NCBI GenBank assembly: GCA_964187785.1 | Contig: OZ076409.1 | Coordinates: forward strand, 30,258,001-30,318,000 | DNA: 60,000 nt | Source of the DNA: Amphiscolops sp. MND2022 | Taxonomy: Eukaryota | Direction of reading: 5' to 3' | Shown: piece after piece, positions 1 to 60,000 of the stretch | Position numbering within the stretch: position 1 is the stretch's first letter | Layout of the letters: every line of letters starts with the position of its first letter | Notes under the pieces: generated by a model | The model's database searches: none | Told to the model about the DNA's origin: nothing | Seen by the model: the letters and a program-made list of their open reading frames with translations, nothing else | Program-made: the position numbers and the translations under genes

Positions 1-289
1 GTGATTACAGATACAGTTTTCTGAGCTGAGCCTCGTTATCAGCCACTTGAAATTTTTAATTTGCTCTCATTTTTAGATTTGATGGACCCATTTTCGAAGT
101 AGAAAGCACATTCGATCATTTTCCTAATTAGACGTAATTTTTTAAAACTGCGTCAAAATTGTCTTTTTTTCACGGAATTGTCGGATTTGTCTAGATTGAA
201 ACAGAAAAAAACGATGCAAAACTTCAATTTCGATAAAATCTAGTTATCTCAAATTTTTCTAGCAGAAACAAAAAGATCACAAATGGACG

Positions 290-1470
290 TTTTTTACACT
301 TGCGATAAGCAAGTGTTATGGGAAAGTGCAGGTGCTTTTTTTCCGCGCGACAACTCATTTCACGCGGCAAGTCGCACATTTCACGCGCTCGTGGTCAAGT
401 GGTATGATGCTTGCTTTCCAAGCCAGAGGTTTCGTGTTCGAACCCGTGGGTGTGCGCTAATTTTTTTACAAGTATTTCGAAGCAGAAGATTCTCACTTTT
501 TTCGGCACTATGAGACTGTTCGGCTTTGTGAGACTTTTTTTCGAAAATTTTAAATGTCCCTAAAGAGTCCTCCGTTCATTTTTTTGATATTTTGCAACAG
601 ATCGAATGGTAGAAAATTCCAGAAGGGCCCCTTTTTTCAGAATTTTCGGCACTATGAGACTGTTCAAAATTCTCATTTTTTTTGCAAATTTTTTAAAGAC
701 TCCCTTATTTTTTTCCAAAAATTTTTAATGACAAAGGGTCCACCCTTCTCTTTGTTTGATATCTTGCAACAGAACGAATGTTAGAAAATCCCAAAGGGTC
801 CCTTTTTCCAGATTTTTCGTCACTATGAGACTGCCATTAAAATTTCTCATTCTTTGTTTTTTTCTCGAAAATTTTTTAAAGACTGCAAAGAGTCCCACTT
901 TATTTTTTTGAAATTTTGCAACAGAATGGATGTTAAAAAATCTCAAAGGGTCCCCTCTTTCACAGTTTCCGGCATTGTGAGATTTTTCAAAAGAAATAAT
1001 TTTCGTGTTAAATTTATGTTTTCTCAGGCCCAGCGCGCTATATCCGATTTTTGCTTTTTTGAAAAAAAGACCGGTGTTTTTTCTATGCGACTTTTTTTGA
1101 AATTTGTTTCACCGAAGCCCCTCCTCAATTTTTGCCAGAAACGAAACATTGCGAGAGTTAAGGACTCCTCAAGGTTTTCGGCACTATGTGACTTACCGGA
1201 GACCAAAAATATTTTCGAAAAATTTCGAAATTTTTTTCCTCATTTTTTTGTTTCAACGTTTTTCGGGGAGAAAGATGGGTTTTTTGCTGTTTTAAGTTGG
1301 GGAAGAATGGTTTTCGAGACTTATGCGTATCCCTTCGGGTATTTTTGGCGCTTTTAAATTGATGAAATTTTAATGTCTTTTTACCCTTGGTTCTCTCCGT
1401 CTGATATTTCTTATTTGGTTTTCTTCAAAAGTTTGCAAGTGTTTGGGAAGCACGGCTTTGCCTCTGTGTT
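290..1470 (+). mobile_element. Non-autonomous Helentron-associated (HINE/DINE-1-like) element, subfamily A
   Basis: 5' T-run then palindrome CACTTGC-gataa-GCAAGTG (~297-315); 3' inverted copy TGCAAGTGT (~1434-1442) followed by a GC-richer tail ending TGTT; internal repeated AAGGGTCCC/GGCACTATGAGACT motifs shared with the elements at 1831, 5640 and 27678. Confidence 0.55.
385..457 (+). pseudogene. tRNA-Gly(TCC)-like segment inside a repeat element
   Basis: GCGCTCGTGGTCAAGTGGTA (A-box-like), anticodon loop TTCCAAGC, GTTCGAACCC (B-box/T-loop); stems imperfect. Confidence 0.5.
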
Positions 1471-1830
1471 GCAAATACCCAACCTTTTTTTAGTCATTCA
1501 AGTCTAAAATTGCTTTGCCGACCATTCATACAGTACTGTGGCAGATAAATCATCGAAAAATGCTTTGGGAAAGCATGGGCTTGGAAGAAAATTTGGATGT
1601 TGAACGAAATTCTAGCGAAGGTTGAAATAAGCAATCGCTGAAACCAACTGTGAAATATTGCAAACTGCTATCCCAGTGTAAAAACTCTTGCAATTCTTGA
1701 CAACAATCATGGATAATTCTGGATTTCTTGGTAAGAATCTTGGCAAAATTCTTACAAAGAAATACACGAATTTGCAAGATCGTGCCAAGAAATTCAAGAG
1801 ATGAGCTGACAAAAGTGAATGAAAACAAAC

Positions 1831-2463
1831 AACAAGCCGGGACCGGTCCAAGTCGGCGCCATATCCAAGGCTCAAAAATAGCAAAAATACTTCCAAGTGT
1901 CAAGTATTTCCTTTTACAGTACTCGAAAATCGAAAATTTTTGGAAAGAATATTCGAAGAAAATAACACACTCAAAAAAATGGACCAAGTGGCGCGCTAAA
2001 GTCACAATGCCAAAAAACTGAAAGGGGGACCCTTTGAGGTTTTTCAACATCCATTCTGTCGCAAAACATGAAAAAATTGAAAAAAACAAGAAATTTTATT
2101 TCCGGGAAAAAATCTCACAATGCCGAAAAAAGCTGAAAGGGGGTACCCTTTGGGATTTATCAACATCCATTCTGTCGCAAAGCATCAAAAAAATGCAGGG
2201 GGACCCTTTGGGGAACTTTTTTTCCAGAAAAAGTCTCGCAGTGCCGAAAAAAATGAAAGGGGGACCCTTTGGTCTCGCCCGGTATGGTATGTTACGCGGA
2301 AAAACAGGAAAAACCTTTTTGGTTCAGTTCGCTAGGCAAAATAGTGCAACTTGGTGCAATAATATTTTGTAGAATTTTTGGGAACTATTTTGGTCAGTTC
2401 GTGTGGATAAAAAAAGAGTCACTATAATAGTCGCGTTTCACTTCATGAAGCGCCGACTAAAAA
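1831..2463 (-). mobile_element. HINE-like non-autonomous element, subfamily B
   Basis: On the minus strand begins TTTTAGTCGGCGC...CGCGACT and ends GGCGCCGACTTGGACCGGTCCCGGCTTGTT (subterminal inverted repeat plus GACCGGTC palindrome); same termini as the copies at 5640 and 27678. Confidence 0.65.
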
Positions 2464-3719
2464 CCGACGCCAACTGCAGCTTGATCAGCGTACCTATTAT
2501 GCCGCAGCTTCTCGCGCTACCAACTAAGCTATCACGTCCTGAAATTCACTACTTTCTGTTGTCCTATATTCAATACTTGAAAGAAGGATAATGTAGATGA
2601 TAGTGCAAACAACAGCAAAGTACTTGTAAACAAATTTGCTGTTTGTTTTACAACTTATTCTCTCTCTTGACACTCTTGATAAGACTCTTATCAAGTATAC
2701 TATCAAGAATTTCAGAGGTTTGTGTCAAGCAAGAATAAACAAGATCTTATCAAGACTTTCAAGAGTAAACGCGAATATGTAAGAATGTGCAAGATCTTGG
2801 CAAGAGTTAAAAGTTTCTAACTGGGATCTCTAATGATCATGAAAATATCGGTTTTTCAAATTGATAATTCAGAAAAATAATCGAAAACGCAATTCATAAA
2901 CTAAACATTTTTCACAGTCATTCTACACCCGAAGGTGCTTCTGCGTGCGCAATGGCATCAAAATTTTATGACTGGGATATGAGAAACAAGAGAAACAAGA
3001 AAAATCAAAAATTAGCTCAAAAATGGCCAAAAACAGCCTCTATTGGACTTTTCAAATTTCTCAAAAATTGTTCTCATGATTCGAACGAAATTTTCTACAG
3101 TCATTCCACACCAAATTAGGGTCCCATCTGTGGAATGGCATTAAACTCGGGTGACATATCTGGGAAACAGCCAAAATTATCCCAAAAATGAGCAAACGAC
3201 AATAAAGTAAGTAATTTGTTTTCCAATATTTTGAACTGTTTCCGACTCCTTTACCGCACATGCGGTTCTTGTTTTGAACATATTCGTCGGTAAAAAGTCA
3301 TAGGGAATATCAAGTTTGAAAAACGTTTTTTTCAACCCGAAAACTTCATGAAAGTGGACTGGGTACACTTGGCCAAATGAATATTTTTTGGGAATGAGTT
3401 TTTACGGTTTGAAAAAAATTTTGTGGACACTTTCGACACCATATAAGGTCTTAATATGTGCAATTTCATCGAAGTCGTATTACTGGGATTCGAGTGGTTC
3501 AAAAGGAAAACTACCTAAGCCGACAACTTTACCGCACATGGGGCTCTGGTTTCAATTCGCTGTTATTTGAAACCAAAATTGTCTATATTATTGGAAGGGT
3601 GCTCTGGCAATTTTTGCTCTTCATATCGACGTTGAGGTCATGAATAAAAAACTGCAAGAGTTTTGAGATTTATTGAACTGAAGGTCATTGATCAAACATT
3701 GTTTTTTGAGGAGTTTCAA

Positions 3720-4900
3720 AGCTGACAAGTGTAGATGATAGAACAGGACGACTTTATGAACAAATTCTTGCTGCCTCTGATTTTGAAGAGCAGAAATTTA
3801 AGGTATGACGGTTTCATCTAAGATTTCATTCACGACCCCCAACGGAGTTGATGGTTGTCTCAGTTCGTTCATATTTGAAAAATGGAAGTGATTATCTTGA
3901 GTTTTGTCTTCATCAATTTCAGTATTTAATGCGTTTTTTTTCTGCTGAGAAGTTTGTTTTCTGAATAAGAAGGTCCGGGCCTGTTGGTCTCGGCATCCTC
4001 TTCATTATTTGTTGAATTTTTGTTCCTCTTTGCACTTCAGTTGTTCTTCAGTCTGTGATATTTTAGTGTTGCCTGAGAAACAACTTCTATCTTCTTACTG
4101 ATTTGTGACGTTTCTTTTAATTCGCTGCCTAGGTTCCTGTCAAAGACGACGTTTTTAACATTCTCAGAATCAGATAACATTATTTGGAACTCTAAAACTT
4201 CCCATCAAACATAACTCCCCCTTTTTTTATCAAACCTCAACATAACGCAATCGTTCATCTTTAATAATTATTTTCCGGATGAGTTTTATTTTAAAAGTGA
4301 GAAAAGCTGATTCTAGGGGTCTCTTCCCAATTGATTTTGTTGGGTGTTATTTTGAGTAGCATGTTCATCAATTATATTCAAGTCACCCTAATGTCATGTT
4401 TCTAGGGTCCAAAGCTAAAAATAATCCATAGCATCACATCCCTAGGAGGTCTAAATATAGCGTTGTGGTAGCGACGGATTAACGCGGAATAATAGGTAAA
4501 TTATGCTGTTTGCTATTATAATTCCGCATATACAGATTTATGAAAACCGCAAAATTCAGTATAATCAACTTGCACTGTCACGTTGGTGTTCAATATGTTG
4601 TTTTCTAGTCTAAACGTCCTGCTGTTTCAGTGAAAATTCCGCATATGCTGTTTCAATCATAACACTGCTTATACTGTTTCATCAACAATACAACATATGC
4701 AGTTTTCACAATAATACCGCATATGCTGTTTTATACAAACCGCATAAAACAGTATAAACTACACGCACAAAATACGTACAAATTCATCATGCTGCTTTTC
4801 AAGCGCTTTCTGGATAATTATTGTATTCCGTCCTGCTACTTCAAGGAAATTAAGAGTAATATGCACTATCACCTAATGAATTTGGGTGCTCAAAACAATG
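3720..4900 (-). mobile_element. Degenerate LTR relic (second family) with the gag N-terminus inside the LTR
   Basis: Reverse complement of ~3900-4460 aligns by eye with ~8080-8830 (e.g. TTTGACAGGAACCTAGGCAGCGAATT vs TTTGACAGGAACTTAGGTAGCGAACT); shares CCGCAT/AACAGCAT motifs; boundaries approximate. Confidence 0.55.
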
Positions 4901-4902
4901 AT

Positions 4903-5444
4903 TTAACATTCTGATTCTGGTACCACCGCAGAGAAAACATTCCTATTACTTGGTATTGTCGGGTGTTTTGCCGTAGGTCGTATTACTGGAAGCGTCCTGA
5001 GAATCGGGAGAGTCTTTGAACAGGACGTCTGAAAATTTCCGTCCGCGTGTTCTACATTTGCAAAATTTGTTCCGATGAAAGGATCATTGTCATCATCAGA
5101 TGATCTCATGAAGGTTAGAGACGAAATTATCGAAATGTTGTCCATGAGGTCCATTAAATCGGTCTCGATGATTGACCCCCTGGTGTCGGTATGTTGCTCT
5201 CCGGTTGTCCTTGACTAGTCATTATGAGATAATAAAGAGCTTCTCCTGCCCCCAAGAAGGCTGTTGTCATATCAGATAGTGGAAACTGGGCTGCTCTAAA
5301 TCTGTCACCCAGTTCTGACAGTGTAGAGGGTTCCGCGGCAAACTCCTTGCCTGAGCGGCTGAATATGTTGATTAGATCCAGGATGGAGCTTGTCTTTATC
5401 GGCTCATTTAAGTTGGTAGATGCACTCAAGTGTGTATTAGCCAT
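4903..5444 (-). CDS. Two abutting short ORFs (96 aa, 83 aa) upstream of the LTR relic; possible accessory ORFs
   Basis: ATG-started ORFs whose stop and start overlap (TAATG at 5154); GC-richer than flanks; position analogous to the pre-3'LTR ORF at 24482. Confidence 0.3.
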
Positions 5445-5639
5445 CTTTAGCCGCTGTATTCTTCGTCAACTTTTGAAGTTTTGATGAAAAATTCAAAGTT
5501 TCAAACAACTTGGTTTAAACTGAACTGAATTGAAACCGTCATTTTTTAGAACTTTTAGACCGTAATGGTGAGGTTATCTTTCTTTATAAGGTTTTGCGTT
5601 TTCTTTTAATTTGCATCAAAACAAATCTTGAATCACCCG

Positions 5640-6178
5640 TTTTTAGTCGGCGCTTTTCGAAGAAAAACGCAGACTATAGTAGTGACTTTTTTTCAAGACC
5701 AACGAACTGACAGATTTTTTAAAGAGTTATAAAAAGCTGAGCTGACTTACAGTAACTGCACTAACAGTAACCGCAACGCTAGCTATCACTGCTGGCACTT
5801 GGCATAGAGGTTAATTAAGCTTTTTGAGGTCTGCCAAGCAGAAGGACGTGGGTTCGAGTCCCGTCCTTGATCAAATTTTTTTGTGCAGGTTTTTTTCGGC
5901 TTTGTGAGACTTTTTTCGCAAATTTTTTTAATGTCTCCAAAGGGTCCACCCTTCTTTTTTTTCTATTTTGGATAAGAATGGATGTTCAAAACCTCCCAAA
6001 GGGCCCCTTTTACAATTATTTGGCACTATGCAACTTACCAGAGACTTTTTTTAAATTCGGATTTTTTAAAATTTTTCCTCACGCGGGTACTGTAGAAGAG
6101 AATACTTGACACTTTGAAGTCCTTTTGCTATTTTTGAACCTTAGATATGGCGCCGACTTGGGCCGTTCCCGGCTTGTT
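5640..6178 (+). mobile_element. HINE-like non-autonomous element, subfamily B, with tRNA-like segment
   Basis: TTTTAGTCGGCGC start; GGCGCCGACTTGGGCCGTTCCCGGCTTGTT end; CTGCCAAGCAG...GGGTTCGAGTCCC at ~5830-5865. Confidence 0.65.
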
Positions 6179-7599
6179 CCGGTTTCTTGAGTGATTTATC
6201 AGACGTTTTAAGGGAGGTAGCACCACTGAAACTATTAATTCCATATAAACAATCATCAGATTCGAGAAATTTATTTTCAATTACTTTTATGTTCCGATTT
6301 TCACCTTTTCCGTGTTTCATCAGACTAGTTCTTATTGACTAGTTCAAATATTCCACGAGTACATTCAGGTTTATAGAGTGAGAGTTTTCACACTTCATCG
6401 TATTACTCATTCATCCGTTATTCATCAACGTATAATAGATAAAACAGCAGTGTTAGTAGTGATATGCACAATATGCTGTTCACTGAAAAAATCCCACCGC
6501 ATCATAATTTCATTCATCAACAAAATTGAAACTTTATTATGTTCTTTATTGTCCACCACGTAATGATATTATGCAGTATCAACGATTTTACAGAACAACG
6601 TGTTATGTGATTGTGCTGTTTTACTGCAATTTCCGCATATTATCACTCATACTGTCTTTCACGCTCATACTGTTTTGTTCAATATTTGCATAGACTAACT
6701 TTGCCTACATGTGAAAAGCACATACACAGCTTAGTCATACTGGCAGATATTTTCAAATTTTGCGCATCGTATTAGCCAATCAGAATTGACATGTACCACA
6801 AACTTTCTAAACTGACGTCAATTATTTGCTTTATTGCGTTATTCTGATCGCCACGCCTTCAATCGTTCATCTTTTGTTTTGTGGTTTTTTGAAGTTTTCC
6901 GTTAACAGCAGTTTTTACAGTCGCTCATTTTCATCTTCCATTACCATCTTCTATTCTGTTCCAAAGATTAGATTCTTTGTTTCAACTTTTCCGTCGTTGT
7001 CATCATCCAGCCGCTTCCAACCCATTTTGTTCGAATATTGTCTTTTGATCATCGATCATACCAATTGCTTTTCTTTATCCCAAATTGCACTTCGTTTTTA
7101 GATTTGCTGAACACTTTTCTCATCTTCCAATCCTTTGCACTCCACTGCATTCGTATTGTATTTTTGAAGAAGGACGATTGTGTGGGCACGATGAATTGCC
7201 CATGTCGCCGGGCTTCCCCTGCGAGATGTCCGGTGTGCAGCACCGATGATCAGTTCAACTTGCTCCTTCCTACCGCCTGAGACCCGAAGATCCGAATCAA
7301 ATCATCATCAGTGTACAGACTTCAAAAACATTTAAAGTTACCTAAACTGAGATAATTGTTTTGAATGTTTGTTCTTGTTGCTATTTTCTTAGCATTCGTT
7401 TGTGTTATAGTTTTCGTTAATGTTGAATTGGACGCCTTGTTGCCTCCACTGATTTAATTTAAACAGCGGTTTGACCGTTGGCAAATCCAAAGAAAAAGAA
7501 AAAACTTTGATCAAATAAATTAGCCTCTAGTGACAATGTTACTAGTTGTCTCAAGCCGAGCCTTTATTTTTACTCCCACTTTACCTCATAAGAGTGTAC

Positions 7600-8973
7600 T
7601 GTAGTTCGATATAGCTTTCAAAATGATAGAGCATTTGTAGCAAGACTATGTAGGAAGCTTTCATGATTAGCATGATGAATTGCCCATGAAACAGCATACT
7701 GTGCTCATACTTCTTTTCATTGACAGTTTATACTGCTTTATGCAGTTCTTACTAAGCCACATATGCGGCTTTTGCAAGAAAACAGTATGATGACTACATA
7801 CGTGCGGATAGTTATGCTACTTACCGCGTTATGCGGAAGTATTGTAAAAACATCATGACGATTACATCCGTGTGTACGTTTATACTCCTCACCGCATTAT
7901 GCGGAAATACCTCAAAACAGCATGATGTTTAATTCATAATTAACATAATGAACAGCAGTAGAACAGCACCGATAAATTAACCTGCATCATGCGGTTTCCA
8001 TAAAACAGTATAAATGCGGATATTCTGACGGAACGTCATAATCCGCATTTTACTTCTACAGTAATTTGCTGATGTAGCAGCACTATATTTAGACCTTCTA
8101 GGGATATGACGCTATGAATTATTTTTAATCCCTGACCCTAGAAACATGACGTTATGATGATTTGTATAAAATTGATTGTCATGCTACTAAAAATACCACC
8201 CAATAGAATCATTCGAAGAGAGTCCCTAAGAAATCAATTTTCCCCACAATCATTCGAAAAAATCTCACGCAGAACACAGTCACTCAATTTCACAAACTAC
8301 CCACAGTTCTCAAACTTTGCAGTTTTCTTTCTTTGTAGAGATAACTTCCACGATTTCATTTCACCAAAATATCTTTGTAATTCAAAGATTTCTACACTCA
8401 ACACTGTTTTCATCATGGGAAATAAAAGAAATAGACGTTCAAGAAGGATAGAAACTCAGTCATCAGACAGAGAAGAGAATACTTCAGAAACAAGCTTCAC
8501 TCAAGGTAATGCGACTTTAGTTGATGTTTCTGGAAATGTTAATAACATTTTTGACAGGAACTTAGGTAGCGAACTAACAGAACCTTCACAAATCAGCAAT
8601 GAAATAGAAGTAATATCTCAGAGATTATTTGAACAAAATAGTAACAAGATGACACAAATTGAACAGCAACTGAATAGTAAATTCGAAGAGATACTTAGAG
8701 AAATTAGAACAAATAAAGAAAGCAATTTGGCAAACGATGAAGAAGATGCCGAGAACAATAGGCCAGGTCCGTCAAACTCGAAAAATAGAAGTCTCAGGAG
8801 CAATCACGCATCAAATACAACACTAGACAGAGACAAAAATCAGGATGATCGGTTTAGCCCTTCTGAAATGAGTGAATTAAGACAACCGTACACACCACTC
8901 GGAGTTGCTAATGAGACACTAGATGAAACCATCATTATAAATGAAAACCGACAGGAAAATGCCGATCATCACA
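7600..8973 (+). mobile_element. LTR relic (solo or 3' LTR) of the second Gypsy family ending in a gag N-terminal segment
   Basis: ORF from ATG 8415 (MGNKRNRRSRR...QKFEE-like coiled coil EQQLNSKFEEILREI...PGPSN) has the same basic/PS-rich/coiled-coil style as the in-LTR gag start at 13327; composition changes abruptly after ...CATCACA at 8973, a CA-type LTR end; left boundary uncertain. Confidence 0.5.
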
Positions 8974-11900
8974 GCCCACACAAGGTCCGTTATTTTAAAT
9001 GTTTCCCCTTTGTTAAGGGAAATAATTATTCAGTACTCGGGTTCATCATTGCTTTGGTAGAGTCTTTCTAAACTTCCTGTTCTAAGCAAAGAGCAAGTTT
9101 TCAGTTTTTTAGTCAGCTCTACTCAGGTTAATTTCCGGATTTTCTGACACAAGTGGTGAACAAAATTGTTTGAGTTAACTCCAGTGTTGAAAGTGAGAAT
9201 TGATCAGGTTCCCACAAATTTGGTCAACTTACGTTTATGACTATTTCCATTTTTGAGCTGCCTTGCGTTTTAGCTCCTCTTGAATTCCACATCTCAGCCT
9301 CTTTTCAAATCTCTTCTACCGATGGTTTAACACCTTCGACTCCATTTACTGATCTCCTGCATCACTCTACTCCTGAACGACTTGCAAGATCCTTCCTTGC
9401 AAGAAGATTTGGAGCAATTTGATTCTGACGGGATCGAGCATTCTTTTGAGAAGAGCAACCTCACAGTCAACCAGACCGTACTATCTCCAATTAGAAAGGC
9501 TGATCTTCGAGCATCGCAGGAAAGAGTCCAGGCCACTGTTGATGATAATCCTGAGACCATCGCAAAGCCAGTGCCGCATGCAGCTAATGATACGGGTGAC
9601 GTCAGGGGACGTTCCTCTCAATTTTGAATTGGTGGATCCAACATCTGGGAGAGCTGGACTCTCACCGTTTTCTATATTTCTTGATCGGAGCCAACAAATT
9701 GGTGCGTTACCACAACAAACTGACAATCCTGGAACTGCAGAATTTCACACTACTCATTCTCTTCCTTCCCAAGATTACGTAACTTCTTCCGATTTAGTTG
9801 CTCTAGAACAACGATTATTGACTCTGGTCACAAATGGATGTCAGTGCTACCATTGGGTCCAGATTGTTAGAGCATATCTCAACTTCCACCAACGTTAACA
9901 TTTCATCCAATGTTATTCAAGAAACAAAATCTCCGTGGTTTGAGACTCCAACAACGAATATTCCTTCTGTTTCATTTACTTGACGACCAATACCTTCACC
10001 TGCAAAAAGCGCTGCGAACGAGTTCAATCCCGCATTCGAGATTCCAACTTTGAACATGCCACTTCACCGGAGCAACCTGGTACTTCTAAAAGGTCCAAAA
10101 CCTGACTGCAATTAGGCTTGCGAATGATCAAGAAACACCCCGTCTTAAAATTCTCTGTTAAGGTCCGCCGAGGGTTCTGAGGGCAAACCTCACCCGTGGA
10201 GGTGTCGAGTTTGTCATATGGAACTTTCTTTAGAGACAAAAGGGTCTTTAGAGATATTGTCTCATTACCGGACAGAATCACATTTGACTCGAGAGCATCG
10301 GATCCGTATGGAGACTCACCGCTTACCCTATTCGGGAAAAACGACCAGGAATTGGTTGGTGTCGCGCTCGATGAAGCCCGTAAGAAGGCTGACCTGGAGT
10401 ACCCCATAGCACCAATATTGGGGGAAAGTCATGTCCTATCTGGACAGAGAGAGTTACTTGTGGCGGTAGATGACTTGACCCATCCTCTATAGTTCGCTCT
10501 CAAATCCGAATTTTACTAGCTGGACTGCAACATGGTGGTATTTTAAAGGTACTTTCTTCTCTCTGGAGCAACCTCAGTCTAGACGTCTGCGGACCCGCAA
10601 GAGTTCCTCTGTTCAATTGGGGTCATGAACGTATATTTGAAGGTACCAACTATAATATTTGTTATTTTCATAAATATGGACCTGTTAATATTCTTGATAT
10701 TTTGGACAGGAGATATTGGTTGACATGTTTCGCGAGCTCTTTACTTATTCTGTTTCGTCTAACGCCCAGTCTGGTCATTATTCCTTGCAACATCGTGCAA
10801 CCTCTGGTTCCTTGCAGGTCATCCTAGCATTCTGGGCAGGAAGTGTACACCCTTGCTTCTGTCTGGGGGAGTTCATGGACAGTGTTATAACTGCAAAAAA
10901 GCCCTCCAAGTCATCTTCTCTTACATTGCTATTTTCCCGAAAGTTCTTACTTTTTCTTCTGGGTTCCGATGATCTTAGTACCAAGTTATTGACGTCAGAG
11001 CTGGAACAGATTCTTTCAATTTCTGTCATCCCTACCATCCTTTTTGAAGAATTGGACAAGTAAGTATAAGTTTCCTAGATACCATTTTGTCAATCTATTT
11101 TCCTTTGTTTCCTGCATCGCAATTTCAAACAATGAAGGTGTACATTCTGATGCTGATTTTTGCCTCTATGCTGATTCTTGAAAACCACATTGTCACAGTC
11201 CGCTCCCGGACTGGATTGCGGATGCAGGAGAGTTGGCTTTGGGCGTGGACATGGGTGCACCGCAAGACTCACGAAGAGGTATTTTGGCTATTAACTCGAA
11301 CTCTAACTAAATTTAAATAAACTGTGACTTGAAATGCAATAATACTTTTGCCTAGCAAAAATTCCAAATAAAACTAGTGAACGCGTTCTAGATTTTTCAT
11401 GCTCTCGCAAAATTGAATAAAATAGTACCGGAAATGTAAAATACACATTTACCGCGCGCAAATTTGAGCGGAAATGAAATAAGGAAGCAAAATAATCCAA
11501 AAATGATTTCACGCATGTTTGGCTGGACGAGCCAGCCACGACAAATGAAACATTCACAACCTGAAAATTAGAATAAAACTATCCCAAGAATAAAGAGACC
11601 ATAAGCTAATCTAAACGAAAATACATCAAAACTAATCCCGAGAAAATACATTTCATTCGGACCTAAAACAGGAAATTACAGTGAGACAACACACCGTGGT
11701 GATTAAGCCTTTTCTGAGAAAGACAGCTTAATTACTCTTTGAACAGCAATTAAAGTGATTTAGGACGTCAATACTGCGCTGAGTAAACAAAGCGGCAAAG
11801 GAAACAAGAATACATGTATATTTGTCGTTAGTAGGACGCAGACAAGTTTGAAGGCATACCAATTGACGTCACTGCCTCGCATATGCATACCAGAAAATCA

Positions 11901-12042
11901 TTCCAATTATCCGCCTATACTAATAGCATTGCTAGAAATCATTCCAATTTACCGTCACTGTGACGTCACTGCTCCGGCAGCTAGCGAGAGATTCATTTCT
12001 AAAATACTCGTCAGCATTGCGTCAAACTAGTCAAAATCTCTA

Positions 12043-12190
12043 TTCTGCCAAGAAAACTCGTCAACATGACGTTGACAAGTTCATGAAGCTTAAATTCTGC
12101 CAAGAAAACTCGTCAACATGACGTTGACAAGTTCATGAAGCTTAAATTCTGCCAAGAAAACTCGTCAACATGACTTTGACAAGTTTATGA
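12043..12190 (+). repeat. 52-bp tandem repeat (~3 copies) in LTR U3 containing palindrome GTCAAC-ATGAC-GTTGAC
   Basis: Unit TTCTGCCAAGAAAACTCGTCAACATGACGTTGACAAGTTCATGAAGCTTAAA at 12043, 12095, 12147; repeated in the 3' LTR at ~25962-26110. Confidence 0.9.
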
Positions 12191-13174
12191 AATTGAATAA
12201 AGTGAACGAATTTGCCGAATTTAGTCAAGTTTTCATCGCGCAAATGCCGTTATTTCCTAAGGAGAGAAAATTGCAGACTGTTGCAAATTGTATAACGAAT
12301 ACATTGTTGATTTTCCATGGTTTAAGGTCCCATTTTAGAATGAGTATTGACACATGTAGGATAATTTCAACCTCACGTTAAGTAACGATCATGTATCCTT
12401 AACAATAAAGAAATTTACGTGCATAAATCATCTTATTACAAGATTTCGCAGTAGATTAATGAGGAAGTCACAGTTTATTCTCTCCAACTAAAAAGCATAT
12501 TGTGTACCAGAAATGTATTTTTCATATATTTTGCATTTTTGTACTCTACAACATTGAACGTTGTGCTTGTGAGTGTGATCATGTTTTTCTATATTAGTAC
12601 ATCCGTTGCTGTCTAGTTATTTACGTTGTGTTGGTGTTGTTATTTAACAAACGTTGTTGTTAATTTTGTAAATTTTGTCGTGTTTGACACGACATGACAA
12701 GGTTGCTAACAAAGTATTATTTTCATATCATGATTTCATTCCCATCTCTAGCAAAAGATTGAATCCAAATTCATAAAATATCGTCCCAGCATCGTTCAAA
12801 TATTCCTATTTTGGAATTAGTCATAGCATTTTTATCAAAGCGAAATTCAAAATCAAGTATTTGTTGTTCACGTCAGCGTCATCTCAGCGTCAATTTCCCG
12901 CGAACCAAAGCAGTAAAACAGGGAAGCATTTCCGGTTTGACAGACTGAAGTAATATCTACTTCCTGCTTGGTAGGAAGCAAAAGGACGCCGGGATGAAAT
13001 GATATGATCATGTTTGATGACTAATACTATTTTAAAGTTGCCGTGTCTTAAAAATCGACGAAATGTCAGCGCGAATTTGGGAACTTCGTGATTTTTTCAT
13101 CGATAAAACAGGAAATGACTAATTGTTCGAAGGAAATTAGGGATTATGGTCGTGATCAAATGATGCTGGGAGGG

Positions 13175-13213
13175 TATAAATATGATAGGATTTGATGATT
13201 AAGGGACTCAGTC
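13175..13213 (+). promoter_or_regulatory. LTR core promoter: TATA box and Inr
   Basis: TATAAA at 13175-13180 and TCAGTC at 13208-13213, ~30 bp apart; gag ATG ~115 nt downstream. Confidence 0.6.
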
Positions 13214-13326
13214 TTTTGCAATTGTACAATTCAGTTGAATTTTCAATTTCACTCTCGCCTTGTTCTACTTTGTCAGAAAAATCTTTGAAAGAAATTCAAT
13301 TCTTCAAGTTCAAACTTTTCTACAAA

Positions 13327-14766
13327 ATGTCAACAACAAGAAGCCAAAAAAGAAGGAACGATCAGCAAAGCACCAGTGAGAACGTAAGTGAAGGCTTGAT
13401 TTCACCCATAGTAGTAGGAAATCCTTGTTCTTTGAATCAGGACGATGAGGTAGCGGGGCCTTCTAAACCAAAATCCCCCCGGATTGAGAATAGTCTCTTT
13501 GAAAGCTTGAGGGCTTCCTTAAAGGAGGAAATAACGTCAAAGATTAAGAATCTTCTTATTGAATCCCAGAAGGAGATGTTGAAACTCCTTAAACCTGAAA
13601 CAAGAGGGATCATTAGAGAAAATACCGAAGAAGAGGTAGAGGAGGAAATTAGAAGTTTCTATACTCCTACAAAATCAGTGAGAATAAGTTCAACTCAAAA
13701 CGACCCGATAGCATGTCGTAACATGGTGACAGGAGTCCTAACCGATTCCACAAACCAGCCAAAAAGAACAAAAGCCAGGTCTCAGAGCCAACCGCCGTCA
13801 AAAGAACGTCCAGTAGCGGCAAGGACTTTATTTGCAACAGATAAAAACGATAGCACTACTCTGCCCAAGCCAAAAGCACTCACGGCGTCACTCCCAACCT
13901 TCAATGGGAAGTCGGAAAAATTCGAACTTTTCGAAGACCTTTTTCGCAATAATATCAAAATGTATCCACACCTTACGGATATCCAAAAAATAAACTATTT
14001 CCACTCCCTGCTCAGGGGAGATGCTTTACAAGCATTTTGTAATATCGAAGATACGAAAAAGGATTCCCTTGATGAGATCATGACGATCTTCAAACGACGC
14101 TTCGGAGATTATTTGTCCATGGCCAAGGCAAGATGCGAATGGGATGAGCTCAAATTCGACCCCTCGAACCAGAAACTCCACGAATTTCTAGATGTACTGC
14201 AAAAAACAGTCAAAGAAGCTTTTGGCTCTGAAGCCCAACAATTTATTGACAAGGCAATATATGCAAAAATGCCAGACCATGTAAAGAAAATTTTAAATAG
14301 AGCGTACCTTGAAGACAAACCCTATAACGACATCGTACTGCATCTAGAAAGGGGAATGAGACTTAACGGCCTCGGGGCGCCAGATGAAGTAAACCTGGTA
14401 CCACTAAACAAAGTAGAACCGGCCCCACCAAACACTGAGTCCAAACAGGCCGACAACACAACGCAAAACACCAAGAAAATGTATTGCTTCTACTGCAACA
14501 AATTCGGACACTACAAGGCGGAGTGTAGGAAAATGAAAAGAGATAAATGGATGCAAACCAAGAAAAACAATGGCCGACCCAGCAGCAGTTCAGGCAAACC
14601 ACTTAAATGCGATACCTGTGGAAAACCCCACAAAACAGAAAACTGTTGGAACGGAGCTAACTCGGCAAATGACCCGAGACCTAAACGACATCTCCAACAA
14701 GAAAGGAAACAAGATAACTCTGCACAACAGCAGACAAATCAAGCCGCAGATGAATCAAAAAACTAG
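13327..14766 (+). CDS. gag: Gag polyprotein
   Basis: First ATG in AAAATG context after the promoter; capsid-like LPTFNGK...INYFHSLLRGDA; zinc knuckles CFYCNKFGHYKAEC and CDTCGKPHKTENC. Confidence 0.93.
   Translation: MSTTRSQKRRNDQQSTSENVSEGLISPIVVGNPCSLNQDDEVAGPSKPKSPRIENSLFESLRASLKEEITSKIKNLLIESQKEMLKLLKPETRGIIRENTEEEVEEEIRSFYTPTKSVRISSTQNDPIACRNMVTGVLTDSTNQPKRTKARSQSQPPSKERPVAARTLFATDKNDSTTLPKPKALTASLPTFNGKSEKFELFEDLFRNNIKMYPHLTDIQKINYFHSLLRGDALQAFCNIEDTKKDSLDEIMTIFKRRFGDYLSMAKARCEWDELKFDPSNQKLHEFLDVLQKTVKEAFGSEAQQFIDKAIYAKMPDHVKKILNRAYLEDKPYNDIVLHLERGMRLNGLGAPDEVNLVPLNKVEPAPPNTESKQADNTTQNTKKMYCFYCNKFGHYKAECRKMKRDKWMQTKKNNGRPSSSSGKPLKCDTCGKPHKTENCWNGANSANDPRPKRHLQQERKQDNSAQQQTNQAADESKN
13724..13738 (+). 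promoter_or_regulatory. Primer binding site (probably tRNA-Leu type)
   Basis: TGGTGACAGGAGT immediately after the LTR CA end; complementary to a tRNA 3' end ...ACTCCTGTCACCA. Confidence 0.75.
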
Positions 14767-14812
14767 TTACGCCGCGCCTGCGATTCGCGGAAACCGTAGC
14801 CGCGAGGGCGTA
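14757..14812 (+). promoter_or_regulatory. -1 ribosomal frameshift signal (gag to pol)
   Basis: Slippery heptamer A_AAA_AAC (14757-14763) just before the gag TAG, followed by a GC-rich stem (TCGCGG...CCGCGA); the -1 frame is open and continuous into the pol ORF at 15252. Confidence 0.85.
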
Positions 14813-17800
14813 CTCATCAACAGATCCCCCCATCACCTATACAAACGACTCAACAGTAGGGTGTGATGTCACACCAACGATAGATTGGCTAAGACGACAA
14901 GCACTCGCTTCTATAAAAAGGTCATATCCACAAACCGAACAAGCAGAAACCTACACTCACGATAAAGACTACAGGGACAATCCTAAACAACAAGCAAATC
15001 GTCCTACCAACTTACCCCCCATCAACAGAGAACTCTCCGCTACAAACCAGATAGAACAAAATGAAAGCGCCTCGGACGACCGCCTATCGTCACAACAAAA
15101 TGAAAGAGATAATCACGACTCCACCAAGACATTTCTGTCCCCAGACGATTTCCCCACATCACTCAACTCAATCAAGGAGTACGTAGCCGAAAAGGATGGA
15201 GAAACATATATACCTCTCCACTCCACTATAGTCCTCAAGAACAGAAGGAGAATGCTGTACTTGCCACTAGAATTCGGTGAAATAACAATGGATGGACTTG
15301 TCGACTCAGGTGCGTTCATCAATGCCATGTCCTGGTCAGACTACAACGCAATCAAAATGAACAGTGATAGTTGTGTCATAAAAGAATACCCTCAACCTCC
15401 TTTCAAGATCGAATGCGCAAACGCCCAACTAGAGCAACCAATAGCCACAGCGGACATCCAGTTCAATATTGGAACATATACCATCACGGATACCTTCGTC
15501 ATCCTGTCGAAAACGTCATTCCCTATCATAGGATTGAACTTCATGAGAAATCACCAAGCAGTAATTGACACTGCCAACGGAACCATCAATTTCCCGCACG
15601 TCGAAATGACGCTAGCCATGACGGACGAGATGAAAAAATGCAACCCGAAACCGCTCCAAATAATGGCAGAAGGAAATCAAACCCTACCGCCCCAACGAAC
15701 AACAACAGTGAACGCAATAGTCATAACCACAAACATGCATGACGTCACTGGTGCGGTACAACCACTACCACAATTTGATGAAACAGCAACAATCATTGTT
15801 GCACCAGCTCTGGCGACAGCCCATAACAAAAGGCTCAACATCAGAATCGCCAACCTAACGGATTTCCCACATACAATAAAGAATCATACAAAGCTGGCAG
15901 AACTACAAATCCTCAAACCTGAGGACACGAAACAAATACGACCAGTTGATGCCGCCGCACTCAAATTGTTAGAAGATCCTGATGACACACACATGTACAT
16001 CAACGAACTTATGAAATCAAATGAACATGAACAAAGCGATGAAAACCTCTGGTTCCCCACACCCGAGAATCCAGGGAACGAAGAAGAACATACGCCAATC
16101 CAACGTCGGATCTTGAAGGAAATCCGCGAACTCATCCAAAAGGAAAACTTAGATCCAACCAAAGACCCAGAATCAAGACAAAAATTCCTTGACATGTTTC
16201 AGTGGGAAGGTTCTCAAATCGAAGGCAACGACAGGAAGCAACTTGAGCAAACAATAGTCGAATACAACGATATCTTTGCCCGTCATCGCCTTGATATTGG
16301 AATCAACAATAGCTTCAAAGTCAAATTAACTCCGAAAGACGAGCGCCCAATTTACACGCAAAGCCTATTGGTACCAATCAACCTGAAAGAAGATCTAACA
16401 GTTGAATTAGCACTAATGCATAGGTACGGCATAATAACGACCCTACCATTCTCAAAATATGCAAGCCCAATCTTCGCACAACGCAAACCGAATGGCAAGT
16501 TGCGACCACTCGTCGACCTACGAAAAATAAACGCATTAATCTCAGACGATTACATCAACAATAACCACCCAGTCAGCACCCTGTCAGATGCAGCTCAACA
16601 TCTAGCTGGAAAAAAATTGTTTTGCAAACTAGACTGCTCACAGGCATATCATTGTCTACAGATGGCAGACCAACGATCAATCGAAATGCTAGCCTTCAAC
16701 TTTGCAAGCAGAACGTTCGCCTACAAACGCCTAGCACAAGGACTGAGCAGAGCCCTGTCGGCATTTTCAAGTTTCATGCGAGAATACCTGGATAAAGTAA
16801 TCAAGGCCGACCAATGCGCGCAGTACGTGGACGACATCGGAATTGCAGCCAACTCTGTGACACAACTGATACGCAACATCCGAGCAGTTTTTGAATGCAT
16901 CCGAAGAGCGGGACTCAAGCTAACCATCGAAAAATGCCATTTCGGAGTAACTGAAGTCGAATTCCTTGGAAGAACGATCACACCACAAGGAATCGCTCCG
17001 CAGGATCATAAAATTCAAAAATTCTTAGCAAATGTGAGATTCCCAAAATCCAAGAAACAAGTACAAAGATACATCGGTTTTGTCAATTTTTATCGCAACT
17101 ACATCCCGAGACTGTCTGAGAAATTGCTCGGATTCAATGAACTACTGAAAGCAGACAAGCAAATCAAAATCACAGAAGAACTACTCGACCATTACAAAGC
17201 CATCAACGCAGCACTGGCGCAAGCTTGCGGTTTAGCACTCAAACAACCAATCACAGGACGACAGTACGTCCTGATGACGGACGCCAGCTTCCGAGCCTCT
17301 GGCTACGCCCTAATGATTGAGGAAGACAACGACAAAAAACTCAATTCAAAAAAGAAGACATTTGCACCAGTCGCATTCGGATCAAAGGTGTTCTCCCCGG
17401 CTCAAATCAAAATGTCAATTTACTGCAAGGAATTTCTAGCAATCTATCACGCCTTCCTTGAATACAGCCATATTCTATGGGAAACAACCCTACCAACTCT
17501 TGTGATGACCGACAACAGATCGGTAACGCGTTTCTTCCAAACATAAGCAATCCCGCCCACTCTGTGGAATGCATGTGATTACGTACTACAATTCAACTTC
17601 CACATAATGCACGTCGCGGGTACGCAAAACACGGCAGCCGATTTTCTGTCAAGAATTGATCTCAATCCCAAAGAAAGAGTTGAACTAAAAATCAGAGAGG
17701 ATATTACAATCAGGCCCATCCAAGTGAATCTCCAATCAACGGAAGTCGCGGATGAGGAACAACTTTTCTTCCTTCCGGATGAAACAATTGAAACGGAAGA

Positions 17801-19700
17801 AGAAATCCTACTGCAGAAAGAACAAGCTAGACAAAATGCACGCGACGAGGAGACGACCAAAATCAAAATAGCCATCAAAGAAACCACCCCAATCCCAATA
17901 AATAAGGCATCTTATACCTTTGGGGCAATAAAGGAAGACGCACGTATTAGAGTCGAGAAAGACTCGAACTTGGTTTTCAAAGCAATCAAAAAGAAATTGA
18001 TATGTGAAGAATACGACAAACACCTTCTACAGACCGATCCGACAGCCAAGCGCCTCCTAATCCACGAGAACAGACTAATAGTGAAAGATGGAGTACTAAT
18101 GCGCAAATATTACGGGGAATGTGGCCAAGTCACTCACCATCAAATTTTAATCCCCGAACATTTAATCACAGAACTCTTGAAAGCAATTCATGGACAAATG
18201 GGAAAGCATCCAGGAATCACAAAAATGATTCAAGAATGCCGATCAAAATACTACTACCCAGGATTAGCAAAGAAGATCAGACAGTGGGTAATGCAATGCG
18301 AAGAATGCATCAAATACAAACGAATCAACAACAGCCAAATCCGACCAAAGATGATCAACAATACGGAACACGTCCTAGGCCCAGAAGATATCCTAGAAAT
18401 TGACATATTGCCGAACTTACCAAACTCCGCAGGATATCAAAACATCGTCACGATGATTGATGTTTTTTCACGTTACCTATTTGCATACCCAACGCAGAAT
18501 AGCACAGCAAAAACAATAGGACGATGTATTGTCGACGTCATGACAAGACACGCATACTTGCCAACATTAATCTTATCAGACAAAAGCTCACAATTCCGAT
18601 CAGAAATCGTCGCAGAAATAACCCAGATACTTGAAATTCAAATCAGCCACGCATCTACGAAGCATGCACAAACAATCGGAATTCTGGAAAGAACGCACGC
18701 TTCAATCAAAACCGCCCTAAAAATATCAACGGGCGAACGACGCTCAATGTGGCACAAATATGTCCAAATCGCAGTGATGAATTACAATACAACATACCAT
18801 GAAACTCTGGGCTGCGAACCATCTACAGTATTTCACGGACGTATACCTTACAACGTTCTCGATTTAAAACTGGGCATCAAGCCAAAGTGGAAAACCACCC
18901 CCCATTCAGATGTAGCAGAACAACTCCAAAAACAAATTGACGAAGTGCGAGCGACGGCAAAGGACAACATCATGCTGTCCTATCTCAAATACAAAAAACA
19001 CTACGACCGCAAAGCAACCGCGGCTCCACTAAAAATCAACGACTACTGCTATATACTTAACCCGAAAGCCGACAATCAATCGACAAAGTTTGCGTTTCAA
19101 GATTGCATCTGGACAGGACCGTATATAGTAATCAAAGTGCTTTCAAACAACAACTACACAATACGAAAAATTGGCACAAGATATACACAAACACTACACA
19201 GAATTCGCATACGACCTTACGTGCCAGAACAGCGCTTGCCCGACGTCACAGTACGAGCCAACGACTACCTTCCTGACCCAGAAGTTAAAGTCTCACACAA
19301 TGAACGGTATGCGGTATCATGGGAAATGGATTTTGGAAAGCAGATTGACGAACACGAAACATTAAAAAGTACAGAAAACAATCAACACATAGAAAGACAA
19401 GAAGTGACAAATACGAACGACGAAGACACGACGTCTCAAATGTCAAGAAGTCAAACTGATGACACAAATAACGAGGCGCCGCCATCTCCGGATTTTTCAA
19501 ATCTTACTTCAGAAGTGGGAGATAACCCATACATACGACGCCCCCCACCCATTGAAAGTCCACCTATTCCCCCAACATCACCGCCTACAACTATCGGACA
19601 TAACCCGAGAAAAACAGCAAAGTATAACCTGAGACCTAATCCTAAGCCTAACGCAAATCCTGACTTCCGACGACTTGACGCTATAACTACAACTTACTAA
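14760..19700 (+). CDS. pol: Pol (protease, RT, RNase H, integrase) with one premature stop
   Basis: LVDSGA protease; KLDCSQAY and YVDD RT; MTDAS RNase H; HHCC plus D/D/E (EIDIL, SDKS, LERTH) integrase; single in-frame TAA at 17544-17546 separates two same-frame ORFs. Confidence 0.95.
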
Positions 19701-19961
19701 ATGAAAAGACAGTATCAGTAGTCCAAACCGAACCGGTCTGACGATTTTCAATTGTAGGCATACTACGGCCTAAACGAATATTTTTTTTTCTCTTTTTTTT
19801 CTCTATCTTTTTCTTTCCAACTACAACATTTGGAATATCATCCACGCCAGCATAATACAAAGATACAAAAGAAAGCAACACTTAATACAATCTACATTAC
19901 AACGTCACAACAAAGCAAGAGTACTACAATAAACATGGAAACTGTCTTAAAGTAAAAGTCA

Positions 19962-22900
19962 CTATTTCTTCGAGCTAGATTCACCACCTTTACTGGCAGA
20001 CTTTTTGGACTTCTTCTTGACCACGTTCACAGGCTCCGGTATGACTTCGAAACCACCACGAGAAGCATCTTTCTTTCGCCCAAGCAAAGACGCCAGGCTA
20101 CTGTGAACATGCGTCTTACTCCGTCTAAATGAACTGGTATCACTTGAACTAGGCATAGGAGGGAGAGACGCAGCTGACACAACACTATCCGACAATACTG
20201 CTGAAGATACATCGTCATCGCCACCAGAACGCAAAGCTGGATTCAAGGCATCAGGAGAGCAGGTCTGTTGTGAAACCTCACCCCTCTTCCGGTCGACCCG
20301 AGTTTTAAAAAGATCAGCATAACGCTTCACAAAAGCAGCCTGACCTTCACTGCAAATATCAGCCCAGGGATCGTAGCCAGCGTTCGACATAAAAGACTGC
20401 GAAGCATCAATTGCATCACGAACTTCTTTCATTGTAAACTTGGTAAAAAACGAACTCAGTTTAAAATCAGAAGCAGAAACACAACTTTGCACACCACTAA
20501 TACAGGAAGCTATCACCCACTCGGACACTTGACAGCTTGTCAGACCAAAATCCACAGAAGGGTAATCAACACGAGGTTTCAGCGCTACCAAACAACATAA
20601 TTTGAAGACGCGAACTAAACTCTTGCTGGACAAGAAACTGTAGTCTGATAACAGGTATTGCTGAACATCAACAACGTCCTCTGCACTGGCCCCACAATCC
20701 TCATGCCGCCTCCGCGCATCCACAACAAAGGTTGAATACTCCTCGACAGCCGTCCTCGACTCGGAAGATGACAAACAACCACTTGACTCCAGGACCCGAA
20801 CCAACTTGCTAAACAGACCCAACATGTGATGGTCATCTCCTTCTAACAATAACTCTGGACAAAATGCATAAAGTCCTTGAGAAAACTCCCCAGTCACAGG
20901 TTGTTGACCCAGAATAGCGTCCACCAGTCGGTCCATGAACTTTCGACACTGCTCGCGGAAAGTTCGCCCACTCCCGTCATTACGACCATGTAAAGTCAAC
21001 CCGAAGGAATGGTTTCGCAGGAAATCGTCAGGAGAAATGGAATCGAACTCGTCCACCTTCTCCGCATCGATATACTCCTCCCAATTGTGCAAGCCTGGGA
21101 GAGAACTGATTTTCCGGGTACGCGACAACAGGCAGTAGACAAATTGGCACACTTCCATGTAAAAATGGAAACAGTAATCCATGCGTCCGGACAGCAGCTT
21201 CTTGAAGGAACAACGATCTAAACACAAAATATTTCCACCATATGTATGAAGTCAACATACCCAAAATCCCAACCCGTCAGAACCCAGCCAATAACATAGC
21301 GAAAGCACAACAACTTACAAAGCTCCAGGATGTGTAGAAGAAGACCCAATCGTAGCTCACCCACACCATCAGAGTACACAGTCCAGTCAGTGCCTCGCAT
21401 CTTTAAAAAATCAAATATTCCCACTAAAGTTACCAACACCAAACGAGAAGAGAAAAGAGAGAAGAACACAATCAACACAAGAAAAACAACTAAATAGCCA
21501 AATACATTGCTACTACGAATACTAGGACATAACTTACCCGGCCAGCTTCAGTTTTGATATGACGAGGTGCACTATCCCTGATGAATTTCCGCACTAAAGT
21601 CCACACAGAGAGCAAATCCTTCACGACATCACATAGGTCAGAAAAGACCACTCGTCCAGCAATCACGCTCCGGCGCAGTGCTGGCAAATCGTCGAACCAC
21701 GATTCTTGTAGGGCACCACGCAAACGCAAAACCAGGAAATCAATCATGGTGGTCACTTCCAAACCACCAAACACCTCCTGATAAGCCAGGCGGAAACAAT
21801 GCACGAAGACATCCTCGTTGAAATCCCGGAACACGACAAAGCTACGACTGTCCACTCGACTATCACTCAAGACACGTAAGAGCGTAGGACTGCCCCCACG
21901 ACAAGCAAGATGCAGCTGACAAGAAGTCGTGCTGTCAACGATACGAGACAGACCAGCCAATTCTGCTTTAGGCGCATGTTGTCCAGAGGGCTCCACCCAG
22001 ACACAGACACTCATCTAACAGTGCTCGTCCCACGTCTGTACGAAACACTTATGAGTTCTCTCATCCTCCACAAAGAACACACTGTACTCACGAAATGCAG
22101 AAATCCGCGAGATGAACAAACGCAATGCCCGAGGGAAAAGCGCACGGCAAATTATCGACTAAAACACAAACCAAAATTTGCATCCCAAAAATGCCGAAAG
22201 TTACTCCCTATGACTTCTAGCAGACACCAACACAAAACAACCATATACAAATCGAAAGCGGAAAATAGAACAGCAAAATTAAGACTCACCAAGGATTCAG
22301 CAAGGCTCCAATTCAAACTGTACAGGGGATTCTCTCGGCCCAAAGTCGCTCGGAAACTCCCCCAAAGACGTCGTAAGAGAGTATAACTTCCACCCGACCG
22401 CAGCAACTCAACCAGACAATTGATCATCGTCATCAACGGGACACTCGAATTAGCTTGAGTGCATGCTGGCAACAGATCTTCCGGGAAGCTGAACCCCTCA
22501 CTTTTTCCTTTGCGAGGCCGATCACGATACTCTGACAGTTGAGCCTCAGTCAACACCATTGGGTCCATCAATCTGTTGAAAACTGGCATGTCGTTCTGCA
22601 CACGATAAGTCACGTCCAAAACCCAGTGCCGTTTACCGAAGAAGTGGCGAGCAAATTCGGCAGGGCCTCTTGACTCCATCGATACGTCTCGCTGACAGAT
22701 CATACAGTGGAACAACTTATCAGATCCAGTACTTGACCCACTGACGAAGAGCTCAAACACGGGGTGCCCCGAAACCATGTCGCGTCGCAATCGATTACGA
22801 GGACTGTAGGCTCGTTTTCGCCCTCGAGTGGCCCCCTCCAAAGTCGACTCCATTCTCTGTATCAACTCTTCGAATTCTATAATGGACAAAACGCAATTTC

Positions 22901-24023
22901 AATACAAGACAAAAACAAATAGACACTACAACATAGCACCTCCAAATAGAGAACAATTACTAACAAAAAGAGAGAAAGGAAAACAAACAAAAAGAGGAGG
23001 AAACGATTTTACCACAAAGGAAGAGAAACATTGCGGTATGAATAACCATCAAACCATACTTACTAGCTACAAATGGATCCATGGCATGTCTCTCAGCGTC
23101 TGACTCGACAACCGGTCGCCGCCCTGGAATCAGTGATAGAGTTTTACTGGTAGAAGGTTCAGCGACTTCTTCATCTCCACTGCTGCGCACATCGAACTGA
23201 ACATGTCTACCACTGCTTTCTGACGTGCCCGGACGAAGTTGCAGCAACTTTCCACTCTGCCCAAGTGACTTTTCTTTGTCGGGAGCGGCCAGTAAAGCTA
23301 ATACACAATAGCAAGCAATATTAGGCAGCACAATCAAACCGACTATGGGAAACTAACTTACATAAATAAACAACTAAAACCAACAGTCAACTCACTCACC
23401 ACGTTTGGAAGCAGGAGAACTGATTCGATTGCCGAATGACTGACTGAAACCAGGCAAGAAATCACTGAACCGTGGAGAAGACGTCTTTGCAGCAACATCA
23501 TCTCCTGGCGTCGTTTCTACCTGCTTGCTACTTCCTTGTAGGGGGGGGGACAGAATCTCACCTCCGCGAGTCTCTGAAGCCACGGAAGAACGAATCTGCT
23601 GTGCAAGAGCTCCCAAAGTCATGTCCAATTCGTCAGAATGACAAACAACAGAGTCACTAATGGCAGAATCAACTCCACCAACAAAAACCCGAGAAGGACC
23701 ACCTGGGAAAGAAATTTCCGGAGTAGTGGCGAGAACACCACCAGCAGGGGACGGAATAGTTGGGCCAGAAACTGAAATAACATTCCCCTATTGACGCGTC
23801 AGAAAATCTAAGCTGTGAAAATACGAAACAGAAAAGGTCTATCTGAGAGTAGTATTATTCATAAAAGCTTAATGGTCCGGGGAAGAATAAGCCCACCTGT
23901 TGCCTGCCGACGAATAATATCGCCATCACTCTGGTAGATGTCTCCCTCAGAGAACATGAATTGAGTTTCATTGCCGCTCTGAGCGCCGGTGTCACGACGG
24001 GACGGAGGAGGCTCCTGATCCAT
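19962..24023 (-). CDS. Spliced antisense gene, ~1092 aa, hAT-transposase-derived with zinc finger; one in-frame stop in this copy
   Basis: Exons (minus): 24023-23897, 23771-23400, 23297-23064, 22876-22290, 22158-21538, 21400-21319, 21217-19962; all six introns GT..AG and phase-compatible, total 3279 nt; CMIC-x16-H-x5-H finger; single TAG at 22015-22017; exon 1 donor (GTGGGC) is the weakest part of the model. Confidence 0.8.
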
Positions 24024-24069
24024 CTCAAAATAGCAGAAATCTGGAAAAGAGAAGATATGAAAACAACAA

Positions 24070-24400
24070 TCAAAACTGACGTCACCATAACGGTGACAAA
24101 AATGAAAGTTGGCTAATTACCAACGAAATTGACGTCGGCATAACGTCGACAAAAAGGTTATCAGGGTTAAGAAATTAATCCTATATCCTAAAATGACGTG
24201 ATCAAAACGGTGACAAATTACAAAAGTTAGCTATGCTAGCAAAAATGACGTCAGCATAACGTTGACAAGTTTGGCTAAAGGAATTATTTCAATTTCTTGT
24301 TCAATAAAAAGAGTTGTCGACATAACGTCAACAACTGCGGATCGAAAGGATTTAAAAGATTGATTAACCAATCAGAATGAAGGGATTTATCCCAACATTC
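24070..24400. promoter_or_regulatory. Putative internal bidirectional promoter with repeated palindromes
   Basis: Lies between divergent starts at 24023 (-) and 24482 (+); TGACGT-led GTCRRC-ATAAC-GKYGAC-like motifs at ~24077, 24130, 24194 (degenerate), 24246, plus a related core at 24316; CCAAT at ~24369. Confidence 0.55.
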
Positions 24401-24481
24401 TCAGCAATCCTAATTATCCGGGAAAATTCATTGTGAAACAATCAAACTCGAAAAACAGCAGCCAAGAAATTTCATCACAGA

Positions 24482-25213
24482 ATGAACAACTTGTTAGACA
24501 TTTACGAACTAATCGACATCTCGTCATCAAGCGATGAGGAAGGCGAAATAACAAGATCGTCCACCCCAATACCTAGAGACAGCAGGGCCTACCCGGGGTT
24601 GGTCATCGAAATTCTGAACTCATCAGCAGAGGCGACCGCAGACGAAGAAGAATGCCTCGACCTATCGGTAAACTCACTAGAAACAGAATGCAAGAAAATG
24701 AAGCTGAGTGAGTCGTTCTCTAGTTTTGAAACTGTAGAATCGGGACAATACCCCCACTCTGAGTTGACCGAAGAAGTTATTGCTGACTCCCCGGAAAGCC
24801 CTGATGAAAGCTTGTCTTCGGACATATTCATAGTAGAAGCCCCAGCTGTACAAACCGAATCAGTAACAAGTAGCAAAGTAGCCGAATATCTGGAGAAGGT
24901 GCATCAAGAAGACGCCTCTTCATACTTTGTCACGCCACCTGGTCCACTGAGAAGAATAAATCAGCTGACAACCAGTCCTCTAAACGATCTGGAGGAGCCG
25001 AAATTAACGCTAGACAAAGTCAAGGAAAACTACACTCACGAAAAGCACCTGCGCCAGGCGTTCGACTTCTATCAACCCGGTAAAGCCGTTCGTCCCATGA
25101 CAGTGGCCCTGTCACAGTCCGCTCCCGGACTGGATTGCGGATTCAGGAGAGTTGGCTCTGGGCGTGGACATGGGTGCACCGCAAGACTCACGAAGAGGTA
25201 TTTTGGCTATTAA
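24482..25213 (+). CDS. Acidic Ser/Glu-rich accessory ORF (243 aa) overlapping the 3' LTR
   Basis: Intact ATG-started ORF; last ~34 codons lie in the 3' LTR; no signal peptide or transmembrane segment visible. Confidence 0.65.
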   Translation: MNNLLDIYELIDISSSSDEEGEITRSSTPIPRDSRAYPGLVIEILNSSAEATADEEECLDLSVNSLETECKKMKLSESFSSFETVESGQYPHSELTEEVIADSPESPDESLSSDIFIVEAPAVQTESVTSSKVAEYLEKVHQEDASSYFVTPPGPLRRINQLTTSPLNDLEEPKLTLDKVKENYTHEKHLRQAFDFYQPGKAVRPMTVALSQSAPGLDCGFRRVGSGRGHGCTARLTKRYFGY

Positions 25214-27645
25214 CTCGAACTCTAACTAAATTTAAATAAACTGTGACTTGAAATGCAATAATACTTTTGCCTAGCAAAAATTCCAAATAAAACTAGTGAA
25301 CGCGTTCTAGATTTTTCATGCTCTCGCAAAATTGAATGAAACAGTACCGGAAATGTAAAATACACATTTACCGCGCGCAAATTTGAGCGGAAATGAAATA
25401 AGGAAGCAAAATAATCCAAAAATGATTTCACGCATGTTTGGCTGGACGAGCCAGCCACGACAAATGAAACATTCACAACCTGAAAATTAGAATAAAACTA
25501 TCCCAAGAATAAAGAGACCATAAGCTAATCTAAACGAAAATACATCAAAACTAATCCCGAGAAAATACATTTCATTCGGACCTAAAACAGGAAATTACAG
25601 TGAGACAACACACCGTGGTGATTAAGCCTTTTCTGAGAAAGACAGCTTAATTACTCTTTGAACAGCAATTAAAGTGATTTAGGACGTCAATACTGCGCTG
25701 AGTAAACAAAGCGGCAAAGGAAACAAGAATACATGTATATTTGTCGTTAGTAGGACGCAGACAAGTTTGAAGGCATACCAATTGACGTCACTGCCTCGCA
25801 TATGCATTCCAGAAAATCATTCCAATTATCCGCCTATACTAATAGCATTGCTAGAAATCATTCCAATTTACCGCCACTGTGACGTCACTGCTCCGGCAGC
25901 TAGCGAGAGATTCATTTCTAAAATACTCGTCAGCATTGCGTCAAACTAGTCAAAATCTCTATTCTGCCAAGAAAACTCGTCAACATGACGTTGACAAGTT
26001 CATGAAGCTTAAATTCTGCCAAGAAAACTCGTCAACATGACGTTGACAAGTTCATGAAGCTTAAATTCTGCCAAGAAAACTCGTCAACATGACGTTGACA
26101 AGTTTATGAAATTGAATAAAGTGAACGAATTTGCCGAATTTAGTCAAGTTTTCATCGCGCAAATGCCGTTATTTCCTAAGGAGAGAAAATTGCAGACTGT
26201 TGCAAATTGTATAACGAATACATTGTTGATTTTCCATGGTTTAAGGTCCCAATTTAGAATGAGTATTGACACATGTAGGATAATTTCAACCTCACGTTAA
26301 GTAACGATCATGTATCCTTAACAATAAAGAAATTTACGTGCATAAATCATCTTATTACAAGATTTCGCAGTAGATTAATGAGGAAGTCACAGTTTATTCT
26401 CTCCAACTAAAAAGCATATTGTGTACCAGAAATGTATTTTTCATATATTTTGCATTATTTTTGTACTCTACAACATTGAACGTCGTGCTTGTGAGTGTGA
26501 TCATGTTTTTCTATATTAGTACATCCGTTGCTGTCTAGTTATTTACGTTGTGTTGGTGTTGTTATTTAACAAACGTTGTTGTTAATTTTGTAAATTTTGT
26601 CGTGTTTGACACGACATGACAAGGTTGCTAACAAAGTATTATTTTCATATCATGATTTCATTCCCATCTCTAGCAAAAGATTGAATCCAAATTCATAAAA
26701 TATCGTCCCAGCATCGTTCAAATATTCCTATTTTGGAATTAGTCATAGCATTTTTATCAAAGCGAAATTCAAAATCAAGTATTTGTTGTTCACGTCAGTG
26801 TCATCTCAGCGTCAATTTCCCGCGAACCAAAGCAGTAAAACAGGGAAGCATTTCCGGTTTGACAGACTGAAGTAATATCTACTTCCTGCTTGGGAGGAAG
26901 CAAAAGGACGCCGGGATGAAATGATATGATCATGTTTGATGACTAATACTATTTTAAAGTTGCCGTGTCTTAAAAATCGACGAAATGTCAGCGCAAATTT
27001 GGGAACTTCGTGATTTTTTCATCGATAAAACAGGAAATGACTAATTGTTCGAAGGAAATTAGGGATTATGGTCGTGATCAAATGATGCTGGGAGGGTATA
27101 AATATGATAGGATTTGATGATTAAGGGACTCAGTCTTTTGCAATTGTACAATTCAGTTGAATTTTCAATTTCACTCTCGCCTTGTTCTGCTTTGTCAGAA
27201 AAATCTTTGAAAGAAATTCAATTCTTCAAGTTCAAACTTTTCTACAAAATGTCAACAACAAGAAGCCAAAAAAGAAGGAACGATCAGCAAAGCACCAGTG
27301 AGAACGTAAGTGAAGGCTTGATTTCACCCATAGTAGTAGGAAATCCTTGTTCTTTGAATCAGGACGATGAGGTAGCGGGGCCTTCTAAACCAAAATCCCC
27401 CCGGATTGAGAATAGTCTCTTTGAAAGCTTGAGGGCTTCCTTAAAGGAGGAAATAACGTCAGAGATTAAGAATCTTCTTATTGAATCCCAGAAGGAGATG
27501 TTGAAACTCCTTAAACCTGAAACAAGAGGGATCATTAGAGAAAATACCGAAGAAGAGGTAGAGGAGGAAACTAGAAGTTTCTATACTCCTACAAAATCAG
27601 TGAGAATAAGTTCAACTCAAAACGACCCGATAGCATGTCGTAACA
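25110..27645 (+). repeat. 3' LTR (2536 bp)
   Basis: Near-identical copy of 11191-13723, followed by the TSD CACAT. Confidence 0.97.
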
Positions 27646-27677
27646 CACATGCTGTCAGATTTGGCGATACTTGCTTG

Positions 27678-28205
27678 TTTTTAGTCGGCGCCTTTTCCCT
27701 TAAGGAAAAAAGCCCGACTATTACAGTGGGTAGTTTTTTTTCTTTTTCAGCCTACAATCTCACTCTGAATGGTCCACTTTTTACAATTTGTTCATCTTTC
27801 ATATTTGTTCATCTTCCAAGCCGGAGAGCGGGGGTTCGATTCTCGCACTAAACCATAATATTTTTATGCTTCCAAAAGTACAGCAGGTGAGACCAAAGGG
27901 TCCCCCCTTTGGGTTTTTTTCGGCACTATGCGACTTTTTTTTCGAAAATTTTCGGATTCTATCAAAAGGTAACCCCTTGCATTTTTTTGAAGTTTTCGGT
28001 TTTTAAAAACGTTTAATGAGCCTGAATGGCCTCTTTTTGAGTTTTTCGGCATTGTGCGACTTTCTAAAAAATACTTTTTTCGAAAAAAAAATTTTCAAAA
28101 ATTTTTTTGAAAAAAACTAATTTTTCCAAATGTTTCCAATAGTTGTTCTTTGAATATTTTTGAGCCTTAGATATGGCGCCGACTTGAGACGATCCCGTCT
28201 TGTTG
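27678..28205 (+). mobile_element. HINE-like non-autonomous element, subfamily B
   Basis: TTTTTAGTCGGCGCC...CCCGACT start; GGCGCCGACTTGAGACGATCCCGTCTTGTT end; tRNA-like remnant CTTCCAAGC...GGTTCGATTCTC at ~27813-27846. Confidence 0.65.
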
Positions 28206-28770
28206 ATCATACTGCAACCGCACATAATTTCTATATCTTTATCCTAATTTTCACCAGGCTCGAAACCGCACAAATTTATTCCATTGTGCTGTATGCTTCA
28301 GGAAACCGCATTGGTCCTTTAATTATGCTGGTTTCTGTTGTTCATAAATTCTAGAATCTGTTTTCCCATGAAGACCGCATAAGACTATTCTTTCATGCTG
28401 TTTTCTTTTCAAACTATCTTGAATTCTTTCCACTATGCTGTTTTATTCCAAAACAGCATAAGTTGATTCGCCTCGCTGTTTTTTCCCCGAACAACGTAAA
28501 TTCATTCTACTATGCTGTTTTTCTTCCAAAACTCTCCAAAACAGCGTAAAATCATTATACTATGCTGGGTTTTTTTCCAAAACAGCATAAATTCAATCTT
28601 TCTCGGTTATGTGCACAATCTGATTTCACATTGTTTCACACAGCACAATAGTGTCACATCGTTGTATAGGATTCCCAGTGTCACGCTGTTTTTGTCTGAT
28701 TTCCGCATAATCCGTATTGACTGTGTCGTAATCTGTTTTTCAGCCTATGCTGTGTCCAAAAAGTGGCATA
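28206..28770. repeat. Degenerate CCGCAT/ATGCTGTTTT motif array (LTR U3-like)
   Basis: Same short motifs as at 4480-4800 and 7680-8090. Confidence 0.4.
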
Positions 28771-30279
28771 ATGAATCATTACTCAGGATTTTTTCTCGAA
28801 TAAATTAGTTCAACAGAATTTTTACAGTTTGACTGTCTTTTTCAGGCTATTTTCTGTTTGGAGTACACTCACACGGACTTGATAATTGTTTTGGAGCAGT
28901 TATATCAGACCTGGAGCAAAGTAGTCTCACCTCAGTGTCATGATCGGTTGAATGCCTTCAAGTAACATTTGAAGAGAGTAATTATTATTTTTTTGTTTGT
29001 ACTTCTCAGTTTATGTCTTCTTTCCTACGAGTATTGTGTTTTTTTTTCAACCTAAGAGTCTTTAGAAACTTTCTTCAAAGACAAAACTTATGCTGCCACA
29101 TTGTTCCTCATCCGAAATGTTCTTCTTCATTGAAAGTTTATCCTTTTATGTTTCTTTCCTTCCGTAATTTCATAGTTACTTTCTCATTTGTTGTTGTTCA
29201 GACCATTCTGCTTTCAAAATTGTGAACGGGGCATCAGCAGACAAATTCAAGATATGCAATGCATATGCTTTCTTCGCTTATAGCCAGCTGCAGGTAAGCC
29301 TTCCAGATTATTTTCTCCTTGACATATTTGACTGGGACCGCTTCTTCTCTAATGACCTTTCTTCTCCTGATCTGCCTCGAAAGACATCAGCGGAGTCTTG
29401 CAAAAGAAAATGCGTTCTTCTACTGGAACATAGTCTCCAAAAACCGAAACTAGTCATCCGAGTCAAACTAGAATATAGTCATGAGTCGCACTTACCAGCC
29501 GATTGTTCGGTTCAGCAACGTTGGATCACTCCTCCCACTAAGCCTCTTTCATATTAGAGAGTACAACTTTTTTGTGGAGAGATTCCGATCCAGTGAGGTT
29601 AGTTGTGAAGGGAATCGGGTCACATTCATGTTTGGCTAATTGTCACAAAAGTTTTTTCATTAATTTAATGTATGCTGACTAGGACTCTTTAATGCTCGCT
29701 AGCTTCCTGCTTATTTTCTCTTTCTTGGCCACCCTTGCTTCTAGCCTCAGCTAGTTCGAGTCCTGTGTTAAAGGGTTGCAATCTTCTCTTTCTGTAGTTC
29801 ATCTTGTCACTGCACTTTCCTCCAACACTCGGACAGTAGCACCAGTCTTCTCTCTGCTCGGAAGTGGTCGAGCCTTTCTGGAAGATCAGGATTTCTGTGA
29901 CGACGTCGATTGCCTAACCGGTTCGAGTACCGTTATGCTTGCACAATTATCGAGAAGGAATAACTATGGGTATCTGTGCAGTCGCCCTCTCAAACAACCT
30001 CCCCCACTGGTTCTGAAACTGGCCGTAAATTTGTCGCTTATTCTCCAGTTCGCTGTGAAACTAGTACTGTTTTGCTGGGAAAAAAACCACGACTCTGTTT
30101 CGTTCTCTCGCTACTCTTGTTTTATCTGTGCCACGTTTCGTGTTCGATGTGCTGTTTTTGCCTTCTCCTGAGCCAACTTCCATGAAGCGGGTCATAAAGA
30201 AGAAGCATTCAGAAGAAGGGTATTTCCGTCTCTTGTGTATCGTCGTTTGGGTTCAAGATTAAGCAATAGTCCTCTGTTG

Positions 30280-32800
30280 TTAGAGGTGCCGCTTTTGCAT
30301 TTTCATCGTAGTACGGTTTATATTTAAGGTTACATTGCACTATATTTTTTCCGTCTGGTCGTCAAGTAATGCAGTTCGTCGTTGAACTTCTTCTGCTACC
30401 CCAGTTTGAGGTTGATAGCGAGAATTTGGGTTGTCCCCAAGTTTAAAGTCCAAGATATCAAGTAAAATTCTTCCATGGAAGACTCGTGTCCGTTCACATC
30501 CGAGAATTGCATAGTACGTAGTTTTGTGATTTGAGAAAACCGTTGGTAGAAATTTGTGCCAGCTATTTCTGAATTCTCCTGTTTCCGGCTTTTAGGTGTG
30601 CTTTAACTCAAGCATGCGTACGTTCTAACAGTCCAATTGTTTGGTCATGTTTTGTTGTGGCATGTTTAAGTTCCACGTGTAAGACTCCGGCTACTTTTGT
30701 TTAGTAATCTGTGAGTTGAATTGGGTTACCATGTCAGTGATTTTTGTCGTTGACAAATATTTGTCTTTGCTCAAAGAGTCCATGATGATCCTTGCAACTG
30801 CTGTGGCAGTTATTCTTGTTACTTGATAAGCAAACAAATAGCGTGAAAAAACGTCTATCGCTCTGATGATGTTGCCCCATCCTCCCATATGCAAGATATT
30901 CGCTGGGCCCAGGTCTAGTTGAGGACAATTGTTCAGTTTTGAGGAGGTCAATATTGATTCTTTGTGTTGAATGCACATTTGACATTTTGTTACCCATGTT
31001 CGGATGTAATTGGCAATGCATGGGTAGTAGTATTCCTGTCATGCTCCTTCGATCATCCTTGTGATTCCTGGATGACTTGCAGTTAGCCCATGTAGGTCTA
31101 GAACATGTAGGAATTTTATCTAGGAGTTGTTTGGGTGAAAGGATTTGGTAATGTGAGATCCAGCCTGTAACATCGTAGTATCCTCTTGATAGAGCATCTT
31201 GTCTGATTTCAACCCGAGTTTTATTTTGCAGGTAGTGTTTGTATCAGTAGTCCTCTGTGATTTTTTTCATCGAAAACTTCACCCTCGAATTTGGCTCGTA
31301 GATTGTGTAGAGCTTGGTAATTAGTTTATTTCGAGCGGATGTTGCCATTCTCTTTGAAGTGTCTTTTTCTGTAATTGGTTGTACCTGCTGTGGGTTTATG
31401 AAAGTTCTGAAGTTCTTAGACTTCGCTTTTTGGGTCTTTGTGGGTTTTCCTTTAGCTTTTTTACGTAATGTTTCCTTTTCTTCCCACAGTTGTTGATCTG
31501 TGTGGGTTTCTGGTAGTATGTAGGTAGTAAGTAGAGGAGTTATTCCTCAGCAACACCAGCAAATTGTATATTCACTTCTATTGCTTTTGTTGTAACATCG
31601 TTTCGTATGTTTAATTCAATTTTTTCGGTGGAGACTGCACTGGAGCACGTCGTTGCAAGCATTCTCAAGTGGTGGTGGTATTATTTTGATTTGGAAAACG
31701 CGTGTTACTGAACGGTTATCCGTACAAACGATAACAAGAATACCACTTCCCCTTATTACATGTGGGAATTCGGAAAATGCAAAATAAAATTTCAATACTT
31801 TTTTGCGTATATTGAGTTTTTCAGTTGTGTTGCGTGAATGTTTTTGAACCAAAAGCAATCGGGGCATTTTTTTCTCTGCTGGATTGGAGCTTTTGGTTAG
31901 GATCATCTTCGATCATGATGCCATATCCAGCTGCGTTAAAGCTCGCATCAGTCATCATACCAGGTTGTTCAGGCGTTGGGAACCAGTATGTTGCTTGTTC
32001 ATCCCGTGGTTGGTCAACTTCCACCAGTTGGTTGAGATACACATCAGCGTTTTCCATGTGTTGATGCAATATGATGGTGAGAGTCGATGGATCAGCGGGT
32101 TTGATGTGTTTGATTTCTCCTGGAGTTAGGACTCGGAAAACTGCCATATAGGTGTCGATTGGAAGAGTATAAGGCATATCCGAGAAGTTCGGATGCGGTA
32201 ACTCACTCCACTGTTTTTGATGATTGCCTTGTGGTCTATCAAATGCCGCATTTTGGTGGATATTGCTAGAGTTTCTCCATGTTGAAGGGTGTAGGTAGTT
32301 TCTGTCAGCAGAAATGTCGATGCTCGGGTATTGGGGTTGTGTTCTGGGCGTAGTTGAAATAACAGTATTGGGAATGTTATGGGACTTTGTCGAATGTCTC
32401 TGTAGGAAGCACAACCCAAGGAGTGGATTCGGTAGTGTCTTCATCATGGTGTAGTTTTTTTGGAATCGGAAGTCTACTACTTCGAATTCAAGGAGGAAAA
32501 GTTCAATGGGGCAGTCAAGTGGCTGACCGTTTGTTACCATGATTTGAAAATCCGGTGCTGGTCCAGTGTCCTAAATTGCTTTATCGGATAGAAGTTTAAC
32601 TTTAATAGGATCGAATTGAGAAATGGAGCTAGTGAAGGCGCTTGTGTCAATGAGTCCATCTAAAATTAGTTGCTCGAAGTCCATTGGGAAAACGTACATG
32701 TGGCGTTTCTTTTTGAAAGTCAGATTTAGGGAATGATTCAAATACATGATATTACTGCCTTCTTCCGTGGTGAGATGACTGAAAACATCATTGTCAAGAA
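30280..32800 (-). pseudogene. pol: Decayed Gypsy pol related to the main element, RT deleted
   Basis: GLIDTSA protease, WFPTPE, MTDASFNAAGYG, APIAFGSK, TDNRSVTR, AIDVFSRYLFAY integrase motifs; many frameshifts and stops. Confidence 0.88.
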
Positions 32801-33249
32801 GAGGTTGTTTCATAGGTGATGCACAAAACAGGGTCCAAAATGGGCACAAGAGACTTTTTCAAGTCAGAAATCTCTGTTGTGAGAATTATAAGCTAGCAGA
32901 GCAAAAAAATATGGAAGTATAAGAGATATTTAACAAGAGAATTTCGATAAGATAAGAGCCAAGGACGAAGAATAAGAGAAAAGAAGACAGACTTCACAAG
33001 TGTAGGAGAATTATAAGCAAAGAGAAGCTTAGAGAAATAGGAAAAGATGGGAAGCTACAAGTAAAAGAACAGAAGGAGAGTAGGAAAAGGAGGAGATAGA
33101 GAAGAAGAGAAAGGATGAAGGAAGAGAGAGGGCGAAGGTCTGCCAATTGGCAGGAGTTTCGATCTCCAGCTGTATCAAAACAGTACAGCATATTTGCCAG
33201 TGGTACTTGAGGGTGTATATTCCGGTCTCTGGTGATCCTGGAAAAGACA

Positions 33250-36200
33250 TGGTTATTCATTGTTTTCTTTATGTCTGAAAATTTTTCCTCAATTTCATCC
33301 TCTATTCATCCTCAATTTTATAATCTTGATTTCCCTCTACTCATTTCTCCTACAACACCTATGATTCTAATAGTAAAGATAAAAGCCTTAACCTTCCCCC
33401 TCCTATTCGTCCTTACGCCAAACAAAACCCTCTACCTCCTTCCATCGACACCACTTCTAACGTTTCTCTACAAACTCTTCCTTCTCTATTTCTAAATTTT
33501 TCTCCCTCTCTATCTCAAACCACCACAATCACTACCAAGCCTTCTCCTTCTCCTACACCCAACCAATACACTACTCCTTCTAACACTCCACCTGTGCTAC
33601 TCTCTAACACTGCACAACTCCCAGTTTATCAAATTCAAACCATACCTCCAAGCCATCTTTCCTTGAACAATACTCTTACTACTCAACCCTCCTCCCAAAA
33701 TACTCCGACATATTTCCCACAGAATCCTTCTTTAATTAATCAAAACCCTCTGTCATCTGTACCTATATCGCAAAATCTTTTTAATTCCCAACATTCTACC
33801 TCTAACCCCCCGTCTACATCATATTACCCAAATGTCTCACTTCATCCTGGATTTCCAAATTATCCCACAATTTCTTTCCAACCTCCTAATCTTCATCCTA
33901 ATCCTCTTCCACCATCTATTTCTGCATTACCCTTTAACCCTGCTTCTTCCTACCCTCCTCCACTACTTCAAATGACTCCTTCCGTTCCTTCTGCTGCCCT
34001 CTCAGACCCTATAAAATTTTTCGATGGCTTGCTTAGATCACACTTATCCTCCTGAAAAATTCTTAGCCCATCTTAGTGCTCGTGTAACATTTCAACTTGG
34101 TCCCCAACCTATTGATCTCCAATCAAATTTAACCTGGCCTTCTCGACGTATGTCCCTCCTCTATTGTTCTTTATCAGGAGCTGCCTCTAATTGGAAAGAG
34201 GCCTCCCACAAGTGTATAAAGATGATTGATCATCCTTTCTCCAAATTTTTAAGAAACAATTCGCTTCTCAAAAACACGCACACCAAGCTCAAATTGAAGC
34301 TTTTTCCTTTGTCAAAACGGATAATGAAATTGTTCGTCACTAAGCTCTCAAAGTTGAAACCCTTGTTAAACAAGGCTGGTATAACGAAGATCCATCCACC
34401 AATAACCTTAAATGCAATGAAATTTTCACCCGTGGTCTTCCCAAAAAATTAAAAGGTTTTGCCAATAAACGCCAAGTTAAACACATTTCAAGTTCGCTGG
34501 AACCTTCTATTCCTTTTCACTTTCTTGTCAATATGGTTGACTCTGAAGACATTATACTTGAAAAGAATAAAACTCAAGAACTTTCTCTTGAAATTAACAA
34601 TCTTTCCAACACCTTCCAACAAAACACAACTATCCAAGATACTCCCCCGGAACCTCCACAAATTCAAGTAGTGGATCCTAATATTGAATCCAAACCCCAT
34701 TTTAAAAAATGTTGTTCTTTTTGCCGCAAAAACAATCACTCTGTTTCAACCTGCTTACGTAGACTCAATATGCTTAAAGAATCTAAACCACAATCTCGAT
34801 CCCCAACTCCTTCCTTTTAGCAACATTGTAAGACACCTTCCAATAAACCTCAATATTCACGCTACCGTAATAGAAGTAACAGTAACTCTTACCGTAGATC
34901 TTCCCGTGATACCAGAGATAAATCTCGTTCTTACTCGCGCTCACATTCTCGTCCTAGATTCAATGATAAATCTTACCCTCAAAATTTTTTCTCCCTACGT
35001 AATCGATCTAGACATGAGAGACATTATCACCAATCCCCCCTCAAATCCTTTTTTTCTGTTTCACGTCCATTTTATAATTCCACCTCTTCTCGTAGTCCAT
35101 CCAAATATTATTCTCGTGAACGCTAATCTAGTTATAAAAACGCCTCTTTTAAACGATACAAAAACTCTCCTTACCGTCCTCCATCTAAACCACGTAATGA
35201 TCGCTTCCGTACTAGATCGCATTCAAACTCAAAAAACTACTCTAATTTTCAATGTAAACCCTCTAATAATCTAACTCACCCATCTACACCACTTCTTCAA
35301 AGTAAATCTCCTACAGAACACAAATTTGAAATTAATATGTACCACCCTACTACTTCTTCATCACAATATTTCTCACTCTCCACTGAACATGCTAACGCTA
35401 TTACGCCTTCAACTTGGTTTGTCAATTTATATATTTTCAAACCCACTGAAGATACTTCGCTCCCTTCCAAATCAGAACTGCTATTTTTACTTGATAGTGG
35501 TGCATTTATCTGTGTTTTAAACTTACCCACCTTTACAATTTTAGCCGATCACTTTCTGAAGTGTTCAAAAAATTCTCCTCATAAAGATGAATTCAAAACT
35601 TTAACTGTCGCTAAAAAAACTGAAGTACCTATATTATACAATGTCATCCTCATCCTCCGCACTTCTATCCATGGAAGTACCCGCACACTTGTTATTCCTT
35701 TTGTAGTAGCAAACATCAAATACAATATTCTTGGAACTCTTTTTTTTGAAAAGTATGTTAAAACCCTTAATTTTGAAAACATGTCTCTTACATTTAACAC
35801 TCCTCATGATTCTCGTGTGAACACTCTTCCTTTTACATCTCATAAAGAAAAAGATTACCCGTCTTTCTCTTGTATATACACCATCAAAGTTGAAAATGAA
35901 ATCTATTTTAAACCAAACGCCTCTCAACTTATGCATTTTCCAATTCAACCAACTCTTCCTTTAACTTTTCAAAACTTCTGATAACGAAGTTATGTTTCCT
36001 TTTACACCTCAACCATTCTTTAATACACGTTTCAATTCTACTTTTAATTTTCTCCAGGTATATCAAAATATTAAAACTGAACCTAATAGTTGTTCCGTTA
36101 TTATTCAAAATATCACTCATCATTCTGCCATTCTCAACCCCGGATACATCGGATACATCGATGTCCCCGCAACTAATATTAAAACTCTCCACTACCTAGT

Positions 36201-39200
36201 TAATGATGTAAACGTTTTAAAACACACTGTATTTCATATTACCCATATTTCTCCGAACCAAAACCTCCTCTCCGTCGTTCTTCCCTTCGTAAACCTAATG
36301 TAGAAATTCATAATTTACAACCATCTCAAATTTTAACCCGTCCTCTTCCCTCACTGCCATATTCACCTGATACTCAACAGTTCCTCAATAAATTTAACTG
36401 ATGATGAATATTCAAAACTAGGCTCCATTCTTGTTGAATACCGAAATTGCTATGCAACCCACAAAAATGACGTTGGTCAAATAGCTACTCCTTTTCGAAT
36501 TCGCCTCAAACCTAATGCTAAACTCCAAACCCAAAGACCTACAAAAGTCCCTATCCATTAGAGAGAAAAACTCAAAAAACTACTCGATGAAGTACAGAAA
36601 CACAATGTTATTCGCCAAATTGGTTCTACCCCATCTGATAAATCCATTTATGGTACCACCTTTTTAAATCCTTTCATTATTATCCCCTAAGGAGATACTA
36701 TTAAAGTTGTCCTAGATGCAAGACATCTAAACTCAAACACTGATCAATCTTTTGAATCTTGGCCTATTGAACCTTTATCTCCTCAACTTGCACGCGCAAA
36801 CAAAAATTTTAAATCAGCTATCGATTTAATGTGCGCTTATGCCCATGCCCCCTTAGATGAAAAAACCATAATATTAACTAGTTTCTCATCCGGAGATAAA
36901 CGTTATGCCTTTACCCGAGGTTTTTATGGCCTTAAATGGCTGCCCAATTTTTTCACGAAACAAATGTATTCAGTTTTTCAAAAACTCATTGATCAAGGTT
37001 TTGCACTTGTTTACAACAAGGATATTCTCCTTCTTGCCTATACGAAAACTCATATGATAGACATAACCGAACAATTACATCAAATTTGTTACTCGAACAA
37101 TCTTAAAATTGCTCCTGAAAAATCATTTTATATTCTTCTCACTGTCAAACTTCTTGGACATGAAAGTGGTCACAACACTATTAAACCCATCTGTTCTAAA
37201 GTTGATGGTATACACAAATTAAAATCACAAACTTCTAAAACCGAGTTGATGCGTTTTATCGGATCAATGAACTTTTACTCCAAATTTATTAACAAACTAC
37301 ATATTTCTTTGAAACCCTTTTACACTCTCGTCCATGATGATGTTTCCTTTGAATGGACCTCTGATCTTGATAAACTTTTTAACGAAATTAAATTCTCCCC
37401 TTCTAAAGATGCAGAACTTGCTGTTCCTATTACCACTCACCCTTTTTATATAACCGTTGATGCCTCCCTAATTGGTCTAGGCGCAGTTTTATTTCAACCT
37501 AACTCCAATAATAAAATGCAGGTAATCTCTTACAACTCTCGTATTTTAACAACTCAAGAACAAAAACTTTCTACATATGACCGAGAACTCTGTGCCATAA
37601 CTTTTGCTCTTTCCCAATATGAATTTATAGTAATTGGTTCTTAATTTCCAATACCTATCTTCACAGATCACAACCCCATTCTTTTCCTTTTTACCCGTAA
37701 AGGTAATTTTACTCCCAGACAATATAAAGGTCTAATGGTACTAACCAAATTCTCCAACTTACAAATTAATCATTCAGCTGGTACAAACCTTACTGTTGCT
37801 GACATGCTCAGTACAGACTATTCAACTATTAATAATAAAACATGCCAACTCCAACATAAAACCCTTCCTCCACACATCGATTTTCTTCAACTTAAAAATG
37901 ATAATATCTTAAAACCGATTCATTATTTCGTCAAACATGAAGATGTATGTACTCCCTACACAAAAAATGATTCACATCTCATCCTAGTTGATAATGGTCA
38001 TGATCAATTCACACTTCGTATCCAAGATAAAGGAAATATTGTTAAATATACCCCTCTTGACTCTTTCTTTTTTCAATCTGTCTCTCCTCTTTTTAATTAA
38101 ATATAAAAAGCCTTTGAAAAATAAAGTTAAAACTTTACTTCAAGAAAATCCTCTTTTAAATGAAACTGATTTATATGAAACCGACGATCCCTTTATTACA
38201 CGAATCCTTAAACAAGATTTACAAACATCCCAATAACTTCACACCTTTCTCGCTGAAATACAATACCACAATTTTAACGACATTCACGTGTTCCAAGACA
38301 TTTTAACTAATATCACGAACTCCTCCTCTAGGGTTATCAACGCCACTAACACTAATGCTATAACCCAAACCCCTATTAAACCTACATCTACTCAATCTTT
38401 GCCATTCTTCGACCCATCCTTTTTTGCTCAATGCAAGGTATTTGAGAATTTTTTCTCCCGTCGGATATTCTTCTAACGCTACCTATTTTGTTTCAAGCTC
38501 AAAAGGATGATACTGTCCTTTCCATTGTTTATAAATGGTTAAAACAAAACAAAGACTCCATTCTTCAACTCCAGTTATTGAAGCAAACTCCTTTTTTATA
38601 CTTTTTACCGACAATTCCAACACCTATATATTGACCCAAACTCACATCTTATTCAATAATATACACCTAATTCTCGAATCTTTGAAGAAATCTTCATCAA
38701 AACTCAACTTTCTTTTAATCAAACTCGCATATGTTTACCATTTAAACTCTTTTATGCCGCTTTTAATAAAACTCATTCTCATGGTCACTCTGATGAAAAA
38801 CTCTCTATTAAAACGTTTTTTCAATTCTATTACATTCCTCATCTTCCTTTATGGTTCCCCATTTTCATTCATGACTGTATTGAATATCAAACAAATAAAC
38901 ATTTTCCTAATAAACCCGAAAACATTTCTCCTCCTCTACCATTTTATGAAATTGGCACTATTTTAATTACCGAATATCAATGGATACTAAAGGCCCCATT
39001 TCTCCTTCTTGTCATAACGAGTCATATATTTTTGTTATCATTGACTGAATATATAAATCAAGATATGGCCCATTTATGTTCTCTTTTCCATATTAACCAC
39101 TCTCCCCGTAATCCACACTCTCCCTGGATAAATGGTTTAGTTGAAGTCCAAAATCGTAACCTTGGCACTCATCTTACAAAACCCTCCTACCAATTGGTCA

Positions 39201-40231
39201 TTTCAAACTCAAATGTATGCTTATGCTCATAATACTACTCTCCTCTCTCAACTTAAACTCTCCCCTTATTAGATTGTTTTCCATACCCATCCTTTTTCCA
39301 AACGCATTCCTTTAACCTTCTCTCTTAATTTACCTCGTGACTCTTCCAAACATGTATAGCATCAAATTGCGACTCTCTCCCCCCTCATACACACTATAGT
39401 ACTCAAGATCTTAACCCCTTTTTCACTCAATTCTTGATAAACCTATTTCCTCATGGCTCTTATCTGCTGAACATGCAATGTTAGAAATATATTCAACTGT
39501 TCACCGCGATACAAATCATAGATTAAATTCTCGAAGCTCTACACTTGAAACAACCCACCTAAAACAGCTACCCCTTCATTCCTTCGTTGTTCATACTAAT
39601 TTTAAACATTTGTGTCAAATTTTCACAAAAACTCAAACCTCTCCGTCTTGGACAATATTAGATTCCTAAACACTTTTCTGAAGTGACCTATGAACTTATG
39701 TTTCAAGACGGCTCCACTTTTCAAACTCATAGAAATAATATATTACCATGTTATCCTAAAGAACCTGTGATTTTTCCTTATTTCAAACAATACCACTCTA
39801 CTCCTTCCCTTATCAATAATCCTGACACCAACTCTTATCAAGACACTTTCTCTCAAGTTTCTCCACTAACTACCCAATCAATCTCTGATCCTTTTCCAAC
39901 TCAAACTTTCACAAAGGATCAAATTGTATCAAATGTTTCCGCTCCCAAATATCAAAATCTTTCATATTGTTCCCCTTTACATGATAATCTACATAATACA
40001 TTTGATTCTACTGACTCTGATTTCGAAATGCTTCCAAATCCAATCTATTATTCAAACTCATCCAATAATTTCTTTCCCCAAATATTTCCTCGTATTGCTG
40101 ACTCCCCCAATACCTCGTTAACTTCTCCAAACGACCCACAAACTGTACCCAATTATACCAGAGCTCCTCATTCTCCATTCAACTTACGTTCACTACCCAA
40201 CCGAAATCATTTCAAGACACAACTTTCATGA
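33250..40231 (+). pseudogene. Decayed Gypsy gag-pol of a different lineage (C/T-rich sense strand)
   Basis: Pro-rich gag with CSFCRKNNHSVSTC knuckle (~34712); LLDSGA protease (~35485); RT with degenerate YNKD; TVDAS and YDRELCAI RNase H; integrase remnants (MDTKGP, NGLVEVQNR); no LTR pair seen. Confidence 0.88.
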
Positions 40232-41293
40232 GCGTGAAAAGCTTATTGAAAATCCTCAAACGCTCCATAAGGGAATTTTCACTGGCCCCCGGTTTTTTTA
40301 TTTTTTGTAATAATATTACCTATTTGTATGTTTTAAAATTTCGGGAAGCTTAAGGTATTTTAATAATTGGTAAAAACAGAGGTTTTTGTATCTACCTTAT
40401 CATGAAACCTGATACGACTTTTAGAGATTTCTAATAAATAACCCCATTCTCAGGATTCCGTATACAAGTATTAAGTATTAGTTATACTACTTCCACAGTT
40501 AACTTATATAGAAATAGTATTTCTTATACACAAAAACGATTTATTGTACACAAATAGGATTTCTTATACCAACCGCTAATATTCCTGATAGAAATGCATG
40601 ATTTTGTAATTTTGTTGAAATTGCGTTTGCAGTGGCTAGCAGCAGTTCGTCGAGTCTCAGTTTTTTTGATAAAGTATTTCTAATACACACTTAGAATACT
40701 TCAATTCTCAAAACTTTATAATTTAATCTATATAATGGTTTAAAAAACTCGATGCCGTCTTTTGACTATCGTGCTCTTCTTTCTTTACGAACAATAAACT
40801 TGCCGTCAGAAGTAGCCTAAAAACTTCCAAGACATTGAACAAGTCAATTCCTCGAATTTCTAGTTGCTAATCAATAACCAAGAAACAATCACAAGATTAC
40901 AGCATGAAACAGAAACAAGTCATTCAAAATGATTCTGTTATCAGGCTGCCAAGGAAGACTTTGTGTTTTTTTGCGATTAGTTCCCGATAATTTTCATAGT
41001 CCTCGTAGTTTCCTCGGTGTCCTTGAACATGAATTTTGAGGGCTTCGAAAGCGAGACTTGTTGTTATTTTGAAACGCACCCCCAAGATGACATGGATGAA
41101 AATTTTCTCTGCATCCGGCCTGGCTTCGAGAACATCCCATCTTTTGCCAAGAAACTCATCAAGCATTTTGTTTCCACGTGAACCCCGGTCCTCGTTGATG
41201 ATGAACTTCTGTCAATGGAAGAAGACGAAAAAAAATACAATTGTAAAACAAATTTTCAAGGCTCTGGAATGTATAATTTTGACATAAAGTTTG

Positions 41294-42515
41294 TTACTCA
41301 ATTTGAAAACCCTCGGAGTTAAAATGTTGAATAAATAAATTGTTTGAACGTTTCAATGTCCTGGGAAGTTCAAAACATACATTCAAGTGTTTCCAAAACA
41401 TTGTTGCTAACGATGCTAAAAACGATGTTGATGTGTAGCATATGCTCACCGAGTCTCTAGATGCGTCACAGCCCAAAATTTGCTTGATGTAGAACGGCAC
41501 AGGACTGTATATGATTTCGTTGTGGCTGATTGTGTCGTAAGAGAGGAAAAGTTCCCGTTTGATGGCTGAAAGAACAATGAAAACTTCATCAACTGAGTGC
41601 AAGTTAGGTTTTCGCTCTGTGAGTTCTGGGGATTTCATATAGTTCAATTCCTGTTGCTGCTTAAATGATTGATTGGGGTCTTCTGCCAGTCTAACTTCTG
41701 TAGCATAGAGTCCAATGTATCTTTTCCTGCCGTCTAAGGTTACTTCTGCCATCGCTGTCGCCTCTTTGCAATTAAAAAAAGCCTTCGCACAACCCCTGCC
41801 TGTGACACGTCTATTACAACACGTGATCCTGTTGCTAGAATTCCGTTCGTAGTAGGAACAAGAGTCAGTCTGACAGTGCTTCAGATCCACACAATGTGCG
41901 CAAAGTTTCACGAATGTTGATCTTTGACGTTTTTTCTTTTTCTTCTGCTTTTACTTCAACTTTTACATTTTTGTCAACTGGGATGTGTATGTTTTCCTCT
42001 TCCGCCACTACTTCTTTTTGCCAGTCCGAATTCGTCAGCTGGTTGTATGAAATATAAAACTTCCCCTCATCGGAGCAAATCAGCAAGGTTTTTCCAAACC
42101 TATCATTGATTAGCACAATTCCAGATTTCAAAACTGATGCTTCTTGGATTATTTGTTTCATCTCTCTAGGCTCCATAATATCACTAACAGATGGGGCAGT
42201 TGATCCAACGTAATGTACTACATCGCCTTTTTCGAATTTTTCTTTGGTGTAACCCAGTTTTTAGTCGATATTGTAGCGTCTGGAAAGTATAACTTCTTGG
42301 AGAGCTTTCCTGACTGGCCATAACTCAAGATCAACTTGGGGGTCACAAAAGAGCACACGAACAGTGTTTTTGTTTTTTCCCCAGCGAATAAAATTGACAC
42401 GAACATGATTGGTGCCCTCAAAGCCTTCGATTTTAGCTTCCTCCCAAATTTGAGTGTCAGGATCCAAAGCTTGAATGACTGGTTTAGTCTGGAAAAACAA
42501 ATTAGCAAAAAGCAT
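41294..42515 (-). pseudogene. Fragmented gene with N-terminal Tudor/chromo-barrel-like domain and Cys-rich region
   Basis: VIQALDPDTQIWEEAKIEGFEGTNHVRVNFIRWG resembles PHF20-type Tudor/Agenet pattern; CAHC...HC...C...CC...C...C cluster; consecutive ORFs in shifted frames. Confidence 0.45.
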
Positions 42516-42564
42516 TACTGATTGATTTACAATTAGTTGAGCTTTTTCAATCGAGGGGATTTAA

Positions 42565-42962
42565 ACGAGAAGATGAATGATGAAAATAGCTGGTTGCCGA
42601 ATAGTTTTATAATGCGTCTTTAGAAATCTTAAACTGCCTCACTTCCGTTCTGGTGTTTGCCTCACATTATTGGTGGTGTAGCTAGTGTGAATTTGAGGTG
42701 AATTAAAAAAGAACGATGGAAATAGCTTGTTGCTGAATAGTTTTTTATTGCGTCTTCAAATATGTTAAACTGCTTCACTTCCGTTCGGGTGTTAGCCTCA
42801 CATTATTGGTGGTGTAACTAGTGTGAATTCGCGTTGAATTAAAAGAGAACGATGGAAACAGCTTGTTGCTGAATAGTTTCAAAATGCGTCTTTAGAAATC
42901 TTGAACTGCCTCACTTTAGTTGTGTTAAACTCACTACTGGCGGTGTAGCTACTGTGAATTCG
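42565..42962. repeat. ~136-bp tandem repeat (3 copies) between divergent genes
   Basis: Recurring AAATAGCTTGTTGCTGAATAG...CACATTATTGGTGGTGTAGCTAGTGTGAATT. Confidence 0.8.
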
Positions 42963-43134
42963 GTAATACCAAATGAAAATCTTCGGCACCTGTTTCGCTT
43001 TTTGATGCACTTGTTGATGCGTACAGGCAATATTGAATTTAAAATGCCTCAGTTGTGAGTGTTGCTGATTTTTTCAACGATTTTTTAACTATGTTTCAAA
43101 ATCACTTTCATTAATAAACTGTCGATCTTTTACA

Positions 43135-46100
43135 ATGGGTTTTAATAACGAGGAGATGATTCTCCAAAAACATTTAATCGATTGCCCAGAAGGCCTATTT
43201 GTTGATTTATCGTTATTCGATTATTTAGCACAGGAAACAATACATGATAAGCGAAGGAAAGTGAAACCAGCCATCACTTGCCTCGTAAATGGAACGAATG
43301 TTCAATTCGAGTATGTTTTCATTAGTGCAACGCGCAACGAGACAGGTAGAAGAGCAAAATTCAATGCAGTCGCTTTCAAAATTGCACTTCTGCTTGTCTT
43401 TATAGATTCATAGGCCTTTCGTGGACAGATCGTCGTCGACGTTTCGTGGAACACTTTTTTGGTCCCGAATTTATCCCACACGGGGAGCCAGTAGAAAGCA
43501 ACTCGGAAATGGGCAAATTCTTGCGGAAGCTGGACAATCGGGACAAGGAGACAAAGACAGAGAAACAAAGAAGTAAAGTAGGAACAGTAGCAAAAATGCG
43601 GTTTTACCTGAGACAGCTTTTTACACAAGTAGCACTCAATTCTGGAGTGATGTGTTGAGTCAAATGAATAATCGAGGTATGAAAATTGGAAGTTTCATCC
43701 AGTATTTAAAAGATAAAGCCAACAGTGCCATCAAAAGTAACCTTGCACTACGGCCTAACTATTTGAAAGAAATCATGGAAGCACTTTTTCCTTCAAGATA
43801 CACCAGGCAATTCAAGGAGCATTTGTATTCAATTACGAAAACTGGTAATGTTGTTGATTTGCTGGGTTATCGCAAGAATTTATTTGACTGAAACGGTATC
43901 AGAAACGATCAGTTAGTTCCGTGTGTCACAGCAATAAACAAGTTGTCAAAACCTCTCCATTGTTTCTATTACAACATAAGCCAGCCGGAAAAAACTTACT
44001 CAGGATTCAGAGCTGACTTAGTTACCTTAGTGAGAACCTCTCACTACCTCATGACGGGAAGTGAATCATTAGAAGGAGTGGCAGTCGATATTTTGGGTGA
44101 CGGATTTGAAATTGGGAACGCGGAGTGTACGAGGATGGTTTTCCGATTTTTTTTACGCAAAAGGAAAAATCAGTCCACAGTCATCAGATGCATGTTTCAC
44201 GTTTGCTTGCTTCAAAGGTTTGTGCAGAATTGCTTGAAAGCTGTTTAAGTAAGAAAATGAATGCTCTATATTCAACTAAGTTGTTCAAGAAAGTATTTGA
44301 TTTTTATTAACCTAAAACGTTTAAGAAAAAGCATGCTTTATTTCTAAACAAAAATGTTGAGGAAATTGAGTTGCGTAGCAAAATCAACTCAATGAATAGA
44401 ATAGGCTTAAGGTTGTGGATAAATCTTCCTAAAACAAGGACGCGATGGAATCCGCCTTCCATCGTTAAAGGCATAAAAGTTTCTTGAATTTTCAATGAAA
44501 TTTTTCTATCTCAAAGCTTCAAGCATTTGAAAAAATGTTTAAACAACCAAAGTTCTTTTGAACGAATCGTTTCTTCTCTCTAACGAAATATAAAACCACA
44601 ATCATTTCATTGTATTCAACTAACATGTTGAAAAAAATGAATGATTATGCACTGGACAAGTACGGCAAATACAGTGTGAAGAAAGCTGAAATTTGTCTAT
44701 TCTGATTGGCTCACAAAGCCTCTCTGCTTGAATCTCATTGGTTTAACGAGTATCGACAAAATTGGAAGTACTTGTAACAAGATAGGAGTTTCCCTGAATA
44801 TTTTAATTTGTTTTTGTCCCAAAAGTGCACACTTGAGACGTTAAGTTGTTGCATGTTCGCAGGCCATGATAGCAGATTTACAATGGAACAAAACCTTGGC
44901 CCAACAGATGTTGGAGTTCAAACAAGTGGATGGCTTTACCAACAGACAAAGACGTTGGTCGAGGTATACAAAGTGAATCAGACGTTGTCCGGTGATCAAC
45001 CATTTGTAATGCGGCTAGTTAATGGTGACAATGTTGAAGACGACTCCAAATGCGCACTCTATGTTGGCAAAAAATCATCAATTGGTTCCATTGACAAAGA
45101 TGGAAAGAAAATTTTCCAACCATTTTTGTCATCAACAGTTGATCCCAACACGAAGAAACGGACAACTTTGGATATTCCCTGGCAGCTGTTGCCGTCAACG
45201 TCCTTAATTTATCTTGACGATATCCGCAGAGTTTTCGTTGGCAATTGCTATGGTATTACAAAGATGGTTGAGAATGACTTACAAAAGTTTTGCAACCAAC
45301 TGATTCAGACCCGCGGGAAAACAATTTACACCGTCCTTAATATATTCGAATCCAATTTAACTGAGAGAGGAGTGAAGGAGCCTATGTTTAGATTTGTTTT
45401 TAATATAAGCAAAACTGGACCAACTAGCTGCAGTTCTGTGTCTTCAAGTGGAAAAGAGGCCCTGCTCGCGATTGCTCATCGGGAGGAATTTGGAAGCGAG
45501 AGTGGAATACGAAGTAACTTTTTTGATGCTGTCTTCAAGGAAAATGAGTACCTTGTTGGCCATCCAGCTCACCTAGAATTTCTCAAAACATATCACAAAA
45601 AACTTTTCAAACATGAAGAAGTACTTTAAGACAAAACAAGTCAATATTTGATGTCAAAATACGATGCGGCAGAGTTATAGCGACAGTCCTTGAACAATAT
45701 GAATATTATTCTCAGAGGTTCGAAAAACGGTTTTCCTCTAAAACTCTTTGATGTTTACAATTTCTGGGCGGATACATATTATCATCTCTCAATGGCTTTC
45801 TTTGGCGAAGTTAAGTCATATAAAGTGAAGCTCCTTCTCATTCCGAAATTAGTCGAAACAGGTTGCATCCGATCACCTTGGGACCACCTAACTGAAGCAA
45901 TGGAGCACTCGAATCACCGCGCGCATCAATTTTACCATCAAATGACAATGCGAGGTGGAGGTAAATTATTTCATGTGGATCCTATGCTTCAAAACCTCGT
46001 TCTATCGTTTTTTCGATGTTATTTACAAAGCGAGCAACAAATTGCTTTTGACGAGTGTATGATACAGCTGCGTAGTAAATTCCAGCCGATTCCAACCTTC

Positions 46101-46745
46101 CATATGGATTACCTATGGAATTGCAGAATACGAATAAAACGAGGTCTATTGAAATCAATGAACATCGTGAAAACAATGAGATTTTTCGAGGCCTGCGTTT
46201 CACCGTGTTTGGAGAATTTCGAAAAGCTAAACTAACGCAGGATCAAGTTAACAACATGATTCTCGAAGGTGGTGGCGTGGTGATGACCCAAGATGTCCTG
46301 AATACACTGACTGAAAAACACGCCCTATTGCCGTTTTGCTATGTTTTAGTACAAAATGAATCAGATCTTAGAATAGCAACTGGTGAGCCAGGGGTTGAAA
46401 TATCAGTGGAGGAACGTGAAAAAGTCGTCGAAAATAGAGAAAGGGTTCTGAAATTAAGATGTTTTGTACAATCGGGAGTTGTTATTTTGAATGTCAAGTT
46501 TTTAGTTGATTGCTTACTTTGTTGACCCTGCAAACTATGAAATAAAACTAGGAACTGACATACCGATAGTCCCCATTCGTGACATGAAGCCATTGTTCAA
46601 ACGACAGTGCGAAGCGGAAGAATTAAAGGAAGGAGTCACCAAAGGGACTTTTGTTTTAATCAAACAATATCGCAAGCAAAACTACTCAAACATCACACAA
46701 GACATCGAGAAGATATTTGGAAAAAGACATACAGAAAATGATTAG
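43135..46745 (+). pseudogene. Fragmented putative DDE transposase (Transib/RAG1-like) with C-terminal BRCT-like domain
   Basis: Candidate acidic triad VDILGDG (~44100), RLVNGDN (~45025), LTEAMEHSN (~45900; compare RAG1 SEGNESGN); IFRGLRFTVFGEF...NMILEGGGVV...KFLVDCL is a BRCT pattern; frameshifts, stops and probable introns. Confidence 0.45.
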
Positions 46746-47009
46746 ATGTATTAGTCATAGTTCAGTACCCTCTATTCTGTTTATTGTTGATTTATTGATT
46801 GTTGATGTATTTTTGGTGATTTGAAACGTTGTTCTTTCTGTAACATTGTATCTCTATCTTCAATGCGAATCCTAATTATTTGAAAAAACATTGCACTCAA
46901 AAGCTTGTTTTCAGACTGAAATTACAGGTGCAAAGGGTTTGGGGTAACAAGATTAATTTAAATCTAAATCTTGTTCGGTTCAATTTTCAACAAATACATT
47001 ATGTACAGA

Positions 47010-47480
47010 AATTGGAACATTTACTTCTCCCCCACATTTTGTATTGTGGAAAGTCAATTTGACTTTCATTCAAAACTTTTCTGGACTATTATCGTTTTCT
47101 GTAATATTTTCTCGAAACGTAAAACCTGATTTAGAATGTTTAAGAATCCAGTGAAAAGGAAAACATTTCGAAAACGTGTGTGAGGGAATGAAAAAAAAGC
47201 CAATAATTTTCAAAAGTTTCGATATAAAATCTAAACTTCCTATTGCTCAAATTACAACAAATACAAAATCCATAAAAATGGGAACTTTCTTTTTCCCCAC
47301 GTTTGTTGTTTAAAAATCAATTTAATTCTCATTCAAACCATTTCGGGACTGAAATCTTTTTCTGTGAGAGTTTGTCAAAACGTAAAACATAATATAAAAT
47401 GATTTAGACTCCAAGAAAATGAAAAACCTTTTGAAAAAGCGTACGGGGAATGAGAAAAAGAACCCAATAGTTTTCACATG
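47010..47480. repeat. ~270-bp imperfect direct duplication between convergent genes
   Basis: CCCCAC...TCAATTT...AAACGTAAAAC...GGGAATGA...CCAATA occurs twice. Confidence 0.6.
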
Positions 47481-47563
47481 ATTCAAAAAAGCAGGTGACA
47501 CTCGCTTTCACCCGTCTGCTGTAGCCGAACTATTCACTGCATCTGCGTTTGTAGCTATGCGAT

Positions 47564-49114
47564 TTAAAAGCGATCCTTGGTTTCATAGGCAAACAAGTTG
47601 TTCATAAAAGTGATTGTTGCCGGCACTTTGGGGTAGTCTGGTAGGTGTTCATTGTACTTCGCGACTACACTCAAACATGCACGGAAAGATCTCCGGAACC
47701 CGTTGCGCATGTTATTGGGTAGAATAGGTGCATGGCCTTCATGAACAGTCCAAATTCGCGAAACGAGGTCTTCTTCATTATTGGGGTGAGGGTATGTTGG
47801 AACTTTACCGTTCGCTTGTTTGCATCGGCAGACAAACTCAGCTACTAGGGCAGCAGATAGGTAGCACAAGTCAGGAATATCTGGCTTTTTTGATCCGCTC
47901 CGTCATAAACTCATTGAGTGCTGCAGCTGAAAAAAGACCCTTTTTGATTTTCATTTTAAAATGTGTAGAGATTGATCTGTAACCTTTGTATTGTAGATGG
48001 AGAACAATCAATATGGAGCAAATTTTCTAATCAATATTCAAGTTTTTGCCCTCCAATTGTGTATCAATTTTTTTTTGAAATATTCAAGAGATACTCACGG
48101 TATTCATAAAAAGCCAAAAAGTTTGTTCCCACAGCCACACTGTTCGCTGTTGTGGACACAAAGTGGAGCGTTCCTGCTGGGATAAAAACGCCTTGTCCAG
48201 TTTTCAAAGTAACTCTATATCCATGAAGATCGCTCCTGCCACCGTAGAACCTGGATATCGATGTCACAGATGATTGGAAGCTGGCCAGTACCTGGCCAAA
48301 CTTGCCGGTCTCGTTCACGAAAACGAAGTCTTTTTCTCCGGCAACGAGGACGTAGAACACTGAGGTTCCACTGAAATCTACATGCCAGTCAGCAAAAGAC
48401 CCAGCTTGACTGAGGACAACGTAGTTCAGCTTCCACACGCTGCTCGTGTCTCTTGGGAGCCTCTTGTGCATCTTGTGTCCCAACGAGACTTCTCTGACAA
48501 ACTTGGCAGGCTTGAACTGCAGACTATTGCTTGTCGTTGCGTTAGTCTCACTTTTAACTTCGTTCTAAAAAAAAACAAGAATATGAAGCACGAGACTACC
48601 TCAAAAACATTTGGAGTTGAGGAATTTGATTTAAATGAAATTTTTGTCTACGTTGATTCAAAAAAAATTGATGACAATGATTATTGATCCTACGTTGTAT
48701 AAGCCTTCTTATGGAAAAACAAGCAAAATCTTTTTACTCCTTTCAGCCAACTGCAGTTCACTGACATTTCTGGATTTTCTTTTGCCAATACTGCACTGAA
48801 TATTCGTTTATCCGTGAGTTCGAGGTCTGCAGCAGAAAAATGTGTGAGAACCCCTTGAGTTTGACAGCATCTTTTATCAGCATTGGTTTTTTGACAGTTT
48901 CAACAAGAGCCTTCTGCAAAAGCTCTGAGTAGTTCTGGTCAACGAATTCAGCAATGTATTGCTTGTAATCGTTCCCCGTTTTGCCCATAGGCAACCGCTC
49001 TACAAGTTGACGTATTTCGGTGGCGTCACCGAATGCTGGGTAGCCATCAACGAATGTTGTGTCAATTGATTTAATTGCTGAAAAAGAACGAATTGAGAAG
49101 CTAGGACTACACAA
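47564..49114 (-). CDS. JmjC-domain histone demethylase-like gene (KDM2/KDM7 type), multi-exon, possibly disrupted
   Basis: YVVLSQAGSFADWHVDFSGTSVFY...GEKDF...GQGVFIPAGTLHFVST...GTNFL; Fe ligands H-x-D (48384-48376) and H (48165-48163) intact; acceptor near 48565, GTGAGT donor near 48098; probable frameshift in an A-run near 47890. Confidence 0.85.
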
Positions 49115-49239
49115 AAAGTAACGTATTTACCAGTGTGTATTGTTCAGAAAATGTTTAAGAAAACGTAGGCCTTCAATTTGCAAACAAATGCCGATAAATA
49201 GCCTATAACAGACTTATATTATTTAAAACTACGTACAAT

Positions 49240-49890
49240 CATAACTGCAGGAAGTTTGTGTCGGAGGAAGTCGTCGCGGAGTCAGCTGTTTTCGCGGAGT
49301 CCGCTTTTTTACAAGAGTAGTAGGCGTAGTCGGAGAAGCGGCAAACGAAGAAGAAGGAATAGCAGGAGTAGATGAAGTCTTCTGAGGAAAAGGAGGTAGA
49401 GGGGGAGTAGGCGCAGGAGCAGAAGACGTAGTACGAGGGGTATCAGGTGTAGGAGGATGAGAACAATCGATACCTTATTAGAAAAATTGTTTTCAACAAA
49501 AGCAATAATTTCTTCCAAACTTTTTTGCAAACGGTTTGAAAAAACTAACACGTTTTCTAGAATAAACATTTGAATATCACGTACGTTACTTTGGAGTCGG
49601 CGACTTTCGAGGACTCCGCTTCTTTGCTGTTGAAAGTGTTACAGTAGTAGAAGGAGTAGCAAACGAAGAAGAAGGAATACCAGGAGTAGAAGAAGCCTTC
49701 TGGGAAAAAGAAGGCAGAGGAGGACCAGGTATATGAGGAGGAGACGGCGGACAACGTAAAAGATGTGAAGACAGAGTAAGGGGCGGACCAGGTATAAGTG
49801 GAGGAGGAGACGGAGCAGGAGGTGTAGAAGGAGGAGACGAAGCACGAGGAAGACTAGGTGATAGTGGCAATGCCGGTGTTGATGAGCCTA
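49240..49890 (-). repeat. Duplicated Pro/Ser-rich low-complexity coding-like segments
   Basis: Two related blocks (49260-49470, 49590-49870) encoding PGPP/PSSS-rich peptide; plausible upstream exons of the JmjC gene. Confidence 0.45.
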
Positions 49891-49994
49891 ATCACAATAA
49901 ACAAAATCCAAGAAGGCAACTCAATTTCAGTTATACTTCGATAATAATTTAAAAAAGACGATGCTAACAGGTACCTCTAAACTAAATGAAACAA

Positions 49995-50790
49995 AATTAA
50001 CAGATAAACTAAAAACTAACATGATGCTGATCTTCTGTTCCACGGCACTGAAGTTCTTGTGGTCGTTATCGTGGTCGGTATTGGGGCTAAAAAACAATTT
50101 GTGAAGTAAAGCATTGAAACCTTTAATCAATTCAACATCAGATAAACTTCCAAATACTAACGAAATATTGATCTCCTTTTCCTTGGTGTAAAAGTTGTTG
50201 TGGTCGTTATCGGGGCTGATAACATTTCGTCAAGTCAAGCATTCAACATCCTAATCAATCAGACATCAGATAAAGTTCGAAAAACTAACAAGTTGTTGAT
50301 CTTCTTTTCCTTGTTGTTGAAGTTGTTTTGGTCGTTATCCGGGCTAAAATTAGTTTTGTCAGGTGAAGCATTGAAATTTTTGATCAATTCAACGTCAGAT
50401 AAAGTTCGAAAAACTAACAAGTTGTTGATCATCTTTTCCTTGGTGTTACAGTTGTTTTGGTCGTTTTCAGGGCTAAAAATAACTTTGTCGAGTGAAACAC
50501 TGAAAATCCTAATCAATTCGACAACAGATAAACTTCGAAAAACTAACAAGTTGTTGATGTGCTTTTCCTTGGCGTTGAGGTTGTTTTGATCGTTATCGGG
50601 GCTAAAAACAAATTTGTCAAGTGGAACATTGAAAATCTAAATCAATTCGACAACAGATAAACTTCGAAAAACTTACAAGTTGTTGATCTTCTTTTCCTTG
50701 GCGTTAAAGTTGTTTTGGTCGTTTTCGGGGCTAAAAACAATTTTGTCAAGTGAAACCTTGAAAATCCTAATCAATTCGACAACAGATAAA
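49995..50790. repeat. 129-bp tandem repeat (~6 copies)
   Basis: CAGATAAA(G/C)TTCGAAAAACTAACAAGTTGTTGAT recurs every ~129 bp. Confidence 0.88.
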
Positions 50791-51364
50791 CAATACATGA
50801 TTGAATTTTTTTTGATGTGAAATTGGAAGTTCAGAAAAGATTTGTGTTTTTAAAAATTTGAGTTGAAAAAGAATAGATATGAAAAATCTTTTTTATACTA
50901 ACGAATGACACACTTCTGTCTTGACGAAGCAGTTGGCTGCAACTCCTTCACAATATGACGACCAGTGTCATCTCTTGTTATTTGGTAATTCTTTTAACCA
51001 GTGGACGACGGAGCAATTGCTTTGTTTCTATATTCGGCCCAGCTAACACCAGCTTTGTACCCTTTTTTATAGTGACCCACGTTCAGAGAAAGAAAAGCTT
51101 CTTTCCTCTCTAAGGTGTATTTGAAGAATCGTTTTTCACGAGTCAGCGCTTGAACGACTTCTCTAGTTGGTGCCAAGTACTCATTGGCATAAGAGTCCGG
51201 GTCAGTAAAGTTTCTGGCCTGAAAATCATCAAACGTTTTGTTTTATAATGGCCTGTGGATTTGACTCTATAATTTGTTTTCGCTGCCATTTACAGTCGTA
51301 GTTCAGAGCATGTTGAGCAGTTGCCGCGGGCGAGTTGAACTCAAAAAACTTCACTTCACCATCT

Positions 51365-51583
51365 TTATCTCTCTTGGCAGTGCCTAACATGCCACAAAAC
51401 ATGTAGGGTTTTCCACTTGTTCCTCGTTATTAAATCATCAGCTGCCTTCAAAACGCAATGTGACAGAAAACCTCTCCGTCTGTGCTGCTTCAAGGTCTTA
51501 TCGGTTTTGAAAATTTCTCCACAATCTAGAAAACAGCAACAATCAACGCCTGTGTGTAAAAAAGATTCTGAAAATTTGTTCAT
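51365..51583 (-). CDS. Exon or fragment with a C2H2-like zinc finger
   Basis: C-x4-C-GEIFKTDKTLKQH pattern with the F and L positions of a classical finger; same strand and upstream of JmjC. Confidence 0.4.
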   Translation of the reverse strand: MNKFSESFLHTGVDCCCFLDCGEIFKTDKTLKQHRRRGFLSHCVLKAADDLITRNKWKTLHVLWHVRHCQER

Positions 51584-51769
51584 ATTACATCACCGAACTC
51601 CACTGGCGTACTTCCAAACATGTATCTCACTGATTTTCAGTGGATTCCGTTGTGATCTGTTTCGTATTCCACTAACATTTAGCTAATGTGCAAGATATAA
51701 GTAGCAAAAATTCGTGCTTTTGACTTCGATATTTAGGCTGACTTCTTGTTTTGTCATTGTTCCTTGTTT

Positions 51770-52600
51770 TCTCTTGGAATGTGAGGTTTTAAATACAGTT
51801 GGGGGTTTAAAAAATTGGCATGATGTACACATGCAGGAGACTTCAGGGAGTAATATTTTGGCTTCGATATTTGTTTTTGTTCGGTTTACCATTTTTCTGA
51901 TCAAAATTTGGCGTACGGCATGGAAGAAAAACCAAGAACCTTGTTCGTTTTTTCTATTTTGAAATGAACGAAGATTTGAAATGCGAAGTTCAAAATTCAT
52001 TTGGTGGTTTAAAAAATTGGCATGTACACGTACAGGAGATTTCAGGGGAGTATTTTGGCTTCGATTTTTGTACTTGTTCGCTTTACCATTTTTCTGATCA
52101 AATTTTGGCGTACGGCATAGAAGAAAAACCAAGAAACTTGTTCATTTTTTCTATTAGTTGAAATGCGAAGTTCAAAATTCAAGTGATGATTTACAAAATT
52201 GGCATGTACACGTACAGGCGATTCCAGGGGAGTATTATTTTGGCTTCGATTTTTGTACTTGTTCGCTTTACCATTTTCTGATCAAATTTTGGCGTACGGC
52301 ATTGAAGAAAAACCAAGAAACTTGTTCATTTTTTTCTTTTATTTGAAACGCGAGGTTCAAAAATCAAATGGCGGTTTGAAAAATTGGCATGTACACATGC
52401 AGACGACTTCAGGGAAGTCTTGTTTTGGCTTTGATTTTTGTGCTTGTTCGATTTACCATTTTTCTGATCAATAATCGTCGCACGTCAAAAGAGACAAACC
52501 AAGAAACCTGATCATTTTTTCTATTTTTCGGAATGACAGGTTCCTAATACAATTGGGTTTAAAAGTTGACGTGTACACAAGCAGGAGACATCAACGGAAC
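51770..52600. repeat. ~185-200-bp tandem repeat (4-5 copies)
   Basis: AAAATTGGCATGTACAC...TTTACCATTTTTCTGATCA...AAAACCAAGAAAC recurs at ~51812, 52014, 52196, 52382. Confidence 0.85.
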
Positions 52601-52703
52601 ATAGGCACATAGTTTTTGCTTTGAAATGTAGGCTTGTTTGTTCTTAATTTTTAGGCACCATGTTCAAGTTTTTATTTAGAACTCATAATTGTATAAAAAA
52701 TTA

Positions 52704-53172
52704 CAGTGCTGTGATTAAGATGTCGCCCCCTGTGATGTTCTCAGCCAATCAAAATTAAAATTGTTTATTTGGTCTCATTTTCAATACTGATTGGCACATG
52801 AAGAGAAATTCGCGTAAATTTGAGAAATTTTACCTTTTGAGCCTGATATCTCGGAAACGGTTGATCATTTTTGAGGTCAAAATATATCTATCAATACAGT
52901 AGATGTTTGGGAGTTAATTGAGCATAAAATTTGTCAAAAAACTGTGGATAAAACGGTCAAAATAAGTAAAACGGAAAGAAGTCTCATTCTGCTCAAAATT
53001 AGCTATTTGTACCTTTCTCAATTTTTATCTCAGAAATTTTTAAAACTTACTAATGTAAACTAGATGAAATTCTAAGAAACTTTTATTTCTGATGTTTTTC
53101 AAAAGTGCAACCAATTTTGAGAAAATCGAGCCTTAAAAACGCCCGGGGGACGTTTTCTCAATCACAGTACTC
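52704..53172. mobile_element. MITE with imperfect TIRs and TA flanks (Tc1/mariner-like)
   Basis: TA|CAGTGCTGTGATTAAGATGTCGCCCCC ... GGGGGGACGTTTTCTCAATCACAGTACTC|TA. Confidence 0.65.
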
Positions 53173-54501
53173 TATTTAGACAGAGTTTCGGAATTGTTGG
53201 ACTTACCGTTACATAGAGGCATCGCTGGTTGTTTAGAAGTAAGAGAATAACAGGGAAATACAATACTGTAAGAAAAGAACTGAACCCTTATTTGTAGTAA
53301 ATAATTTGGAATGCATGTAAACAAAACTAGCATTTCACATGACGACATCTTCCATTCTCTTTTACTGATGAATTCAAGGGACCTTGGAATGGAAATGAAC
53401 TTTTTCTGTTTTGGGATGCTGAAATATTTTCTACGCTAATATCAGTGTACACGCGTTTTTTGTCTCCATGCTCAGTCTTGTGTTTTATTTCTTGTAATTC
53501 AAAACATAAATGCCTTTTTTTGTGCGAAAATTATGGATACTTTGGAAAATTTCAAAAAACTTTTTCCACAAATATTGGTTCAGTTTATTTCTTACACTAT
53601 GGTCGAAGGTTTATGCTCGAAGGAAAGTAAGTTGATGCTTGCAATAATCAGAAGTTTATTCTAGAAAGTAGTGTAAAGAAATGGAAGCATTAGTCAATGT
53701 CTGTTCCCAGCGGTCAACTGATTTTAGCGTTTCAGCTAATCAAATTAGAGCACTGTTGATAATTTTGTTGATTTCATTGACAGTTAATGCGCTTTGCGAA
53801 CTGTGGTAAAATTTACTTTAATCTCTCGATTACTGTTGATGAAAATCGATGCCTGTTCTTTACATTACATAAACAGATTAGTCTGAAATACTGTTTAAGA
53901 AAATCGATGCAAAGTTGATATCATCATTTTTTATTGGCTCGCAGAATTGTTTACAAAACAACGTAGATTGAACTTAGAAATGGTGTTCCGCTAGAAAAAG
54001 TCAATGATTAGGCACCCAATAATTACAATCAAGATTATAAACAGATAATTTGTTTTAGATAACAAAAAATTTTGTTGTGAAAAGAAACAGACCCTTTGGA
54101 AACTGAGAGCTTTCATCCCATAAGTTTGATGCTGCAAATGTTTGGCAGTTGAATGACTATTGCAAACTTTGAGAGGATTAATTGTGTTCTCTCGAGTACT
54201 GTTGAACAAAATCGATGCCTGTTCTACATATTACAAATTAGTTTCGAATCTTGTTTCACAAAGTCGATGCAAAGTCGTTTCATTCAAATTTCGGTGGATC
54301 CGAGATCCATTACCATATTGACGTGGAATGAACATAGAAATGTGTTAATGTGTTACTGTTCGAAGAGTTCAAATGATTATGAAAATCGATGCACCCATGA
54401 ATTACAAGTAGGAACAATAATTTTAGGCTGAAAATCCCTAAAATTGACGCCTTTTCAGGCGAAAAAGGATGAAAACAGGCAAGAAAACAAACACGTGAAT
54501 T

Positions 54502-57500
54502 AGGCAAACATAACAAAAGCTTAGAATTGTACTTAACGAACATCTATTTATTGAGTTTTTTTAAAATTGATTAGTCTGTCACTCACAAAGGCGTTAAATA
54601 CCGAAAATAGTTGTTCCACGTGTACTGCCGTGCATGGGGCAAGCGATAATTGACCACTTTCTTCAGGCTCCGAAACACCTGCGTTGTTTCCTCGAGCAAT
54701 TCCACAACTTTCGTCTGTCCTTCATTTTTCTGTATCAGGTCCTGAAATTGTTTGAGGAGATCAGATACCATTTTTCATGTTTCCGAAAATTACAATCAAG
54801 ATAAAGATAAAGTATCTTAGATAATACAAAAGGTTGTTATGAGAAGGAAAGGTCCCCGAGAAAGTTCCTTTGAAATTCCAGCCTCTTTATATGACGATAA
54901 TAATGAAACTATTTTCTTGAGCGATTCAAGTCAAAATTTAGACAAATTACACCACTCACAAGTTTGTGGTACAAAAACTGATACTTATAACTCAAAAAGT
55001 GAAAAAAATGAATTTCTTATACAATTCGTTGCAAAGAAACATTAAAAATTTTTTCTGGAACAGTTCAACCTCAAGTTCAAATAGTTAATCAGCTCCCACC
55101 AGTTAGACATAGAAAAACTGATTCTTCCAATATTCAAAAAGTAAAACAGTTGATTTCTTTATTTTATTTCATCCCGAAGAAGAATTATTTTTTAGTTGTC
55201 AGTCTAAAAAGGCATCAGGTCATATTTAAAACTTTGGGTAATCAATAAAACTAGTATGTATGTGTAACTGTAGTTAATCAAGAGTCGACTCAAATTCAGG
55301 CGTGATTACAGTCAATTACGTGTGAATTGAGCATACCAGTTTTTGTGAGTGATAATCCTTGTAAATATCATTCCAATCTCCAGTTTTCTATCGAACACGT
55401 GCAATTCGAAACTATTGCTTTGAGTTAAAAAATTTTAAATCTTGACATGAGCCAACAAACTCTTGTTCTCTAGCCTGAAAACATCGTTCCTTGTGTGATA
55501 TCAACAAAGATGACGAGTCCCACCGAGTCCAATTTCGCTAACACCGCGGAAGAACTGGCTTCTGAAAATGTAGTTTCTCAATTACCTTCAACGAAAATAA
55601 CGAGAGTCAAATTTTGCTAAAACTGCGGACGAACTTGCTTCTGAGAATGGAGATCTTCAATTTTCAACGTTGGAATATTCACAATTGCTCTCTCAACCTA
55701 TTTTCTCAGACTCCCGTTTTCAGTACTTCTGCGCTCTTGCTGAGAGGGGTGTCTGAAATTCTTCCAACGCCGCCTGCTACTCCTCGCGCTGATACACAGG
55801 CCGTAAGTGCTTCTTTCGATTACCAGTTCAATCTTCCAACTTCGACACCACTCAACCCAATTACCTCCCTTCCACAGCTGACCGATTCAATTATAGGCGA
55901 CTTTTTTGCAACGCCAAGTGAGCTGACAATGAACGCCATCACTTCAACTCAATTCCATTTCCAACCTGCTCCAGAGAGCAATCCTGTTCTACTTTCCGAA
56001 GTTCAGAGGAAACGAAAAGGCCCGTGCGAGAATGAAGAAGGCAAACATAACAAAAGCTTAGAATTGTACTTAACAAACATCTATTTATTGAGTTTTTTTA
56101 AAATTGATTAGTCTGTCACTCACAAAGGCGTTAAATACCGAAAATAGTTGTTCCACGTGTACTGCCGTGCATGGGGCAAGCGATAACTGACCACTTTCTT
56201 CAGGCTCCGAAACACCTGCCTTGTTTCCTCGAGCAATTCCACAACTTTCGTCTGTCCTTCATTTTTCTGTATCAGGTCCTGAAATTGTTTGAGGAGATCA
56301 GATACCATTTTTCATGTTTCCGAAAATTACAATCAAGATAAAGATAAAGTATCTTAGATAATACAAAAGGTTGTTATGAGAAGGAAAGGTCCCCGAGAAA
56401 GTTCCTTTGAAATTCCAGCCTCTTTATATGACGATAATAATGAAACTATTTTCTTGAGCGATTCAAGTCAAAATTTAGACAAATAACACCACTCACAAGT
56501 TTGTGGTACAAAAATTGATACTTATAACTCAAAAAGTTAAAAAATTGAATTACCTATACAATTCGTTGCAAAGAAACCTTGAAAAATTTTTCTGGAACAG
56601 TTCAACCCCATGTTCAAATATTTAATCAGCCCCCACCAGTTAGACATAGAAAAATTGATTCTTCCACTATTCAAAAAGTAAAACAGTTGATTTCTTTAAT
56701 TATTTCATCCCGAAGAAGAATTATTTTTTAAGTTGTCAGTCTAAAAAGGCAACGGGTCATATTTGAAAATTTGGGTAATCAATTAAACTAGTATGTATGT
56801 GTAACTGTAGTTATTCAAGAGTCGACTCAAATTCAGGCGTGATTACAGTCAATTACGTGTGAATTGAGCATACCAGGTATTGTGAGTGATAATCCTTGTC
56901 AATATCATTCCAATCTCCAGTTTTCTATCGAACACGTGCAATTCGAAACTATTGCTTTGAGTTAAAAAATTTTAAATCTTGACATGAGCCATCATACTCC
57001 TGTTCTCCAGCCTGAAAACATCGTTCATCGTTCCTTGTGTGATATCAACGAATATGACGAGTCCTACTGAGTCCAATTTCGCTAACACCGCGGAAGAACT
57101 GGCTTCTGAAAATGTAGGTTCTCAATAACCTTCAACGAAAATAACGAGAACCACCGAGTCAAAGTTTGCTAAAACTGCGGACGAACTTGCTTCTGAGAAT
57201 GGAGATCTTCAATTTTCAACGTTGGAATATTCACAATTGCTCTCTCAACCTATTTTCTCTCAGACTCCCGTTTCCAGTACTTCTGCGCTCTTGCTGAGAG
57301 GGGTGTCTGAAATTCTCCCAACGCCGCCTGCTACTCCTCGCGCTGATACACAGGCCGTAAGTGCTTCTTTCGATTACCAGTTCAATCTTCCAACTTCGAC
57401 ACTACTCAACCCAATTACCTCCCTTCCACAGCTGACCGATTCAATTATAGGCGACTTTTTTGCAACTCCAAGTGAGCTGACAATGAACGCCATCACTTCA

Positions 57501-60000
57501 ACTCAATTCCATTTCCAACCTGCTGCAGAGAGCAATCCTGTTCTACAAGTATTTTCCGAAGTTCAGAGGAAACGAAAAGGCCCGTGCGAGAATGAAGAAG
57601 GCAAACATAACAAAAGCTTAGATTTGTACTTAACAAACATCTACTTATTGAGGTTTTTTAAGAATGATTAGTCTGTCACTCACAAAGGCGTTAAATACCG
57701 AAAATAGTTGTTCCACGTGTACTGCCGTGCATGGGGCAAGCGATAATAGACCACTTTCTTCAGGCTCCGAAACACCTGCGTTGTTTCCTCGAGCAATTCC
57801 ACAACTTTCGTCTGTCCTTCATTTTTCTGTATCAGGTCCTGAAATTGTTTGAGGAGATCAGATACCATTTTTCATGTCCCTGAAAATTACAATCAAGATA
57901 AAGATAAAGTATCTTAGATAATACAAAAGGTTGTTATGAGAAGGAAAGGTCCCCGAGAAAGTTCCTTTGAAATTCCAGCCTCTTTATATGATGATAATAA
58001 TAAAACTATTTTCTTGAGCGCTTCAAGTCAAAATTTAGATAAAGAACACCACTCACAAGTTTGTGGTACAAAAATTGATACTTATAACTCAAAAAGTGAA
58101 AAAAAAATTGAATTACCTATACAATTCGTTGCAAAGAAACATTAAATTTTTTTTCTGGAACAGTTCAACCCCATGTTCAAAAAGTTAATCAGCCCCCACC
58201 AGTTGGACATAGAAAAATTGATTCTTCCAATATTCAAAAAGTAAAACAGTTGATTTCTTTAATTACTTCAACCCGAAGAAGAATTATTTTTTTAGTTGTC
58301 AGTCTAAAAAGGCATCAGGTCATATTTAAAAATTTGGGTAATCAATTAAACTAGTATGTATGTGTAACTGTAGTTAATCAAGAGTCGACTCAAATTCAGG
58401 CGTGATTACCGTCAATTACGTGTGAATTGAGCATACCAGGTATTGTGAGTGATAATCCTTGTCAATATCATTCCAATCTCCAGTTTTCTATTGAACACGT
58501 GCATTTCGAAACTATTGCTTTGAGTTAAAAAACTTTAAATCTTGACATAAGCCAACAAACTCCTGTTCTCCAGCCTGAAAACATCGTTCCTTGTGTGATA
58601 TCAACGAAAATGACGAGTCCTACTGAGTCCAATTTCGCTAACACCGCGGAAGAACTGGCTTCTGAAAATGTAGGTTCTCAATAACCTTCAACGAAAATAA
58701 CGAGAACCACCGAGTCAAAGTTTGCTAAAACTGCGGACGAACTTGCTTCTGAGAATGGAGATCTTCAATTTTCAACGTTGGAATATTCACAATTGCTCTC
58801 TCAACCTATTTTCTCTCAGACTCCCGTTTCCAGTACTTCTGCGCTCTTGCTGAGAGGGGTGTCTGAAATTCTCCCAACGCCGCCTGCTACTCCTCGCGCT
58901 GATACACAGGCCGTAAGTGCTTCTTTCGATTACCAGTTCAATCTTCCAACTTCGACACTACTCAACCCAATTACCTCCCTTCCACAGCTGACCGATTCAA
59001 TTATAGGCGACTTTTTTGCAACTCCAAGTGAGCTGACAATGAACGCCATCACTTCAACTCAATTCCATTTCCAACCTGCTGCAGAGAGCAATCCTGTTCT
59101 ACAAGTATTTTCCGAAGTTCAGAGGAAACGAAAAGGCCCGTGCGAGAATGAAGAAGGCAAACATAACAAAAGCTTAGATTTGTACTTAACAAACATCTAC
59201 TTATTGAGGTTTTTTAAGAATGATTAGTCTGTCACTCACAAAGGCGTTAAATACCGAAAATAGTTGTTCCACGTGTACTGCCGTGCATGGGGCAAGCGAT
59301 AATAGACCACTTTCTTCAGGCTCCGAAACACCTGCGTTGTTTCCTCGAGCAATTCCACAACTTTCGTCTGTCCTTCATTTTTCTGTATCAGGTCCTGAAA
59401 TTGTTTGAGGAGATCAGATACCATTTTTTATGTCCCTGAAAATTACAATCAAGATAAAGATAAAGTATCTTAGATAATACAAAAGGTTGTTATGAGAAGG
59501 AAAGGTCCCCGAGAAAGTTCCTTTGAAATTCCAGCCTCTTTATATGATGATAATAATAAACTATTTTCTTGAGCGCTTCAAGTCAAAATTTAGATAAAGA
59601 ACACCACTCACAAGTTTGTGGTACAAAAATTGATACTTATAACTCAAAAAGTGAAAAAAAAATTGAATTACCTATACAATTCGTTGCAAAGAAACATTAA
59701 AATTTTTTTCTGGAACAGTTCAACCCCATGTTCAAAAAGTTAATCAGCCCCCACCAGTTGGACATAGAAAAATTGATTCTTCCAATATTCAAAAAGTAAA
59801 ACAGTTGATTTCTTTAATTACTTCAACCCGAAAAAGAATTATTTTTTTAGTTGTCAGTCTAAAAAGGCATCAGGTCATATTTAAAAATTTGGGTAATCAA
59901 TTAAACTAGTATGTATGTGTAACTGTAGTTAATCAAGAGTCGACTCAAATTCAGGCGTGATTACCGTCAATTACGAGTGAATTGAGCATACCAGGTATTG
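54502..60000. repeat. ~1.55-kb tandem macrosatellite (at least 3.5 units, runs off the window)
   Basis: GGCAAACATAACAAAAGCTTAG at ~54502, 56040, 57600, 59156; the last two units are nearly identical. Confidence 0.95.

Follow-up and report, generated by a model that had tools for sequence, protein, structure and literature searches.

A clade of Ty3/Gypsy retrotransposons carries a conserved antisense gene whose product is predicted to share the architecture of the hAT transposase Hermes, without a conserved DDE catalytic triad. In its working role this cargo is an antisense accessory gene of Gypsy elements; by predicted descent it is a hAT transposase, and such a cross-class origin is unusual. 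Antisense accessory genes of Gypsy elements have been a long-standing puzzle, and one of them appears here to gain a recognisable ancestry that only structure reveals. Structure prediction for other orphan cargos therefore seems worthwhile. The result would extend transposase domestication from hosts that tame transposons to a retrotransposon that has tamed a DNA transposon, and it puts forward a candidate regulator, encoded by the element and open to testing, in a Gypsy clade that is not of the plant type. The system also presents predicted spliceosomal introns that are retained, and vary between lineages, inside an LTR element, together with accessory genes that appear to be exchanged between families as modules.

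The gene was recognised in a stretch of DNA of 60,000 nucleotides (the window), in which a complete LTR retrotransposon at 11191-27645 encloses it. The 5' LTR (11191-13723, plus strand, 2,533 bp) and 3' LTR (25110-27645, plus strand, 2,536 bp) have TG...CA ends, and the element is flanked by a 5-bp target-site duplication, CACAT, at 11186-11190 and 27646-27650. Because the LTRs are near-identical (15 mismatches in 2,533 aligned bases) and the duplication is intact at both flanks, the insertion is judged recent. The plus-strand gag (13327-14766), which begins within the 5' LTR and gives a Pfam DUF1759 match and a weak zinc-knuckle match, is followed on the same strand by pol (14754-19700), with Pfam domains in the order protease, reverse transcriptase, RNase H and integrase. 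These features together identify the carrier as Ty3/Gypsy. In the window copy, pol is interrupted by an in-frame stop at 17544-17546. The start of gag reaches about 400 bp into the 5' LTR (13327-13745) and is repeated by the 3' LTR; a primer-binding-site-like sequence falls within this same piece of gag coding sequence. The LTR also contains a tandem 52-bp repeat (12042-12191 and 25961-26110), whose palindromic core is related to the repeats that precede the cargo ATG.

The cargo gene lies on the minus strand between pol and the 3' LTR, and we predict seven exons for it: 24023-23897, 23771-23400, 23297-23064, 22876-22290, 22158-21538, 21400-21319 and 21217-19962. The introns are GT-AG and ~100-190 bp long, and the exons are in phase, giving 1,092 codons with one internal stop. 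The coding part of exon 1 is predicted to begin with the ATG at 24023, a conserved acceptor standing just upstream (24041), and exons 2 and 3 are predicted to encode a low-complexity arm. Exon 4 (hereafter exon A) encodes the C2H2 finger and the best-conserved N-terminal region, exon 5 (exon B) the RNase H-like core and the start of the insertion domain, and exon 7 (exon D) the helical insertion domain, a degenerate C-terminal hAT region, a Ser/Lys-rich tail and the stop codon; exon 6 (exon C) is placed by the splice model. An earlier note on this DNA had set the start of the gene at 22876, and the predicted start is instead at 24023, with three more exons. The protein motifs quoted in that note can all be read on the minus strand, in the order it gave, with the finger at 22706-22626, the first-strand motif at 22086-22060, and the exon-C and exon-D motifs after them.

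Splicing itself is predicted, and the splice model is backed by two independent lines of evidence, namely conserved GT/AG positions and homologues that lack these introns. In 20 loci picked from 150 exon-B matches and spanning 59-92% identity, the exon A donor, the exon B donor and the exon A acceptor are each kept in 20/20; the exon B and exon C acceptors are kept in 19/19 located, and the exon D acceptor in 11 of the 14 located (6 loci unlocated). Natural homologues in which these introns are missing match the window exons end to end, such that exon A ends at residue 249 of P0185 and exon B starts at residue 251. Exons 1-3 are less secure than the last four; their prediction is supported by phase, by the conservation of exon 1 and by a pooled dN/dS of 0.09-0.54 where computable. 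An acceptor occurs just upstream of the ATG in all 19 loci where exon 1 was located, and the cargo transcript is therefore predicted to begin further toward the 3' LTR. The in-frame stop at codon 488 (22013-22015, minus strand) is private to the window copy, being absent in 11/11 sister copies. From exon A (part) to exon D, six of the 11 sisters are open with all six splice sites and one is open with a changed acceptor; the other four carry a stop or frameshift.

A profile search with exon D led to P0185 (890 aa), from which 27 further proteins of 526-887 aa were reached. Exons A, B and D of the window are colinear with the full-length homologues and abut at the predicted junction. Two of these proteins, P0253 and P0241, are encoded at 100% identity in the genome searched (G000; 1.07 Gb, 1,929 contigs), in lineages without the three core introns. 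Cargo places in this genome number at least about 260, obtained by summing the 150, 60 and 52 matches listed, whose identity ranges imply disjoint sets, and the copies are distributed across all large contigs. P0224 has no match above 36% in G000, yet it belongs to a 24-member cluster, so that another assembly holds a further lineage. No relative was confirmed when metagenome and viral contigs were scanned. The three core introns differ between lineages, and P0192, P0224 and P0175 seem to carry another intron inside exon D. Tandem arrays of cargo-bearing elements, with a spacing of ~13.6-14 kb, were seen at G000:C10:2574480-2603965 and G000:C13:16515582-16554205.

The predicted structure of a full-length homologue has Hermes as its top match in the PDB and a hAT protein as its top match in BFVD, a structure comparison that the earlier note had proposed and that agrees with its description of the cargo as hAT-type. 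The match covers ~400 residues and takes in the two domains in their proper order. Its score exceeds that of the next fold by 6 Z units, with RAG1, ISCth4 and Tn5 reaching only 5.5-5.8. As in Hermes, the predicted structure consists of an RNase H-like core with an all-helical insertion domain inside it. Three structure libraries and a protein language model concur on hAT, and the nearest named clusters in the language-model search are host-domesticated hAT proteins (ZBED5, GTF2IRD2, ZNF862 and DAYSLEEPER). The zinc finger, C-x2-C-x16-H-x5-H (22626-22706, minus strand), is conserved and BED-like by pattern, and it lies outside most of the structural alignments.

At the level of sequence, no hAT family of Pfam (PF05699 and kin) and no finger family was matched by the cargo exons, by the 73 alignment members or by the full-length homologues; host hAT controls do match the Pfam hAT families. 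A profile search of the PDB with the cargo gave no significant sequence-level hAT match, and hhalign of the cargo against host hAT alignments, whole and in segments and with reversed controls, gave nothing significant. One non-significant segment alignment set the second Asp on the independently mapped column and is not counted as evidence. The HMMER/HHpred-style comparison with hAT named in the earlier note thus came out negative by Pfam, PDB profile and hhalign alike. Cargo profiles had no detectable similarity to the ORFs of 50 fetched host hAT stretches, and no donor hAT with an intact DDE triad was found among the best 60-150 places per genome search. A model of exon D alone had no clear fold match, an ESM Atlas search with the whole of P0253 gave no usable match, and DUF4371 was matched neither in G000 nor in the controls. 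We base the hAT link on the predicted structure of the homologue and the language-model lead, sequence and profile matches staying below significance, and on these grounds a hAT origin of the cargo is highly probable. The host hATs encountered are Ac-like, Tip-like and DUF659-type (L093-L098, L100, L161, L165); several have intact catalytic motifs and none is detectably close to the cargo.

According to the accessible text of PMC6027215, Hermes requires D180, D248, R318, W319 and E572, and a host hAT aligned to Hermes keeps the equivalents of all five. The corresponding sites of the cargo were mapped by secondary structure and hydrophobic pattern, not by residue-level superposition, and are not residue-exact. 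On this mapping, the window has Val at the first catalytic Asp position (22069-22071, minus strand), Gly at the second (21895-21897, minus strand) and, at or adjoining the third position, which is Glu in hAT, an Asp in a predicted loop (20550-20552, minus strand; register inferred). Among the aligned relatives, the end of strand 1 holds Asp in 0/56 rows (the next column is Glu/Asp in 24/49), and the end of strand 4 holds Asp in 4/47, the first Asp being absent from all four. Close to the Glu site, 30 of 60 rows have Asp and 14 have Glu, in a loop where Hermes has a helix, and the segment is shorter than in Hermes. The earlier note had reported the ERxFS Glu motif as missing: its helix is indeed gone and no Glu-bearing helix is predicted, but an acidic residue persists near the site, so that the third site appears eroded rather than empty. 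The CxxH and RW motifs are degenerate, their columns holding Pro/Ser/Asp and then Phe, with no Cys/His column (register by eye against the host hAT-Hermes alignment).

No invariant acidic column was found in the three stretches of the alignment scanned, against 86 other columns conserved at >=90%, among which are the finger ligands (39/40, 40/43, 37/40 and 41/42). Conservation averages 0.81-0.85 over residues 1-186 versus 0.62-0.67 over the remainder, the rows being relatives and not independent. An intact DDE triad is present in none of the aligned rows, in keeping with the claim of the earlier note that the transposase is dead. The cargo is judged not to be an active hAT transposase, and it is very probably catalytically inactive.

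In every cargo locus surveyed, 20/20 intron-rich and 14/14 intron-poor, the cargo lies antisense directly behind Gypsy pol; these 34/34, of which the intron-poor ones were picked from 112 places, count cargo loci and not a share of the pol copies of the clade. The intron-poor loci carry LTR-like repeats. No cargo was present in the 4 kb after the integrase in four other Gypsy families (0/4). A long sense ORF with a signal-peptide-like start, env-like by position, follows the integrase in three of these four (L182, L183 and L184). The cargo is under purifying selection. For exons A, B and D, dN/dS is 0.14 in the lone unsaturated between-family pair (L058, dS 0.23) and 0.07-0.12 in nine near-saturated pairs, 10/20 pairs not being computable; among near-identical sisters the ratio is noisy (0.16-2.16, few changes), and for reverse transcriptase and integrase it is tighter (mostly 0.01-0.09). 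The shared position and the selection uphold the proposal of the earlier note that the gene was captured by a retrotransposon, and the cargo clade now has hundreds of copies.

Integrase and cargo trees agree in separating intron-rich from intron-poor elements at full support, and in a split within the intron-poor group. The former tree has 31/35 rows (L054, L057, L058 and L118 omitted), the latter have 35 rows and were made by a fast method, and all are unrooted; their agreement would fit one old capture. On shorter scales, cargo and carrier differ in their similarities: L052 has a pol 95-99% identical to that of the window and a cargo only 59-75% identical, L058 has a cargo mostly 90-94% identical and a pol 81-86% identical, and in L043-L046 the downstream ORF and LTR start are 90-97% like the window and the cargo 63-73%. 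To judge from these identities, the cargo has been swapped between families as a module.

In the intron-rich group, TGACGT hexamers form clusters ahead of the cargo ATG as well as within the LTR, the window having 7 in 458 bp versus 5 in 5,977 bp of gag-pol. The upstream cluster, which in the window forms part of a repeat cluster at 24077-24330, occurs in 20/20 intron-rich loci, and the LTR cluster in all 19 loci that reach the LTR. Intron-poor elements are poor in TGACGT (0-3 per 4.5 kb), and no repeated motif common to the upstream region and the LTR was found in the 14 intron-poor elements. Co-variation of the motif is only partial, and the hexamer would presumably also be bound by host CREB/ATF factors. 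TGACGT is a candidate for a clade-wide cargo target that would be compatible with module swapping; its scarcity in intron-poor elements and its likely use by host factors speak against it.

Between the cargo and the 3' LTR, and extending into the latter, is a second accessory ORF (24482-25213, plus strand) of 243 aa, acidic and Ser-rich, whose conserved Cys/Gly/His C-terminus is specified by the beginning of the LTR. It is present in 19/20 intron-rich loci, has a dN/dS of 0.10-0.39 where computable, reassorts independently of the cargo and has no Pfam match; a literature search returned nothing on a protein like it. Several hydrophobic-then-acidic motifs within it resemble SUMO-interacting motifs. 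In the intron-poor elements L118-L148, the 3' LTR is likewise preceded by a short sense ORF, and acidic antisense ORFs lie upstream; these are not detectably like those of the window.

In the mechanism we propose, an ancestor of the clade would have taken up a hAT transposase gene a single time, probably by nested insertion. Retrotransposition does not strip out introns that are antisense to the genomic RNA, so that an intron-bearing gene can ride along; the cargo introns would have persisted since they run opposite to the genomic RNA used as template for reverse transcription. The cargo would be expressed from its own antisense spliced transcript, after which the protein would enter the nucleus and bind DNA through the retained finger and adjoining domain; with catalysis lost but the finger and N-terminal region kept, it is most simply seen as a DNA-binding protein. 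By binding cis sites that belong to its own clade, whether in the LTR or upstream of the cargo, it may raise transcription of the element or shield it from host silencing. Host factors may be recruited by the helical domain or by the N-terminal arm, which is acidic and of low complexity. According to the accessible text of 10.64898/2026.08.24.746577, transposases are capable of activating their own copies, and a transposase gave rise to TnpA. Self-activation or anti-silencing is the most likely job, with a probability that we put at about even. We infer a regulatory role in general (transactivator, anti-silencing or targeting), and the evidence separates these options not decisively. More speculatively, and with clearly less than even confidence, the clade may have turned an entire class II transposase into a counter-silencing gene that bears introns and can be exchanged, alongside a second accessory protein with SUMO-binding-like motifs; such a modular kit of a DNA-binding dead hAT and a SUMO decoy or recruiter, traded by recombination, would help to explain the expansion to hundreds of copies.

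The dead transposase could instead act as a decoy, repressor or competitor, poisoning or mimicking host hAT-derived chromatin factors or rival hAT transposases through mixed oligomers, or dampening its own element to limit harm. Selection on the whole protein, including a large helical domain beyond the needs of DNA binding, would suit this role, as would free swapping across pol and LTR backgrounds, which fits a target outside the element, and a host with many hATs, several having intact catalytic motifs. However, none of the host hATs in the 50 fetched stretches is detectably similar, making mixed oligomers with those unlikely, and the nearly invariant finger residues point to DNA binding; we regard this role as possible and rather doubtful. 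It is less likely still that the cargo serves in integration targeting or nuclear import, tethering the integration complex to chosen host DNA. The retained DNA-binding region and Lys-rich tail would permit it, and the accessible text of PMC13547354 describes tethering accessory proteins for other transposons, but the cargo is encoded apart, antisense and without fusion to integrase; almost identical integrases are paired with cargos that share only 59-75% at the DNA level (L052), and the copies lie across all large contigs.

The protein might also be incidental, either because antisense transcription is what matters, through small-RNA regulation, or because the gene is a decaying passenger of a nested hAT insertion. 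Antisense RNA regulation of retrotransposons is described in the accessible text of PMC7264820, and the window copy and 4/11 sisters carry a stop or frameshift; yet copies are expected to be damaged once inserted, and the window copy has a broken pol as well. Further against it, the protein is conserved where synonymous sites are saturated, intron positions and phases are conserved, and the 25 longest inverted repeats (out of 59) include no pair that flanks the cargo at both ends, all of which makes an incidental protein very unlikely. A retained nuclease or recombinase activity, by way of a remodelled active site, is if anything slightly less probable: acidic residues near the Glu site (44/60 rows) and just after strand 1 in the lineage of the window (24/49) would speak for it on an inexact mapping, and the want of an invariant acidic column, the degenerate CxxH and RW motifs and the unpredicted Glu helix against it. 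Least probable of all is that the cargo is not hAT-derived and resembles hAT only as a generic RNase H fold plus helices, given the length and domain order of the match, its distance from the next fold and the concurrence of libraries and language model.

Compared with Hermes (PDB 4d1q, 8edg and 6dwz), the cargo is alike in predicted fold (model residues ~150-650 against Hermes ~135-609), N-terminal C2H2 finger and domain order. It differs in being only ~10% identical, with degenerate Asp sites, CxxH and RW and a loop in place of the Glu helix, and in having a long low-complexity N-terminal arm and sitting in an LTR element, where the longest inverted repeats show no terminal pair around the gene. 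The host-domesticated ZBED5, GTF2IRD2, ZNF862 and DAYSLEEPER are likewise hAT-derived and under selection, whereas the cargo is multi-copy and still mobile as part of a retroelement. Those four are single-locus host genes. TldR, a nuclease-dead TnpB kept by prophages, is likewise a case of one mobile element taming the dead nuclease of another as a regulator; it differs from the cargo in being prokaryotic, RNA-guided and of unrelated fold.

Antisense ORFs behind pol are described, in the accessible portions of PMC7264820 and PMC11963269, for plant Gypsy elements and one fungal element, their origin and function being called unknown and a nested TE insertion unsupported for lack of similarity. 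Those of plants (Retand TRP28, Grande gene23 and RIRE2) resemble the cargo in lying antisense in the interval from pol to the 3' LTR, in being conserved across the family, in having tandem repeats close by and in their proposed nuclear regulatory role; these portions call their origin unknown and report that similarity to other TEs was not found, in contrast to the recognisable class II fold predicted here, and the cargo differs further in its spliceosomal introns. No match to Pfam Transposase_28 (TRP28) or PMD was obtained with the cargo exons or full-length homologues; PMD domains occur in Gypsy and MULE elements and are not transposases, by the accessible text of PMC5418596 and PMC9289625. 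TnpA of Spm (10.64898/2026.08.24.746577) and VANC of VANDAL (PMC13547354) are, as far as the accessible text goes, also accessory, non-catalytic DNA-binding factors encoded by mobile elements, TnpA being transposase-derived, but they act for DNA transposons: TnpA derives from within its own superfamily and retains the DNA-binding domain only, and VANC resembles MAIN, whereas the cargo is by its model a near full-length transposase of another class within a retroelement. Planarian Burro (PMC6431247) and bdelloid ORF3 (PMC5408684) are animal Gypsy cases with captured extra domains; the accessible text lists cargo domains of other kinds, and a word search of it gave 0 occurrences of "hAT" in PMC6431247 and of "transposase" in PMC5408684. 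Literature searches, covering mostly titles and the starts of abstracts, with Repbase outside their scope, found no description of a hAT-derived gene carried by an LTR element.

Elsewhere in the window, a repeat family of 100-170 bp is scattered in direct and inverted copies around the element (475-6178 and 27893-28205) and is MITE-like. A 7-kb region at 33001-40000 is strongly skewed towards C over G (-0.36 to -0.52), contains several long frames free of stops and is probably a degenerate repeat. The end of the window (54496-60000) is a tandem array of ~1.55-kb units, 88-98% alike, each with a stop-free frame of 180 aa.

Follow-up and report, generated by a model that had tools for sequence, protein, structure and literature searches.

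The 60,000-nt window (the whole stretch of DNA analysed here) contains a complete 16.5-kb LTR retrotransposon at positions 11191-27645, whose two LTRs are 99.29% identical over 2536 alignment columns, have TG..CA termini and are bordered on both sides by the 5-bp target-site duplication CACAT (Table 1). Pfam analysis of the plus strand gave the domain order gag, protease, RT, RNase H and integrase, with pol E-values of 1.4e-23 for RVT_1 and 1.1e-14 for Integrase_H2C2. The order of the protease, RT, RNase H and integrase domains together with the RT_RNaseH_2 and Integrase_H2C2 matches fits a Ty3/gypsy-type assignment, with the order itself also fitting Bel/Pao. DUF1759, the family matched by gag, is common in the gag proteins of Bel/Pao elements. 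Directly after the 5' LTR, at the expected primer-binding position, the sequence starts with TGG and no tRNA was matched to it, while the 20 nt upstream of the 3' LTR are not purine-rich. That the host is an animal, as the original prediction had supposed, is shown by Wnt genes in the genome (best E 3e-45). An Rfam scan of the window returned 0 matches. Between pol and its 3' LTR this element carries a seven-exon gene model on the minus strand and a second accessory frame, ORFx, on the plus strand.

Table 1. Features of the retrotransposon and of its antisense accessory gene, in window coordinates.
Feature	Position	Strand	Basis or remark
Target-site duplication CACAT, left copy	11186..11190		right copy 27646-27650
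5' LTR, 2533 bp, TGTCAC...GTAACA	11191..13723	+	LTR-LTR alignment
gag open frame, stop to stop, upstream part inside LTR	13189..14766	+	Pfam DUF1759
pol: protease-like, RVT_1, RT_RNaseH_2, Integrase_H2C2, rve	14754..19700	+	Pfam
Spacer between convergent stops, 261 bp	19701..19961		indel-rich among copies
Predicted exon 7, 1256 nt including stop	19962..21217	-	helical domain, disordered Ser/Lys-rich tail ending in basic cluster
Predicted intron 6, 101 nt, GTAAGT..TAG, phase 1	21218..21318	-	
Predicted exon 6, 82 nt	21319..21400	-	present in 5/6 diverged loci
Predicted intron 5, 137 nt, GTAAGT..AAG, phase 0	21401..21537	-	CAG acceptor in most copies
Predicted exon 5, 621 nt	21538..22158	-	private TAG 22015-22017
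Predicted intron 4, 131 nt, GTGAGT..TAG, phase 0	22159..22289	-	
Predicted exon 4, 587 nt	22290..22876	-	most conserved part; CCHH zinc finger 22706-22626 (C-x2-C-x16-H-x5-H)
Predicted intron 3, 187 nt, GTAAGT..TAG, phase 1	22877..23063	-	
Predicted exon 3, 234 nt	23064..23297	-	fast-evolving linker
Predicted intron 2, 102 nt, GTGAGT..TAG, phase 1	23298..23399	-	
Predicted exon 2, 372 nt	23400..23771	-	low-complexity, indel-prone
Predicted intron 1, 125 nt, GTGGGC..CAG, phase 1	23772..23896	-	weakest donor
Predicted exon 1, 127 nt	23897..24023	-	ATG at 24023
Divergent intergenic region, antisense ATG to sense ORFx ATG, 458 bp	24024..24481		repeat analysis
ORFx, second accessory ORF, 243 aa, acidic, Ser-rich	24482..25213	+	stops 104 nt inside 3' LTR
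3' LTR, 2536 bp	25110..27645	+	LTR-LTR alignment

Rebuilding the antisense gene from the sequence agreed with the original prediction: seven exons separated by six GT-AG introns join, with phases matching throughout, into one 3279-nt frame (1092 codons and a stop), and five of the six donors are GTAAGT or GTGAGT, intron 1 with GTGGGC being the exception. The frame is broken by a single in-frame TAG (22017-22015), which is codon 488 and lies in exon 5. GC content was 0.47-0.54 in the exons in comparison to 0.32-0.40 in the introns, which are T-rich, have a length that is not a multiple of three in five of six cases and in all six cases contain stops in two or more of the frames. When stop-free GT-AG paths across the region were enumerated leniently, 2084 alternatives appeared, indicating that frame-matching alone proves little and that the case rests on comparative evidence. 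The exon 1 ATG was present in 17/17 unique copies, the exon 1 peptide was 59–67% conserved in two diverged cassettes, and a pyrimidine-rich CAG 17 nt upstream of the antisense ATG leaves room for an upstream non-coding exon. At the opposite end, the spacer between the convergent stops is presumed to be the 3' UTR/polyadenylation region of the antisense gene, and no canonical AATAAA was found within it (19701-19961). All splice junctions, the promoter and the transcript ends are presented here as predictions from the DNA.

Comparison among copies demonstrated that the antisense gene belongs to the element family. The block 19962-24023 had at least 38 near full-length matches at 92–100% identity, scored out of 1678 candidates, and in all 12 copies examined with their flanks the block adjoined pol-derived sequence and was collinear with the 3' LTR, one of these 12 being an internal deletion in which gag, the accessory gene and part of RT were retained. 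In diverged subfamilies pol and the antisense gene were arranged tail-to-tail at 7/7 loci (six, and a seventh from a more distant clade), where amino-acid identity was 45–97% for pol and 27–80% for the gene. These observations agree with the earlier proposal that the gene moves with the element. Candidate copies amount to 7440-11116 at first look, and 150 exon-4 matches at 79% identity or more were scored out of 7440 candidates. A plus-strand excess of A over T (AT skew 0.23-0.34) continues from pol through the antisense gene and ends at the element boundaries. A word search for longer or fused relatives found none among 8000 candidates, and of 282 pattern matches in JGI metagenomes 0 were confirmed.

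No terminal inverted repeats were found at the ends of the block, and a nested DNA transposon, or a nested insertion with inverted repeats of its own, was rejected on that ground. The TAG at 22015-22017, which had been suspected to be private to this copy, proved to be so, with a stop at that codon in 0/16 other unique copies. The pol frame also contains an in-frame TAA (17544-17546), with a stop at that codon in 0/17 other loci, and programmed read-through of pol was rejected because this stop is private to the window copy. Because the pol frame and the accessory gene each contain a private stop, the copy in the window is itself dead.

Pairwise dN/dS values in the spliced frame ranged from 0.14 to 0.45 in 35 of the 36 pairs among nine copies, indicating purifying selection on the coding frame with dN/dS below 1 as originally predicted, in comparison to 0.93-1.59 when the same columns were read in shifted frames. 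The one exceptional pair (1.32) consists of near-identical copies and its value is based on 17 and 4 changes. Constraint varied along the gene, with dN/dS values of 0.03-0.04 for exon 4, 0.15-0.23 for exon 5, 0.15-0.40 for exons 6-7 and 0.28-0.67 for exons 1-3, which are weakly constrained. Variable sites common to at least two of the 17 unique copies were distributed 58:32:164 over codon positions 1:2:3 in comparison to 92:112:125 for singleton variants, a pattern that reflects selection in the transposing lineage followed by neutral decay after insertion. The entire 3.3-kb spliced frame was open in 6 of the 16 other copies, including copies that are 7–8% diverged. Judged from these substitution patterns, the antisense block is a real coding gene under selection.

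Frame-specific constraint also bears on whether the antisense transcript could act as RNA, with dsRNA or small RNAs directed against the element and an incidental open frame. The unit points towards the end of pol and would yield an RNA that over its whole length is complementary to the genomic RNA of the element; PMC7264820 records antisense non-coding RNAs for micropia, TART and IAP. However, an RNA-only role leaves unexplained both the constraint on one frame and the conservation of protein over nucleotide sequence between cassettes, and we consider it extremely improbable. The antisense RNA may have an additional effect beside a protein role.

Splice sites were conserved together with the frame. 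The 16 other unique copies together retained GT..AG at 93 of their 96 intron ends, and in four of five diverged loci introns 4-6 occurred at the same phases (0, 0 and 1) with GTRAGT or GTTAGT donors and YAG acceptors, so that the introns 4-6 model gave open frames of 829-839 aa in those loci vs 847 in the window copy. Across 50 aligned translations of unspliced ORFs, conservation began and ended exactly at the exon 4 boundaries, and the codon right after exon 4 was a near-invariant Val (GTN), that is, the donor itself. Introns 4 and 6 showed precise presence or absence between clades, and one clade was without exactly the three 3' introns. Intronless relatives are single ORFs of 870-918 aa, among them P0288 (890 aa), which is collinear with the spliced product over window residues 250-1063 at 27% identity, and L039 (905 aa), which lies in the genome of the window and is likewise collinear. 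Both relatives aligned gap-free across the predicted exon 4/5 and exon 6/7 junctions, which are supported by this alignment, and showed a 6-residue gap at the exon 5/6 junction, which is consequently less certain. The N-terminal part allowed 20 and 448 alternative stop-free GT-AG paths in two diverged loci, and the exon 1-3 structure is therefore not fixed beyond this subfamily. Judged by open-frame length, processed intron-free copies of this subfamily were not found among the 150 exon-4 matches scored out of 7440 candidates, which for a scored subset of this size is weak evidence against such copies. From the selection on the frame, the conserved splice sites and the intronless relatives that align across junctions, we infer that the gene is separately transcribed and spliced. 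It is very probable that 19962-24023 is a genuine protein-coding accessory gene that is integral to, and long-standing in, a large animal Ty3/gypsy-type family.

The predicted 1092-aa product contains one CCHH zinc finger, helical domains and a basic tail. The four candidate ligands of exon 4 (C57, C60, H77 and H83) were at least 90% conserved in the alignment of 50 ORF translations. Structure models were made for single exons, exon 4 and exon 7. The exon 4 model (pLDDT 76) showed a beta-beta-alpha finger (strands 54-57 and 62-65, helix 72-78, pLDDT ~90) followed by helices, such that ligand spacing and modelled fold both correspond to a finger of the C2H2 type. The exon 7 model was all-alpha with a disordered tail and was of poor quality (pLDDT 60, pTM 0.37). 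No known fold was matched by these exon models, and weak structural matches of the exon 4 finger were to the TUT4 and ZBED1 fingers. At E<=10, neither the exons nor the intronless relatives (P0288 and the L039 ORF) matched any Pfam family, and TRP28 (PF04195), PMD, SMC-like and bZIP domains were not found in the antisense gene by Pfam; sub-threshold matches of exon-4 members were to zf-C2H2_ZN292 (7/50) and the KIN17 finger (5/50). Sequence searches of the PDB gave 0 matches for the exon-4 profile, while the matches of P0288 and of the exon-7 profile were all at chance level (E above 1). Atlas language-model leads were RabGAP-TBC for exon 7 (0.86) and, for P0288, the hAT-derived families DUF4371, ZBED5-like, EPM2AIP1 and DUF659 (0.79-0.82), all below the 0.9 bar.

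The weak leads of the intronless relative to hAT-derived families bear on the interpretation that the gene is a passenger, either a host gene or what is left of a nested DNA transposon, such as a hAT-like one bearing a zinc finger, that long ago became trapped between pol and the 3' LTR with no role for the element. DNA-level capture would be its natural origin, because an antisense intron-bearing gene is not acquirable from mRNA. However, zf-BED, DUF4371 and hAT families of Pfam were found in 0/50 exon-4 and 0/48 exon-7 homologues, no Atlas score reached 0.9 and no terminal inverted repeats were present. A passenger would also be expected to decay, yet substitutions that predate insertion avoid codon positions 1 and 2, exon 4 has a dN/dS of 0.03 and the gene was retained across clades whose pol is only 45–58% identical. 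We regard this origin without function as improbable. One of the 48 exon-7 homologues matched DBD_Tnp_Hermes (E 0.019).

In the divergent intergenic region a 49-nt repeat unit occurs four times at a spacing of 52-64 nt (24052-24269), and one more copy of the motif, the fifth, lies downstream and extends the array to 24334. Each repeat carries a TGACGTCA-like site (five within 24077-24330) beside the palindromic core GTCRNCATAACGKYGAC (four match). The whole region, 24024-24481, is presumed to be a bidirectional internal promoter. ORFx, on its far side, had no Pfam match, and its shared variable sites (32:17:106 by codon position) indicate purifying selection. Comparison of the window with locus L034 showed 86.7% DNA identity in pol (15582-19753) and 92.6% over 24025-25555, while between these blocks only exon 4 could be aligned, at 71%. 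The proportion of synonymous differences was 0.84 in exon 4 vs 0.45-0.54 in pol, and by these alignments the gene body behaves as an exchangeable cassette among element lineages.

One genome holds several deeply diverged cassettes on near-identical pol and LTR backbones, the palindromic repeats are kept between cassettes as expected of a shared control region, and candidate copies number in the thousands. One interpretation of these features, which we hold to be unlikely, is that the gene is no replication helper but serves as a weapon in inter-element competition, or as a self-limiting repressor, acting in trans to shut off copies that are rivals or in excess; purifying selection and universal retention fit an activator and a repressor alike. 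Our preferred interpretation is that the protein may be a nuclear nucleic-acid-binding factor acting in trans on expression or replication of the element or against host silencing, a tentative proposal, somewhat short of probable, that draws on one zinc finger, the basic tail and analogy.

Such genes have so far been described mainly in plants, without introns, while the gene here has seven exons and an animal host. Ty3/gypsy elements of the plant Tat/Retand lineage (maize Grande with gene23, rice RIRE2, Silene Retand and PvRetro13) carry antisense ORFs between pol and the 3' LTR, for which PMC7264820 and PMC11963269 describe tandem repeats in the same region and a suspected, unproven regulatory role, and gene23 of maize Grande has its own promoter and a nuclear protein. 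The position and orientation are those of the gene described here, as is the presence in most family copies. In contrast, the plant proteins contain TRP28/Transposase_28, PMD or SMC-like domains that Pfam did not find in our gene, the word 'intron' occurs 0 times in the main text of PMC7264820 and PMC11963269 in comparison to six introns in the window gene, and the animal host, the second sense ORF and the clear cassette exchange are further differences. Among fungi, PMC7264820 reports that Boty-like elements of Botrytis and Sclerotinia carry brtn, a gene in antisense orientation that lies between pol and the 3' LTR and resembles our gene in position, orientation and residence in a non-plant LTR retrotransposon.

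A search of the openly accessible literature turned up no LTR retrotransposon of an animal in which an antisense coding gene bears introns. The HBZ gene of HTLV-1 has a spliced main mRNA and encodes a bZIP protein. It resembles the window gene as an antisense gene of an animal retroelement, and it regulates its element; however, HBZ is a small gene with a single intron and a start in the 3' LTR, in comparison to a 4-kb gene with six introns, no Pfam bZIP and a presumed internal promoter. A promoter in the 3' LTR is described for HBZ and other deltaretrovirus antisense genes in PMC7264820, PMC11963269 and PMC10186651. Tor elements of the tunicate Oikopleura have an internal promoter for env, which unlike the window gene lies on the sense strand and is without antisense introns. 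Planarian Burro (giant and gypsy-like) and the ORF3-bearing LTR elements of bdelloid rotifers are Ty3/gypsy-type elements of animals that have grown by accessory domains or ORFs and reach thousands of copies (PMC6431247 and PMC5408684). Their additions are described as sense polyprotein parts or ORF3 (env, DEDDy, GDSL and others), and 'antisense' occurs 0 times in PMC6431247 and only for small RNAs in PMC5408684.

We propose that genomic RNA is made from the plus strand, where the six antisense introns read CT..AC, such that the spliceosome leaves them in place and each new copy inherits the split gene. The antisense gene would be transcribed separately from an internal promoter within 24024-24481, the same region probably driving the sense ORFx in the opposite direction, and its transcript would end in the spacer facing the end of pol and be spliced to an mRNA for the 1092-aa protein. 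This protein would comprise a loose N-terminal part (exons 1-3), a highly constrained zinc-finger domain from exon 4, helical domains contributed by exons 5-7 and a tail that is disordered and basic. Cassettes are swapped between element lineages in a manner resembling env among retroviruses.

HUSH-type silencing is a form of surveillance aimed at intronless mobile transcripts. A broader and more speculative extension, which we consider rather unlikely as a whole, is that an entire animal retrotransposon superfamily depends on an intron-bearing antisense gene whose introns are an adaptation, antisense placement being the only way for a retroelement to keep introns through reverse transcription. 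Spliced mRNA would then provide host-like expression and exemption from surveillance, the finger would bind the palindromes of its own promoter, the diverged, freely exchanged cassettes would be traces of an arms race against host silencing or rival elements, and the clade without the three 3' introns would have arisen when spliced antisense mRNA returned to an element through reverse transcription.

Antisense accessory genes of LTR retrotransposons have been a plant and fungal curiosity of unknown function, the known animal parallel being the deltaretrovirus antisense gene. The case described here has features that those lack: its host is an animal, its family is very large and young, and it combines a large split gene under strong selection, a second accessory ORF, an internal repeat-bearing control region and natural variants with and without three of the introns. 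This makes testable what benefit the gene brings to the element, whether introns aid expression or escape from silencing, and how accessory modules are shuffled between retroelements. In genome annotation, gene finders would label thousands of these genes as host genes or miss them.

Rereading of the minus strand at 19650–25120, by mapping of open segments and projection of the exon model, reproduced exactly the antisense gene of the original prediction, including its seven exons, six introns, phases and spliced frame of 3279 nt. Exons had a GC content of 0.47–0.54 versus 0.32–0.40 for the T-rich introns, and for five of the six introns the length is not divisible by three. Frame matching by itself is weak evidence, as a lenient search of the region returned 2084 stop-free GT-AG paths. 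A CAG that closes a pyrimidine run 17 nt before the antisense ATG could be the acceptor of an additional 5' UTR intron.

Positions of features in the window, with the length and phase of the intron that follows each exon
Feature	Position	Strand	Remarks
5' LTR	11191–13723
Tandem duplication in each LTR	12042–12191; 25961–26110		unit ~52 nt
Additional TGACGTCA sites in LTR	11864; 11961
Presumed primer-binding site	13724–13740		contains TGACAG
pol in-frame TAA	17544–17546	+	between RNase H and integrase parts
Exon 1	24023–23897	−	125 nt, phase 1
Exon 2	23771–23400	−	102 nt, phase 1
Exon 3	23297–23064	−	187 nt, phase 1
Exon 4	22876–22290	−	131 nt, phase 0
Exon 5	22158–21538	−	137 nt, phase 0
Exon 6	21400–21319	−	101 nt, phase 1
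Exon 7	21217–19962	−
Introns 1–6		−	donors GTAAGT or GTGAGT (five), GTGGGC (one); acceptors YAG, except one AAG (CAG in the majority of copies)
In-frame TAG	22017–22015	−	only stop in the spliced frame
Pyrimidine run	24026–24043	−	ends CAG
Intergenic region	24024–24481
49-nt repeat, four units	24052–24269		52–64 nt apart; array extends to 24334 with a fifth motif copy
TGACGTCA-like sites, five	24077–24330
ORFx	24482–25213	+	243 aa
Small inverted repeat TGACAG...CTGTCA	25085–25115		spans 3' LTR border
3' LTR	25110–27645
Other pol remnant	30215–32819	−
Other pol remnant	36403–37692	+	RVT_1 and RT_RNaseH_2 at 36691–37644
Tandem array (~1.55 kb, four copies) and satellites (129, ~185 and 136 bp)	54496–59956; 49969–50870; 51856–52555; 42570–42977		array units 88–100% alike

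Pairwise dN/dS among nine copies ranged from 0.14 to 0.45 in 35 of 36 pairs, in agreement with the value below 1 anticipated for a real gene, and the exceptional pair consisted of near-identical copies with 17 and 4 changes. Shifted frames gave values of 0.93–1.59. Exon 4 showed 0.03–0.04, exon 5 0.15–0.23, exons 6–7 0.15–0.40 and exons 1–3 0.28–0.67. Across 17 unique copies (three duplicate rows of the 20-row alignment were dropped), variable sites common to at least two copies were distributed 58:32:164 on codon positions 1:2:3 and singletons 92:112:125, which shows that selection filtered substitutions from the transposing lineage and left post-insertion substitutions unfiltered. The whole spliced frame was open in six of the 16 other copies, and since the codon of the window TAG is not a stop in any of these 16, this stop is private to the window copy, as had been suspected. 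With the duplicate rows included, indel runs were fewer in exons (13 in 3279 bases, of which low-complexity exon 2 holds eight) than in introns (18 in 783 bases), and exon diversity (0.031–0.045) was below that of most introns (0.033–0.065). Overall, these substitution patterns indicate that the antisense block is a coding gene under selection.

GT..AG was retained at 93 of 96 intron ends in close copies. Introns 4–6 recurred with unchanged phases, their donors being GTRAGT or GTTAGT, in four of five loci from other subfamilies of the element, the fifth being degenerate; site choice in these diverged loci required an open frame and not a consensus donor. When 50 unspliced ORF translations from a protein collection were aligned, similarity started and stopped exactly at the exon 4 borders, and the codon right after exon 4 was a near-invariant valine, whose GTN is the donor itself. 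Searching 1.84 billion representatives with an exon 4 profile gave 515 matches (E ≤ 0.001), among them P0288, an 890-aa protein in which exons 4–7 form a single uninterrupted frame. At least 51 P0288-like relatives were scored in the host genome (open frames of 862–918 aa, 47–53% identical to P0288), including locus L039, which again faces a pol. The window spliced product is collinear with P0288 (residues 250–1063 versus 57–866, 27% identity) and also with the L039 frame. Junctions 4/5 and 6/7 are gap-free in both alignments, and a 6-residue gap lies just past junction 5/6. The two clades thus differ in short segments that one has and the other lacks, to the exact codon, which is the behaviour of spliceosomal introns in either direction of change. 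Absence of the three 3' introns together with retention of the intron before exon 4 is the pattern expected of loss via reverse-transcribed spliced mRNA; gain may instead have separated the clades. The model of exons 1–3 is less secure than the rest. In its favour, splice sites are conserved within the window subfamily, composition steps clearly at exon/intron borders and the exon 1 peptide is 59–67% conserved in two other cassettes (exchangeable accessory gene bodies); against it, constraint is weak and in other cassettes alternative structures fit.

Self-comparison of the window showed two direct repeats, 99.29% identical over 2536 columns, both starting TGTCAC and ending GTAACA, with CACAT on both flanks and TGG directly 3' of the first. 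Between them the plus strand encodes a gag-like frame (Pfam DUF1759) and a pol in one long frame with RVT_1 (1.4e-23), RT_RNaseH_2, Integrase_H2C2 (1.1e-14) and rve. Together these parts make up a complete 16.5-kb LTR retrotransposon with Ty3/gypsy domain order, the superfamily being assigned from domains alone. The sequence just before the 3' LTR lacks a purine-rich tract; a small inverted repeat spans the border instead (25085–25115), and its TGACAG recurs in the presumed primer-binding site. Programmed read-through of the single in-frame TAA in pol was rejected, because a stop at this codon occurs in none of 17 other loci and the TAA is thus damage of the window copy. Although its LTRs are 99.3% identical, the window copy is therefore broken in pol as well as in the accessory gene, each stop being private to it. 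Genes of the Wnt family, which is confined to animals, were identified in the 1.07-Gb host genome (best E 3e-45, passing the Pfam cut-off), and the host is therefore an animal.

At least 38 matches to the block were scored in the host genome from 1678 candidates, at 92–100% identity. All 12 copies retrieved with 3-kb flanks were collinear with the 3' LTR side, and nine aligned continuously from pol (17015 or earlier) through the block. The remaining three comprised one with pol at 89–95% amino-acid identity, one 5'-truncated inside the integrase, and L014, a locus on a chromosome-scale contig whose internal deletion joins RT residue 559 to the accessory gene end; L014 retains gag, the accessory gene and ORFx. 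Inverted repeats were not found at the block ends, and a nested DNA transposon was rejected on this ground. Pol and the accessory gene stand tail-to-tail at all seven loci of diverged subfamilies, where pol is 45–97% and the accessory protein 27–80% identical. The A-over-T excess of the plus strand (AT skew 0.23–0.34) extends across pol and the antisense gene and stops at the element borders, which fits long residence of the gene in the element.

Over 15582–25555, locus L034 is a mosaic of three segments of clearly different divergence: DNA identity to the window is 86.7% in pol (15582–19753) and 92.6% at 24025–25555, and between these exon 4 alone aligns (71%). The breakpoints fall at the antisense ATG and in the stop-side spacer just past the pol end. 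The proportion of synonymous differences was 0.84 in exon 4 versus 0.45–0.54 in pol, and the gene body is therefore older than the sequences on either side. Element lineages have swapped the accessory gene, with template switching between co-packaged RNAs as the presumed mechanism.

The repeat array upstream of the antisense ATG sits exactly between this gene and the divergent ORFx. Each of its five TGACGTCA-like sites adjoins a 17-nt palindromic core, four of the five cores fitting GTCRNCATAACGKYGAC; chance alone would give ~21 TGACGTCA-like sites over the full 60 kb. Two other cassette types keep three cores each. ORFx encodes an acidic, Ser-rich product with no Pfam family and ends 104 nt within the 3' LTR. 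The codon-position distribution of variable sites shared among ORFx copies (32:17:106) indicates that it is also a real gene, and relatives occur in five of six diverged loci. Given repeats between two divergent genes, the region looks like a putative bidirectional internal promoter. Oikopleura Tor elements provide a precedent for an accessory gene with an internal promoter.

Exon 4 carries the motif C-x2-C-x16-H-x5-H, each of whose four ligands is at least 90% conserved. In the exon 4 model (pLDDT 76, pTM 0.61), a beta-beta-alpha finger precedes a set of helices. The exon 7 model (pLDDT 60) is all-alpha, confident at residues 110–210 only, and its Ser/Lys-rich tail is disordered. Pfam gave no family for the protein, and neither a solved relative nor a matching fold was identified; weak leads are below-threshold matches to C2H2-type fingers, weak structural matches of the finger to TUT4 and ZBED1, and hAT-derived families in Atlas at 0.79–0.82. 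A nucleic-acid-binding, probably nuclear, factor is a tentative reading, to which we give less than even odds. JGI metagenomes yielded no member of the family, and beyond the host genome it was represented by P0288 alone, which is at most 53% identical to anything scored in the host genome.

The plant elements Grande, RIRE2, Retand and PvRetro13, like fungal Boty, are known to carry an antisense ORF in the interval from pol to the 3' LTR; all these ORFs are described as of unknown function, with Grande gene23 having its own promoter and a nuclear protein (PMC7264820, PMC11963269, PMC4408406). The window gene shares this placement and probably the same logic, but differs in its animal host, partner ORF, modular exchange and six introns, the word 'intron' being absent from the main text of PMC7264820 and PMC11963269. 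For giant or ORF3-bearing LTR elements of animals, the descriptions consulted place the additional domains within the sense polyprotein or in an ORF3; the animal analogue is the antisense gene of deltaretroviruses. In the literature searched, main texts mostly from outside subscription journals, no LTR retrotransposon of an animal was found to have an antisense coding gene that is split.

Elsewhere in the window lie the remains of pol genes from two further LTR elements. These are distantly related to the element pol (23–54% identity), with no accessory-gene homologue beside them in the window. The 34–40 kb stretch shows strong GC skew (−0.38 to −0.50).

Follow-up and report, generated by a model that had tools for sequence, protein, structure and literature searches.

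The window analysed here is a stretch of 60,000 nucleotides from Amphiscolops sp. MND2022 (GCA_964187785.1, contig OZ076409.1), and coordinates are window-based unless stated otherwise. We found that it holds a member, now decayed, of a cut-and-paste DNA transposon family whose TIRs are 21 bp long and whose TSD is 2 bp. The genes of this copy are broken by stops and frameshifts, and the following features were recognised within the window.

40206..40207, no strand: left TSD copy (AT); the second AT follows the right TIR, outside the window
40208..60000, + strand: element body inside the window, running on to the right TIR
40208..40228, + strand: left TIR, 21 bp, with 1 mismatch to the family TIR CATTACAAGACACAACTTTCA
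40941..41209, - strand: predicted exon 2 of gene A, homologous to sister-family gene A C-termini; boundaries read from sequence
41441..42516, - strand: exon 1 of gene A, with 2 or 3 small beta-barrels, tentatively Tudor/BAH-like; 1 stop, 2 frameshifts
42575..42962, no strand: 136-bp tandem repeat in 2.9 copies, separating gene A from the transposase, the two being divergent
43135..44217, + strand: transposase exon 1, with the first catalytic Asp (GDG); 1 stop, 5 frameshifts
44863..46745, + strand: transposase exon 2, with the second Asp (SGD), DxxH, the catalytic Glu and a C-terminal BRCT; 2 stops, 2-3 frameshifts
47564..51531, - strand: spliced zinc-finger-JmjC gene, 11 exons, broken in this copy
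48067..48564, - strand: JmjC core, KDM7/PHF8/KDM2-like, HxD...H triad intact; over the Pfam cut-off (E 3.7e-7)
50021..50791, - strand: 129-bp array made up of introns and repeated 54-nt exons that encode basic repeats of the TPRKRRST type
50897..51531, - strand: zinc-finger exon, C2H2-like, below the Pfam cut-off; 1 stop, 5 frameshifts
51800..52525, no strand: 185-bp tandem array, upstream of the zinc-finger-JmjC gene; young copies have it too
55164..60000, + strand: tandem amplification, ∼7 units of 1.5-2.4 kb, of the start of an unassigned 382-codon ORF

The genes, orientations, frameshifts and tandem arrays (136, 129 and 185 bp) of the original prediction are thus present, and its JmjC call passes the Pfam threshold. 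Its extent of 40900..52600 was too small, and the TIRs and TSD it reported as missing both exist: the element runs from 40208 to contig position 30327805 (window-equivalent 69805), ∼9.8 kb past the window, for a total of 29.6 kb flanked by an AT/AT duplication. The cargo it listed was also incomplete, lacking the 382-codon ORF, whose amplification extends past the window end, and a SET gene, which lies decayed at ∼68.0-68.9 kb window-equivalent and is kept more consistently in the family than JmjC.

Boundaries, copies and spread

TIRs, a TSD, dispersed copies and a DDE transposase together identify the element as a cut-and-paste DNA transposon. The window copy is inserted in a Gypsy element; all 11 of the 11 relatives have the empty site uninterrupted, and a 2-base overlap is seen in L166. 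After leaving out 2 of the 23 long loci, which had no recognisable end pair, all 21 paired long copies had a 2-bp TSD and none a 3-bp match (chance 0.07 each), and the 7 short copies with both ends visible also fitted a 2-bp TSD.

We counted 221 exact TIR ends in the genome and 0 in the control. Searching for copies with the same gene order and shared ends, as the original prediction had proposed, we found ∼15 young copies, dispersed and 19.4 kb each; mean divergence among 10 of these was 0.17%, and the family has spread recently. The young copies carry, in order, gene A, the transposase with BRCT, the zinc-finger-JmjC gene, the 382-codon ORF and a SETD8-like SET gene, all enclosed by a single TIR pair and a single TSD. 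The 136-bp repeat amounts to ∼1 unit in young copies, and nested insertions are common. Viral contigs held no relative (0 of 28 candidates), and we saw no viral genes in the element.

The genes are not single-copy: at the 24 transposase loci of the family they co-occur, with gene A at 23, JmjC at 19, SET at 22 and all three at 17, and every close JmjC match (19/19) adjoins a transposase. With the shared ends and TSDs, these counts bear out the proposal of one mobile unit. The zinc-finger-JmjC gene is absent from 5 loci, 4 of which are 95-98% alike, and these have spread nonetheless.

The transposase and its relatives

The intron position of the transposase agrees with intronless homologues, and the catalytic residues are well represented in aligned homologues (first D in 54/56, second D in 61/64, E in 72/76). 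The BRCT call is upheld: Pfam gave a weak match (E 0.015), the fold is clear in a homologue model (Z ∼10), and the domain belongs to the transposase across homologues. For the fold search we used the model of a homologue, P0010 (34% identical, pLDDT 62.8), which matched RAG1 (Z 12.5, 371 aligned, rmsd 9.1), BbRAG1L (Z 11.6, 340 aligned, rmsd 5.1) and HzTransib (Z 9.9, 266 aligned, rmsd 5.3), with the P element close behind (Z 9.2). The DDE transposase is predicted, on modelled structure, to have the RAG1/Transib fold. Foldseek with the transposase model returned nothing at E 0.001, only weak BRCT rows, and comparison with Pfam transposase families and solved structures gave no sequence match. 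Of 56 homologues, 2 had a CxxC between the second Asp and DxxH, where a C(2)C motif was sought, and its position was not related in the two; H(3-4)H before the catalytic Glu occurred in 0 of 72, and a conserved PYKxK occupies that spot. Since the RAG1/Transib fold match comes without the zinc motifs that define CMC/Transib, the family looks like an unclassified lineage. The element termini read CATTACA in families A, B and C.

The CMCT clade of DDE transposons comprises EnSpm/CACTA, Mirage, Chapaev, Transib, Plavaka, ESTA as well as Lanisha (PMC12730594). As that source describes the clade, our element resembles it in its 5'-CA..TG-3' ends, a TSD within 2-5 bp, the D-D-E triad, DxxH and a RAG1-like fold, but differs in having neither C(2)C nor H(3-4)H and in its C-terminal BRCT and Tudor-like partner gene. 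The Transib/RAGL (ProtoRAG) group, as outlined in PMC10462144, supplies the best fold matches and likewise has a two-gene core whose partner bears a putative methyl-lysine reader, a PHD in RAG2L and barrels in the element. In contrast, its TSD is 5 bp and its partner convergent (PMC10462144), whereas the element has a 2-bp TSD, is missing the zinc site, and has a divergent partner, gene A, that gave no match to kelch or PHD. Among the 10 ORFs of one young copy there was no kelch or PHD match. Animal EnSpm elements with a 2-bp TSD are known, and it is by plant criteria that the element is set apart from EnSpm. Plant EnSpm/CACTA elements are described with CACTA termini and a 3-bp TSD, whereas ours has CATTA and 2 bp (10.64898/2026.08.24.746577).

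Cargo genes and selection

Gene A exists as the original prediction had it, but its Tudor identity has no Pfam match, in the window or in a young copy, and draws weak fold support. Atlas gave Tudor/Agenet leads (0.83-0.85); the structural model was poor (mean pLDDT 41.6), with a best Z of 8.2 and Tudor at Z 5-6, and the marks bound by its best fold matches are of several kinds. The aromatic positions W, F/Y/W and W are kept in families A-D and in loci outside this genome. We tentatively regard gene A as a possible methyl-mark reader. In 5 of 17 outside loci it and the transposase are arranged head-to-head; many of these loci are too short to show the arrangement.

The C2H2 region had been listed as a separate item; it is present, though a young copy's E of 0.024 falls under the Pfam cut-off, and is an exon of the JmjC gene, being spliced with the 129-bp array, proline-rich exons and JmjC into one gene. 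In a young copy this gene has 868 codons and no stop, counted without a defined 5' start. All 14 solved-structure matches of the JmjC were to KDM7/PHF8/KDM2A/PHF2. The HxD...H iron triad is present in the window copy, in young copies and in families A, B and C/D. The Thr that lies 3 residues before the first His in families B and C/D, and in the solved relatives, is Ala in the window and young copies (family A). In KDM2/KDM7 JmjC domains this conserved Thr contributes to 2-oxoglutarate binding. The element protein also differs from KDM7A, PHF8, PHF2 and KDM2A in having a C2H2-like finger and basic repeats where those have PHD/CXXC. Of the reader and eraser that had been proposed as cargo, the eraser thus has an intact iron triad, with the Thr changed and the gene absent from 5 loci, and the reader domain is tentatively called.

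Solved-structure matches of SET were likewise uniform, 14 of 14 being KMT5A/SETD8 (best E 2.6e-10), and SET motifs are kept in young copies. Because identity to SETD8 is only ∼30%, the substrate is not assured. SETD8 Tyr334 is the monomethyl switch, and its change to Phe permits dimethylation. In contrast to SETD8, the SETs of families A, B, C and D have Phe at this position; structures 3F9W-3F9Y are described as Y334F forms (PMC3529403). A search for SET homologues yielded only 6 close relatives, whose identity is 77-99%.

Between the window copy and a young copy, dN/dS was 0.26 for gene A, 0.20 and 0.24 for the transposase, 0.24 for the JmjC core, 0.22 for the zinc-finger exon and 0.34 for SET; in the other subfamily it was 0.12-0.14 for SET and 0.13-0.22 for gene A. 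The JmjC C-terminal exon and the 382-codon ORF are under weaker constraint (∼0.4-0.55). To judge by the core-domain values (0.12-0.34), the cargo is under purifying selection comparable to that on the transposase. Sister families B and C/D, with transposases 35-46% identical, carry gene A, JmjC and SET as well, and the distances between these cargo-sharing families are as great as those to elements from other samples. The zinc-finger region fused to JmjC differs between families. Genome-wide we found at least 150 SET-like and at least 150 JmjC-like matches, mostly outside the window element's family. No SET or JmjC was seen in 17 outside metagenome contigs, all ≤7.4 kb and too short to test this.

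Possible roles of the cargo

We consider it fairly probable that the conserved SET, zinc-finger-JmjC and Tudor-like genes keep the element's chromatin permissive for expression and movement, a likely anti-silencing role. The transposase would bind the TIRs and cut with a 2-base stagger, and gene A, which always stands head-to-head with it, would be an accessory partner that binds chromatin. Guided by the zinc finger, the KDM7-like JmjC would reach the element, perhaps at the internal tandem arrays, where it could remove repressive mono/dimethyl marks; PHF8/KDM7 are described as removing H3K9me1/2, H3K27me2 and H4K20me1 (PMC6130214). The SETD8-like enzyme, for its part, would methylate H4K20 or some non-histone target. 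Against this role, one subfamily has spread without JmjC, the JmjC of this family has lost a conserved Thr, the Tudor call is weak, and it is not obvious how a writer of the SETD8 type would counter silencing. A bolder version seems rather unlikely: an unclassified and widespread RAG1-fold lineage that lost the zinc site and gained BRCT and a Tudor-like partner, with, in this animal, a complete reader-writer-eraser kit in which SET dimethylates H4K20, the barrel protein reads that mark and guides the transposase, and the zinc-finger-targeted demethylase clears the element's own copies.

The cargo might instead serve cutting, SET writing H4K20 methyl at donor or target, gene A reading it and BRCT engaging repair factors, and so steer integration or the repair of excision breaks. 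SET and gene A are indeed retained more often than JmjC, some outside loci show gene A and the transposase head-to-head, the transposase has BRCT in its homologues too, all element SETs have the Phe, and H4K20 methyl has described readers in the 53BP1 Tudor and ORC1 BAH domains (PMC6130214). We nevertheless think this unlikely, given the variety of marks bound by gene A's best fold matches, the distance of SET from SETD8 and the lack of any target-sequence preference among the 21 TSDs. It is decidedly less probable that the host is the target of the enzymes, in trans (its cell cycle, its germline or stem-cell genes, or silencing globally), the element benefiting only indirectly: the many SET-like and JmjC-like matches suggest a large shared pool, and spread of the JmjC-less subfamily fits supply in trans, but fusion of JmjC to a zinc-finger region that varies between families is as expected for family-specific targeting. 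That the cargo consists of captured host fragments as neutral passengers, or of separate elements piled up by chance, might be suggested by the stops, frameshifts and nested insertions, but is very improbable, being contradicted by dN/dS near the transposase's own, the in-frame 11-exon gene, the co-occurrence counts, the cargo shared by deeply diverged families, and the ends and TSD common to all genes.

The element has parallels among known systems. Phytophthora HarbingerS and MuDR elements with SET, and fungal transposons with TET/JBP, are also DNA transposons with a chromatin- or DNA-modifying enzyme; as described, they belong to other transposase groups and hosts and carry one enzyme each, whereas ours has a writer, an eraser and a putative reader (PMC12730594). 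VANDAL elements of Arabidopsis, with VANC, likewise combine an element-encoded accessory protein with fast-changing, family-specific internal tandem repeats; in that account VANC acts on DNA methylation, as shown experimentally (PMC5735166), whereas the cargo here resembles histone enzymes and its binding to the arrays is a conjecture. In the searchable literature, which excludes Repbase Reports and most subscription papers, we found none that describes this element or an animal DNA transposon with both JmjC and SET; a Repbase entry is possible.

Anti-silencing encoded by transposons has been demonstrated in plants, and there are suggestions of it in fungi and oomycetes. A DNA transposon of an animal that carries a predicted histone writer and eraser, is under selection and is still spreading makes it directly testable in an animal, since a single genome holds nearly identical copies that have the JmjC gene and others that lack it. 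With this transposase, the predicted RAG1/Transib fold reaches a lineage that lacks the clade-defining zinc motifs, and such elements can make SET and JmjC gene families look larger than they are when genomes are annotated.

Ends, insertion site and copies of the transposon

A genome search with the transposase region found 24 separate loci (80-100% match), and searches with the JmjC gene and with gene A (the Tudor-like gene divergent from the transposase) hit these places again, with the order unchanged. The original prediction had proposed a single mobile unit, and had suggested looking for other copies with the same gene order and shared ends; that comparison was run, and the 24 loci with their co-located genes, common ends and 2-bp target site duplication (TSD) bear the proposal out. 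Terminal inverted repeats (TIRs) and a TSD, which it had not found, do exist. Comparison of copies fixed a 21-bp TIR, CATTACAAGACACAACTTTCA, which has 221 exact matches in the genome versus 0 for the control. Among 23 long loci examined, all 21 with both ends carry a 2-bp duplication of varying sequence (chance rate 0.07), and none of these 21 has a 3-bp duplication. The 2-bp duplication also matched in all 7 short elements with both ends seen. These (L031, L037, L040, L054, L056, L057 and L060) are non-autonomous elements of 0.27-1.3 kb with identical TIRs, and such short copies account for most of the 221 TIR ends.

The window lies at C1:30258001-30318000 of a 1.07 Gb assembly. The copy within it extends from 40208 to window-equivalent 69805, is bordered on each side by AT, and is inserted into a Gypsy element.

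33330-40207: C-rich, decayed Gypsy element, host of the transposon
12042-26110: Gypsy element between two 52-bp arrays, with long gag-pol frames at 13189-19700

All 11 relatives examined have the left flank joined directly to the right one, and in the one relative aligned to both junctions the flanks overlap by exactly 2 bases. A second copy of the host element lies in opposite orientation at C1:30341095. Opposite-strand ORFs of the other Gypsy element (19962-23787) have no Pfam match; L082 and L091 contain nested ORFs that resemble them.

The genes and tandem arrays originally described in the window were confirmed, JmjC scoring above the Pfam cut-off (E 3.7e-7), BRCT giving a weak match (E 0.015) and the arrays having units of 136, 129 and 185 bp. 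Of the remaining 14 frames scanned against Pfam, 12 matched no family and 2 gave weak matches. The frameshifts reported earlier are also present; this older copy (∼79-85% identical) is broken in nearly every gene. Elsewhere in its own family (family A) 15 loci encode a SET protein with 97% or higher identity to the reference, and because ten young copies differ by a mean of 0.17% over 1.85 kb, family A has moved recently. An exon-by-exon check of 9 copies found 2 free of stops and frameshifts, bar one base at which the reference alone differs, and with one short exon only partly covered in one of them. This DNA transposon lineage is real, rich in cargo and was active recently, and the window copy is dead.

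Gene order and cargo

Gene order in the young copy (a recent family A copy, 19,365 bp)
Gene A, minus strand
Two-exon transposase-BRCT gene, plus strand
38-bp array
Zinc-finger-JmjC gene, minus strand
184-bp array
Second 38-bp array
382-codon ORF, plus strand
SET gene, plus strand

Gene A is present at 23 of the 24 loci, SET at 22 and JmjC at 19, with all three at 17. The zinc finger and JmjC belong to one gene. Its 11 placed exons all have an AG acceptor and a GT donor and, once spliced, read through 868 codons in one frame without a stop; the 129-bp units of the window are its 54-nt exons (TPRKRRST-type repeats) with introns. The two 38-bp satellite arrays bracketing this gene in young copies (L064:6664-8030, L065:4438-5370) are candidate binding sites or deletion sites, and persist in the window as remnants at ∼53.7-54.3 kb. 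A small insertion at 52699-53177, with 32-nt ends 75% complementary, is probably an unrelated MITE, part of which shows 71% similarity to the intron in the transposase gene of young copies.

All 14 solved-structure matches of SET were KMT5A/SETD8, and SET proteins of family A and its three sister families (B, C and D) have Phe at the site of Tyr334 in wild-type SETD8. Likewise, all 14 for JmjC were KDM7/PHF8/KDM2A/PHF2; in family A the iron triad is intact, and Ala replaces a Thr retained by solved relatives and sister families. Gene A had no Pfam match; its poor model (pLDDT 41.6) has two barrels, Tudor-like at residues 13-74 (Z ∼5.6) and BAH-like at 215-274 (Z 8.2), and Atlas gave Tudor/Agenet leads scoring <0.9. 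Measured pairwise against the young copy, dN/dS of SET in the window copy was 0.34, and the transposase, gene A, the JmjC core and the zinc-finger exon lay at 0.20-0.26. SET of another subfamily gave 0.12-0.14, the 382-codon ORF and last JmjC exon 0.4-0.55, and a decayed copy very close to the reference reached values up to 2.5, based on few changes. All these values include post-insertion decay and, sharing a single reference, are not independent. Genome-wide, SET-like and KDM7-like matches number at least 150 each, and many of them belong to other multi-copy families, with 35-47% identity.

Possible roles of the cargo

We favor, as the most likely reading, that the transposon controls its own chromatin via its cargo, for which VANC (PMC5735166) offers an analogue; JmjC would act on KDM7-type substrates (cf. 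PMC6130214). Two observations count against a simple anti-silencing account. The writer (SET) is retained more often than the eraser (JmjC). In addition, the zinc-finger-JmjC gene is absent from five loci (no match at E 0.1), four of which are 95-98% alike, so that a subfamily has spread without it, its JmjC function perhaps being supplied in trans. The main rival, which we consider rather unlikely, is that SET, gene A and BRCT work via H4K20 methyl marks in targeting or in the repair of breaks; RAG2L, with its PHD reader, is a parallel (PMC10462144).

DNA transposons with SET or TET genes are known in oomycetes and fungi (PMC12730594). No paper on such a cargo combination in animals was found in the literature search, Repbase being outside its scope.

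Transposase and sister families

Beyond this assembly, a first search for transposase homologues gave 23 matches, with 565 representatives at E ≤0.001 and 17 metagenome loci; none was found in the viral contigs searched. Intronless homologues confirmed the splice junction. In alignments built from the 109 of 169 proteins of sufficient length, the three acidic residues are kept in 54/56, 61/64 and 72/76 rows, and DxxH in 66/67 and 68/68. The model of one homologue (P0010, pLDDT 62.8) matched RAG1 (Z 12.5, 371 aligned, rmsd 9.1), amphioxus RAG1L (Z 11.6, 340 aligned, rmsd 5.1), HzTransib (Z 9.9, 266 aligned, rmsd 5.3), the P element (Z 9.2) and BRCT domains (Z up to 10.7). The CMCT clade is defined (PMC12730594) by CA..TG ends, TSDs of 2-5 bp and C(2)C and H(3-4)H motifs. 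Our transposon shares the ends and TSD, but C(2)C occurs in 2 of 56 homologues and H(3-4)H in 0 of 72; it works like a CMCT element, and its assignment to the clade should await a wider comparison.

Family B is 18.9 kb long, and its two copies are 99.8% alike; it has the gene order of family A with proteins 29-40% identical, a TIR also beginning CATTACA and a 2-bp TSD in 2/2. Families C and D (30-40 kb including nested insertions; TSD in 2/2 family C copies) hold gene A, zinc fingers, JmjC and SET in a different order. Since a tree built from 26 transposase cores placed A, B and C/D no nearer to one another than to elements of other samples, the cargo kit is old or has been exchanged between families. 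Among 17 outside loci, 5 show gene A and the transposase arranged head-to-head. The N-terminal part of the family D transposase (L114:1217-4741) contains a 13-residue repeat that stays in frame and varies in copy number. On one metagenome contig a PLAC8-family ORF (L142:5886-6887, minus strand, E 1.3e-11), either cargo or a neighbour, lies directly downstream of a related transposase.
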